The notes under the pieces: generated by a model | Seen by the model: only the letters and a program-made list of their open reading frames with translations | Database searches by the model: none | What the model was told of the DNA's origin: nothing | Position numbers and translations under genes: made by a program | Assembly (NCBI GenBank): GCA_964016885.1 | Contig: OZ024741.1 | Span: 300,638,001-300,702,000, forward strand | DNA: 64,000 nucleotides | Direction: 5' to 3' | Origin: Eledone cirrhosa | Lineage: Eukaryota | Shown here: positions 1 through 64,000 of the stretch, one piece after another | Layout: every line of letters begins with the position of its first letter | How positions within the stretch are numbered: the stretch's first letter is position 1

Positions 1-3000
1 CGACGGGGAGTGGGAAACGGAATCAGGAAAAAAGAAAAAAAGAAAAAGAAGCCAAAAAAGAAAAAATCCACTTCCTTCCCCCTCCAAAAACAAAATACAG
101 AGGGAAACAAATAAACTATCAGACAAAAAAGTTAAGACAGATATGCCACCATCCACACCAGCATCACCAACCCCATCACCACAAACACCGACACCATCAC
201 CATCATTAACCCCAACACCACCATCCCAACACCACAAAAGTCACCAAAAAGCGAAACAGAAACAAACCCAGAACAAACGCAAACAAAACAAAACAACCAA
301 AACGATACACACTATACAGCATTAAATTTGAACAAGAACCAATTATTACACTACATGCAACACAACACCAGCATCACAGAAAAGTATTACACAACACCCC
401 AAGTTCACACTACCTCCACATACAAATCACTCGCATCACACAGAAAACGTACACGACACTAAAACAAAAATTGCCCAAAGACATCGGAAACTTCCGACAA
501 GCACTCTCCAGGAGCATTTATGAGGACATCCTTCCTGAGGAGGCCACAAGCAGTGAAAAGGATGGGCAAACCATCCTTCCTCTACGAGAAGTAAGGTAAG
601 TGGTCTTTCCCATCTTTTCCACTCCATTTCAACATGACCTCACTCAGAATAGGCAGCATAAATGCGCGTGGCTTGGGGTCATCATGGAAGCAGGGCCACC
701 TGCTCAACGACCTCAGGTCACTAAACATAGATGTAGTGGCCATCAGCGAGACCAGAATCTCCGAAGCACGGGCCTTCGCACCGATCTTCGGTGGCTACGA
801 TGTGTACGCATCTCCCAGCCGACCTGGATCGGGGGGAGGTTTGGATCTCGCCATACGGGCCATCTTCCTGGACCCAGAAGGTAAGTTGGTGGTGCTGGAC
901 GGGACAGCGGAGACGGGAAAGCTTCCAGGCTAGTGGCCGTCTATGGCCCGACAGGAGCAGAGCGGCTTGATTTCTTCCGGCGTCTGGAGACCTTTCTTGG
1001 AATGTCCCGTCTTTAGTGTTAGTGAGCGACTGGAACGGGATCTTAGATGCACGCTGGAACCTGTGTGGGATTAGCGGATAGGAGAGGAGGGTGCAAGCGC
1101 CTCACCAACCTGCCCAGGCGTTTTGAACTGTCTGACAGGTACCGATTGGATATCCCGAATGTGCCAATGTGGACTTGGACAAACCGTATAAGGTCATCCA
1201 GATCATATCTAAATAGAGTAATTTGTAGGGAAATAGATGGGTCTAGCATTGGGTATCCACAATTCAAGATAGTCAGCTACACGGACCACAACTTCGTGAT
1301 CTGTGTGCTTGATTTAGATAGGCTTCATAGACGAGGACCCGGGTACTGGAAGCTAAACGCGTCCTTACCAGCGCGCGAGGCCTACAGAGACCGGATTAGC
1401 GAACTAGTTAAGCGGGCATTGACGGCGGCCATCATCAACAACAAGTGGTGGTTTGCTCTCAAAAGAGCTATTAGAATAGAGTTCATTAGGTATAGTAAGG
1501 CTTTAGCTATAGAAAAAAATAGAGCAGAGGGAGAACTAGTTCGAAAATTAGGCGAGGGGCTTAGCAAAGGCATCGCGACCGACGTACTTGCGGCGAAATT
1601 GCCCCTCGACTAATTCTTCAATGCAAAGCTCGAAGGCTGCGTTGTCAGAGCTAGGGTGCGTGCTCTCAGAGACGAGGGGACGAAAGCCGTTCAATGGGTC
1701 CGAGTGGCGTAGGGGCGTCGTGGCAACAAAGCCACGATCCGGTCTTTGGTGGACCACGACGGGCGCATGCTACTCGATCCTGGGCAAATGTGTGAAGCTT
1801 TTCAGCGACACTTCACTCAGCTGTTTGAGGGCAGCGGCGGGTCGGGTCGAGGGATGGACTTTAGTCTCTACCTCGACGGACTACCGCGACTTTCGGCCAC
1901 TGAGGCGGAGTGTTGCGAAAATCCGATAACAGCCGCTAAAATAGGAGGCAATGACTGGCTGCACAATGGGTAAATCGCCTGGTTTGGATGGTCTGCCCTA
2001 TGAACTTTACGTACAGATGCCAGACTTGTTTGGAGGCCTCTTGGCGGACGTCTACTGCAATTGGCAACAGAACGGGAGAAGAGAAGGCTAACCCTGAAAA
2101 ATCGAGCGGAGGTGGCTAACGCGTACATCGCGTCCGTCATCTACTACCGCCTGACCGTCGTACCTTGTCCTAAACCCCGTCTCACTGCGCTGGAGCATTT
2201 GCTCTTTCGCTTTTTGTGGAAGAGGCGCGCTCCGATGGTCAGGCGGTCCATCTGCTGTCAACACCCGCTATGTGGAGGGCTGGGCATGATCAGGTGTGGT
2301 TGCCGTTTGCTAGACGCGTCTTTCCCCAGCTCGTCTCCTTGACTGAGCTGCAGTCCTGTGTCAAGCGAAGACAGAGAAGGAGCGTTTGGAGACTGGAATG
2401 TCTTCAGGCGCTCACAGCCCTCGACCAATCGGGCAATGTGATCGGTGGAAATTCCACCTTGGCATTCTATAGAGGATTAGAAGCGGGGAAGAGCGACGAC
2501 GTACTTAGGGAAAATTTAGGCGTCGACGAAAATCAACTAACCATCTTTTCGGAAGAACTTTCGGGTCGGGGCCTATGGACAACTTCCAGAAATCTCTGGC
2601 CTGGCAGTGCTACCGTGGAGCTTTGCCAGTTCGGGATAAACTCTACAGGCATGGAGGTGCCGTCAGCCGGGCATGTCCGAGATGCGCGCAGGGCGACGAA
2701 ACCCTCCTGCACGCACTCGTCCAGTGACCGAGCATTGCTCTCTTGTGGATTTATGTCGAACACCTGCTGTCACGTGTAGGACAGATCCAGCTATCAGCTG
2801 AGTCCATCGTGAGGATTGCCCCGCCCTCTTCATTTAGCCAGGAAGTGCAGGCACTTTTTATCTGTCTGGTGGCCATGGCGAAAGAGATAGTATGGTGGTC
2901 ACGTCTGAAAGGGCTGAAGACGAGCACTTACCTCTTCGGTGATGCCCTGATTAACTTTTTCAAATTTCATTTGAGAAGGAAAATCAGGGTAGAGAGGGAA

Positions 3001-3340
3001 GTGCTCTCTTCCCAGCATTTTATTGAAAGATGGGTGAGAGAGGCAAGAATAGCCCGAGTGAATGGGCCTACTCCGAGTATGTGTCTGTAAATTAAAGGTG
3101 GAAAACTGGGAGAGGGCACTTGCCTTGGTGATCAGTGTCACGGTGGCTTTCTTTAATGGGCTTTCTCCATGAATGTCCCTCGCAAGTCTCCCCCCTATTG
3201 GGGAATTTTTTCATTGTTCTATTATTACATCCTCTGTTTTTTTTTTTTACACGCAGAAATGCCCTTTTGTACCGTCCTGTATTGTCCTGTACTGTCCTTA
3301 ATGTCTACTTTGTGTAAGCCCTGTGGTTAATAAAGAAAGC
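1..3340 (+). mobile_element. Decayed L1/Tx1-clade non-LTR retrotransposon (possible ORF1 tail, ORF2 remnants, 3' end)
   Basis: ORF fragments from 634 show APE-endonuclease motifs (GSINARGL, ISET, YTDH, GPGYWKLN), PGLDGLPYE near 1980 and a C-terminal CPRC..H motif near 2672. AATAAA at ~3328 is followed by an (ATT)n tail. The 5' part (1-600) is A/C-rich low complexity and less certain. Confidence 0.85.
634..3090 (+). pseudogene. LINE ORF2 pseudogene (APE endonuclease; RT core deleted)
   Basis: Frameshifted pieces 634-933, 1047-1613, 1746-1973, 2061-2342 and 2743-3090. The sequence jumps from pre-RT NWQQNG to post-RT RRLTLKNRAEV at ~2080. Confidence 0.8.
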
Positions 3341-3364
3341 ATTATCATCATTATTATTATTATT

Positions 3365-3725
3365 CCTTGGCAGTATTGGTAGAGGGCCAGACACCATGAT
3401 TTGCAAAATCGAGTTATGGCTCGTTACGTTCTGAGTTCAAATCCCGCTGAGTTTAACTTTGCTTTTCATCCTTACGGGGGTCGATAAAATAACGTACCAG
3501 TATTACACTGACGTTGATTTGATCGACATTCCCCTCCGCTTCAAATCTCTGGCCTTGTGCCTAAAGTAGAAATAATAATTATTATTATGTCCCTTTACAG
3601 CTTGAGTTCAAATCCCGCCGAGGTTAACTTTACCTTTCATCGTTATGGGGGTCGATAAATGTCGATAATGTACCAGTACTGGGATTATTGCTGGCCTTGT
3701 GCCAAAAGCAGAAACATTATTATTA
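3365..3725 (+). mobile_element. tRNA-derived SINE with partial tandem duplication
   Basis: A box-like TGGCAGTATTGG. B box GAGTTCAAATCC occurs twice (~3433, ~3604). Body CTTTCATC..GGGGTCGATAAA..GTACCAGT, then an (ATT)n tail. Confidence 0.8.
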
Positions 3726-4748
3726 TTCTTCGATGAAAATATTCCATGATTTCTAGTAACTGATTATCTCATGACTTCGTTGAAAATTTAACACTTTCGT
3801 ACTCTTCTGCAACAATGAAGCTAATTACCAGATAGCAAGACTGCTTCAGATATCAAGATACCAAGATATTCATAATTAGCGCAAAATACAAGAAACAAAT
3901 ATTACGTCGTTTGAAAATAACGTTCTTTATCTACTATCTTTAATATCCGATTATTTGATAATTGTAAAATTCCATAACCTGGGAAAACAATAAGCCGGTA
4001 TTTTCACATGAGGAGCGATAATAAGATTATATATATATATATATGTTATCACGCAAAGCTTATTTAAATTTGGCTTATAAATCTTTGTCCCCGATGCATT
4101 GCTACTTTTTTCAGTAACTAACTTTTTTTCAGTATTCTTCATGAGCTAAATATTAAATTATACCTTTCATTTGTTTTGTAACTTTCAAACTAATTACTTA
4201 TTAAATGAAACGTAAGCAAATTATTTTTGGTATCTTTATAAAAGGATAACCATCAGTAATACTAATCATTTTCCCATAATATGATTGCGTTCAAAAGCAA
4301 ATAAATAAACATATATGGTTGCAACAGCGAGTTGTTTACCATTGTAAATATATCAAGTATATGTCGTTTACACTTGTAACATTGATTTTAATGCGGCGAA
4401 TATGCGGCTATGCTACATACTGTGTGTTTTGTGCATTTACACCTGGGAGAATCCATCCTTCTCCAGGATAGAACATAGCCAATTTGGGAGCATGTGAGAA
4501 AGTCAGAAAGAAACCACACTGGTACTCGATTTGCATTTAATTTATCAACCGAGAATGGAAGAAAGGCAAGCTTAACCTCGATGGTATTTAATGTCAAAAT
4601 ATAGAGAGCCGAAACAAATATCATAAAGCCGTTTATCTGAACTTCTAAAAGCTCATTCATCAAATATAATGAATCCCGATAGTTATTAAGAATTATTAGA
4701 AGCCAGTATTATGATGACAAACATAGTTTAACACACACGTGTGCGCGC

Positions 4749-4755
4749 GCACACA

Positions 4756-4826
<71 letters not shown>

Positions 4827-4874
4827 GCACACACACACACACACACGCACACACACGGACACACACACACACAG

Positions 4875-4943
<69 letters not shown>

Positions 4944-4945
4944 TT
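4749..4945. repeat. (CA)n/(TA)n compound microsatellite, representative of dozens in the window
   Basis: Seen directly. Such tracts generate the [12 protein letters not shown] ORFs in the track. Confidence 0.98.
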
Positions 4946-5505
4946 CAGTAATCAGTGTTGGCTGCACCAAGCCATCGGCCACTTATGGTGTGAGCAAACA
5001 TAAGCACTCCACGTAATAGGTATCATAAGGCAAAACGTATATGGTAACAGATGGAGTATCGTTAATAACAAAACGGAGACGTTTTCACAAATTCAACTTC
5101 AGTTTATTACAGCACAGCTGAAACAAATGATGAGGCACTAAAGAACTTTTGATGACATCGTGATAATAATACGGGTACGATGATTGTCCTCACCCACTGA
5201 GAGTTAAACGATGGATTATATTGATAAAAAAAAACTGGTAAATCGCCTTGTAAAAATTATTTGACCTACGACCTATTTGAGAACCAGAGTGACTGACTAG
5301 AGAATGGGCAGCCTGGACCCCTTTAGTACACAGATCTACTTTCACTTTCTACGATCACCGCAATCGCTTCTACTCCTCTGCCTCTGGGTTGCCTGCACAA
5401 GGGTTCATATAGTATATGCCTGTTGGAACCCGAAATGACGATATCCATTCGACGGCAGGCATATCACAAATAAAAACCAAAAATTGAACATATTTTACAA
5501 TTAAA

Positions 5506-5582
5506 CACCTGTCTGACGATAACGATTTGAGTATATGTTATATGATGATATTTTGCTACCTTTAAAATGTACATAACAGGTG
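5506..5582 (+). ncRNA. Decayed type I hammerhead ribozyme
   Basis: Stem I CACCTGT/ACAGGTG, core CTGACGA, AAAA in place of GAAA, palindromic stem III ATGTACAT, AUA site. Stem II is poorly paired. Confidence 0.6.
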
Positions 5583-5633
5583 AGATCTAATGAACTAAAG
5601 TTGAATACGTGAAACTGTCTTTTATATATTTTT

Positions 5634-5681
<48 letters not shown>

Positions 5682-6122
5682 CTATAAATTTTATTGGGAA
5701 CAAATATATTTATGGAGACGTGTAGTGAGCCGTAATGACATAGTTCGTGTCTTGGACCTTTGAAACCTGGCAGAGCCCTCACCTTCTCCAGAACTGAACA
5801 AGAACGATTTCTTCTCGACCAGGAGAAAGACTGATAGAAAGTACATGAAACGACCTCCGTAGTGGACTGGAACTTTATTTATCGATCTCGAATTGATGAA
5901 ATGCAATGTTGACCTTGACGGCAATTGAACGTAGAGCACAGTGATCCGAAATATATACCGCTAACAATTATATCGAGAACATGTAGTGACTATTGAAATC
6001 ATTTATAGTGTTATTGTGAATTGTTTTACCGATTAGTAATGGAAAACTCTTTTACTCTTATGTTCGAGATCACTTTGGAGTTCAGCGAAGCTTTAATTCA
6101 TAGCGATGTACAAATATACTTG

Positions 6123-6275
6123 TTTCTACTTTAGGCACAAGGCCAGCAATTACCCAGTGCATTACTGGTACTTTATTTTATCGACCCCGTAAGGATGAAA
6201 GGCAAAGTCAACCTCGGCGGGATTTGAACTCAGATCGTAAAGGGACGTAACTATGCTGGAAAGCATGGCGTCCGA
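6123..6275 (-). mobile_element. tRNA-derived SINE (same family, 5'-truncated)
   Basis: Reverse complement of the body and B box (GGATTTGAACTC) of the SINE at 37589. Confidence 0.85.
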
Positions 6276-7380
6276 TGTACAAATATACTGAAGAATGTTG
6301 TTATCGCTTCTCCGCTTCTGGGAGAGATCTGTTAAAATTCCATTACTGTAATATAAAATAATGAACTACAAACCAGAAGAATTTCGCATATAATGAGTAT
6401 CGTAATGGAATATGGATTCTGTTCAATATAGACGTGATGCTCTCATAGTTATTACTGTTGTTTGCTGCCGTGTCAGATCTGATCAAATAGATTATACAAA
6501 TAGATTAAAATATAGGCAGGGATTGACATTATTCGTGTTCACATGTATGGAAGTCTGTATATCTGCCTACTTGTCAGTAAGTGTTTGTTTACACATGTAT
6601 TTAGTGGCCCACGGTAACAGAAATAACCAGCTCATGAAAGGGTATTAGCTCACCCCCACCATCACACCACTCCACCAGCTCTGTCTCTCGTATGACGCCT
6701 CATAGACCCAGTGGACAAAATTGAAAATATGTTACTCTTTTTTGCCAGGCTCATCTAGTGGAAGTGGGAGTATAGTTCAGTAACTCAACTTATGTTGCAA
6801 TAACACCTTGCGATCATCAGCTTGTGGGGTACCGAAACCTAATGCATTTTATCTCAGGCATTTAATAACGTTTTTTATGTCACATTCCGTTTAAGAAAGT
6901 TAAAAGAAATATGTGGTTTTGCTTGCATTTGAACCACTAGCAGTTTCTAGTGTAAAAATTAAAATTATCTCCTCTTACTTTTTAACTTTAAAATTAAAAT
7001 TAATTAACATTGAAATTAAAATTATTCCTCTTATTTTTTAGCTTTTTCTTGTTATTTGTTTTCCTTATTCCCACATACTCTCTATATTACCCTTTATATA
7101 CCCAGGCCTTTTGATTTTTAGATATTAATTGTACGTGTATGTATGTTGTCGTGTATAAGTGTAATTAAGTGTATGTATATATATATATATGTGTATATGT
7201 ATATATAAAATATATATATATATGTGTATGTGTATGTATGTATATATATATGTGTGTGTGTGTGTTTATATGTGTGTGTGTGTATTTTTATTTATGTGGT
7301 ATTGTAACCCTTTGTACTTATGTGTGTGTGTATATATATACATATATATATATATATGTGCGTATATATATATATATGTG

Positions 7381-7412
<32 letters not shown>

Positions 7413-7417
<5 letters not shown>

Positions 7418-9406
7418 ATAATAATAAAATTGAAGACTAAAATCCATATGGGTAATAAAAACATACGGGTAACATATACTTACCTATGCAAATAAGTAAA
7501 GGAATAAACAAAACATATACTTAGCTCCCACATCAAGACGTAAAATATCCACGTATAGATCGTGCTATCCGCTAGGGTATAACGCGTGGCTGTAATACAG
7601 GAAAGTTTTGTGCAATTTATGTTTACAAGCCGAAATTGCCTCAGATTTTTTGTTTAAGATGTGGTCTGTGGCGTAGAGTATTTCCAGGGCCTCAGCGGCC
7701 CAGAGGTCACATGGTATTTTATTTCCGTTATACGATCTAGCCCTAGCTAGGATCTCCCAGTGTAACTTATATTGGGTGTGGTTGTCTTTTAGACTCCAGA
7801 TATAAGCTGAAAGTGACGCCATATTCCTTCTTAGAGGGTAACGAAAAGAATGGGTATGCATATAAAGACGCTGCTTGAAACTATTGGCGGTTAACCCTAT
7901 GTAGCCCCTACGGGACGTGGGTGTTACAACCTTACATTTGTAGAAAATGTTACTAGAGAGGCATTTCCCGGATAGTGGGCAATCAGCCCGATTCCTACAA
8001 TTACAGTTAGTACTAACTACAGGGTTGCACGTGTTCCTACGGCTAGGTAGTTTAGCTAAATTTGAAGCTGTGATGTTATGTGCAAGGTTAGGAGTCGTAG
8101 AGTAAGAAATGTTAATAGTATTTCAATTAAAATGTTTACTATATTTATGTGTAGGGGGAAAATGCTTCGTAATAAGGGAAAGAAAGATCTTAGCTAATGG
8201 TGTGGCCACCTCCATATTATATGGTGGGTTAAACCAACAAATGCGACGAGATCTATTTCTTCTAGGTCTATTTTCGTACTCTGTATATGCTACCTTATCG
8301 ACAAATCCACTTCGAGCAAGAGCTTCATTGTAATAAGTGGAATGGTCGTTGAAAATGCGCTCGTTGGTGGAATGACGGGAAAGCCTCAACGAAACGTTTT
8401 TTACCAGGTTCTTGGTTATGCTGGCAGGATGGTTGGAATGTTTACTTATGTAATTAAGCGTATCATTCGGCTTTCTATACGGGTAATACAACCCATTCAA
8501 TAAATTGAGGGTAACGTCGAGGTAATTAACGACCGAGAGATTGGCCTCAACCTGTATAGAGAGGTTGAAGCCTTTAAAGAAGGCTGTGAGTTCTTTTCTG
8601 AACCTGTCGCAAGCACGAGGTCCTCACTTAGTCATGGTCAAAAGACCATCGTCACGGTACAAACCACCGCCCGCGTTGCGGAATTCGTCCTTGATAGAGA
8701 AAAGAAGGAAAAGGCAAATAAGATCAGTAACCTCCGCAGAGTCACTGGCGCCCATACTCACGTCGAATGGGGTACTATTGGATTTTTTAATCCAAATAGA
8801 GTCGTCGAAATTAATCACCGACTTTCGAGCGTTAAGGATGACATCAACTTCGAAATCCTTAACCACTGGGAGTGTTTTAGCGAAATTGATAGCTCTAAGG
8901 AGAAGTGGTAAAGTGATGGAGGAGTAGTAATCGTTGATGTCGAATTGGATAAAACGGCAATGTTCCTTGTTACATATGCCGTTCAACCAATCAATCACCG
9001 CTAAAGAATTGTTCCACAGTGCGAGAGGGGCCAAACTTCTAATTTCAGGTATAATTCTATCAAGAATCGTTTTACTAAGTCTACCTAAATCGGACTTCGT
9101 AGGGTTAATAAGCCGAATAGAGGGGTTGTTCGGAAAATTGGATTTGTGATCCTTCAGGGTAAAGTGGGGAGAGATAGGGTCCAGAGGTTCGGTCCGGTCC
9201 AGGATGTTGAGATCAGATGTGATTTTAAACCCAGCATCGATTGATTTCATTGATGACACAGCGATTAGTTTTACGGTAATCCTTAGTTACAGCATTATGT
9301 AGTAGTTGATGGTAAGTACTGCGCTCCACTTGATATAGGTTGCCAGTTTTGTCGGAATGGACGTCAGCGATTCTTTGCTTAAACTTTAATCTGTTATTTT
9401 AATAAA
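7413..9406 (-). mobile_element. Penelope-like element family A (Neptune-like), 5'-truncated, with inverted pLTR piece
   Basis: RT fragments 8624-9259 (GGGLYRDDGL) and 8123-8500, GIY-YIG region ~7565-8105, highly similar to the 15.4-17.3 kb copy. 9366-9406 is an inverted pLTR fragment. Flanked by (TA)n. Confidence 0.92.
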
Positions 9407-9469
<63 letters not shown>

Positions 9470-9711
9470 GTATATATATTTGTGTGTAGTTGGTTGTGTG
9501 TGTGTGTATGTATGGTTTTGTATGTATATGCATAATTACATACAGAGTTTTTTAATGCTTACTTTTATTGATTATTTGCTTCAGGAACTGTTGAGTGCAC
9601 TTAATCAGCTATAAACATTTATAACTTTATTTTTTTTGTCGTATGCCCTACTATTTGAATACCCGTTCCTTCCCTTTATTTTTATTTTGTGTATGTATGT
9701 ATATATATGTG

Positions 9712-9765
<54 letters not shown>

Positions 9766-9836
9766 ATATATATATATATATATAAGTATATATGTATATA
9801 TATATACATAAAATTGAAAATAAATGTTTAAGTATT

Positions 9837-9884
<48 letters not shown>

Positions 9885-11188
9885 ATATGTTTGTATTCAT
9901 GTATGTCTGTATATGTATAACTATGTATATGTGTGTATATGTATAAATATGTATATGTGTCCCTTCAAAATTTTTAGTTAAATATACGTAAGATAAATTT
10001 CTATACTAAATGTATAAAACATACTATTATCTTGAAATTATAACTTAAAATATTCTATAATATTTTAAAATTGTATTGCTTTTAAAGTTATATTGCTTAT
10101 AATTATATTTCCAAATTGTAATATAATCCTTTTGTATTTTATGTACTCAATTATACTATGTACTCTATTCATATATACTTCTCTCTATATGTGAGTATAT
10201 ATGTATATGTGTGTATTGACATACATGTACATATGTTCTATGCGTTTTTATGAATGTATGTCTGTATGTATGTATATGTATGCGTGATGCGTATCTACCT
10301 ATTGGCTGAGGTTACGTACACACACATGTATATATATGTATATGTGAGAATTGTGTATATGCATGGGCGTGTATATCCATACAATTTGATTGCACTTATG
10401 TATAGTGATTATCCCAATGATTCCTGACAGATAGACATATAATTAACAGCCATAAATACTTAACATGTAATCTTATAAAACTTATATATAAAATTGTGTT
10501 TAATAACATAAAGTGTGTATAACATAAAATTTCCTTTAATATCTTAACAATTGTAACATTTTAAAGATTCTTATATCTTAAACTAAATTAAAGAATCCTT
10601 TCTGCTTCGTGTGTATATATTATATACGTAGTTAGATATGTTATGTATTTTATAAGTGTGTATATATATTTATATGTATTTTTGCGTGTGTATACGTGTT
10701 ATATGATATGTAGTTCTCTAGCAATATATGGATTTCTTAATTTATAGATCCCAATTTTTAATATATGGATCTCAATTTTTAAATGATTAACTAAACATCT
10801 AATCATATTTAAACACTGATTAATTTCTCATATTATATATGTATATTCCATTCATTATTATTAATATTTCTAATTTTATTTATTCATTTCTTCTCAATTG
10901 TTAAGTTAACTCAACAAGATATGACTTAGAATTTTCGTTCTCTCCCCTTCTCTCTGTCCCCTCTCTCTATATATATCTTTCTCTCCCTCTATCTTTTCTC
11001 TCTCTCCCTCTTTTTCTCTCTCTCCTTCTTTTTCTTTCTCTCTAACCCAACGGCTTATTTTAAAAATAAAAATATCCAATACTAATAATAATATAAGTAA
11101 ACAACTCCACTATTCGGGAGCTTCCAACAGTAATGGTTGCATTTTTTAAGGGTATGTCAATATTTATTTATAAAACTGATCTATATTA

Positions 11189-11253
11189 TATTTTGTCTGA
11201 TGAAAGCACACCATAATTTAACTTGGTGTCCTTGAAATATGTATAATGAAATA
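11189..11253 (+). ncRNA. Type I hammerhead ribozyme (relative of the family E pLTR)
   Basis: TATTTTGT-CTGATGA-stem II (AAG..ACACCA/TGGTGT..CTT)-GAAA-TATGTA-TA-ATGAAATA, then AATAAA and (TA)n. Confidence 0.75.
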
Positions 11254-11289
11254 AATATGCTTTTATAAATATAGTTTCCATTTGTTAAT

Positions 11290-11347
<58 letters not shown>

Positions 11348-11380
11348 CACATACATTTACATACATATACTCAAACACAT

Positions 11381-11415
<35 letters not shown>

Positions 11416-11587
11416 AAGAAAATACATAAATATTATATATATATAAAAATAAAAAGTTGGGAATACGACAAATAATAAATAAGTAAATAATTAGAAAAGG
11501 GTATAAATGTTTATAGATGATTTAGAGCACTCTTTTTTTTATTTAGGTTGTTTTTTTTGTGCATTTGCTTACCACGTGCATTTGGCC

Positions 11588-11624
<37 letters not shown>

Positions 11625-11993
11625 TTTAAAATACCAGTAATGCACTGGGTTTTGCTGGCCTTGTGCTTAACGTAGAAACAATTATTATTATTATTTTTAT
11701 TATTTTTATTTTTATTTTAAATTTTGCCGTCTTGTATCGCTGTCAACTTAATAATATTTTTTATTTTTTTTATTTTCTTAATCCTTATTTTTCATTTGCT
11801 TATTTGTATGTGACGGCCTACTATGATTATTTATCCTTATTTGTGTGTGTGCATATGTATGCTTTTATATGTGAGTACGTATGCATGTGTGTATGTATGT
11901 GTGTGTATATGTACGTATAGCTGTTGTTTGACTACTGGCCGTCTTGCCATCACTGTGGTGAGAAGGAGGGCTAATTTGAAAGATCGAATTACC

Positions 11994-12048
<55 letters not shown>

Positions 12049-12108
12049 GTATATATATATATATATATATATACATACATATATTTATATACATATATAT
12101 ATATATAC

Positions 12109-12231
<123 letters not shown>

Positions 12232-12280
12232 ATAGGATTGGCTGTGTAGTTGCTAGTTAATGTAGCTTAAAATGGAGTGA

Positions 12281-12783
12281 GAATAAGAAGAAAGCAAGAA
12301 TGGGGGGGGGGGCGTCCCTCATCAGTTGTCTACTGGAAGTTTCGGATATTTCCACGCTTTAAAGACAAGATATCTACCGCCCAGAGCGGTCAATAAATGG
12401 GTAAGCTATTGGGAAAACGGAGGAGGGGGGGGAAGGAAAATAGAAAGGAAAAGGGAAGAAAAGAGAAAACAGCGAAAAAAACAACAAACCGAGCAGTGTG
12501 GGAGCAACTTAAAGTAAGAAAATCCAAGACCACAGTTATAAAAGAACTTAAGTTCAAGGGAGTGTGGGCGAGCGAAAAGACACGTCTGTCCGCAGCATGC
12601 GAGGAAAACAATGAGGTGGCTGCCAGACGTGTCTTTCCTCCCTCCCCCGTTTTCCCAATAGCTTACCCAGTTATTGAACGCTCTGGGCGGGAGATATCTT
12701 GTCTTTAAAGCGTGGAAATATCCGAGACGCCCAGTAGACAACTGATGAGGAAAACTCTCCCCGTTCTTGCTTTCTTCTTATTC
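12281..12783. repeat. Inverted repeat (~150-bp arms) carrying hammerhead-like core pieces
   Basis: 12281-12430 is the reverse complement of ~12635-12783. Each arm has CCGA(A/G)AC..GTAGACAACTGATGAGG. Confidence 0.85.
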
Positions 12784-12851
12784 ATTCTGATTATTACTGG
12801 AATTCTATAAGAATCCAACATCTATAATATTCAACAGGCAAAGGCGAGTGC

Positions 12852-12897
12852 TAAGCTCTGATGATTACCAACGGTATGAAACAGATCTGTCAGCTTA
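12852..12897 (+). ncRNA. Type I hammerhead ribozyme, canonical
   Basis: TAAGCT-CTGATGA-T-TACC-AAC-GGTA-T-GAAA-CAGATCTG-TC-AGCTTA. Palindromic stem III ACAGATCTGT; GUC site after 12891. Confidence 0.9.
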
Positions 12898-13164
12898 TCT
12901 GCCTTTCTTTGTTGAAAAAAGAAGTGACATAGTCACTTCTTTAAAATAATAGCGTAAGGTCTTCAAAATGTTTTTAATTAAGCATACAGTATATTGCAAA
13001 ATATACTATATATACACTCATGTATACATTGCTATTTCAGAGCACCAATTCTAATTTTCAATTTTTGCTGGACCGGCAATCGCTCTGTATAATCAGTTCC
13101 TGATTATTACTGGAATTCTATAAGAATCCAACATCTATAATTTTCAACAGGCAAATACGAGTGC

Positions 13165-13210
13165 TAAGCTCTGATGATTACCAACCGTATGAAACAGATC
13201 TGTCAGCTTA
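13165..13210 (+). ncRNA. Type I hammerhead ribozyme, second tandem copy
   Basis: Same as 12852 with one stem II mismatch (TACC/CGTA). GUC site after 13204. Confidence 0.82.
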
Positions 13211-13300
13211 TCTCCCTTTGTTTGTTGAAAAATAAAGTAAGTGACATAGTCACTACTTTAAAATAATAGCGCAATATTATATACTAATATACAATTAAGC

Positions 13301-13335
<35 letters not shown>

Positions 13336-14423
13336 CCATACACTTATCTACCCTTTTATCTGTCAATCTACTTACCTAACTCTCCTTGTATCTGCCTATA
13401 TGTGTGGTTGTTGTATAACTATACGTCCAACTGCCAATCTATAGTTATCAATGTACTCATTAAAAAAGTAGAAGGTCAGACTGGAAATTTTCTTTATAAT
13501 TTTAATCCCGCGAAAACAATATACATATTCAGATAGCCCAGCTTTATCATCCGATCATGAAGCAATACGTACGTGATTTCATCAGTTGTTAATTGCAGAA
13601 TTATTTCTGTGTGATAACAGAATTACGACGAACAGAAACAGAGAATAGAAAATAGAGGACTGATTTGATACGGAGATGGCCCGCTAATTTAGTGTTTAAC
13701 GGAAAACCATCCCCGTATGTATCTTTATCAATACATCTACTCAGGTCCAGAACAAACTCAATAACAAAGCATTTATCCAAATAGCAATGGGAAAATAGAT
13801 CGATAGAAAAACAGAGAGACGGACAGATGGTAATGTAGATATATACAAAGGTAGAACAAAGTTATCATAATTTAACGAATACATGTTTCATACGTATTAA
13901 CGAAAATATGGAAGGAGATAATTGTAATTGATTTAAATAGATATGAAATGAAGTGCTGGAGGGAGTGACAAGAAGATGATGAAGGAAAATTGAACATCCA
14001 ACTAACTTTACATGGAATGTTCTGACAAAGGAATTGTGTTGTTTGTCTAACATCTGTTCTCACGACGACTATTCTAGTTGTTCGATCAACCGGAAAATAA
14101 GTTCATGAAATTAATGAATGACAGTCCATTTCAGAGACAGATGCACCCTTGACTTAGTTCCGTGGGAGATTCAATGTAATACGGTGTATCTCAAGGCTGG
14201 TCCTTTGAATTAAATTGACTTCGTAGCTGTCTAGACGGAGCTAACTCGAATTAAAATCTTCTCGAGGTCACGAATTGCCATCATGAATATAACACATGAC
14301 CTTAAGATAGTGAGCCGAAAATCTTAAACATCAGCTGAGGTGACTTCATACTAATAAAACCCATGCTCACACACATATATATATATATACACACATATAT
14401 ATAAATATATATATATATATATG

Positions 14424-14509
<86 letters not shown>

Positions 14510-14514
<5 letters not shown>

Positions 14515-17500
14515 TAAAATAACAGATTAAAGTTTAAGCAAATAATCGCTGCTTTCACCCTTAACGGGATCTTCTGAAACTAACGAAGTCAATCTGTAAA
14601 CGCAGAAGTGGATATTTCAAAAAACGTTGCAACCGGAGGAAGACAGGAAGACGATACTTTGGTTCGTGGAAACGTTCCCTGGCAAAGAATGGGAAAAAAC
14701 GAACATAATACGTCATTAATAGGAGCGGTGAAAAACAATTACACGCAAAGACAGGACCACGCTTTTGGTATAAAAGAGGTCGTAGACTAATGTTCTCTTA
14801 GGTGGTTCATAGAGACGTTCTCTGATCATGAACGAAAAAGCGAAGATAATACGTCATATGTGGAGCGTGGAGAACAATTGCACGCAAAGACAAAACCACG
14901 TAAATGGTATAGCAGAAGTCGTAGACTAAAATTTTAACTAGGAGACCGAATGAATCTCCGCTTCAGAGTTAAGAACAAAGTAAATAAATACAATACAGAA
15001 GTAATAGAAATTAAATAGATACATACACGCGTACAAATAGGTACATACACATGCATACGCTAAAACACTTACCATAGGTTTAGAAAACCACGCACATATA
15101 AATATGTGTGTGTATGTATGCGTGTATACAAATAAATAAATAATTAAATAAATACGTATATAACAAGCGCACACACATACCTACATGTAAATACGCAAAT
15201 GTTCGGAGACGTAAGTCAACCAAAAAATGCAGTACACATATACACACACTCTACATACGTACGTACCTGCATACTCACACAGACGCAAAACTCCCGTATA
15301 CACATAACCAAACCATATGTACCAGAATATATAAAAAGTATACGCCAATACAGTTACAATCAAATATACGTACGAGAAGGTATACGTACCTTCACAAAAC
15401 ATACAGGTAATATATACTTACCTATGCAAATAAGTAATGGTATACACAAAACATATACTTAGCTACCACATCAAGAAGTAAAATATCCACGTATATATCG
15501 TTCTGTCCGTTAAGGTATAACGTGGGGCTGTAATACAGGAAGGTTTTGTGCAATTTATGTTTACAAGCCGAAATTGCCTCAGATTTTGTGTTTAAGATGT
15601 GGTCGGTGGCGTAGAGTATTTCCAGGGCCTCAGCGGCCCAGAGGTCACATGGTATTTTATTTCCGTTATACGATCTAGCCCTAGCTAGGATCTCCCAGTG
15701 TAACTTATATTGGGTGTGGTTGTCTTTTAGACTCCAGATATAAGCTGAAAGTGCCGTCATATTCCTTCTTAGAGGGTAACGAAAAGAATGGGTATGCATG
15801 TAAAGACGCTGCTTGAATCTATTGGCAGTTAACCCTATGTAGGCCCTACGGGACGTGGGTGTGTCAACCTTAAATTTGTAGACAATGTTACTAGAGAGGC
15901 ATTTTCCGGATAGGGGGCAATCAACCCGATTCCTACAATTACAGTTAGTACTAACTACAGGGTTGCACGTGTTCCTACGGCTAGGTAATTTAGCTAAATT
16001 TGAAGCTGTGATGTTATGTGCAAGGTTAGGAGTCGTAGAGTAAGACATTTTAATAGTATTTCTATTAAAACTTTTAGTGTAGGGGGAAAATGCTTCGTAA
16101 TAAGGGAAAGAAAGATCTTAGCTAATGGTGTGACCACCTCCATATTATATGGTGGGTTATACCAACAAATGCGACGAGATCTATTTCTTCTAGGTCTATT
16201 TTCGTACTCTGTATATGCTACCTTATCGACAAATCCATTCCGAGCAAGAGCTTCATTGTAATAAGTGGAATGGTCGTTGAAAATATGCTCGTTAGTAGAT
16301 AGACGGGAAAGCCTCAATGAAATGTTTCTTACCAGGTTCTTGGTTATGCTGGCAGGATGGTTGGAATGCTTACTTATATAATTAAGCGTATCATTCGGCT
16401 TTCTATACGGGTAATACAACGCATTCAATAAATTGAGGGTAACGTCGAGGTAATTAACGACCGAGAGATTGGCCTCAACCTGTATAGAGAGGTTGAAGCC
16501 TTTAAAGAAGGCTGTGAGTTCTTTTCTGAAACTGTCGCAAGCACGACGTCCGCACTTAGTCATGGTCAAAAGACCATCATCACGGTACAAACCACCGCCC
16601 GCGTTGGGGAATTCGTCCTTGATAGAGAAAAGAAGGAAAAGGCCGATAAGATCAGTAACCTCCACAGAATCGCTGCCGCCCATACTCACGTCGAATGGGG
16701 TACTATTGGAATTTTTAATCCAAATAGAGTCGTCCAAATTAATCACCGACTTACGGGCATTGAGGATGACATCAACTTCGAAATCCTTAACCACTGTGAG
16801 TGTTTTAGCGAAATTGATAGCTCTAAGGAGAAGTGGTAAAGTGATGGAGGAGTAGTAATCGTTGATATCGAATTGGATAAAACGGCAATGTTCCTCGTTA
16901 CATATGCCGTTGAACCAATCAATCACCGCGAAAGAATTGTTCCACAGTGCAAGAGAGGCCAAACTTCTAATTTCAGGTATAATTCTATCAAGAATCGTTT
17001 TACTAAGTCTACCTAAATCGGACTTCGTAGGGTTAATAAGCCGAATAGAGGGGTTGTTCGGAAAATTGGATTTGTGATCCTTCAGGGTAAAGTGAGGAGA
17101 AATAGGGTCCAGCGGTTCGGTCCGGTCCAGGATGTTGAGATCAGACGTGATTTTAAACCCAGCATCGTTGATTTCATTGTTGACGCACCGATTAGGTGTA
17201 CGGTAATCCTTAGTTACAGCATTATGTAGTAGTTGATGGTAAGTACTACGCTCCACTTGATATAGGTTGCCAGTTTTGTCGTAATGGACGTGCACGGCAT
17301 TAGAATCCTTAATAGAACGAATTCTATTCTTCAGGTCCTGCTGGAAGTAATTGCTCCTATTCCGAAATTTGATACTCCGTATGAGTTCCAAGACATCATT
17401 TTCGAAGGGTAGCAATGCTGGGTTACACGGAGGATTATTATAGGTTTTAAACCCAAATGTATCCTGTTAGTTGTCTGCTTTTCGCGGATTATCGAAATAA

Positions 17501-18060
17501 AAGGCACGCCAAAGCAACATTTTAATGAACGCGTCTGTTTTCTGTATCAGGAGTTTTAGGTATGTTTTCTTGCTTGGTATGTTCTTTGTAGAAGTATTCA
17601 GATGTTGTTTCTGCATGATGAATATAAGTCAATAGAGTGCTCAACCGAGGGATCTAAATAGTAATAATAATAATAAATTTGAAGACCAAAATCCAAAGAG
17701 GGCTCGATAAGGTTAAATATATATCAATTATATAAGAACCGTAGAACAAATATTTATTAAAATAACAGATTAAAGTTTAAGCAAAGAATCGCTGCTTTCA
17801 CCCTTAACGGGATCTTCTGAAACTAACAAAGTCAATCTGTAAACGCAGAACTGGTTATTTCAAAAAAACGTTGCAACCGGAGGAAGACAGGAAGACGATA
17901 CTTTGGTTCGTGGAAACGTTCCCTGGCAAAGAACGGGAAAAAACGAAATTTGCTCTACGGTTCTTATATATTTGTTCTACGGTTCTTATATATTTGATAT
18001 ATATTTATCCTTATCGAGCGCTCTTTGGATTTTAGTCTTCAAATTTATTATTATTATTAC
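14510..18060 (-). mobile_element. Near full-length Penelope-like element family A (Neptune-like) with direct pLTRs and inverted 5' segment
   Basis: Direct repeats ~14510-14705 and ~17752-17947. 17948-18060 inverts ~17657-17755. Contains the RT+EN ORF and is flanked by (TA)n. Confidence 0.95.
15422..17616 (-). pseudogene. Penelope RT + Cys4 linker + GIY-YIG endonuclease, disrupted
   Basis: ATG at 17616 is in frame with the 473-aa ORF, with a TAA at 17467-17469. Motifs: DKTGNLY, IRLINP, FDINDYYSSI, LYRDDGL, WYNPPY. Frameshift at ~16050-16075, then CNCRNRVDCPLSGKC, NIVYK...YIG and RLYMH. Confidence 0.92.
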
Positions 18061-18096
18061 TATATATATATAAATATAAAAAGCAATCAATGCAAT

Positions 18097-18377
<281 letters not shown>

Positions 18378-18447
18378 TGTGTATATATATATATATTGAT
18401 ATATATATAAAGCAATCAATGCAATCAATATATATATATATATATAT

Positions 18448-21400
18448 GAGAGTATTGAAGTTTGCTTGAAGCATTGTGGAACAATAAGTAAATATCTTTA
18501 AGTCGTTTGGAAGCCTCGACAATGCAAATGGGTAAATCTCCGGGTAACAAGGTCCGGTGGTGGAGAGAGAGATGTAAGTGGGTGTACGTTGAGATGCGTG
18601 GTGTGTATAAGATGTGTAAGACGTGTAGAATGAAGGGAAGAGTATAAAGGATAAAATAAAAATAAGAACACAAGAGAGAGTTACCTTGGGAGAGATTTAA
18701 TAGTGCCTATATATTTCGGATTCACATCCATCAACTGGAGTTTTTTTCCGGGGTGGGGGAAAAGATTGTCTGTCGGACAAGTCCGGAATGCGTTCTTCGC
18801 TGTTTGTTGTTTTGAATATCTGAGGTATTCGGCAGAGCGCGCGTGCGCGTGAAATGGGGTCGGTCATACAGAGGTCAGCGGCCGAATGAGGGAGTGGGAT
18901 GGCGCTAGCTGTCAGTCGATTCTCTGCCTGTTTGTTAAATGTTACTGTGTGTGTGTGTGCGTGTGTTGTTGTGTCGCTTGAGTGTGTGTGCGTGTGTTGT
19001 TGTCTCGCTTGAGTGTGTGTTGTTGCCTTGTTCCTCTGTATTGGCAGTGTAGTATGTTCGAATGGTGGAATGCTACTGTGTGCGTGTGCGTGTGTGTGTG
19101 TAGTAGTCTCGTTAGCATGTGTGTGTGTGTGTGTGTGCGTGTGTTGTGTTTGTTGCATCGCTTGTTAACTTAAACCAGCCATCTCATTTCGCTTCTCTCT
19201 GATCGGTTGTTTATTTGCGGTTGCAGTCGTTTGATAAAAAGCGCTTCGTTGATACGTAACGTTCCGACGTTTCTTTCAGTCGCTATAATTGTGACAATGG
19301 GTCTTCCGTCTTTGTTTCCGCATTTGTCTATGTGTTTCCGGAAAGACGAGTCCCTGGTTTTAGTGTGTTCCTTGATTCGGATGTGCAAAGGTCGAATTGT
19401 GCTACCTATGTAGTATTGGTTGCACCTGTCACATTCTATCTTATACACGACGTATGTGCATAGGCAACAGTTCGCATGGCGTATCGGGCAGTCTCTGAGG
19501 GAGCATGCGTCAGTAGATTTTTCGGGTTTCCTGGAGAGGCATCTTCGCAGGGAGGGGCCCGAGTGGGCCATGTGGATGTCAAGGCCCTCCCTCCGTATAG
19601 CCTTGCGGATAGCGTTGGTGATTTTCTCGCCCAGGTGTGGCATTTTAAGGAAGCACTTGCCTTGGGTGCTTCTGTCTCTTGCGGCTGGTGTCTCCTATTC
19701 TGTCTGTGATCGAATTAGGGTACCCGTTCGTCTCCAGCACCTCGAGGAATCGCTTGGTATGAGTGACACCACTCGCGGGATCGCTGCATCTGTTTTTGAT
19801 TCGCACGATCTCGTTCGTGATGTATCCTCTTTTAGCACTGTTAGGGAGGGCGGACTTGTAGTGAACGAATAGGTCCCTGCAGGCTGCATTTCGGTAGAAG
19901 TTGCAGTGGATCCTTCCCTGTTCCGTGATGTTGATTCGGAAGTCGAGGAGGGCAAGTGACCCGTCTTCGTTGGGGTGTTCAACACTGATGTCAATGTTCT
20001 CGTCCGTGTTGTTGAACGTCTCATAGATTCTGTTCGCCGTGTCTTGGGAAGATGTGAGGATGAGGATGTCGCCCACGTACCTTGAGAAAAAGGCTACGGC
20101 GTTGGGGTGGCAGGCGTTGAGTGCCTTGCGTTCGAGGTTGTCCATGTAAGAGATCGCTAGCACACCTGATAGGCTTGCTCGCATGGGCAATCCCGAGGTT
20201 TGTTGGTATATTTGGTCAAGGAATCCGAAGTAGGTGTTGTCGACGACGATGGATAGGAGTTGGTGGATGTCAGTGGTGGTGAGCCCGAAGCAGTGTAGGT
20301 CGGTGGATTGGACACGTTCCATTAGTATATTGTGGGCCGGGAGTGCCGGGACCGAGGTGTAGAGAGCGACTACATCAAGGCTGAAGGCATATCTGTTATT
20401 CCTTCTGGTGTCGGGATCCATTTGATGCAGGCGCTTCAACACCTCCTCAGAGCTGTTAACGTGTCCCGGCAAGGTGTCTAAGATGGGTTTGAGTATTCTG
20501 GCTAGGAGCCATGAAATTTTGTAGAGTGGTCCCTCCACGCTCGATACGATGGGCCTGATTTTCAGGTCGGGTCCCTGTTTGTGTTTTTTCACGAGGTGGT
20601 AGAAGGCAGGTAGTCTGCTGTTCCTCGTGAGGAGGTTGTATCTCAGCTTCTTCGGGAGCTTCCGCCGGTCGCAGATGTTGGTCCAGGCGGAGTTGATGTG
20701 TTCTTCTATCTGCGCGGGAGTGATTCCCGTGACCTTGGAGTAGAGGTTGTCATCGTCAAGGTGTTGGAGGGCCAGGGTGTTGTAGGCCTCTCTGCTGATG
20801 ACGCAGAATTCTTTTCCCTTGTCGGAGAGGAGATAGATGAGGTTCTTCGATTTTAGGTTGGAGAGAGTGGTGAGTTGAGATTTGGTGAGGTTATGTGTTG
20901 TGCGTGTGTGTGTGTGTTGGTGAAGTATATCCGAGATGGAGTGTTTTAGCCTGATGAGTTTAGTGTCGAGTTCGTGGTTGGTGGGTGGGGGGTGGAGTGG
21001 GTTGTCGGGGTGGTAAGTGGGGAACTTGGGGTGGGTTGCGTCGGCGCTGTTATTTTCTGTGGCGCTGTTGATGGCGGTCACCCATTTAAGTTGGCAAGCG
21101 CCTCAGCAAAAGTTGGCCTCAATGTTGAGTTTGAGTCTGTCGTCGAGACGTTGCGTGACGATGAACTTAGGTCCGAGGTGTAGGAGTTTCAGCTCGTCGC
21201 TCGTGAGAGTGCCGGTTAGGTCGGTGACCAGGTGCGTCGCATCGTTGAGGTATAGCTCGGTGTTGGTGGTTGTGGCGGTGGCGGTTGTTAAGTTGTTGTT
21301 TTCTACGTGGTTCTGGTCCGTCTGTTCATTAGTGTCGATGTTCTCGTTGTGGCGTTTCGACAAGATCCACTCATATTTTTGCTTGAGCCGTATTTTCTCA

Positions 21401-22718
21401 AGAGTGGTAGCACTGGTCGATTGCTTTAGTGATTTTCAGGAGCAAGTCTCCGGGTGCTATTGGCAGTCGATGTGTCCGCTCTGAGAGTGTCCGCTTATGG
21501 ACTTATGGACGTGTAATTGGCGGTTGAGATGTCTCAAGATCTGTTTAATACACGTGCGATGTATGCGGTTAGTGGTGTTTTGGAAGGCTGGTGTACGTAG
21601 GCTTACTGGTAAGCGGATGTTCTTGATGGTGTTGGGGATGACATCGTTTTTTAGGCAGCGTTTCAGGAAAATAATTTGGCAGCCAGCGTTGGCCCATTTC
21701 TCCGACAGTCTAAACAGTTCCCTTACGGATGCAAACAATTCCTGGCTCAGGTGTAAGGATAAGAGAGTATTGAAGTTTGCTTGAAGCATTGTGGAACAAT
21801 AAGTAAATATCTTTAAGTCGTTTGGATACCTCGACAATGCAAATGGGTAAATCTCCGGGTAACAAGGTCCGGTGGTGGAGAGAGATATATAAGTGGGTGT
21901 ACGTTGAGATGCGTGGTGTGTATAAGATGTGTGAGATGTGTAGAATGAAGGGAAGAGTATAAAGGATAAAATTAAAATAACAACACAAGAGAGAGTTACC
22001 TTGAGAGAGATTTAATAGTCCCTATATATTTCGCATTCACATCCATCAACTGGGGTTTTTTCCGGGGTGGGGGAAAAAGTTGTCTGTCGGACAAGTCCGG
22101 AACGCGTCCTTCGCTGTTTGTTGTTTTGAATATCTGAGGTATTCGGCAGAGCGCGCGTGCGCGTGAAATGGGGTCGGTCGTACAGAGGTCAGCGGCCGAA
22201 TGAGGGAGTGGGATGGCGCTAGCTGTCAGTCCATTCTCTGCCTGCTTGTTAAATGTTACTGTGTGTGTGTGTGCATGTGTTGTTGTCTCGCTTGAGTGTG
22301 TGTGCGTGTGTTGTTGTCTCGCTTGGGTGTGTGTTGTTGCCTTGTTCCTCTGTATTGGCAGTGTAGTATGTTCGTATGGTGGAATGCTACTGTGTGTGTG
22401 TGCGTGTGTGTGTGTAGTTGTCTCGTTTGCGTGTGTGTGTGTGTGTGTGTGCGTGTGTTGTGTTTTGTTACATCGCTTATTAACTTAAACCAGCCATCTC
22501 ATTTCGTTTCTCTCTGATCGGTTGTTTATTTGCGGTTGCAGTCGTTTGATAAAAAGCGCTTCCTTGATACGTAACGTACCGACGTTTCTTTCAGTCGCTA
22601 TAATTGTGACAATGGGTCTTCCGTCTTTGTTTCCGCATTTGTCTATGTGTTTCCGGAAAGACGAGTCCCTGGTTTTAGTGTGTTCCTTGATCCGGATGTG
22701 CAAAGGTCGAATTGTGCT
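18448..22718 (-). mobile_element. Penelope-like element family B (different clade, Poseidon-like N-terminus), partial tandem
   Basis: ~950-bp direct repeat, 18448-19408 vs 21764-22718, which includes the end of the EN and the start of the ORF. Both ends abut (TA)n. Confidence 0.92.
19170..21837 (-). pseudogene. Penelope RT + GIY-YIG ORF, disrupted
   Basis: Pieces 21457-21837 (FLKRC..VIP), 21103-21363, 19645-21081 (SDKG, IRPIVS, LDVVALYTSVP, QTSGLPM, catalytic motif as YVGD) and 19170-19643 (VVYKIECDRC..YIGST..RIKEH). Confidence 0.9.
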
Positions 22719-22922
22719 ATATATATATAAAAAACTTATATATAACTGCTCTGTAAAAGAACTGATGTTATTACATTGAGCTATTTATCTTACTGGTAAT
22801 AAGGTAGTAATATATTACTGCCTACCACTATTTAGGGTTTGTAAAAATTTATATAACTACAAAAGGTTTTTGTATATGCATAACCATAAATAGTACCCTT
22901 AATACTATACACACACACACAT

Positions 22923-22972
<50 letters not shown>

Positions 22973-22997
22973 ATATATATATTGATTGCATTGATTG

Positions 22998-23031
<34 letters not shown>

Positions 23032-23034
<3 letters not shown>

Positions 23035-23540
23035 CGGAGAATAGACCGTTAAAACATGTTTATTTAAAATATCACCTACGTACGTTTCGCCCAGTTGGGC
23101 TTCTCAAGGGCATAAATAATCACAAGTGCCCCTTATATAGTTCGGAAAGAGAACTATATAAGGAGCACTTGTGATTATTTATGCCCTTGAGAAGCCCAAC
23201 TGGGCGAAACGTACGTAGGTGATATTTTAAATAAACATGTTTTAACGGTCTATTCTTCGATTATTTACTTTCCCACGTGCTTACGCTCTGCTAACTCTCT
23301 AGCCCACTAAATATTAACACTTCAAATATTTAATACTGCCGGCACTAGTATCGAGCACCTTTGGCATACGCTATATAACTGGTCTGTAAAAGAACTGATG
23401 TTATTACATTGAGCTATTTATCTTACTGGTAATAAGGTAGTAATATATAACTGGCTATCACTATTTAGGGTTTGTAAAAATATATATAACTACAAAAGAT
23501 TTTTGTATATGCATTACCATAAATAGTACCCTTAATACTA
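23032..23540 (+). mobile_element. Fold-back pLTR-like element with HHR in both arms; tail copies at 22737-22907 (+) and 24110-24281 (-)
   Basis: 23032-23141 inverts 23152-23263. The tail is repeated nearby in both orientations among (TA)n. Confidence 0.8.
23181..23223 (+). ncRNA. Type I hammerhead, U3-A8 core variant (mirror copy 23071-23113 on -)
   Basis: CC-TTGAGAA-GCCC-AACT-GGGC-GAAA-CGTACG-TA-GG. Palindromic stem III ACGTACGT. Stem I is short. Confidence 0.72.
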
Positions 23541-23559
23541 CACACACACATACACACAT

Positions 23560-23703
<144 letters not shown>

Positions 23704-23716
23704 CAATCAATGCACT

Positions 23717-23764
<48 letters not shown>

Positions 23765-23920
23765 ACCGTCGGTCAGTCAATGGCAACATTGAGGACCGAG
23801 TAAGCTAGATTACAGATATAAATGACAGCGAGAAGCGAAAACCAAACAAACAGTGAGTGTGTTCTGTTATTAATTCTGGCAATATTACACAAATATGACC
23901 CTCCCCAAGTATAACAATAT

Positions 23921-24016
<96 letters not shown>

Positions 24017-24076
24017 TAATTGCATTGATTGCTTTATATGTATATATTTATATATATGTGTATATATCTATATATC

Positions 24077-24109
<33 letters not shown>

Positions 24110-24282
24110 ATAGTATTAAGGGTACTATTTATGGTTATGCATATACAAAAACCTTTTGTAGTTATATATATTTTTACAACCCTAAATAGTGGTAGGCAGT
24201 AATATATTACTACCTCATTACCAGTAAGATAAATAGCTCAATGTAATAACATCAGTTCTTTTACAGAGCAGTTATATATAAG

Positions 24283-24324
<42 letters not shown>

Positions 24325-24337
24325 CAATCAATGCAAT

Positions 24338-24434
<97 letters not shown>

Positions 24435-26043
24435 TAAATAAATGGAAACTATATTTATAAAACCATATTTATTTCATTATATATATTTCGGGGATATCAT
24501 ATTAACAATATGCTATGCCTTCCTCAGACAAAATACAATATAAACAGTTTTATAGATAAATAGATTCGACATACCGTTATAACACCGACTTGCATTTGAA
24601 GAGGTTAAACTGGCAGTGAAAATATTTTACACAGAGAGAAAGAAAGAGAGAAAAAAAAAAAAAAAAAAAAAGAAAGAAAGACAGAAAACGAAGAAAAGGA
24701 AGAAAAAGAAGAAATGCATGGAACAAAATAGAGAGATGGAAAGATAGATAAAGAGAAGAGAAGAACTTCATGTAAAGAAACAGAAAGATATATATATAGA
24801 GAGAGAGAGAGGAAATAGAGATAGATACATATATATAGAGAAAATTAGGTAGTGGGAGGTCATTTTGAGTAAATGTATCAATGATACATTTATTTATTTA
24901 TTTATTTATTTATTTAGCTCTAGTATTAATTTAAGGGAGATATATAGAGAGAGAAAAAAATAGAGAGAGAGAAAAAATAGCGAGAGAAAAAATTTAAAAA
25001 TAGCCAGATATATTCGAGGCGTAAAAACCCTATGTTTTAATGTATTAGTATTTATAAAACTTCCACTATATTGTAAATATCAGTATTCCTGAATGAGACA
25101 AGTATCCATAGTGTGTGAAAATTAATTATCTTATGTTTAGTTTTTTTAAAAAATTTCTATGTTTATGTGATAGCTACAAACATCTATGTGAATCCACATG
25201 ATCAACTCTGCAAACTCTAAGTTCACGGAAAACATTCTCAATGTGGTATAAAAATTTGAGTATACATATATGTGTATTATTATTCCTGTCTTTACTCTAC
25301 AAGATTATCTATCAAGCAGAAATAGAGAGCAGATTTCAATATACTAATAAAGATATATATCAGAAACAAAACTAAAAAAATAAAAAGATAACAATAATAA
25401 TAATAAGTAATAATAAAATAGAAAACTAAAAAAATAAAAAAATATTCCGAAAGAATATTACATATTAAAAATATTACATATTAAAAAATATTACGTATTA
25501 AAAAATATTACGTATGAAAAAATTTACATATTAAAGATATTAAAAATAAAAATAAAAAATATTATAAAATACTACAATAATAAAAAATAAAAATAAACCA
25601 CAAAGATCAACCCTTCAAAATTAATTGACAATATATTGCCAAGTTCATTATAAGACAAAGCCAAAAATTATCTATCAAATCACATCTAGCAAAGATCATT
25701 TCAAAAAGTTTATGATGTCCAATTTGGTCTACATGTGTTCTTATATTTAATATAGAAGTTTATCTAGTGTAAGGTTTATTCAAAATATTTGGATCATCAG
25801 CTTTTAGGGTAGCTTAATTTTTCATGAGGATATATATAGCAATCAATGCAATCAATATATATATATATATATAAATATATATATATAGGAAGACGATCGA
25901 CTTTCGTCAAATCGGACCGAGGGAACAATGTTTCCGTTGGTCTTTCCAATTGCTAATACTATCTATCGGTCGCAACTCCAGGTAGAAGGAGCAACGTGAA
26001 ATAAAGTGTCTTGCCCAAGGACATAACGCATCGCCTGGTCCAG

Positions 26044-26132
<89 letters not shown>

Positions 26133-26209
26133 ATTAAATAAATGGAAACTATATTTATAAAACCATATTTATTTCATTATATATATTTCGGGGATATCAT
26201 ATTAACAAT

Positions 26210-27160
26210 ATGCTATGCCTTCCTCAGACAAAATACAATATAAACAGTGTAAACTCTGTTCAAAAACGTATCTCTAGGATCTCGTCGAATAGAAAGATTT
26301 TCGACGAAAAGGCCCAATACTATAATGAAGCATTAGCTAGAGCAGGATATGCTGATAAGATTGTGTACATAGATAATGATAGACAAACTAAACAAAGTAA
26401 CAACTTTTTTAATTACGGCAACAACCTTAACAACTATAATAGAAAGCATTACAATAATTCAAAAGGCCAAAAAAGAATTAGAACTAGGAACATAATTTGG
26501 TTCCCCCCCCCCCCTTTCTCACTAAACATTAAAACCCACATCGCTAAACTATTTTTCAAAGCTCTTGATAATCGCTTCCCTAGAACACATAGGTATCACT
26601 CAATTTTCAATAGGCATACAATTAAATTAACCTACTCATCCACCAAAAATTTAGCACAAAATATTAATAGAATAAATAATAGGAACTTAAAACCTAGTGA
26701 TAATAGCATAAATAATATACAAGTTAACAAATGTAACTGTAGAGATAGATCTAAATGTCCGTTAAATAACAACTGCTTAGTTAAAAATATAGTATACAAT
26801 TGTAATGTTAATACTGACTATAATTCTTTTAACTACGTCGGTTCCACATCGACGGAATTTAAACTTCGCTATAATAACCACAAGAATTCTTTCACAGATC
26901 CAAGCAAAAAATCTTCAACGGCACTATCAGGCGTACTCTGGCAACTTAAGCTAGATAACGTTAGATATTCGACGGCTTGGAATATAGTCTCAAGAGGGAT
27001 TCCTTTTAATTCATCCTCTGAGACATGTGACCTCTGCGCAGAGGAGATATTCCTTATACTAAAATCTAAAAATTCCCTTAATCTACGGACAAATTTATTC
27101 AGTTGTTGCAAACATAGATTAAACTCAACGTTTAAATATAAATTTAAATTTAAAATGTAG
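26210..27160 (+). CDS. Penelope ORF 3' fragment (RT thumb, Cys4 linker, GIY-YIG), open frame
   Basis: Motifs YYNEALARAGY, RNIIWF.PP, CNCRDRSKCPLNNNC, NIVYNC..YVGST..FKLRYNNH, CDLC, CKH. The first ~13 codons come from the inverted pLTR. Confidence 0.85.
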   Translation: MLCLPQTKYNINSVNSVQKRISRISSNRKIFDEKAQYYNEALARAGYADKIVYIDNDRQTKQSNNFFNYGNNLNNYNRKHYNNSKGQKRIRTRNIIWFPPPPFSLNIKTHIAKLFFKALDNRFPRTHRYHSIFNRHTIKLTYSSTKNLAQNINRINNRNLKPSDNSINNIQVNKCNCRDRSKCPLNNNCLVKNIVYNCNVNTDYNSFNYVGSTSTEFKLRYNNHKNSFTDPSKKSSTALSGVLWQLKLDNVRYSTAWNIVSRGIPFNSSSETCDLCAEEIFLILKSKNSLNLRTNLFSCCKHRLNSTFKYKFKFKM

Positions 27161-28114
27161 TATATTTAGTTTGATTTATATTTATATGGGAAACTAGCCG
27201 ATAAATCTTTGATTCCTTCTTTTTATTCTTTTTATTGCTTATTTTTATTTAAACATTCCTCATGAAAAATTAAGCTACCCTAAAAGCTGATGCTCCAAAT
27301 ATTTTGAATAAACCTTACACTAGATAAACCTTTATATTAAATATAAGAACACATGTAGACCATTTTGGGCATCATAAACTTTTTGAAATGATCTTTGCTA
27401 GATGTGATTTGATGGATAATTTTTGGCTTTGTCTGTTCTTCGACTCTGATGCTTATAATGAACTTGACAATATATTATCAATTAATTTTGAAGGGTTGAT
27501 CTTTGTGGTTTATTTTTATTTTTTATTATTGTGGTATTTTCTAATATTTTTTATTTTTATTTTTAATATCTTTAATATGTAAATTTTTAATATGTAATAT
27601 TTTTAATATGTAATATTCTTTCCTAATATTTTTATTTTTTTAGTTTTCTATTTTTTAGTTTTGTTTCTGATATATATTTTTATTAGTATATTGAAATCTG
27701 CTCTCTATTTCTGCTTGATAGATAATCTTGTAGAGTAAAGACAGGAATAATAATACACATATATGTATACTCAAAGTTTTATACCACATTGAGAATGTTT
27801 TCCGTTAACTTAGAGTTTGCAGAGTTGATCATGTGGATTCACATGAATGTTTGTAGCTATCACATAAACATATGAATTTTTTAAAAAAACTAAACATAAG
27901 ATAATTAATTTTCACACACTATGGATACTTGTCTCATTCAGGAATAATGATATTTACAATATAGTGGAAGTTTTATAAATACTAATACATTAAAACATAG
28001 GGTTTTTACGCCTCGATTATATCTGGCTATTTTTTTAAATTGTTTCTCTCGCTATTTTTTCTCTCTCTATATTCTTTCTCTATATATATATCTCCCTTAC
28101 ATTAATACTAGAGC

Positions 28115-28145
<31 letters not shown>

Positions 28146-28478
28146 ATGTACCATTGATACATTTACTCAACTGACCTCCCACTACCTAATTTTCTATATA
28201 TATATGTATCTATCTCTATTTCCTCTCTCTATATATATATATATATCTTTCTGTTTCTTTACATGAAGTTCTTCTCCTTATCTATCTCTCCATCTCTCTA
28301 CTTTGTTCCATGCATTTCTTCTTTTTCTTCCTTTTCTTCGTTTTCTGTCTTTCTTTCTTTTTTCTCTCTTTCTTTCTTTCTGTGTAAAATTTTTTCACTG
28401 CCAGCTCAACCTCTCCAAATGCAAGTCGGTGTTGTTATGGTATGTCGAATCTATTTATCTATAAAACTGTTTATATTG

Positions 28479-28544
28479 TATTTTGTCTGAGGAAGGCATA
28501 GCATATTGTTAATATGATATCCCCGAAATATATATAATGAAATA
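28479..28544 (+). ncRNA. Type I hammerhead in family E pLTR (inverted copies 24470-24535 and 26170-26235 on -)
   Basis: TATTTTGT-CTGAGGA-stem II (GG..CATATTG/TAATATG..CC)-GAAA-TATATA-TA-ATGAAATA, overlapping AATAAA. Confidence 0.75.
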
Positions 28545-29259
28545 AATATGGTTTTATAAATATAGTTTCCATTTATTTAATATTGTAAATATACTCCAAA
28601 TATTTGTCGAGTGCTTTTATATCAGTTATAAATATTTACTAGTTGTAACCCAACAATTTTAAATATAACTTTCCATATATATATATATATATAAAGCAAT
28701 CAATGCAAATAGCAGTGCGAAAATAGATAGAGAGAATGATAGAGAGACAGACAGATAGTGAGATAGATACATACAAAGACAACCAGCAGGGCTCTCGGTC
28801 TGCAGAGTGCTGCTCTTCGCAAAATCGAGAGGAGTACAACTCGCTTTGGGAAGTGGCTCCATAGGATGGGATTCTTGATGCAGTAGTTATCGCCAATTGT
28901 TCTCCACGGCATTCTATTTTTTCACCAATCCGCAGGCGCAACCTTGTTGTATCATCTAGCCAAAACAGTAGAGGTTCATGCCTTCCTTTCCCACTTTCTC
29001 TTTTATTCTGTTTCTACTTTTTATCATTTCTTGGGTATTACTTGTTCAAATATACGAAATGGTTCGTTGTTTTTTTTCATTGATCGTCATCTACGACACA
29101 TCGTAGATGTCTAGTTATGATGCCCATGGCTCTCGCACTAAGGGAAATACTGTAAATCAGTGAAGGCAATGACCAGCAACATGAATTTATTTAAGGAAAT
29201 TGTTATCGTTTCAGGAAATAATGTTACTGATATGTTATCTAACTGGTCATGTATTGAGG

Positions 29260-29556
29260 GTAATGATAGTGATGAAGATGATGATAGTGATGATAATGAT
29301 GATGATGATGATGATGTTGATTATGATGATGATGATGGTGGTGATTGCATGACTTCTGTTTCTGATGAAGATGCTAATAATGTTGGTGGAGACACTGATG
29401 GTGATGATTATTATGGTACGGGTTAATTATGATGGTGTTGGTGGTGATGACGGAAACGATGCTAATGAAGTTGATGATGATGATGATGATGATGAGGAGG
29501 AGGATAACGATGCTGGTGGTTATAATGATGATGATCATCATCATCATTATCATCAT
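29260..29556. repeat. Degenerate (GAT)n/(CAT)n trinucleotide repeat
   Basis: Seen directly. Explains the Asp-rich ORFs. Confidence 0.85.
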
Positions 29557-30320
29557 GTGAGGGTGGGAGGACAGTATGGTGAACAATATGAATGTGATGA
29601 CAGAGATTTTGAAGAATAAATGATAATCATATAGATGTGTTGATATGTCATCATTGTGATTATGAAGCGGAAAATGAAGAGGGTTTCTTTTGTTAACGAC
29701 AATGTTTGCGATGTTATATACAAAATTAATTGAACCGTTATTGTTGATGTTTCTTGTATGGTTAGTTGCTTTTTCATTTTTGTGTAAATTTTAGTTTGAT
29801 TGGCATAGTGATGTTCACCTTAGTGTTGATCGTATCAGCGTTTGAAAGCATTTAAGAAAATAATCAGCTGGAAATATATCAGTGTCTATTTTTTGTCAAT
29901 TCCAATACCAATTTGTGTTCCTTATTTACCACTTCATCTGACTTGAATACTGAAGAATACTGATGTATTATCACCAGACACATTCCAATGAAAATTCTAT
30001 GTTAGATGAAAAAAAAAAATAATTTGAAAAAACTCATGCTGCTTATTGTGTTTACATACAAAACTATTAACCCTTTAACACAGCCAAGTTTTTTACTTTA
30101 TTGATTTCTAATATACATATAAAGAATAGACTTGAAATTCTGACCATATACGAATATAGTTATGTTGTCCTTGGCTCTATAGCTACCTCCCTACTCACCA
30201 CCACCGGTACAGAGTTGGCTACCCGCAGGTGTGAGCCTCGCGAGTTGAAATGGCTCTTCTTGCGCGTCTTCCTCACCTTCATATGGGGAAATGCCTTCTC
30301 TATTCTCTCAGTCAGGGCTG

Positions 30321-30678
30321 CGGGGCGACCAGTGCGTTGGCCCACATTTGCTGACGATAGGAAGAAGTGAGAAGAGTGGGAGAGATGTAGGCAGTGAAAG
30401 AGGGAGTTTGGTTCCATTTTATTCGAACCTGATGTATAGGTATATATCTATTTACACATTTACCACACCATATATATATGTCGAACCTGATGTATAGGTA
30501 TATATCTATTTACCACACCACACCATATATATATATGGTGTGGTAAATAGATATATACCTATACATCAGGTTCGAATAAAATGGAACCAAACTCCCTCTT
30601 TCACTGCCTACATCTCTCCCACTCTTCTCACTTCTCCCTATCGTCAGCAAATGTGGGTCCACGCACTGGTCGCCCCGG
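30321..30678. repeat. Fold-back inverted repeat centred on (TA)n at ~30530, with a small internal tandem duplication
   Basis: CGGGGCGACCAGTGCG...ACCACACCA(TA)nTGGTGTGGT...CGCACTGGTCGCCCCG. Confidence 0.88.
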
Positions 30679-32050
30679 GTGCCAATATATATTGGCACCC
30701 GTAACAAGGAATATTGATTGAATCGAATCTGGAAGACGGTATTTCAAAATCGACGTGGGCACGATTTGAACCCAAAAGTTAAAGTTATGAAAGGTATTCT
30801 ATCCATCATTCTCATGATTCTGTCAATTCACCGTCGTTTGTAAATTGAATAACAAAATGTTGAAGAATTTTATATAATGGATGGAATGGGATACAAAGAA
30901 ACATTTTTTGTCACGGCCTTTTCATCGGTGCCTTGGTGCTAAAAGAGAGATTCTAAGAAATGCGTAGGGTTATGAAATAAACTTGTTGATGAGTAATCTA
31001 GCGTATGTGAGGGAGATCCTAAGAAATTTGGTGGGTTAATGCATTTGAAAGGCTAACCAATATTATAATTTTATTTTATTTTCATTTCATTAGCTTTGTG
31101 ATTGAGGAAAATTTATTATATTTTCTTTGAAATAATAATTATAAAGAAAGCCGTAGAAATTTAGCCTATTTGCACTAAAGTGGTAATTAAAGGGAGATTT
31201 CTACTGCTCATATTCTGGCCGATCTGACCTATTAGAGGGACATTTAGCTTTTGCTTAGAGGTAATACATGTTAAAGGGATTTGTTCGTCTCTTTATTTGA
31301 CCGAAACCTGACCGGAATGGCATGTTCTTGTTTATTTTTCTTTCTCTGCGTTAGCCACAAAGCCTTGTCGTACTCTTAGGGACGGTCAAAATATATAGGT
31401 CCTGAATTTGTTAATTACTTTGGCAAATCTCTGTTTGCATTGTTGATCATATTTGAACATATAGGTTTGTATAAATATGATTTAATCTTCATTATATTTT
31501 GCATACGTGTGTATATGTTATATTGATTTGTGTGTAAATAATGACATTGATGCTTATGCCATAAGCGTCGCCTTTTTGACACCGTATTTTCTGATGTTCA
31601 TATCAGGTTAATTTCGCTTATTTCTTTAATGGCTTGGGTATTTTCTTGATTATTATGTTTTTATGTTGTAGGATTCTCGTTGCATGGCATGACGTCATGT
31701 AAATGGATACTTTGAAGGTCTAAAGTCGAGAGACAACGGGAGGAAGTGGAGCAGGGACTAATACATAATATGGTTGTAGTCGTTGCAGATAATAATAGCT
31801 TTGGTTTTATTCTATAGAAACTACGTAATATGACAGCTGTTGGTTGATAACGTCTGTCTTCCTCATTTGATGGCTGTTGCGGTCCGGTTAATTGTGCCGA
31901 GTTTGAGAGGACGGGTGCTAGACGTTTGATTTTCTGAATTTGGAGTACGGTTCGTCAAGGAGGAGCCATGAGTACTGGTTGGCCTTCGGTTTAAGGTGTT
32001 TCCTGAAGCTTTGTGGACTGATTACACCAATAACCGTCCATTTTACATAC

Positions 32051-32170
<120 letters not shown>

Positions 32171-34729
32171 GTATGTTTGTGTATCTTTGATAGCCTATCA
32201 CTTACAACAGGGAAATTCTAATGACTGTTATATATAATTTCTTCATCAGAGACATATGTAGTTTTTCGATAGAAATGGATCTTAGTGTGTAAGGTTGTGG
32301 TAACATAATAATATTATAAGATTCGGTTATATAATAGTAAACATTTTTGTTCTTGGATCAGAAGTATGACAGATATTTGATTTGGGCTGTAGAATTAGAA
32401 GTGAGACATAATCGATCAACATGTTGGATATTGAAAGCTACAGGTGCTCGTGTCTAAATTGAAATCGTAACGTGCGTGTATCTCTGTAAACCATTTGAAT
32501 AGCCTCTTCATCTAAACTGCATCACGTAATCTTAGCAATAACATTAATTGGCTAATCGAAAATAACTAAATTATTTGTCATTGAATATTATATATATACT
32601 AAATATTTATGAGTCAGTTATGTATACACACTTAATGGATATAGTTATATATGATATGTGTTACGATGCATGTCTATAATCAATTATTGCACATAAATTT
32701 ACTGTATAATTTATTTGTTCCTATCACGAATAGAAAATACGATGCGATCATTGTATTTCAATTATCAACCTATATCTTGCTTTACATAATCACACCTTCT
32801 TAATTGAATCTATTTATGAGGCCTAACATTTAGGAACAATATACTATATAATGAATTATTCATTGCAGAAAAAGGTCTGCGAGAAAGGCTAGTTAAATTA
32901 ACATTTTAAAGTACCATTATCAATTTAAAAACCGTTTGAATTATTTCGTAAACTATCGTTTGTTATATCAGGCAACGATTTCACGTGTTAATTTGAAATT
33001 CTAAAGTTCAAGCAAATTTCTTCAATATTAGTGAAAACATTTGGTCAGTTGTCTCTTAAATGAGTTTAGCTTTTAAAATAAATAATTTATTTATGTTTTC
33101 ATTGCTTTGACGAAATTTGTTCCCTTGCGAAAATTAAAGCCTACAACAAACTTTTCAAAATAATGAATATCATTATTTGAAACAAAAATATACATTTTAA
33201 AAGTATAGAATATTTAAAAGCTATACAAAGTATCTAATCCTCCAAATATAATTTGAAATATGAAGAATATTGTTATCAATACTCGCAGTAATACCTTTGG
33301 TAAATGTAGAGTGTGTCTTACGTTGCCTCCTATAAAACTGTTTTAACTGAAAAATCTACAACACATTGTGTCACTATTTGATACAATATATCTATTTATA
33401 ATTGCCGTAGTATCTCATACTTGTAATATAATGTACATTGTAAAAGGTTACTCAATATGTAAAACTAATTCTAGGGCAAGTTTAAAATCTAAAACCAAGA
33501 TGCAATGGAGAGACTCAAATTATAAATTAACGTGATTTTTTAAAAATAAATTCACTGTAGATAAACAGGGGATCATATTTTCGATGAAAATTATGAAAGG
33601 AAATATTATGTTTCTGATTTTGTAATAATTTAACTCTCTTCATTAAATGTCTATAATATCATATTCAAAATTTAATATGGGGTGGTTGCCAACTATTTAT
33701 CAGTTCATTCTTCCTGATCTCATATATAATCCATGCAATTACTAATCTATTCTCTAATTTCATTGGTACATACAAATAGCAATCTATTTGTCAGTGTTTG
33801 AATACAAATATAGGTAATATAAACTAATAATAGCACTAAACTATTTGAAGAACCATAAATGTCATGCATTCTATATTGTCGGTTTGACGAAGCTTTTGCA
33901 ATTACTAAACAAAACATCTGAAAAATATATACCTTATGTATTGCATTAAAAACTTGCTGTGATAAACGTCGATATATCTGACATTTCCGTAACAATATCT
34001 TAAACGTAATATGATTTCTTATATAATGTATAACTTATAACATTCTAGATGTAACAGGTACCACTCTTAATACGGTTTAGTGTTTATGGATTATTGAATT
34101 TTCTTTTAAAATCTCCGTTAGGCAAATCGATACGTGTAGATCTGGCCATCTTAATTATTTTGTATTGATCAGTGGCCTTTATAGTAATCTCGTGGATGGG
34201 TCACTGATATAGACCTCAGCAGCAGCATTATTGTCAAATTTAATCCTAAATCTTGCATTTAGATTAAGCGTAGGTGTATGGATTTTGTTTCTAGCATTTT
34301 CTAAATAACAAGGGGACATCCCTCGATATGTTTTCTTTACTTCGCTAAATTCCGTATTGCCGGAACACATAATAAAGTAATAGAGTAATAATGTAAACAA
34401 CACTTTTCACATACATAGATATAACGATGCTATTATTGCTATGAAATATGACATGAATATATAAGCAGAAACCTACGAGCAAGCAGGTGATTTTTTTTTA
34501 TGAAACTTTCGATTTTCCAACTTCATAGACGCTGTGTTATTTCATTTTGTTTTGTCCGTCTGATATTCCTTTTGTTTTTGATAGTTTCAAATATGAAGTC
34601 GTGGATAAAAGATATTCTACGTATTTGCCTTGGACCTAGTGTTGTAGAATATCGTATTATACGATACGCTTAAAAAGTAATACATTATTAAAAATAAGGA
34701 CAAGGGATTGGCAATACAAGTAGAGCGCC

Positions 34730-34915
34730 GGACAACAGGCGTAGCAGGTTAGAGTTGTGGCTTTTTGCATTCTGAGGTCAAATTCCACCGTGCTTAACCT
34801 TGACTTTCATCATTACGGGGTGGATAAAATAAAGTATCAATGACACACTGGGGTTGATTTAATTGACTTTCTCTTTCCCCCAAAATGGTTTGTCTTATTC
34901 TTAAATTGGAAATCA
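34730..34915 (+). mobile_element. Diverged tRNA-derived SINE
   Basis: GAGGTCAAATTCC B box-like site, then CTTTCATCATTACGGGGTGGATAAAATAAAGTA. Confidence 0.65.
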
Positions 34916-35251
34916 TTGTTAAACCTATTTATCTCAACTTTAGATATGAAATATGTTTTTAGTATTTACACATGAATTACGTTTGCCCAGAGAGATTTAT
35001 GGTCATCATTCGTGTAATATTTACGTAGTGAGTTGCTGAATATGCACTGGGATACCTAAATAAAAGGTAAAGAAACCAATCAAAATGTCTTTAACCCACT
35101 TGGCAACTGTTCCGAGTATCATAATCCTTTAAGAAGGTATAATAAATATTTGGCATATAAACCTATATACGAGATAGATATCTTAAAAAATTAAAATGAT
35201 GTTTAAAAAAACTAAACGGTGGATTAAACCAATATCTCTATATGTTCATCA

Positions 35252-35640
35252 TACGCTCGGGTCCCAAATAATAGGGGGTGTTAGAATAAGCAGAACAGTT
35301 GGAATATGCGGGAGTGGTTTGATAAGTGGGGTGGGAGGTTGGAAATGTTTCTAGGTTGTCTCCGTTGATTTTTTTAAAAACCAGAATTAGTCGTTTAATT
35401 TACATTTTGATATTCCAGCCCATCCTTTTTATTTTATAGCGTATGGGATTTCTAGGAATGTACTTTTTGGTCATGTATAATGTTTCCTAATTTATAAAGA
35501 ATGTTAATTGTCGTAGGAATATTACCACTTGAAATAAAATTTCGCCGCAGATAGATTAGCAAAATTTAATAGCGGGGTGGGAGTCTCAAAAATTAATATG
35601 CCAAGTGAGAGGGACGATTATTTGAGACATTAGAATGTAT
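35252..35640. mobile_element. Possible decayed MITE
   Basis: Imperfect terminal inverted repeats GTCCCAAATAAT (~35260) and ATTATTTGAGAC (~35617). No ORF. Confidence 0.4.
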
Positions 35641-36069
35641 TTTATGACAATTTGAGGATTAAAGACAAAACTCATCCAGACCCGATCAAAATTGTGGTTC
35701 ATTAGTTAGCTTTGTTCTAGAAAATCCGCTATTATGACAAACGTGCCAACGTGAATAATGAATTTTCAGAGTAGAATGCTTCAAGAATATTGTAATCAAC
35801 TCCAACGTTGGGATAAATTTTGTTTACATTGAATACTAGCATATAAGACGTTTTGTTATTCATTCTTAATGAGGCAATAAATATAATCTACCTGAGATGA
35901 AAACTAATCTAATAACAATATATGAATAAATCAGACGAGCAGTGTACGCAACAAGCAATATCGCGGATATAATGATCAACAAACACAGACATATGAAAAT
36001 ATCGAGGCCTCTCTCATTTTCTGTGTGTCTATTCCAATATATATATATATATATATGTATGCATATATA

Positions 36070-36100
<31 letters not shown>

Positions 36101-36128
36101 GCACATATATATATATATTTATATATAC

Positions 36129-36938
36129 AAATTTTAGTACAGCATCAACGAAGCTTTAGTTTGCGGCCTAGCTAACGAATGCAAATTCGGTATGTAGCTT
36201 TAGCACTCGAATGGGGATAATACCCCAGAGTAATAACAATACGTTTAGACAGCTTAGCAAATCAAATATAGCGATCGGCAGTCCAGCCGCATTACCACAG
36301 CAACGAAAATACAGGACTCAGGAAAAGATTTTAGACTGACCTGGACAGAACCGTGGGACTGAATGGATTATACAATGCATATCGTATAGCTGCCGATATA
36401 CATCACATACAGCACACAATATAAGCGCTAGGTTTCTGCAAATCCAAGATCGACAAATTCTGCTTGCAGTGGTCTGCAAGTTAATGGTTTTTGGCGACAG
36501 AACAAAGGATTTACTTCTTCAGCAAGTCTTGTGTTCTTTAGCCTCTGCGGGTATGTTCTAGCAGTGAATTTCGCTATAGGCACGTGGTTTGCTCGAAGGG
36601 AGGTAACCCCCGCTTTGGTGGTGGATTCAAACTTGAGACAAAGGAATCAAATTCCTTTAGACAAACCGAATTAAGCACTCAACCAGAAGTTATCAAACAA
36701 ACATAAAAAAATTAATCAATCAATAGAATCATCTAATTAAATGAATCAGTTAATCGTTAATTCTAGGAGTTAAAATATAAATTTTAGTACAGCATTAACG
36801 AAGCTTTAGTTTGCGACCAAGTTAACGAATGCAAATTCGGTATGTAGCTTTAGCACTCGGCTGGGGATAGTACTCCAGAGTAATAACAATACGTTTAGAC
36901 AGCTTAGCACATCAAATATAGCGATCGGCAGTCCAGCC
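36129..36938. repeat. 650-bp partial tandem in (TA)n; homologous to 55998-56709 in opposite orientation
   Basis: ATTTTAGTACAGC begins at 36131 and 36781. Shared blocks with the reverse complement of the 56-kb unit include AGAGTAATAACA.TACGTTTA and AGACAAAGGAAT. Confidence 0.8.
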
Positions 36939-36968
36939 ATATATATATATATATAGAGAGAGAGAAAT

Positions 36969-37072
<104 letters not shown>

Positions 37073-37078
37073 AGAGAG

Positions 37079-37173
37079 AGAAATGGCTTTTACAGGATGA
37101 GAACTTTTTCATTCCTGTGAAATCATTTGAACATTCCTGATGAAACAGTTCTAGTCCTGTAAAAGCCATTTCT
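37079..37173. repeat. Short fold-back containing a decayed HHR 3' half
   Basis: Arms AGAAATGGCTTTTACAGGA / TCCTGTAAAAGCCATTTCT. Inside is ATCA..TGAT-GAAA-C..G-TC. Confidence 0.6.
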
Positions 37174-37588
37174 ACATCAAATTGGATGTTTACACTCTAC
37201 TAATGTATTGAGTATATTTTTTAACTGTGGTTAACACCGTTTTACTCGGGATCTCTCTCTCTCTCTCTATCTCTGCTTCAATTTAATTTGTATATCACAA
37301 TACAACAACACACCACGCCATTTTTCATTCCTATATGCTTTCCCTTTCGCTGTGACCTGTCTTTTTCTCTTCCCTTACTGATATCCTCTTTCTCTCTCCC
37401 CCTTCTCTCTCCTTCTGCATCTTACTTTCATTCACCCCATCTGCTAGTCATCCTCTTTCGGCTAGCCTGTTCCTCACACTTTCACTCACTCACTTTCAAA
37501 ATGCCAGAAAATCCACTACAACAACGAAAATAGTAACAAGTTAATATGAACAGGGACCTGATCGATAGATATTATGAAATAACTAAAT

Positions 37589-37780
37589 AGGCGGTGGATT
37601 GGCAGTATCGGTAGAGGGTCGGACGCCATGCTTTCTAGCATAATTACGTCTCCTTACGATCTGAGTTCAAATCCCGCCGAGGTTGACTTTGCCTTTCATC
37701 CTTACGGGGTCGATAAAATAAAGTACCAGTAATGCACTGGGTAATTGCTGGCCTTGTGCCTAAAGTAGAAACAATTATTA
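37589..37780 (+). mobile_element. Full-length tRNA-derived SINE
   Basis: A box TGGCAGTATCGG, B box GAGTTCAAATCC, conserved body, ATT tail. Confidence 0.9.
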
Positions 37781-37784
37781 AATA

Positions 37785-37897
37785 ACTTCGATTGGTTTCC
37801 ACTGGACTGGAGCAATGTGAAATAAAATGACTTGCTCGAGAATACAGCACGCACCAGTGAATCGAACCCACGATACGATCGTGAGCCGAATACACTG
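37785..37897 (-). mobile_element. Second tRNA-derived SINE family fragment (relative at ~25900-26045)
   Basis: The minus strand has a GGTTCGATTC B box. GAGCAA(T/C)GTGAAATAAA..CTTGC is shared with ~25990. Confidence 0.55.
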
Positions 37898-37932
37898 ACA
37901 TAAAGCCACGCTTATACACTAACATAAAGTCA

Positions 37933-38455
<523 letters not shown>

Positions 38456-38513
38456 TAAAAAAATAATGAATAAAACAATGAAACAGTTCCTTATATTAAA
38501 CAAAAAAAGTTCA

Positions 38514-38659
38514 TTATTTAACGATCGTTTCTAGGATATATATGTGTTAGAATTGGCATGCATATTCAACAGATCAATGTACAAAATTATACAAAATTAT
38601 ACAAACTATCAAAATTAAATATACATACCAACACATATATATGCCGTCTTCAGAAATAA
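38514..38659 (-). ncRNA. Type I hammerhead with ~120-nt stem II, inside fold-back 38446-38855
   Basis: Minus strand: TTATTT-CTGAAGA-C-GG.ATATATATGTGTT...AACACATATATAT-CC-TA-GAAA-CGATCG-TT-AAATAA. Palindromic stem III ACGATCGT. Confidence 0.72.
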
Positions 38660-39014
38660 ATATATATGTGTTGGTATGTATATTTAATTTTGATAGTTTG
38701 TATAATTTTGTATAATTTTGTACATAGATCTGTTGAATATGCATGCCAATTCTAACACATATATATCCTAGAAACGATCGTTAAATAATGAACTTTTTTT
38801 GTTTAATATAAGGAACTGTTTCATTGTTTTATTAATTATTTTTTTAATATTTTATCTTGACTCTGTATTCCGTTTATCTTTCACCGAAAGTGATTTTTCA
38901 TTGCATCTCTTCTTTCCATGATATCCGGATTACATTGAGTTCTTCATACGGATTGGACACTATAAACTCTTGGTAGATTTATCTACATATATATATATAT
39001 ATATATATTTATAG

Positions 39015-39095
<81 letters not shown>

Positions 39096-39340
39096 AAGTG
39101 CATTATTGGTTGTGTATAATGGTCCAATCAATTTAAAATTCCGATCATTTAATCACGACACATGTTTCAATAAGATATAGATCGACTGTGAAGCAATGAT
39201 CGACTATCACTGATCTCATCAGGTGAAAAAGAATTGTCACCAAATTCTTGATGTGAGGGAGAAAAATGGGAGGGAATGAATTATGTGAGAGAACATCGTT
39301 ATTTTTCTCCTCATATCAAGAATTTGAAGACAATTCATTT

Positions 39341-39414
39341 TCACCTGATGAGATCAGTGATAATCGATCATGGCTTCACAATCGATCTATCTCTTATTGA
39401 AACATGTGTCGTGA
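39341..39414 (+). ncRNA. Type I hammerhead (mirror copy 39153-39226 on -) in fold-back 39136-39432
   Basis: TCAC-CTGATGA-GAT..ATCGAT..ATCGAT..ATT-GAAA-CATGTG-TC-GTGA, followed by ATTAAA. Confidence 0.8.
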
Positions 39415-39496
39415 TTAAATGATTGAAATTTTACCTTGGCATCGGATTTTCATATTGATATATATATATATATATACTTATATATATATGTATATA

Positions 39497-39590
<94 letters not shown>

Positions 39591-39718
39591 TATATACATA
39601 TATATATATGTATGTATATATATATATATATACATATATATACACTAACATAAAGTCACGAGTATACACTTTTCATTTCTTACATATATGTATATATGTG
39701 TGTGTATATATATATATA

Positions 39719-40838
<1,120 letters not shown>

Positions 40839-41285
40839 TATCAGCATACAGCATCCATCATAGATTCTAAAACACTAACATATTTGCTTAAAGTGCAGTA
40901 TTTATTCATCTATATATGCATAATAGCTTTGCTTGTCTCCTTCTCATGTATATAACTAACGCAGTTGCACTCTCCACATGCCTGCATATGAATTGTTAAT
41001 GTACTCTTCCTTTCTCAAAACTACTTTCTCAATGCCTCTTTAATGATTGGACTATTCTCTTGTTTTATCTGTTGCATGTATTCCACTCCGTGATTTTGAT
41101 TTTAATTTAATTTTAATTTTAATTGAACTCGAATGTTTGTACAATTATTGTACAATTCTCGTAAAATAAATGTCACATCCATTCCACCCTCTAAATACGA
41201 AATTGTTGCTCACAACATCAATTTATATGTATCTATATTATTGTTCAGTTGAATAGGATGTTAATTATATGTGCAAACATTGATA

Positions 41286-41334
41286 ATGCTCCGAAGAAAC
41301 CAAACGAGTGTTTGGAAGAAACGATTGTCAGCTA
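41286..41334 (+). ncRNA. Type I hammerhead with CCGAAGA core
   Basis: GCT-CCGAAGA-AA-CCAAAC-GAGT-GTTTGG-AA-GAAA-CGATTG-TC-AGC, then ATTAAA. Confidence 0.68.
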
Positions 41335-41418
41335 TTAAATGATTTAAACACAACTTTGATAATTGTATAAATTATTTATTATATATATATATATATATGC
41401 ATGTATATATATATATAT

Positions 41419-42367
41419 AGTAATAATAATAAAATTGAAGACTAAATCCAGAGAGGGCTCGATAAGGAAAATATATATCAAGGTATGTATACCTTCTCGT
41501 ACGTATATTTGACTGTTTTGGCGTATAATTTTTACATATTCTGGTATTTAGGGCTTGGTTATGTGTATATGGGAGTTTTGCGTCTGCGTGAGTATGCAGG
41601 TTCGTACGTATGGTGGGTGTGTGTATATGTGTACTTCTTGTTTTAGTTGACTTACGTCTCCGAACCTTCATGTATTTATTTGTAGGTATGTGTGTGCGCT
41701 TGTTATATACGTATTTATTTAATTATATACGTTTATATAATTATTTATTTATTTGTACACAAGCATACACACATACACATATTTATATGTGCGTGGTTTT
41801 GTATACCTATGGTAAGGTTTTGCGTATGCTTGTGTGTGTACGTTTCTGTTTGCGTGTATGTATTTATTTGTTCCTATTACTTTTGTATTGTATTTATTTA
41901 CTTTGTTCTTAACTCTGTAGCGGAGATTCATTCGGTCTCCTAGTTAGAATTTTAGTCTACGACTTCTGCTATACCATTTACGTGGTTTTGTCTTTGCACG
42001 CTATTGTTCTCCACGCTCCACATATGACTTATTATCTTCGTTTTTTCGTTCATTGCCAGAGAACGTCTCTATGCACCACTCAGAGAACATTAGTCTACGA
42101 CCTCTTTTATACCATAAACGTGGTTCTGTCCTTGCACGTAATTGTTTTTCACCACTCCTATTAATGACGTATTATTCGTTTTTTCCCGTTCTTTGCCAGC
42201 GAGCGTCACCATGAACCAAAGTATCGTCTTCCTGTCTTCCTCCGGTTGCAACGTTTTTTGAAATATCCAGTTCTGCGTTTACAGATTGACTTTGTTAGTT
42301 TCAGAAGATCCCGTTAAGGGTGAAAGCAGCGATTCTTTGCTTAAACTTTAATCTGTTATTTTAATAA

Positions 42368-42370
<3 letters not shown>
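41419..42370 (+). mobile_element. Penelope family A 3' UTR + pLTR fragment with inverted 5' piece
   Basis: Reverse complement of 14510-15390. 41419-41481 matches 17659-17726 in the opposite relative orientation. Confidence 0.88.
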
Positions 42371-42398
<28 letters not shown>

Positions 42399-42403
42399 CA
42401 TAT

Positions 42404-42440
<37 letters not shown>

Positions 42441-42519
42441 CATATACATACATATATATTTATATATATACATATATGTATCTACCTATTGCCCTCTATA
42501 TACACACACACACTCACAT

Positions 42520-42643
<124 letters not shown>

Positions 42644-42829
42644 CCAAAATTAAGATAATCAAAATTATGGATGTCATGCATATTCATGTCATACTCATGT
42701 TTATTTATATGTTAATCAATTTCTAGTTATTATATATATATATATATATATATAAAGGTAAAACACTGGAAGGTAATATCCGTAGTATTAGTAGTAGTAG
42801 AGCACTCAGTCCATGGGAAGAGTTTGGTA

Positions 42830-42949
42830 GAAGTAGTAACACAACAGTTAGTTCACTATACCGAGAACAATTGTTTCACCTTACGCGAAGATCCGTATAA
42901 GTTGAAACAATTGTTCTCAGTATGGTGATCTAATTGTTGTGTTACTACT
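42830..42949. repeat. Fold-back of an HHR 3' half
   Basis: Arms AAGTAGTAACACAAC..GAGAACAATTGTTTCA / TGAAACAATTGTTCTC..GTTGTGTTACTACTT. The loop contains CGAAGA. Confidence 0.75.
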
Positions 42950-42984
42950 TATATATATACACACACATATATATATATATATAT

Positions 42985-46085
<3,101 letters not shown>

Positions 46086-46329
46086 TGACAAAGGTATAAA
46101 CGCCGGAAAGTGTAAAGGTGTAGACGTCAGGTCTTGTATAGTCACATGATTATATGTCCAAGGAGTTTAAATGGCACAATCATCGATCGTGCAGAGATAC
46201 TCAAGATTTATTCCGTTGGTGTGGAGGAGTATGACGAGGCAATTAAGTCCGGACACATCCAGTGTCTTAGCGAGATGACGGTGGCTGGATAATAGTATAG
46301 TTCACAGGTTTTTAATTTTTTAGTCCACC

Positions 46330-47877
46330 GTTTTAGGACAGCCAGGGTGCAGTGTAAAATGCCCTGGTATTATCGTGCCTGGGTATTATCCGGGGTCCAT
46401 CTGTAGAACGACTGCTGTGGTCTATGACCGCAATTGTTGACAGTTTCGGCTCGGCTGTTGAGGAGATCAGGGGGCGCTTGTACGATATAGTAAAGCTACA
46501 TGAGACAGAGCTGGCAGTTCTTCTTGAAGTTGTAGGGTGTTGTGAGGTTAACAATTTCCAAATAAGAGAAGCCGGTGCTAGCATCTTTTAAACTGGTGAT
46601 GTAATTGGTGAGGGATGTAGAGTGCCTTAGATTCCTATTTCTAAAAGAGTGAAGATGCGCTCGACATATAATTTTGAACTAGCCAGAAGTGGCCCCTATG
46701 TAGCATTTGACGCTATTGTGGCTAGTAACTGTACATTTATATATAACATTTCTAGTTAGGCACTGGCCCCGTAGTGGACAGTTATCGGGGTCACGACAAT
46801 TGCAGTGCTTACTATGGTCACCTCGGGACCGGCTGTTGTTAGTACCCACCGCGATACTATTATTAATGTTATTATTATTATCGGAACCACAGCTTCGATT
46901 GTTGTCGTTAGTATTAACTAAGTTAGGGACGCACAGGGTAGTACCATGTGTACGCACTATTGACGTCCGTATCGCAGCCCTCTACCGAACTACTCCAGCG
47001 GCGAGCATGCCGGTTAAGGTTACCACCAACATTACAGGATGCGGCTAGGGAATCGCTAAGTTTATCCAGTCTGCTGTATTCTCTAAGATTGTCTCTGCTA
47101 GGATGCTGTGTGTTAGTGAGCTTGCTGTAGTTACTTATCGCTATGAGATCAGCTAGATTAGGTGTATTTTGAGAAGGATATTTTAACCTTATTCTTATTG
47201 AGGATTTTTCTGTATTTATGGTTGGGTGGGAAGTTTTTATCTAAGGCGTCGAAGAAGATTCTAGGTAAGTCGGAGGCCACACTCCGAGAGTAAGGAGGCT
47301 GGAACCAGAGGACATTACGTTAGCGGTTACGTGTAGCTGTGGGTTTGCTATGGGCTGCGCTGGCTGGGTGACCCTTCTTCTCATTGCTAATATGTTGCTG
47401 TCTGGTGTGCATAGAGTGTGCGGCGTGCCTAGGTGCGCGAGATGTCTGAATGTGGTGGTACGTGTCCTCGCAAGCAGATTAGGGGGTGTAGGTAGTAAGC
47501 CATTACATTTGTTAAGCCTGTAAGCGGGGAATAAACGTAGTAGGCAGCTTGTGCTAATGTCAACCGGACTGTGACACTTTAGTTGCGGTGAACTAGCTGC
47601 CTCACTACCTCTGTAATTCGCGTGCGAGCCGTATCTATTGTTGCGATTACCTATTCTACTATTAGTTACATTAGTGTGGCTGCGGTGCGCTTGGTTATAG
47701 GTATGGCTTACTATAACACCAGTCCGAGATGGGGGGAGGCACGGTCAGCCTTAGGGAGGTAAGAAATCTGTACCTCCCTCTGAGACTCCGACGAGCCCAA
47801 CTTGGGCGTAACATGTGAAAGAGCTCCATATAAATAACATTTTAACGGTCTGTTTCTCTTTCTTCAATTTCTTCGAT

Positions 47878-47880
<3 letters not shown>
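46330..47880 (-). mobile_element. Decayed Penelope family D: linker/GIY-YIG remnant plus inverted pLTR (47620-47880; another copy 51725-51970)
   Basis: CNCRDPDNCPLRGQCL..NVIYKC..YIGAT in ORF 46679-46957, WFQPPYS-like codons near 47290-47308, and a decayed HHR CCGACGA-GCCC-AACTT-GGGC-GTAA at ~47788. Confidence 0.8.
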
Positions 47881-47909
<29 letters not shown>

Positions 47910-47953
47910 GTGACGAAACATAAGTCAATTGCATGAACTCATACTCTTTATTT

Positions 47954-48010
47954 ACTGCTATATATATATTCGATAATAGCCATTGAATGGATATGACCTC
48001 ATCAGGCAGT
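47954..48010 (-). ncRNA. Hammerhead related to family C, GAAA altered
   Basis: Minus strand: ACTGC-CTGATGA-GGT..CCATT-C-AATGG..ATC-GAAT-ATATATA-TA-GCAGT. Confidence 0.62.
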
Positions 48011-49008
48011 TAGTCAGTTCTTAGATATGCCAGCTCTGTGTTGATGGTATCAGATGGTATCAGAGCCTTGGGACATATGTATATATATATAAACTTGCTG
48101 TTTCTCTTCCTATAATTTGCTTTGCATCATAACATGCCTCCCTATATTAATATATTAATCGCGTAAATATCTCTTAAACATGTTAAATTGACTATGTCTG
48201 TCTGCAATTATTTACTTTTATATTATTATATTATTTATTATTATAATATTAACATTTATATATCATATTATTTCTATGTAATTGTATTATACGTATTAAT
48301 ATAAGTCAGATATTTAAGGTACTGTTTTGTAATATTTTGTAATATTTCATGAATGTAAACTCCATATATCTCTGTATATTTATTATCATTACTCTATGTA
48401 TTTATATATATATATATTTTATCAACATACTTCAGTTTTATGATATTTTTTCTTACCCTGTGAAAAACTTTATGTACAATTTGTTGACATTAAGTGATAT
48501 GTATGATGTTGTTTTGTATATATTTTTTGATGTCAGTATATTATTCTATTATTTTTTGTATTTTTTGTATAGCTTATTTTTTGTATAGTTTATTTTTTGT
48601 ATAGTTTATGCGCACCGTCAGGGAGATTTTTATATTATAGAGAGTATATTTATACTTATTAAGTGTTAGTATCTGTTTGTGTAAATGTGTATATATATGG
48701 ATATATATATATATACATATATTAAGCTTTATATTCCTTATTACCCATTATATTGTATTCTATATCATATTGTAATTCTCACATTGTATTACCATGTTGT
48801 ATTTAATGTATTTGTCTTATACTGTAATTTCAACGTTGGTTTGACATTTTACTCACTTTATTGCCCTATAGTCTATATTTGTAACTGCATACTTTTGGCT
48901 TTAGCATGCTTTTCCTTCATATCTCTCATAAGCTTTCATGGATATGAATCCCCTATTCTTCTGAGTTTTGGCTAGTTCTGGCCGTTAATGCTTCTTATCT
49001 GTTTACTT

Positions 49009-49049
49009 GCCCTGATGAGTCCTGATTAATGGGACGAAACATTGTAGGC
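49009..49049 (+). ncRNA. Minimal type I hammerhead, canonical core
   Basis: GCC-CTGATGA-GTCC-TGATTAATG-GGAC-GAAA-C-ATT-G-TA-GGC, then AATAAA at ~49051. Confidence 0.85.
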
Positions 49050-49127
49050 TAATAAAGACTTTTGATGTATTGAAGGCTTCTTTGTCTATTTTTATAATTT
49101 TTAATAATTTTATAATTTTATAAATGT

Positions 49128-49200
<73 letters not shown>

Positions 49201-49205
<5 letters not shown>

Positions 49206-49408
49206 ATAATAATAAATCTGAAGACTAAAATCCAAAGATAAGGATAAATATATATCAAATATATAAGAATCGTAGAGCAAATATTTATTAAAATAACAGA
49301 TTAAAGTGTAAGCAAAGAATCGCTGATTTCACCCTTAAGGGGATCTACAGAAGATCCCGTGAGGTTGAAAGCAGCGATTCTTTGCAAAAACTTTAATCTG
49401 TTATTTTA

Positions 49409-49413
<5 letters not shown>
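49201..49413. repeat. Fold-back of Penelope family A pLTR turning at its HHR-like core
   Basis: 49261-49345 inverts 49350-49415. The centre is GATCTA-CAGAAGATC. Confidence 0.85.
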
Positions 49414-49465
<52 letters not shown>

Positions 49466-49466
<1 letters not shown>

Positions 49467-49641
49467 GTTTCTACTTTTTGGCACAAGGCCAGCAATTACC
49501 CAGTATATTACTGGTACTTTATTTTATCGACTCCGTAAGGATGAAAGGCAAAGTTAACCTTGGCGGGATTTGAACTCAGACTGTAAAGGGACGTAACTAT
49601 GCTAGAAAGCATGGCGTCCAACCCTCTACCGATACTGCCAA
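49466..49641 (-). mobile_element. tRNA-derived SINE
   Basis: Reverse complement of the 37589 SINE, including A and B boxes. Confidence 0.88.
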
Positions 49642-50079
49642 ATGGCGATGAATTAGTTTCGCGAGGTTTTTGATATGAAATCGTGTGTCGAAACAAATAT
49701 TGATATAATTGGGGAGGGTCATATTTGCGTAATAATATTGCCAGAATTAATAACAGAACACACTCACTGTTTGGTTGGTTTTCGCTTCTGTGTCTTTTAT
49801 ATCGGTTAATTTAATTTATTCGGTCCTCAATGTTGCCATTGACTGACCAACGGTCAAAAATACAGATACAATATAGACACAAACACTATATATATAGTCT
49901 ATCAAAGTTCTTTCGTTGCACATCTGGAACATTGTCAGTGGTGCTATTATGTTTCCTCCCGTTGCATTGTATGCTTACGCCATATATAAATATATATATA
50001 TAAATAAAATAAGTTTCAGAAGATCCCGTTAAGTGTGAAAGCAACGATTGTTTGTTTAAACTTTAATCTGTTATTTTAA

Positions 50080-50226
<147 letters not shown>

Positions 50227-50255
50227 GCTAATATACATATATATATACATGTATA

Positions 50256-50545
50256 TAATTTATAATTTATAATAAACGAAGCCAAATTTTAGATATTTGA
50301 CTTAATTATTTTACATTACTCCGGAGTAAACAAACCAACCTGCGTACACCGTCGAGTCCTCCAATCTCCATCCTGAGGTATAGGTAAACAAACAACATAT
50401 ACTCAATATATATATTGAGTATATGTTGTTTGTTTACCGACACCTCAATATGGAGATTGGAGCACAAGACGAAGTACGCAGGTTGGTTTGTTTACTCCGG
50501 AGTAATGTAAAATAATTAAGTCAAATATGTAAAATTTAGCTTCGT
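50256..50545. repeat. Tail-to-tail fold-back of family C pLTR centred on (TA)n
   Basis: The centre is TACTCAATATATATATTGAGTA. The arms match 44527-44672. Confidence 0.88.
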
Positions 50546-50563
50546 TTATTATAAATTATAAGT

Positions 50564-50598
<35 letters not shown>

Positions 50599-50600
50599 TA

Positions 50601-50712
<112 letters not shown>

Positions 50713-50930
50713 TAGTATATCTACTCAAATATCCGTACAGATGTACGCTAATGCCAGCAAATACACAGGTTATGTCATAGTACCTAGGTGGTTCAATGCA
50801 GGAGGTTGCAGAACAATAATATAAAAGATGTAAAATAAGAAAATTTAAAAGAAATTTTAAAAATTAGTAAGTAAAATTTTAGTAAGTAAGTTAATTTTTT
50901 AAAATTTTTTTAAAATGTCCTTATTTTATG

Positions 50931-50973
<43 letters not shown>

Positions 50974-50976
50974 AGA

Positions 50977-51706
50977 AGTTAATATACCCAAGGATACTAA
51001 GTTCCCCTGGACATATATAGGTTGTCTATGATTTAAGGTTGTTCTATGGTATTAATTTGACATACCAGAACTATAATATTAAGATAAGTAGAATAAGCAA
51101 AATTTAACCAATTTTTTAAAATAAATTAAATAATATAATTTAAATATTTACTTATTCTTCTGGCCCTAACCGATCGGTTTCGATTTGTAAAACAACAGAA
51201 ATCCAATGGATTTCTAATGGAAAATCAAAGTTCATCAGAGAAGCATTTTCTTTTCCTATGGCTAAAGACCCAGGAACGATAAAATATATTGTTATCCGCC
51301 AGCTAGCACGGATCTAATAAGGTCGAAAAATGACCCGTACGTGAACTGCCCGAGGTAAAAGCGGGAGAAACATAGACGTGTTGTCTATCTGGTTACTAAA
51401 AATAGCAGCTAAATAGAAACAACAGATTTGTTCTCTACATAACGGAGTTTGATAAAAGTAGTTAATATACCCAAGGATACTAAGTACCCCTGGAAATATA
51501 TAGGTTGTCTATGATTTAAGGTTGTTCTATGGTATTAATTTGACATACCAGAACTTTGATTTTCCATTAGAGATCCATTGGATTTCTGGTGTTTTACAAA
51601 CTGAAACCGATCGGTCAGGGCCAAAAGAATAGGTAAATATTTAAATTATATTTTTTAATTTATTTTAAAAAGTTGGTTGAATTTTGCTTGTTCTGCTTTT
51701 CTTAAT
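50977..51706 (-). mobile_element. 483-bp partial tandem with HHR (51164-51242, -) and terminal inversion (51551-51706)
   Basis: AGTTAATATACCCAAGG at 50977 and 51460. Minus strand: TTCT-CTGATGA-long stem II-GAAA-CCGATCGG-TT-AGGG. The inverted copy has a GUC site. Confidence 0.75.
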
Positions 51707-52550
51707 ATATATATATATGTATATAATCGAATAAATTGAAGAAAGTGAAGCAGACTGTTAAAATATAATTTAAATGGAGCTCTTACAAATGTTACGCCCA
51801 AGTTGGGCAGGTCGGTGGCCCAGAGGGAGGTAAAGATTTCCTACCTCCATAAGGCTGACCGTGATCCCCCCCCCCCTAATTCGGACTAGTGTATAGTAAA
51901 CCATACTTATAACCAACCGCACCGCAGGCACACCAGTGTAACTAATAGTAGAATAGGTAATTGCAACAATATATATATATATTATTAGAAAGTGAGGTTT
52001 TTTACAAAATGAAAAATAACCGAGGTGTCCTACACGAGTGAAAGTATAAAGAAAAAAAGATGAAATCGAAAATGCAACTGGAGTCTTATTTTTTTTAAAA
52101 TATATATATTTATTTGGTTCCTTTACCGGTTTCTGAGTTCTTCTGCTTTTCAAAAGTAAAGTTGAGATGGAGGGTCTGTGGTTTTTCTCACATCTGGTTG
52201 GTCTTTGAATGTTACTTGTTTTATATGGAAAAAAGTGGCTCGAAACGCCTGGTTTTTAGAGAAGTAATTTGATTGGTTGGTCAATAATTATAATAAATTT
52301 CGCGCCAGTTCGCGTTACAAAGTTCTTTAAACAAGGGGGGGAGGCTCAGGTTGTTTTTTCATATGAGTGTTTGAATTTCTTTTTATTTAAAAAAAGGGGG
52401 GCTCACGAAGGCTTTTTTTTAACAAACGTAATTTGATTGGTTATAAATGAAATTATGGTTGTCACGTGAACAAGTGTTCATTAAATTTCGCGCCCGTATT
52501 TGGAAATTTATTCTGTAGCCTTTTTAGAGAATTTTATGACAAGCAAAAGA

Positions 52551-52738
52551 TAATTGTTTCTACTTTAGGCACAAGGCCAGCACTTTACCTGTGCATTACT
52601 GGTACTTTATTTTATCGACCCCGTAAGGATGAAAGGCAAAGGCAACCTCGGCGGGATTTGAACTCAGATCGTAAAGGGACGTAACTCTGCTGGAAAGCAT
52701 GGCGTCCGACCCTCTAGCGATACTGCCAATCCACCACC
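52551..52738 (-). mobile_element. Full-length tRNA-derived SINE
   Basis: Reverse complement of the 37589 SINE. Confidence 0.9.
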
Positions 52739-52869
52739 CAAGCAAAAGATAATGGTCAAGAGAAATGGGATGGGAGAATTGTTCTGGTTCAGTGAATATG
52801 GTTAGTTCGCTGGGGTGTCAGAATTCAGATTTTCTATTGAAATAAAGAAAGTAAAGATATGTATGTTTA

Positions 52870-52955
<86 letters not shown>

Positions 52956-53304
52956 TGTGTGTGTGTGTGTGTGTTGTGTGTGTGTGTTTGAATTTCTTTT
53001 TACTTAAAAAAAGGGGCTCACGAAGGCTTTTTTTAAATAATATATATATATATATATGTACTTATATTTATGTAAATATGAGTATATATACGTATATACG
53101 GATATATATCTATGTATACGTATATAGTGTATATATATACCTATATAAACGTATAAATGAAAATAGTATGTATATATATACATACATGCACACATATATA
53201 TATATATATATGTACGTATGGATTTACCGCGCATTTATAATGCTCGGTTTGTTTGTACACAAACATCTCGAATTAAGCCGTACAGTGTTTATACTGTGTT
53301 AATA

Positions 53305-54997
53305 CCTTAATAGAACGAAAAGTATTGTAATGCCGTGCACATCCATTCCGACAAAACTGGCAACCTATATCAAGTGGAGCGTAGTACTTACCATCAACTA
53401 CTACATAATGCTGTAACTAAGGATTACCGTACAACTAATCGGTGCGTCATCAAAGAAATCAACGATGCTGGGTTTAAAATCACCTGTGATCTCAACATCC
53501 TGGACCGGACCGAATCTCTGGACCCTATTTCTCCCCACTTTACCCTGAAGGATCACAAATCCAATTTTCCGAACAACCCTTCTATTCGGCTTATTAACCC
53601 TACAAAGTCCGATTTAGGTAGACTTAGTAAAAGGATTCTTGATAGAATCATACCTGAAATTAGAAGTTTGGCCCCTCTTGCACTGTGGAACAATTCTTTC
53701 GCGGTGATTGATTGGTTCAACGGCATATGCATCAAGGAACATTGCCGTTTTATCCAATTCGACATCAAATCAATAATTACTACTCCTCCATCACTTTACC
53801 ACTTCTCCTTAGAGCTATCAATTTCGCTAAAACACTCATAATGGTTAAGGATTTCGAAGTTGATGTCATCCTCAATGCCCGTAAGTCGGTGATTAATTAA
53901 AAAATCCAATAGTACCCCATTCGAGGTAAGTATGGGCGCCAGCGATTCAGCGGAGGTTACTGATCTTATCGGCCTTTTCCTTCTCTTCTCTATCAAGGAC
54001 GAATTCCCCAACGCGGGCGGTGGTTTGTACCGTGATGATGGTACGTATACTTTCTCGTACGTATATTTGATTGTATATCTTATGGCGTATATTTTATATA
54101 TTCTGGTCCATATGCTTTTGGTTATGTGTATAAGTGAGTTTTGCGTCTGTGTGAGTATGTGTGTTCGTACGTATGTACGGTGTGCGTATATGTGTACTTC
54201 GTGTTTTGGTTAACGTAGTCTCCGAACATTTGTGTATGTACATGTAGGTATGTGTGTGTGTTCGTTATATACGTATTTATTTATTTATATACGTTTATTT
54301 AATTATTTGTATACACACACACACACATATTTATATCTGCGTGTATTTGTATACCTATGGCGAGTGTTTGCATATGCTTGTGTATGTATGTATTTGGATG
54401 CTTGTATGTATTTATTTAATTTCTATAACCTCTGTATTTTATTTACTTTATTCTTAACTCTGAAGCGGACAATCATTCGGTTTCCTAGTTAGAATTTTAC
54501 TCTACGACTTCAGTTATACCATTTACGTGGATTTGTCTTTGCGTGCAATTGTTCTCCACGCCCCACATATGACGTATTATCTTCGTTTTTTCCTTACATT
54601 GCCATAGAACGTCTCTATGAACCACCTAAGAGAATATCAGTCTAGGACTTCTTTTATACCATAAACGTGGTTCTGTCTTTGCGTGTAATTGTTTTTCAAT
54701 GCTCCAATTAATGACGTATTATATTCGTTTTTTTCCGTTCTTTGCCAGGGAACGTTTCAACGAACCAAAGTATCGTCTTCCTGTCTTCCTCCGCTTGCAA
54801 CGTTTTTTGAAATATCCAGTTCTGCGTTTACAGATTGACTTTGTTAGTTTCAGAAGATCCTGTTAAGGGTGAAATCAGCGATTCTTTGCTTAAACTTTAA
54901 TCAGTTATTTTAATAAATATTTGCTCTACGGTTCTTATATATTTGATATATATTTATCCTTATCGAGCCCACTTTGGATTTTAGTCTTCTAACTTAC

Positions 54998-55005
<8 letters not shown>
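53305..55005 (+). mobile_element. Penelope family A, internally deleted (RT N-half joined to 3' UTR + pLTR)
   Basis: RT fragments 53335-54040 end at LYRDDG, followed directly by 3' UTR matching the reverse complement of 14510-15390. Confidence 0.9.
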
Positions 55006-55040
<35 letters not shown>

Positions 55041-55046
55041 ATATAC

Positions 55047-55154
<108 letters not shown>

Positions 55155-55183
55155 GCATATATATATATATATACACATACAGA

Positions 55184-55995
<812 letters not shown>

Positions 55996-55997
55996 TC

Positions 55998-56709
55998 AGG
56001 ACCTAACTTATCGAGTGCTTTGCTAACTCATCATTTGATATAAGTAGGTAAAATTTGCTTGCAAACCGCCAGAGTTTAGATTTTACTAAATTTCCACTTA
56101 TATTATTCTCCTAAATATCTAATTAATTTAATTAGACAATTCTGTTGATTGGTTAATTATTTGTTTTTGTTTTATAACATCTAGTCGAGAGCTTTTCGTG
56201 ATGATTAGCGGAAATTAAAATAATTCCTTTGTCTAACATTTTGCATGACCCGCCAAAAACCGGGTGTTATTTCCCTTGCTGGAATTAACACGTTACAGCT
56301 ATAGATACGATACGCTGCATCTAGCAGCAACATTTAGCCTATCACCTCTGTTCTGGGTAGAACTAAAAGACTGTTTAAATACTGAATCCTCCGTTCGATC
56401 ATGAATACCACGAGCTTGCCAGTCACGTAAGTCTGATATTTCATTTCGGATTCAAAGAAACACTTTAAACGTATAATCGTTTGATTTGTCCAGGTGTATT
56501 GTTCTCAACCTGTTAATTCTACCGTTACTTTGGTATATTATTGTGTTTAGATTTTGCCTACAACAATGTGTTTGATTTGTTCAGCTATTTAAACGTATGT
56601 TATTACTCTAAGGACCTAACTTATCGAGTGGTTTGCTAACTCATCATTTCATATAAATAGGCCGAATTTGCTGGCAGACCGCCAGAGATTCGATTTTACT
56701 AAATTTCCA
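55998..56709. repeat. 613-bp partial tandem in (TA)n (relative of the 36-kb unit)
   Basis: AGGACCTAACTTATCGAGTG at 55998 and 56611. Confidence 0.8.
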
Positions 56710-56845
56710 ATTATATATATATATATATATATATGAAATGGAATAGAATGAAATGAAATTTCATTTCTCACTCTTAGTACGGCACTTACTTAAATGTAAG
56801 TATGTATGTATACGTACATACATATATGTATACAGACGTACAGTA

Positions 56846-56922
<77 letters not shown>

Positions 56923-57370
56923 CAGGCACACATATATATATGTACGTATCAGTTTTAGCGAACATTTATTATAATGTTCGCTTTGTTCGTTTGTAAACAA
57001 ACGGACAGCATGATTTATGCCGTACGGTGTTAAGGCAACCACGTTACCTTTTTGTTCAACACTGACACAGGAACGATGTACTAGTTTCAAGCTTGTTAGC
57101 TATCGTCAGCACCGTATACTCTTCTGCCAGATGGTTGAACGATCGAAAGTATATACTTTCCTTATGAAAATTAACGGCTGAGCAGCCTAATTTGCATATC
57201 GAGTGAGTTCAGTCGGCCAGGCGCACCGAAAACGATAAAATGGAATAGAATGAAATGAAATTTCATTTCTCACTCTTAGTACGGAACTTACTTAAATGTA
57301 AGTATGTATGTATACGTACATACATATATGTATACAGACGTACTGCAGCATGTATATATATATATATATG

Positions 57371-60300
57371 AAATAAAGTTAAATAAAAGTCAAATGATTA
57401 AAATTTAGCTTCGTTTATTACTGCTATATATATTTCAGTGACAGCCATCTTTGGCTGTGACCTCTTCAGGCAGTTTGAATTAGTATGGTATAGACAAGTA
57501 CATATGTTGTTTAGGTGTATGATATTGCCAATACTCTGATATGCTCAGTTCCTTGTTGGGTTGTTAATTCACTGGGGAACTGGAGTCATATGAATTCAAA
57601 CAAACGAATTTTCGTGTCACAGGTCCCCTTCTCCTCTTATTGGTCAGTTATTAGAACATTCCTCATTCTAAGTGTTGTTATTGTTGGAGTTAACTTAAAA
57701 ATTGATAAAATGGTAGAAGGGACAAGGTGTTAAAGGAACAAAATAACAAAAAAAGTGTCAAACTTCCCATTGTTCAGTTCTGAGAGCATTCCTCAGTCAG
57801 AAGTCTATAGAATGCATTCTGTGGTGAGGCTCCCTGTAGTGTTTTTGCCTGCTATTGTTCAGTACATTTGACCTCCACCATTATTTTGGTACTGTTGTTG
57901 TTGTAGTGGTCAGCTTATATCTTGCTGCTGCTAACAATTTAGAAGTATCCAGTTTGTGTTTTTTCTTCATCCCTCCCGCCACCTTCGTAGTGGTGGTGGG
58001 GGGGGGGGTCATGTATATGAAGAAATATAAGGCAATAAATGAAGAAAACAGACAATAAATAAATAATATAATATAATAAAATAATTAATATAATTTGTGT
58101 AATTTGAAAATAAATAAATAAATAGAGAATAAAGAATAAAGAGTAAATGAGAGATTGGTGAAAAAGTAATGATAATGTATATGGAGAAGTGAGAAATAAT
58201 GTAGGATAAAGTGTGTGTGTGTGTGCTATAACCAATCTCAAGGTCAGAATATGTTGGATAGATTGGTATGATACAAGATGTTAAGATGAGATATTCAATG
58301 TGTTTGTGTTATAATCTATCTCAACTTAAAATAAATATAAGGTGATACAGTGAAGAGGGCAGAAAACAAATAACAAATAACAAATAATAAAGAGAAATCA
58401 AGATTTAAGATTGGAACTTGAAAGTCAGAAATCTGGTAAATTAAAAGTGTTTGTGTTATAGATGTTGGCCAAATTATTATGGCTGTGTCCGATTCTATCT
58501 CTAGGCTATCATGGTGTCTGCTCCGCCTGGGTTGTTCCCTGTGGCTTGAGGGAGTTCACAACCTAGGGTGTTGTTATTGCCCATATAGCTTGAGGGAGGT
58601 CTGGCCGAGAGGTGTTTTCATGTTCTGTAGAAGTCCCTATAGCTTGAGGGGAGTTCACATCTTCTTGTGTTGCTACTGTCCATATATTTTGAGAAAGGTC
58701 CCGGCTCTAAGGTGTCTGCATGTCCCGAAGAAGTCGGTTCTGAGGTTTATCAGGCCGCTTCCACCTCTTAGTATCTCGAGGGTCTCGTTCAGGCATAGTT
58801 TGCATATGCAAGATCCCCCTTTATCGGGTGGTACTTTCCTGATTATGTACCAGGCCAGTGAGTATGGGGTCCTGTCCAGCTTAAGCTTCCAGATCAGGTC
58901 GGAGAGAGCTGTGCTTTTCCTTTTGGCCTCCTTCTTGAATGAATGGCGATCGTTGTACCAGCGGTCCTTAAAGCTCGTTGATGTGGCTGCTATGTAGAGG
59001 TGTTCGGAGTTGGGGGTTTTAACCCTACAACCGTACACTATGTTCTTCTTGAGACATTCATTACCAAGGGGGCATGATTCGGGGTTTCTGCAGTTGCAGA
59101 GGGTGGTCGGCCTCTGCGTGCCTAGATTAGGGTTCTCATTATGTGTTACATGTTGGTCTTCCCCCATGCTCGGTGGGGGGTCCTTGGGTCTGTTTGTGTT
59201 TCTTGGGTGGGCTCTGGGTCCCCCCTTCCCTCCTTTCACACGGTTCTGCTGAGTGTTTGTATTGCCATCTTCTGGTTGTGTGTGGTTTTTAAACCTACTT
59301 CTGTTGATGCTAGCTATGTGCTGGGCCAAATTTCTCGTGGTGGAATACGAAAGCTTCACAGTGTGTTTGTTGAAGATCCTGTGGTATCTGTGGTCCCTCG
59401 GGAAGCATTTGTCAAGTGCTCCAAAGAATAATCGGGCCAAGCTTTTCTTTAGGGCCGCTAAGTAGGGTGGGCTGTACCACGTGATTTGTCGGTGTCTCCT
59501 CCTATATGTGTGGGTTGGGGGCTTCGTGATTTGTTGGAGATTTGTTGGGTTGCTGGTGGTTTCCGCACAGTTGCTTCCCTTTTGGGCTCTATACTTTTTG
59601 TTATCTTCGCGGCCCGGATTTGTGGGGTGGTTGTTGTTCGCCCCGGGAGATCCATCGTGGGGTGGTCGCCCGTTTCCCCCCCCCCCCCAAGTGTCCTGCG
59701 GTTGGGGTTGTCCGTCCTGGGGTAGTTAGCGTCACGCCTGAGACTGCTACTCATATTGTGCTCCATCTCGTGGTCAAGCGCACTAGTCCCCACCGGCCGT
59801 GTGGTGGTGTCTGGTACATGGTGCCTATTTGATTCTGCTCTGCCTGTATTGTTAGGGTTCGCCCTCCCCCCTCTGGCAACGCGGTTTTGGGTGTCTGTTG
59901 GGCTATCCACCTCCCGGCTTTTCGGACTATATGTTATATTTTGTCCATGTGCCGCCTTCTTTAGAGCTGCGTTGTAATATTCCGCGTGGTTGTTGAATAT
60001 TTCCTTACTTGCGGACAGGCTGGAGATCCTGTCCGAGACACTCTTCACCACTGCCTTGGTTATGGATCTAGGGTGGTTTGATTTGGCGTTAACATATACG
60101 AGTTTCTCGTTGGGCTTGTGGTAGGGGTAGTATTGCTCGGTGTTCAGGTTTAGGGTGGTGTCTAGGAAGTTAACTACCTTCCTATTTGGGTCTATTTCTA
60201 TGCTGAGCCCCTGGTTCTTAAAGAAATGGCGAATACGCCTCCTCATACCCTCCAACATATTGGTACTGTACTGTGAATAGAGCATCGTCACGATATAATC

Positions 60301-61978
60301 CGCCGCCCAGGCAGGGGATTTCATCTTTTATCTGCTTCAGCAGGTAGAGCCCAACCAGGTCCGTTACCTGCGCTGAGTCGCTGGAGCCCATCGTGATGTC
60401 AAAGTTATTTTGCCAATCACTCCTGGTCCAAAGGTCTCCATCGAAGCGGATTAAGGTCTTTCTTGCGGCGTGGAAGATGCTCACCTCCTCTCGGGTTAGG
60501 TCCGTATTGGACATCGCTAAAAATAGGGCCTTATTAAGTACTATGGGTGAGATTGAGGAGTAGTAGCTTGCGATGTCCAGTTGTATAAAGCTGGTCCTAC
60601 TTTTCTCATGCAGTATTTTGAACCATTCTATTACTTCTCTCGTGCATGACCATTGCTGTAATTTGGTTTTCTTCCGAAGCTTGGGCAAAATCCTATCCAG
60701 TATTCTTTTACTGACGATCCCTAGGTCAGATCTGGAGGGGGCTATTAGTCTGACAGGGAGGTCGGACTCAAAGTTTGACTTGTGGTCTTTAAGGGTAATC
60801 CGCGGCTCCCTTGGTTGTTATGGTGCCCTCCTGTCCTCTATGCCGATTCTGGATATAATCCTGTAAGCTGTGGCATTGATCTCATCCAGGGTTAATCCAG
60901 GTGTTTTTTTGTAGCACTTCCTCAGTTTCCTGAGGATTAGCTTATTGTACAGTTCAGTGTTCATGTTGTAGAGGTTGTTTGTTTTGTCAGCATGGACAAG
61001 TATTCCAGTTGTCCCTTTAAGTACTCTAATCCGGTTTCTCAGGTGTCTGAGGTACTCCTGACTTCTGGTTGGGTTTCCGGAGAATTTGAGGTTGGATATG
61101 ATGTTAATCATCTCGTTTTCAAACTCCTCCATTAGTCTGTTGTGGGGGTGGATTCCTCCTTGATCGAAAAAGGTACTCCATTTTTTCTGTGTTTGTAGTT
61201 TTCTGCGTTCCTCTTTCGAAGTGGAACGCCTTCCATCTCATCCTACGGATGAGGGAGTCCGTACTCTTGATGAGATCAATGGTGTATTCTCGTTTATCAG
61301 GTAGGGGGATGTCCTTCAGTGACGCTAAGGTTGCCAGTTTATCCATAGTGACTTAGGTCCGCTACTGTTTGAAGCGCTCAACACGTGTCGGAGCTAGATA
61401 GATTTTGAGTTTATGTTGGTTGTATACCAACACCTCAGTATGCACGCTGGAGCACTCGACGAAGTGCGCAGGTTGGTTTGGTTACTCCGGAGTAGTGTAA
61501 AATAAAGTTAAATAAAAGTCAAATGATTAAAATTTAGCTTCGTTTATTACTGCTATATATATTTCAGTGACAGCCATCTTTGGCTGTGACCTCTTCAGGC
61601 AGTTTGAATTAGTATGGTATAGACAAGTACATATGTTGTTTAGGTGTATGATATTGTCAATACTCTGATATGCCCAGTTCCGTGTTGGGTTGTTAATTCA
61701 CTGGGGAACTGGAGTCATATGAATTCAAACAAACGAATTTTCGTGTCACACGTCCCCTTCTCCTCTCATTGGTCAGTTATTAGAACATTCCTCATTCTAA
61801 GTGTTGTTATTGTTGGAGTTATCTTAAAATTGAACTAAGCTAAATTTTAATCATTTGACTTTTATTTACCTTTATTTTACACTACTCCGGAGTAACCAAA
61901 TCAACCTGCGCACTTCGTCGAGTGCTCCAGCCTGCATACTGAGGTGTTGGTATACAACCAACATAAACTCAAAATCTC
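57371..61978 (-). mobile_element. Near full-length Penelope-like family C (Neptune-like) with direct pLTRs and inverted 5' segment
   Basis: Direct repeats ~57371-57700 and ~61500-61830, each with an HHR. 61836-61978 inverts 61400-61540. Confidence 0.93.
58673..61346 (-). pseudogene. Penelope RT + Cys4 linker + GIY-YIG, frameshifted
   Basis: Pieces with RMRWKAF, ADKTNNLY, LDIASYYSSI, LYRDD, NFLDTTL, CNCRNPESCPLGNEC, NIVYGC..YIAAT and CKLC. Confidence 0.9.
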
Positions 61979-63336
61979 TGTATATATATATATATATACA
62001 TACAGGCACACATATATATATGTACGTATCAGTTTTAGCGAACATTTATTATAATGTTCGCTTTGTTCGTTTGTAAACAAACGGACAGCCTGATTTATGC
62101 CGTACGGTGTTAAGTCAACCAAGTCACATTTTTGTTCAACACTGACACAGGAACGATGTACTAGTTTCAAGCTTGTTAGCTATCATTCAGCACCGTATAC
62201 CCTTCTGCCAGATGGTTGAACGTTCGAAAGTATATACTTTCCTTATGAAAATTAACGGATGAACAGCCTAATTTGCATATCGAGGGAGTTCAGTCGGCCA
62301 GGCGCACCCAAAACGATAAAATGGAATAGAATGAAATGAAATTTCATTTCTCACTCTTAGTACGGCACTTTCTTAAATATAAGTATGTATGTATACGTAC
62401 ATACATATATGTATACAGACGTACAGTAGCATGTATATATACATATATATATATATACATACAGGCACACATATATATATGTACGTATCAGTTTTAGCGA
62501 ACATTTATTATAATGTTCGCTTTGTTCGTTTGTAAACCAACGGACAGCCTGATTTATGCCATACGGTGTTAAGGCAACCACGTCACCTTTTTGTTCAACA
62601 CTGACACAGGAACGATGTACTAGTTTCAAGCTTGTTAGCTATCGTCTGCACCGTATACCCTTCTTCCAGATGGTTGAACGTTCGAAAGTATATACTTTCC
62701 TTATGAAAATTAACGGCTGAGCAGCCTAATTTGCATATCGAGTGAGTTCAGTCAGCCAGGCGCACCGAAAACGATAAAATGGAATAGAATGAAATGAAAT
62801 TTCATTTCTCACTCTTAAGACGGCACTTACTTAAATGTAAGTATGTATGTATACGTACATACATATATGTATACAGACGTACAGTAGCATGTATATATAT
62901 ATATACATACAGGCACACATATATATATGTACGTATAAGTTTCAGCGAACATTTATTATAATGTTCACTTTGTTCGTTTGTAAACAAACGGACAGCATAA
63001 TTTATGCCGTACGGTGTTAAGGCAACCACGTCATCTTTTTGTTCAACAGTGACACAGGAACGATGTACTAGTTTCAAGCTTGTTAGCTATCGTCTGCACC
63101 GTATACCCTTCTGCCAGATGGTTGAACGTTCGAAAGTATATACTTTCCTTATGAAAATTAACGGCTGAGCAGCCTAATTTGCATATCGAGTGAGTTCAGT
63201 CGGCCAGGCGCACCGAAAACGATAAAATGGGATAGAATGAAATGAAATTTCACTTCTCACTCTTAGTACGGCGCTTACTTAAATGTAAGTATTTATGTAT
63301 ACGTACATACATATATGTATACAGACGTACAGTAGC

Positions 63337-63427
<91 letters not shown>

Positions 63428-63843
63428 CAGGCACACATACATATATGTACGTATCAGTTTTAGCGAACATTTATTATAATGTTCACTTTGTTCGTTTGTA
63501 AACAAACGGACAGCCTGATTTATGCCGTACGGTGTTAAGACAACCACGTAATCTTTTTGTTCAACACTGACACAGGAACGATGTACTAGTTTCAAGCTTG
63601 TTAGCTATCGTCAGCACCGTATACCCATCAGCCAGATGGTTGAACGTACGGTGCTCACGATAGCTAACAAGCTTGAAACTAGTACATCGTTCCTGTGTCA
63701 GTGTTGAACAAAAAGGTGACGTGGTTGCCTTAACACCGTACGGCATAAACAGGCTGTCCGTTTGTTTACAAACGAACAAAGCGAACATTATAATAAATGT
63801 TCGCTAAAACTGATACGTACATATATGTATGTGTGCCTATATG

Positions 63844-63941
<98 letters not shown>

Positions 63942-64000
63942 GCTACTGTACGTCTGTATACATATATGTATGTACATATACATACATACTTACATATATA

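Follow-up and report, generated by a model that had tools for sequence, protein, structure and literature searches.

Insertion junctions of a hammerhead-bearing tandem repeat in Eledone cirrhosa point to a probable Penelope-type mobilising enzyme

Our analysis of a 64,000-nt stretch of the Eledone cirrhosa genome (contig OZ024741.1, positions 300,638,001 to 300,702,000; hereafter the window) and of matching loci in the same genome revealed a non-LTR retrozyme with a predicted hammerhead ribozyme that resides in (TA)n and is dispersed in more than 10,000 copies, and which was likely copied and inserted by the reverse transcriptase (RT)/endonuclease of co-resident Hydra-clade Penelope-like elements (PLEs). 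The retrozyme class is already known, and the element is therefore not of a new kind; it contributes junction evidence on retrozyme mobilisation. PLEs are named as a strong candidate for moving animal retrozymes in the available part of PMC7229834, and the mechanism of mobilisation is described as still to be worked out in bioRxiv 10.64898/2026.07.22.740005. The junctions bear on two questions, the identity of the mobilising enzyme of animal retrozymes and the circle as template.

The repeat unit and its setting

The family A unit measures 448-460 nt, being longer where its TA tract is expanded, is non-coding with GC below 50% and only low-complexity frames, and carries on the minus strand the core ACGGTG-CTGACGA-TAGCTAACAAGCTT-GAAA-CTA-GTA-CATCGT. 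An earlier sequence-only reading had proposed a hammerhead in each unit of ~450 nt, which motif and unit length bear out. The cores it regarded as intact are so (57073-57115, 63578-63620 and 40181-40223), those it regarded as altered deviate at 62153 (CTGAATGA), at 62612 and 63060 (CAGACGA) and at 40608 (CTGATAA, GAAG), its cut position is right as a predicted cut (Table 1), and its three extra hairpins were all found in the unit. The 57073 hammerhead has a U-U at the base of helix II, and its helix III consists of one pair and a palindromic CUAG, because of which it is predicted to act as a dimer; the predicted energy of the family A dimer helix III is -6.8 kcal/mol. Folded in isolation, the 66-nt stretch does not have the hammerhead as its minimum-energy structure (z +1.0). 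By folding, the family A monomer is highly self-paired: when three units were each compared as circles with 40 shuffles, z came to -7.8, -7.9 and -11.5, part of which is supplied by TA-rich fold-backs. Two-sided changes are concentrated in one hairpin outside the ribozyme, AGCGAACATT/AATGTTCGCT, where they occur at 5 of 10 pairs in 32 copies, counts inflated by the kinship of the sequences.

LTR, PBS and PPT architecture is absent from the family A unit, PBS and PPT having been judged by eye, and Rfam at gathering thresholds gave no match anywhere in the window. At E<=10 over 55300-57700 the 57073 copy was without a hammerhead match; the matches there comprised the family B hammerhead and TA-driven miRNA noise only. 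The former, at 55543, scored 29.8 bits (E 7.6e-5) with the HH9 model, below its gathering threshold of 52. A conserved ATGCAAAT in family A is a candidate internal snRNA-type promoter; the promoter of newt satellite 2 was the subject of an earlier study, as summarised in the available part of PMC2220036.

The interval 56735-64000, previously read as one array, consists of ~2.7 kb of repeat and a PLE at 57371-61978 that takes 4.6 of the 7.3 kb. The earlier statement that there is no real ORF applies to the unit and fails for the interval, in which broken frames of 139, 199, 289 and 350 aa contain RT and GIY-YIG motifs. Likewise, the minus-strand assignment is correct for most of the repeat, the exception being a plus-strand copy with the core CTCACGA at 63648-63690. 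The two family A arms meet head-to-head at ~63650 with a 4-nt overlap, and past the window end the (TA)n of the inverted arm is followed by a PLE2 end. A second array and a fragment at ~53.2 kb, both reported earlier, are indeed present as older relatives (39718-40831 and 53.1-53.3 kb) that are 72-86% identical. Between the aligned ends of the fragment and of the neighbouring PLE2 copy lies a 38-nt gap. Assignment of the fragment as a PLE2 pseudo-LTR was rejected, since the pseudo-LTR of intact PLE2 copies is unrelated to it.

Table 1. Coordinates of the features in the window
Feature	Position	Strand	Remarks
Older family A array, 1.9 + 0.3 units	39718..40831	(-)	break in TA tract; long end at 39718
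Old family A fragment	53107..53289	(-)	ends near short site; head-to-head with 5'-truncated PLE2 copy
PLE2, second Hydra family	53320..55033	(+)	5'-truncated, internal deletion, long end at ~55033
Retrozyme family B, 470-nt unit, 1.5 copies	55184..55873	(+)	hammerhead core at 55543; long-end phase as in family A
Family A, 3' part of minus arm (1.3 units)	56733..57369	(-)	fixed 'long' end (...TTCCATTT), then (TA)n at ~56735
Type I hammerhead	57073..57115	(-)	intact core; predicted cut after GUA, between 57079 and 57078
PLE1, Hydra-clade Penelope-like element (by motifs)	57371..61978	(-)	in (TA)n tract of family A unit; short end at ~57371, long end at ~61978, on inverted arm
PLE1 3' pseudo-LTR	57371..57705	(-)	98% identical to 61500-61833; minimal hammerhead, core at 57469, predicted cut after 57425
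PLE1 ORF, broken over several frames	58673..61237	(-)	RWK, DKT, YRDD, CxCx5C, GIY-YIG-like VYG..YI, CxxC, CxH
PLE1 5' pseudo-LTR	61500..61833	(-)	minimal hammerhead, core at 61598, predicted cut after 61554
PLE1 inverted 5'-truncated arm	61833..61977	(+)	97% to 61400-61544
Family A, 5' part of minus arm (3.5 units)	61979..63650	(-)
Family A cores in 61979..63650			62153-62196 one-base insertion; 62612-62654 and 63060-63102 CAGACGA; 63578-63620 intact
Inverted family A arm (0.6 unit)	63647..63998	(+)	fixed 'short' end (...CATACTTAC), then (TA)n

The sequence-only reading had overlooked three features that point to the enzyme: the PLE, the inverted arm and the targeting of (TA)n. On its motifs, PLE1 is a Hydra-clade element, having the RWK, DKT, CxCx5C linker, C-terminal GIY-YIG, CxxC and CxH listed in PMC8557442, and its architecture is that of the clade, with hammerhead-bearing pseudo-LTRs, an inverted 5' arm and a (TA)n target. 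In PLE2, RWR stands in place of RWK and the first Cys of the linker is missing. All PLE-like proteins examined have Hydra motifs, and genome searches with Hydra-motif PLE proteins gave 26,700 and 18,993 first-look candidates, young open frames among them; 713-aa open PLE2 frames exist in the genome. The Pfam search of the PLE proteins gave no significant family.

Insertion ends and the mobilising enzyme

Exact copies of two 40-nt variants of the family A core numbered 10,782 (660 and 10,122), against 0 exact matches for the reversed-pattern control. The family is dispersed over many loci, and is not the satellite of a single locus that the earlier reading had set against its own proposal. Four sequencing runs, in the form of contigs, were compared with the stretch; three matched it in numerous short, variant pieces and one yielded no match. 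Of 149 family A 3' ends, 112 fall at one or other of two fixed positions inside the unit, which lie ~230 and ~290 nt past the cut site with ~60 nt between them (49/69 in similarity-ranked loci and 63/80 in position-ordered loci, with 7.2% expected), and TA follows 109 of these 112; in 20 further loci the proportion at the fixed sites was 34/37. In family B the mapped sites lie 231 and 300 nt past the cut. The 5' phases at inversions are compatible with a uniform distribution (KS p 0.22 and 0.27). Head-to-head inversion was found in 45 of 71 family A loci, and one long and one short end are combined in 27 of 28 and then 11 of 11 classifiable pairs (38/39), as well as in 6 of 6 pairs for family B. 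The arms run back across one to many hammerhead sites, with scattered head-to-head meeting points. Target-site duplications, which in animal non-LTR retrozymes exceed 4 bp where they occur, are unreadable in the (TA)n flanks of family A, and each unit has its own TA tract, a later target of PLEs and other elements (PLE1 in the window).

In PLE1 and PLE2, ends fall at two sites flanked by TA, which are separated by ~100 nt in the former and ~90 nt in the latter, with long and short ends in 10 of 10 readable opposite-strand pairs (window pairs being assigned by adjacency). Hydra elements insert in (TA)n (PMC8557442), and the PLE tail is made in vitro by two internal RT starts, both strands being nicked and extended (PMC11167929). 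Because the end pattern of the retrozyme is that of the Hydra PLEs of this genome, the PLE 'tail' signature, a PLE-type enzyme, of whichever family, is the likely mobiliser of the repeat.

That the mobiliser belonged to another PLE clade (Naiad, Neptune) or was a LINE in the genome, rather than a Hydra element, appears unlikely. Naiads also favour (TA)n and have tails and inversions (PMC8557442), and no homology ties the repeat to the pseudo-LTRs of PLE1 or PLE2, the two of several PLE families that were studied at full length; nor was a retrozyme-type hammerhead seen attached to a PLE ORF in the 1.05 Mb scanned. Tail lengths differ as well, 60-70 nt in the retrozyme versus 90-100 nt in PLE1/PLE2; all these points count against the main reading. 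Nevertheless, the uniformly Hydra-type motifs of the PLE-like proteins examined and the thousands of first-look candidates from Hydra-protein searches, young open frames included, weigh against this alternative, as do paired internal ends, described as unique to PLEs (PMC11167929). A candidate retrozyme/PLE2 head-to-head junction at 53.3 kb points in the same direction; such chimeras have one candidate place in 48 loci with both elements (of 175 loci with matches). Far less probable is the reading of the repeat as a satellite or minisatellite with a fossil hammerhead, dispersed at the DNA level by unequal crossover or extrachromosomal circles. Some arrays are long, with 17-38 units in the stretches examined, and neighbouring units at times share variants (62612 and 63060 in the window), so local expansion occurs; the fixed 3' phases, TA targets, inversions, long and short pairing and dispersal nonetheless speak against this origin, as do the intact core in 150 of 192 full family A units and the hairpin outside the ribozyme with its two-sided changes. 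Satellite-type spread holds only for post-insertion growth of some arrays, and a role in dispersal is largely refuted by the end phases. The nearest-neighbour test of units (110/148 nearest within their own locus) was set aside as biased by star-like ages.

Circular or multimeric template

The earlier proposal of a multimeric cDNA formed by rolling circle holds as regards a dispersed, retro-mobile repeat; the rolling-circle copying itself is plausible. The phases of array starts, random ones having been expected from a circular template, proved scattered at 5' ends and fixed at two internal sites at 3' ends. This comparison does not discriminate, since PLE internal initiation predicts the observed split for either template. 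In young insertions, units and both arms are near-identical and share insertion-wide variants, on account of which a circular monomer is modestly favoured over an uncut multimer. Among 20 young insertions, variants extending over the whole insertion numbered 17, of which 8 occurred on both arms (4 of the 8 being private), versus 5 subset-shared ones, and one family B insertion of 3.2 + 27.3 units has a private allele in 30/30. Insertion-wide private alleles imply that a one-unit bottleneck is needed somewhere, which weighs against PLE-driven insertion with the multimeric transcript of a parent array, left uncut, as template and circles at most a side product. This course of events, though somewhat less probable, has points in its favour: uncleaved RNA is the main substrate of the anole PLE RT in vitro, for which hammerhead cleavage is dispensable (PMC11167929), the third unit of either arm of the large family B insertion carries a 144T variant, in register as a multimer predicts, and a young homogeneous parent array would give identical units too. 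Arms compared in register were not clearly more similar than those compared off register (3.5% versus 3.8%; Wilcoxon p 0.38 in 8 insertions; low power), and cross-arm doubletons were 3 in register and 9 off, with 1.4 +/- 1.1 expected (several being alignment noise; low power).

For insertion by a PLE enzyme, the following course may be envisaged. Arrays would be transcribed, possibly via the internal snRNA-type promoter; adjacent hammerheads are predicted to pair via the ACUAGU palindrome and cut, and the monomer to be ligated into a ~450-nt circle, as in other retrozymes. Two points count against this course: of 9 Xenopus retrozyme dimers just one was seen to cleave in vitro, and the hammerhead, as noted above, is not the fold of lowest energy. 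The PLE enzyme would nick both DNA strands at (TA)n, reverse transcription would begin internally, one strand per fixed site, and repeated passes would be made over one monomer, somewhat more probably a circle than part of an uncut multimer. In the DNA, the TA tracts of units have since been struck by PLEs and other elements, and some arrays bear signs of having expanded locally. In a bolder version, which we put forward tentatively, the enzyme of a Hydra PLE, having nicked each strand of a TA tract, primes twice in circular ribozyme RNA at two fixed sites and rolls for up to ~27 turns, the circle carrying its own snRNA-type promoter and DNA target. If true, the genome itself would furnish proof, in its junctions, that PLEs drive rolling-circle retrotransposition of animal retrozymes with which they share no pseudo-LTR homology; at 53.3 kb, one retrozyme arm and one PLE arm would then have been joined in a single insertion. 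Two young retrozyme families and intact candidate enzymes are present in the genome, and the start sites of RT are predicted to the base; the published in vitro PLE assay could address the enzyme and template questions directly.

Comparison with known systems

By its sequence features, the repeat fits the known animal non-LTR retrozymes. Like those of coral, mussel and axolotl/newt satellite 2 in the available part of PMC7229834, it consists of short non-coding units in tandem, each bearing a single type I hammerhead, with GC below 50%, LTR/PBS/PPT unseen, a highly self-paired predicted circle and co-resident PLEs. In the same part of that source, dimer-cleaving HHR_Amex1 resembles the family A helix III (one pair and palindromic tetraloop) and dimer-cleaving HHR_Amex2 its helix II U-U. 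Unlike those retrozymes (150-450 bp), the family A unit is at or above the top of the size range and has its own (TA)n tract, and (TA)n insertion with two fixed ends and inversions is a family A trait undescribed for retrozymes there. Expression, cleavage and circles are demonstrated for the retrozymes covered there, whereas for family A they are predictions.

The retrozymes of Xenopus (bioRxiv 10.64898/2026.07.22.740005) share the PLE partnership and the occurrence of monomer, dimer and multimer copies. Two things tie them to PLEs, co-occurrence and homology to pseudo-LTRs, with matches to Repbase TEs, nearly all PLEs, for 24 of 57 families; in contrast, comparison of family A with the pseudo-LTRs of two PLE families showed no homology, and its link consists of insertion junctions. 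Putative non-autonomous Chlamys elements such as MRC1 are likewise PLE passengers with multicopy head-to-tail insertions; according to the available part of PMC8557442, they differ from the retrozyme in that their 3' ends resemble those of their autonomous families; most members of the Chlamys clade have no canonical hammerhead.

With Hydra PLEs (PMC8557442) and the anole Poseidon PAc (PMC11167929), the retrozyme shares the (TA)n or AT-rich target, 5' truncation, an inverted 5' arm, a tail at one end only and internal initiation downstream of the hammerhead. The tail measures 60-70 nt in the retrozyme, 30-40 nt in the PLEs of these two papers and 90-100 nt in the PLEs of this genome. The retrozyme differs from these elements in lacking an ORF and in forming complete tandem multimers, with as many as 27 units in one arm.

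Layout of the array and ends of the family A insertions

The window, taken from contig C2 (300638001-300702000) of the 3.0-Gb genome, carries the ~450-nt hammerhead retrozyme (family A) of the sequence-only reading, whose hammerhead, coordinates and all 7 core states were exact on re-check. The feature is real, yet its description as a single array at 56735..64000 was partly wrong, as unit mapping resolves family A into three pieces with PLE1, a Penelope-like element (PLE), between them (see table). TRF detected the 448-nt period only at 61984-63367. PLE1 lies within the TA tract of a unit and the family A units on either side share one subfamily haplotype, which, judged from sequence, makes a pre-existing array its insertion target.

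Features of the window (family A pieces by unit mapping)
Feature	Position	Strand	Details
Family A	56733-57369		1.3 units
PLE1	57371-61978		pseudo-LTRs 335 nt; inverted arm 145 nt; own minimal hammerheads
Family A	61979-63650		3.5 units
Family A, inverted	63647-63998		0.6 unit
Family B retrozyme	55184-55873	+	470-nt unit
PLE2	7568-9238	-
PLE2	15506-17628	-
PLE2	53320-55033	+
Second PLE1 copy	44520-46090		rearranged; ~90% identical; hammerhead at 44722; includes inverted piece of own endonuclease region
PLE-like protein fragment	26243-27130	+	37-39% to PLE2 (both fragments); possibly a further PLE family
PLE-like protein fragment	46391-46801	-	possibly a further PLE family
~720-nt element	55996-56716		between two TA tracts; ~106-nt direct terminal repeats (89%); relative in another sampled stretch (L152)
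Hammerhead-like motifs	11197, 12858	+
Hammerhead-like motif pair	39222 / 39345	- / +	outward-facing, in inverted repeat, TA tracts alongside

Exact 40-nt cores of family A, in two variants, were found genome-wide in 660 and 10,122 copies (controls 0); these are exact matches only, and the family total exceeds their sum. Insertion ends, taken as BLAST alignment ends and accurate to a few bases, were read in 31 stretches at the best BLAST matches, two of them contiguous (sample 1), in the first 40 further loci by position on contig C1 among the exact matches of one core variant (sample 2), and in 20 loci hand-picked among the matches of the other variant for multiple units or inversion (sample 3), the hammerhead being present by selection in samples 2 and 3. 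In samples 1 and 2, 112 of 149 3' ends fell within two intervals covering 7.2% of the unit, the long and short end sites ~60 nt apart, and TA came next after 109 of the 112; of the remainder, 21 lay in the unit's TA tract, where it is interrupted by later insertions, and 16 were at other positions. Head-to-head inversion was present at 45 of the 71 loci, with long paired to short in 27 of 28 classifiable inversions (17 more had at least one unclassifiable end) and 5' phases compatible with a uniform distribution. The random start phases that were to support a circular template are compatible with the 5' ends and not with the fixed 3' ends. Sample 3 gave fixed-site ends in 34/37 cases and long-short pairs in 11/11, with 4 unclassifiable, and the array in the window fits the same rule, its long end lying at ~56735 and its short end at ~63995. 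At two loci, ~39975-40040 in the window and after position 5163 in stretch L019, the TA tract of a retrozyme unit gives way to one shared non-retrozyme sequence, which is probably the terminus of another element that targets TA.

Enzyme signature of the retrozyme

The second retrozyme, family B (2,100 first-look candidates genome-wide), is very young and has end sites homologous to those of family A; six of its eight inversions paired long with short, the other two being unclassifiable. A third tandem hammerhead repeat (~307 nt; core CTGATGA, GAAA-CGC-GTA) abuts a PLE1 5' end at L045:30-600 (-). PLE1 has a broken ORF with Hydra-clade motifs, and PLE2, a second family of this clade, carries a hammerhead-like motif with the unusual core CAGAAGA and predicted cut site CUU. 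Each has two TA-flanked end sites downstream of the hammerhead, and their opposite-strand pairs combined long and short in all 10 readable cases.

A one-sided tail and an inverted arm are given as PLE features by Craig et al. (PMC8557442); Frangieh et al. (PMC11167929) show the tail to span the interval between two internal reverse transcription start sites and term such paired starts unique to PLEs. The retrozyme ends match these tail and inversion rules, which is, at the level of sequence, the signature of a PLE enzyme. Homology to the pseudo-LTRs of PLE1 or PLE2 was not detected and the retrozyme tail is shorter than theirs, so that the signature names PLEs and not one specific family; our best guess at the source, judged by target, abundance and intact 713-aa frames, would be Hydra. 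At 53.3 kb, a retrozyme arm whose end lies close to the short site is joined to a PLE2 copy that is 5'-truncated and stops at its own long site, the aligned ends being 38 nt apart; two separate insertions fused by a deletion would give an identical arrangement.

Circle or multimer as template

If reverse transcription began 230-290 nt into a linear monomer that had been cut, the arms could not cross the cut site, and we infer a template that was a circle, an uncut multimer or reached via template jumps. Among the variants in twenty young insertions (~36,000 cells), 17 were insertion-wide, 5 were shared by a subset and 42 were singletons, and in one family B insertion (C1:333737416-333751696, stretches L183 and L184), with inverted arms of 3.2 and 27.3 near-identical 470-nt units, a private allele occupies 30/30 units of both arms. 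These patterns favour a one-unit bottleneck. Evidence against the bottleneck consists of one in-register variant in this large insertion, the preference for uncut RNA seen in vitro (PMC11167929) and signs of local expansion. We consider a circle the somewhat likelier template and an uncut multimer a substantial possibility.

Ribozyme, promoter and known systems

The two intact cores of the window array are non-adjacent, and the locus may therefore not release monomers. The cores at 62612 and 63060, however, carry the CAGA variant, which matches the PLE2 motif (41 copies, 31 loci); with this motif family-wide in PLE2, the variant may not be dead. Fold prediction placed shuffles far behind three whole family A units, and the hammerhead was not the minimum-energy form of the isolated 66-nt stretch. 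Of the 64 named pairs, 9 changed on both sides among 32 diverse copies, and the AGCGAACATT hairpin accounts for 5 of these; such counts are raised by kinship among the copies. The longest exact match between families A and B outside TA-rich sequence is TATGCAAATTAG, ~120-130 nt upstream of the cut. We take ATGCAAAT to be the snRNA-promoter octamer, which is kept in 31/32 aligned family A copies. As a lead, both families may carry a putative snRNA-type promoter, of the type ascribed to newt satellite 2 (PMC2220036).

Neither the retrozyme class nor the hypothesis of PLE involvement is new (PMC7229834; bioRxiv 10.64898/2026.07.22.740005). Our literature search, with most subscription journals outside its coverage, found no paper describing the junction anatomy; the junction evidence appears new, while family or junctions could be in the supplements of PMC7229834 (other invertebrates, mobilisation model), PMC8557442 (Hydra family lists) or the bioRxiv preprint. 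This evidence makes the mechanism question answerable by a specific assay. In the family A hammerhead, stem I (6 bp) continues into a rod, stem II (4 bp) has U-U at its base, and helix III consists of a single pair plus the palindromic CUAG, with a predicted in-trans pairing of -6.8 kcal/mol. Both the U-U and the weak helix III are known from axolotl retrozymes that cleave efficiently as dimers only (PMC7229834).

Follow-up and report, generated by a model that had tools for sequence, protein, structure and literature searches.

A Hydra-type Penelope-like element nested in the internal (TA)n tract of a hammerhead-bearing tandem unit of Eledone cirrhosa

Can a tandem repeat that carries its own (TA)n tracts become the landing site of a (TA)n-targeting retroelement and, if so, does it attract such elements or only supply them with target DNA? 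The question is raised by a 64,000-nucleotide stretch of the Eledone cirrhosa genome (the window), in which a 4.6-kb Penelope-like element, here called C (57370–61979, minus strand), lies within an array of ~450-bp units. We regard this nesting as real, and as an ordinary nesting of known kinds of element. In the assembly sequence, the left half of the interrupted unit-internal tract (57353–57369, unstranded) ends as CTGCAGCATG(TA)8T at 57369, with two substitutions relative to the anchor quoted in the first-pass annotation, and the right half (61981–61998, unstranded) picks up on the other side of the element as (TA)9-CATACAGGCACAC (61981–62011). The flanks of element C rejoin in register, and the uninterrupted allele would read CTGCAGCATG-(TA)n-CATACAGG. 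The break points first proposed, at ~57369 and ~61980, are confirmed, as is the unit layout, CAGTAGCATG-(TA)n-CATACAGGCACAC, which the three right-hand units match exactly; the G is missing from the tract at 56851, and the anchor at 40451 is a variant.

Each unit holds two internal (TA)n tracts, a larger one, which element C occupies in one unit, and a second one, which comes after GTGTACAC. The five intact main tracts, at 40451, 56851, 62434, 62892 and 63340, measure 14, 68, 24, 14 and 84 bp, respectively. To the left of the element, the array (56735–57352, minus strand) comprises a 3'-terminal partial unit, a 68-bp TA tract (56851–56918) and one unit (56919–57352), and its 3' end adjoins a (TA)n (56712–56734, unstranded) that is likely the array's own target. 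To the right (61999–63647, minus strand), three units and a 5'-truncated unit are followed by the array's own inverted arm (63647–63995, plus strand), which runs through a 95-bp TA tract and ends at the window edge.

Element C is oriented as the host array. Its 3' pseudo-LTR (57371–57705, minus strand) contains a type I hammerhead core at 57469 (fold z −2.58) and an AATAAA, and its tail-less 3' end is joined to (TA)n. The 5' pseudo-LTR (61500–61833), together with a tail of ~100 bp, spans 61398–61833 on the minus strand, has its hammerhead core at 61598 and differs from the 3' copy by 6 mismatches in 334. Next to it lies an inverted, 5'-truncated arm (61833–61977, plus strand) that ends at the tail terminus and is the reverse complement of 61400–61544, with 4 mismatches in 145. 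The tail end at 61398 joins (TA)n in other copies of this family, and in two other samples copies terminate into (TA)n at 61398 or 61498, as supported by 27 contigs in X1 and one contig per end in X4; the tail pattern gave no match in metagenome contigs. The two hammerhead motifs, at 61598 and 57469, flank an RT with a C-terminal GIY-YIG-type ORF (58673–61346, minus strand), which is broken by three frameshifts and one in-frame stop. Element C is full-length, not coding-intact; the earlier description of a "full Penelope element" is thus correct for its extent and for the unit tract that it splits, and not for its reading frame.

The motifs of element C suggest its clade. RWK is present at 61238, the sole match to G.K[FY] falling in a non-coding frame, and DKT replaces DKG (HADKTNN at 60988), the DKG string occurring only within the EN (58825). 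YRDD follows at 60295, and the CxCX5C linker, CNCRNPESC at 59098, is succeeded by NIVY...YIAAT. CxxC and CxH are found around the conserved E and N (CKLC at 58804 and CRH at 58720), and CCHH is absent, there being no cysteine pair within the GIY-YIG core. The GIY-YIG EN is supported by position and by homologue alignment; Pfam did not detect it, and returned no family for five of the six window proteins submitted, including all three element C pieces. Eight homologues were found, and the ORF pieces are colinear with the single-ORF homologues P0003 and P0004, the element C copy itself being frameshifted and stopped. With the type I hammerhead cores of its pseudo-LTRs (57469 and 61598), and termini at (TA)n both here and in two other samples, element C is, judged by its motifs, a bearer of every Hydra-clade motif in the available text of Craig et al. 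2021 (PMC8557442). The Neptune clade is rejected, both its CX2-5CxxC linker and CCHH being absent in all frames, and the label "Neptune-like" in the first-pass annotation was mistaken, given RWK, DKT, CxCX5C and the lack of CCHH.

As far as that account is available (PMC8557442), element C shares with Hydra-clade members such as Hydra-1_Obim the RWK/DKT RT, the CxCX5C linker, the absence of CCHH, the CxxC and CxH near the end of the EN, the pseudo-LTR type I hammerhead, the (TA)n target, and a partial tandem with an inverted 5'-truncated arm and a one-ended tail. Its body of ~4.2 kb exceeds the size of "generally <3 kb" given there for Hydra elements, which is a general and not a defining size, and the greater length is due to a ~400-bp ORF insert and a ~1-kb 3' region. 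Its ~100-bp tail differs from the 30–40 bp described for Naiads, and the copy combines a broken ORF with clear pseudo-LTRs, whereas Hydra-1_Obim is listed there without them. Targeting of (TA)n by Hydra elements, octopus included, is already published: all but one of the 27 Hydra rows of File S1, Hydra-1_Obim among them, give (TA)n (PMC8557442).

The host repeat, with a period of 448, resembles non-LTR retrozymes and carries a minimal type I hammerhead motif (57074–57115, minus strand), recognized by pattern from its core (CUGACGA at 57109), 6-bp stem I, stem II and palindromic stem III, with a predicted cut after 57079. A single-strand fold of its monomer did not outperform shuffled sequences (z 0.15), Rfam at the gathering score gave no match in the whole window, metagenome contigs did not contain the pattern, and pattern scans of viral contigs found nothing. 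Canonical cores are retained in two of the six copies of the 56.7–64 kb array (57109 and 63614, non-consecutive) and in one of two copies of the array at 39.7 kb; two consecutive units with complete hammerheads, as in an "active" retrozyme sensu Li et al., occur in neither array. No ORF of at least 150 aa lies in the arrays. The array at 39.7 kb (39719–40838, minus strand) is an older one of the same family, 81–84% identical, and shares the 3' terminus at (TA)n. A distant second unit family (55184–55870, plus strand; ~470-bp period, hammerhead core at 55543) has covarying hammerhead stems and an internal stretch of alternating purines and pyrimidines that is present and unexpanded; its 3' terminus, likewise at (TA)n, is homologous. 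The octamer ATGCAAAT (57190–57197, minus strand), in a block conserved in this second family, is a possible snRNA-type promoter element.

Non-LTR retrozymes co-occur with Penelope-like elements (PLEs) and have been proposed to be mobilized by them, according to the portions available of Cervera & de la Peña 2020 (PMC7229834) and Li, Clavereau & Pollet 2026 (10.64898/2026.07.22.740005). The unit shares with the animal non-LTR retrozymes described there its ~450-bp non-coding tandem organization, a type I hammerhead motif and PLEs alongside, and its period of 448 falls within the 150–450 bp given for such non-coding tandem units. It differs from those retrozymes in its minimal rather than canonical hammerhead, its internal (TA)n, its mostly mutated cores and the lack of detectable similarity to resident pseudo-LTRs. 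On the last point, the unit showed no significant similarity to six pseudo-LTR-like regions of the window (best E 0.09), and no sign of its derivation from one of the window's pseudo-LTRs emerged. A further difference is that its arrays have a 3' end fixed at (TA)n and show an inverted arm, traits that do not appear in what is available of either retrozyme account (PMC7229834; 10.64898/2026.07.22.740005).

The arrays at 39719, 56737 and 55870 all stop at a homologous site, with AT common to unit and target, and TTTAT occurs only once in the 448-bp unit. Two other sense-3' ends of unit sequence lie off this fixed site, one at 63995 (the window edge) and one at ~53160. At 53.3 kb, a unit and a PLE form a 5'-5' chimera.

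The inverted arm of the array at 63647 resembles that of element C at 61833, a layout described for PLE insertions. The array itself has the appearance of a Penelope insertion: three arrays have one 3' end in common, at (TA)n, and a truncated arm lies in inverted orientation. As to the order of events, a typical pair of units differs at 17 of 434 sites and the repeats of the element at 10 of 479 (Fisher p 0.12), which is no more than suggestive of an array older than the element insertion. The reading that we consider probable is ordinary endonuclease-targeted insertion into any available (TA)n, in an array laid down earlier by similar machinery. A nicked (TA)n would have primed multimeric or circular unit RNA at the one U-rich TTTAT site of the unit. 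A Penelope RT would have copied this RNA into tandem units, with an inverted, truncated arm closing the array. The purine–pyrimidine-alternating stretch of the unit may then have grown by slippage to (TA)7–42, and element C would have used one such tract, placing its 3' ends at both sides of the break, tail-less on the left and with the tailed inverted arm on the right, and would have decayed after insertion.

How far do the units go beyond the supply of target DNA? In the arrays, TA tracts make up 13.4% of bases, compared with 5.9% elsewhere in the window (~2.3-fold), at 4.2 and 1.4 tracts per kb, respectively. It is conceivable, if unlikely, that unit tracts are preferred landing pads, either because their chromatin is open and transcribed or because of the alternating sequence at their flanks, and that arrays and Hydra elements promote each other's amplification; landing on the same strand could then let an array promoter transcribe the element, whose own hammerheads would excise a unit-length RNA. 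The higher TA density is in keeping with this, as are the 16 unit tract pieces, which include one full insertion and possibly a scrap, the position of element C on the same strand and downstream of array units with its ORF bracketed by the hammerheads at 61598 and 57469, the octamer block conserved across both unit families, and an snRNA-type promoter reported, in the portion of PMC2220036 available, for newt satellite II. However, the unit tracts host only one of 12 hand-counted Hydra-type events, where 1.5 are expected from the share of bases and 1.9 from that of tracts, and, with the scrap included, two of 13 against 1.6–2.1. These 12 hand-defined events from one window are compatible with a two- to threefold preference, and, the window having been chosen for its unit-tract insertion, the count can only be inflated. 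In addition, a shared orientation would arise by chance half of the time, the scrap lies on the opposite strand, the ORF of element C is broken, and TA tracts of other repeats, among them another non-coding repeat of the window, are likewise adjoined by Hydra ends. Fourteen of the 18 listed Hydra-type termini in the window lie at most 8 bp from a TA tract, the remaining four being 13–56 bp away, and among them only the two ends of element C touch unit tracts. Insertion into any TA tract divides it into two. The units are probably passive suppliers of target DNA, with roughly double the TA density of their surroundings and without any hint of a preference.

A stronger form of the same idea, in which a Hydra-mobilized retrozyme carries the target of its mobilizer, so that arrays placed at (TA)n from a constant priming site bring new (TA)n, attract Hydra elements above chance and lend them an upstream promoter in a reciprocal loop, is quite unlikely. 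If true, it would be a parasite–partner cycle in which microsatellites are seeded and Penelope nests are built up. The feedback loop envisaged in the first-pass annotation survives in its premises, namely units that carry TA tracts, one of them used, in arrays richer in TA; special landing that drives nests is unsupported by one event in 12 against 1.5–1.9.

An assembly chimera, with a Penelope copy of some other locus mis-joined to the array by way of TA tracts, is very unlikely. Both junctions lie in TA repeats and are known from the assembly alone: reads and contigs from four of the 12 runs were aligned, with coverage that excludes 57286–57379 and 61968–62028, i.e., both junctions, and the ORF frameshifts could be sequence errors. 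No read or contig piece of these four runs extends across the whole stretch, and no empty-site joint was among the joints listed for them (junction zones outside coverage); in these runs the depth of unit and pseudo-LTR far exceeds that of the ORF, depths not being copy numbers. Yet a chimera needs two mis-joins that preserve unit register, strand and array identity, across junction tracts of only 17 and 18 bp, and both ends are family termini found in other samples. The unit to the left of the element is 3.2–3.9% divergent from the three right-hand units, which diverge mutually by 3.9–5.1%; since left–right divergence equals that within the right side, and the older array is only 81–84% identical, both sides belong to one array. 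Insertion of two separate arrays to the left and right of an element already in place, with each array primed at the (TA)n next to the element, would account for TA tracts (the array family's own target) at both flanks. It is extremely improbable, the ends beside the element being exact halves of the internal tract rather than the family's constant 3' terminus or a 5' truncation at random, and the left and right units being as alike as neighbours.

The nesting itself follows from the published (TA)n targeting of Hydra elements and TA-rich DNA. We found no description of a PLE nested in the internal microsatellite of a retrozyme in titles and abstracts, a search that covers the subscription literature thinly, and the octopus repeat paper (PMC13282606), in the portion available, does not mention ribozymes, retrozymes or nesting. 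Among known systems, SaTar MULEs (PMC5907723, in the text available) similarly show unrelated elements stacking through repeated (TA)n insertion, with flanking tracts that persist or expand as targets; unlike the present case, in which a retroelement interrupts a unit through its internal tract, they are DNA transposons of plants, and their clusters are reported not to be nested. The LINEs Waldo, Mino, Kibi, Koshi and Dong target microsatellites, and other retroelements carry proto-microsatellites (PMC3812793, in part). Seeding of internal microsatellites by mobile units and targeting of microsatellites by other elements are thus common to those systems and to ours, but the available text of PMC3812793 handles them apart, whereas both occur here at one site. 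What can be reused from the locus is the anatomy of its arrays. Three arrays of two distant families have a 3' terminus at (TA)n in common, which, together with a Penelope-style inverted arm, is junction-level evidence for PLE integration of animal retrozymes, for which the retrozyme papers, as available (PMC7229834; 10.64898/2026.07.22.740005), argue from co-occurrence and pseudo-LTR similarity, leaving the mechanism open. If unit tracts were also preferred targets, they would offer a testable route to microsatellite and nest growth in such genomes.

We note finally a 96-bp scrap (39945–40040, plus strand) in the array at 39.7 kb, where the first-pass annotation had placed a pLTR-like fragment in the internal (TA)n. 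The 96 bp and the quoted motif are present, although in the second TA tract of the unit, not the one used by element C. The scrap had no significant homologue in the window, the best matches being 13-mers (E 0.18), and its assignment to the family of element C was rejected, the only match being a 13-mer in the tail of a relative. It lacks a CUGANGA box, and the putative "pLTR-like" label rests on a hammerhead 3' half and an AATAAA.

The hammerhead-bearing unit forms a tandem repeat with a period of about 448 bp at 56735-57369 and 61981-63995, and an older array at 39719-40838 is 81-84% identical to it. Each unit contains two TA tracts. Where the main one is intact, in five cases, its length is 14, 68, 24, 14 and 84 bp. 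Element C, a 4.6-kb Penelope-like element (PLE) of family C, splits the main tract of one unit, leaving 17 bp on its left (57353-57369) and 18 bp on its right (61981-61998), and the unit sequence picks up in register on its far side. The unit to the left of the element diverges by 3.2-3.9% from the three right-hand units, as little as these diverge from each other (3.9-5.1%), and the two flanks are therefore one interrupted array. The first-pass annotation, which placed a Penelope element inside the unit's own (TA)n, is borne out.

Element C has two pseudo-LTRs (57371-57705 and 61500-61833, minus strand; 6 mismatches in 334), both with AATAAA and a hammerhead motif; its inverted arm (4 mismatches in 145) is at 61833-61977. 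The coding region (61346-58673, minus strand) contains RWK, DKT and YRDD motifs, a CxCX5C linker, and terminal CxxC and CxH, and CCHH is absent from it. Section 11 of Craig et al. 2021 (PMC8557442) gives RWK, DKT, CxCX5C, CxxC/CxH and the lack of CCHH as Hydra-clade features, so that by motif element C matches Hydra and not Neptune, the affinity first proposed. File S1 of the same paper lists (TA)n as the target in 26 of 27 Hydra rows, Hydra-1_Obim from an octopus among them. The DNA analysed here probably also comes from an octopus, to judge by a SINE motif that recurs in it. Its ORF is interrupted by one stop and three frameshifts, so the element is full, as annotated, in length only. After the tail end of family C comes a short run of CT in element C (61976-61979); the 44.5-kb copy has about 21 CT units there (44481-44521). 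Compounds of (TA)n(GA)n are found repeatedly across the window, also at 12181, 37021 and 50667, and slippage of the reverse transcriptase (RT) at the junction might have created such CT and (TA)n(GA)n compounds. A second, rearranged family C copy of about 90% identity (44521-46090) has its endonuclease part inverted, and tail fragments from a relative form a head-to-head pair at 50270-50551.

A minimal type I hammerhead motif is recognisable on the minus strand of the unit, comprising CUGACGA, a short stem II, GAAA, a palindromic stem III and a 6-bp stem I. Since Rfam gives no match to it at the gathering score and the unit monomer folds no better than shuffles, the call rests on this pattern and on covarying stems in a distant second family at 55184-55870. 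The main array has six cores, of which only two are canonical, and the older array two, of which one is. The unit is like the non-LTR retrozymes outlined in PMC7229834 in size, tandem layout and hammerhead type; the array does not qualify as an 'active' retrozyme under the definition given by Li et al. 2026. The counterpart of the unit's TA tract in the second family is an unexpanded purine-pyrimidine alternation, which suggests that the tract may have grown by slippage from a proto-microsatellite. A ATGCAAATTAG octamer block precedes the hammerhead core by about 90-100 nt, at 57197, 62278, 62736, 63184 and 40732 (minus strand) and 55443 (plus strand). Other repeats with hammerhead-like motifs occur at 12787-13274, 39222/39345 and 49012, among them one pair spaced by 313 bp and one inverted pair.

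Three arrays, belonging to subfamilies about 83% identical and to one more distant family, share a homologous 3' terminus (39719, 56737 and 55870): each stops just short of ATCGTTT and passes into (TA)n, with which it has AT in common. The unit contains TTTAT a single time. This terminus differs from the predicted ribozyme cut (57079), and the ends of element C likewise lie beyond the cut predicted for it, by 54 and 156 nt. At 63647 the main array reverses direction and continues as an inverted truncated arm (63647-63995), as element C does at 61833, and tandem and inverted arms are the described PLE layout. Judged from sequence, the common terminus at (TA)n and the inverted arm may be PLE-type integration marks on retrozyme-like arrays. 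Against this reading, neither a fragment near 53160 nor the end of the inverted arm, which reaches the window edge at 63995, is at the fixed site, and the unit matches none of the six pLTR-like (pseudo-LTR-like) regions tested. At 53150-53330, a unit fragment (sense minus) meets an RT fragment of family B, another Hydra-type family (sense plus), 5'-to-5', which could reflect either co-integration by one RT or later deletion. The family B fragment has a 15-bp inversion (53306-53320), and the unit fragment stands as if it were that element's inverted arm. At the left termini of both the array (56735) and element C (57370), the A of the internal copy is replaced by G (TATATG then AAAT), as would follow if a 3' G of the target had primed synthesis by G-U pairing.

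Taken together, a Penelope RT probably placed the array in (TA)n, copying multimeric or circular unit RNA by priming at a U-rich site; the internal tracts would have expanded, and element C would later have entered one of them, as it would any (TA)n, and decayed. Anatomy, motifs and termini are directly visible; the priming, the order and the mobilising partner are inferred. Divergence of 17/434 between units versus 10/479 within element C (p 0.12) only suggests that the array may be older than the insertion.

The first-pass annotation had the units' (TA)n acting as landing sites in a feedback loop that could build nests and spread microsatellites, which would need a landing preference for unit tracts or promoter donation and appears unlikely. 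Element C does lie on the array's strand, and the octamer block, a candidate promoter only, is conserved between the two unit families; it could be a putative snRNA-type element, recalling that of newt satellite II (PMC2220036). TA tracts of at least 10 bp, after merging, number 99 in the window (4053 bp), with 16 pieces (511 bp) unit-internal, and make up 13.4% of array DNA versus 5.9% elsewhere; the arrays therefore do add target, as the loop supposes. Among 18 hand-listed Hydra-type termini (families B, F and C, and a C relative), 14 lie at most 8 bp from a TA tract and four at 13-56 bp, two of these across other simple repeats. Grouped into 12 events, which leave out single-copy remnants without a definable end, they place one event in a unit tract versus 1.5 (by bases) or 1.9 (by count) expected, or 2 of 13 versus 1.6-2.1 with the 39.9-kb scrap included; these counts show no enrichment and, because the sample is small and was chosen for the event, are compatible with a moderate one. 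Nor is the TA supply peculiar to the ribozyme unit, because Hydra ends at 24433 and 18057 adjoin tracts of the kind found in a second non-coding repeat (22745-23032, 23378-23762 and 23925-24272), which carries (CA)n(TA)n and a short AGCAATCAATGCA module between TA tracts. The module is further found at 18082, 18411, 24323, 25838 and 28695.

The 96-bp scrap (39945-40040), annotated as pLTR-like, is present, but in the second rather than the main TA tract of its unit in the older array, and has neither a CUGANGA box nor a significant homologue within the window. The similarity of its GAA-ACAA-TTGT-T half to Hydra hammerheads given in File S2 of PMC8557442 makes a pLTR remnant plausible, though unproven.

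In reads and contigs from four of 12 sequencing runs compared with the window, none of whose pieces bridges the stretch, other family C copies stop, as loose ends, at 61398 followed by (TA)n (27 contigs in sample X1, one in X4) and at 61498 (one contig in X4). As these are both termini used by element C, its ends are canonical and its use of (TA)n generic. That the nesting is an assembly chimera is highly improbable, since two mis-joins would be needed, neither of them disturbing register, strand or array identity.

Stacking of elements in (TA)n (PMC5907723) and seeding of microsatellites by retroelements (PMC3812793) have been published, and Hydra (TA)n targeting and retrozymes as PLE dependants are already in print; a literature search of incomplete coverage, preprint supplements lying outside it, returned no description of a PLE that had inserted into an internal tract of a retrozyme.

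Remnants of the same Penelope type lie at 7415-9405, 14511-18057, 26130-28586, 41420-42367, 46391-47346 and 53306-55050, and in the putative family B hammerhead CAGAAGA apparently replaces the usual core. A different Penelope-like element (18448-22727) has a DKG motif, matches RVT_1 below cut-off and lies between 956-bp direct repeats of 94% identity. We note that a near-perfect tandem triplication of 591 bp at 42988-44340 (99.9-100% identity) points either to very recent duplication or to an artefact of the assembly.
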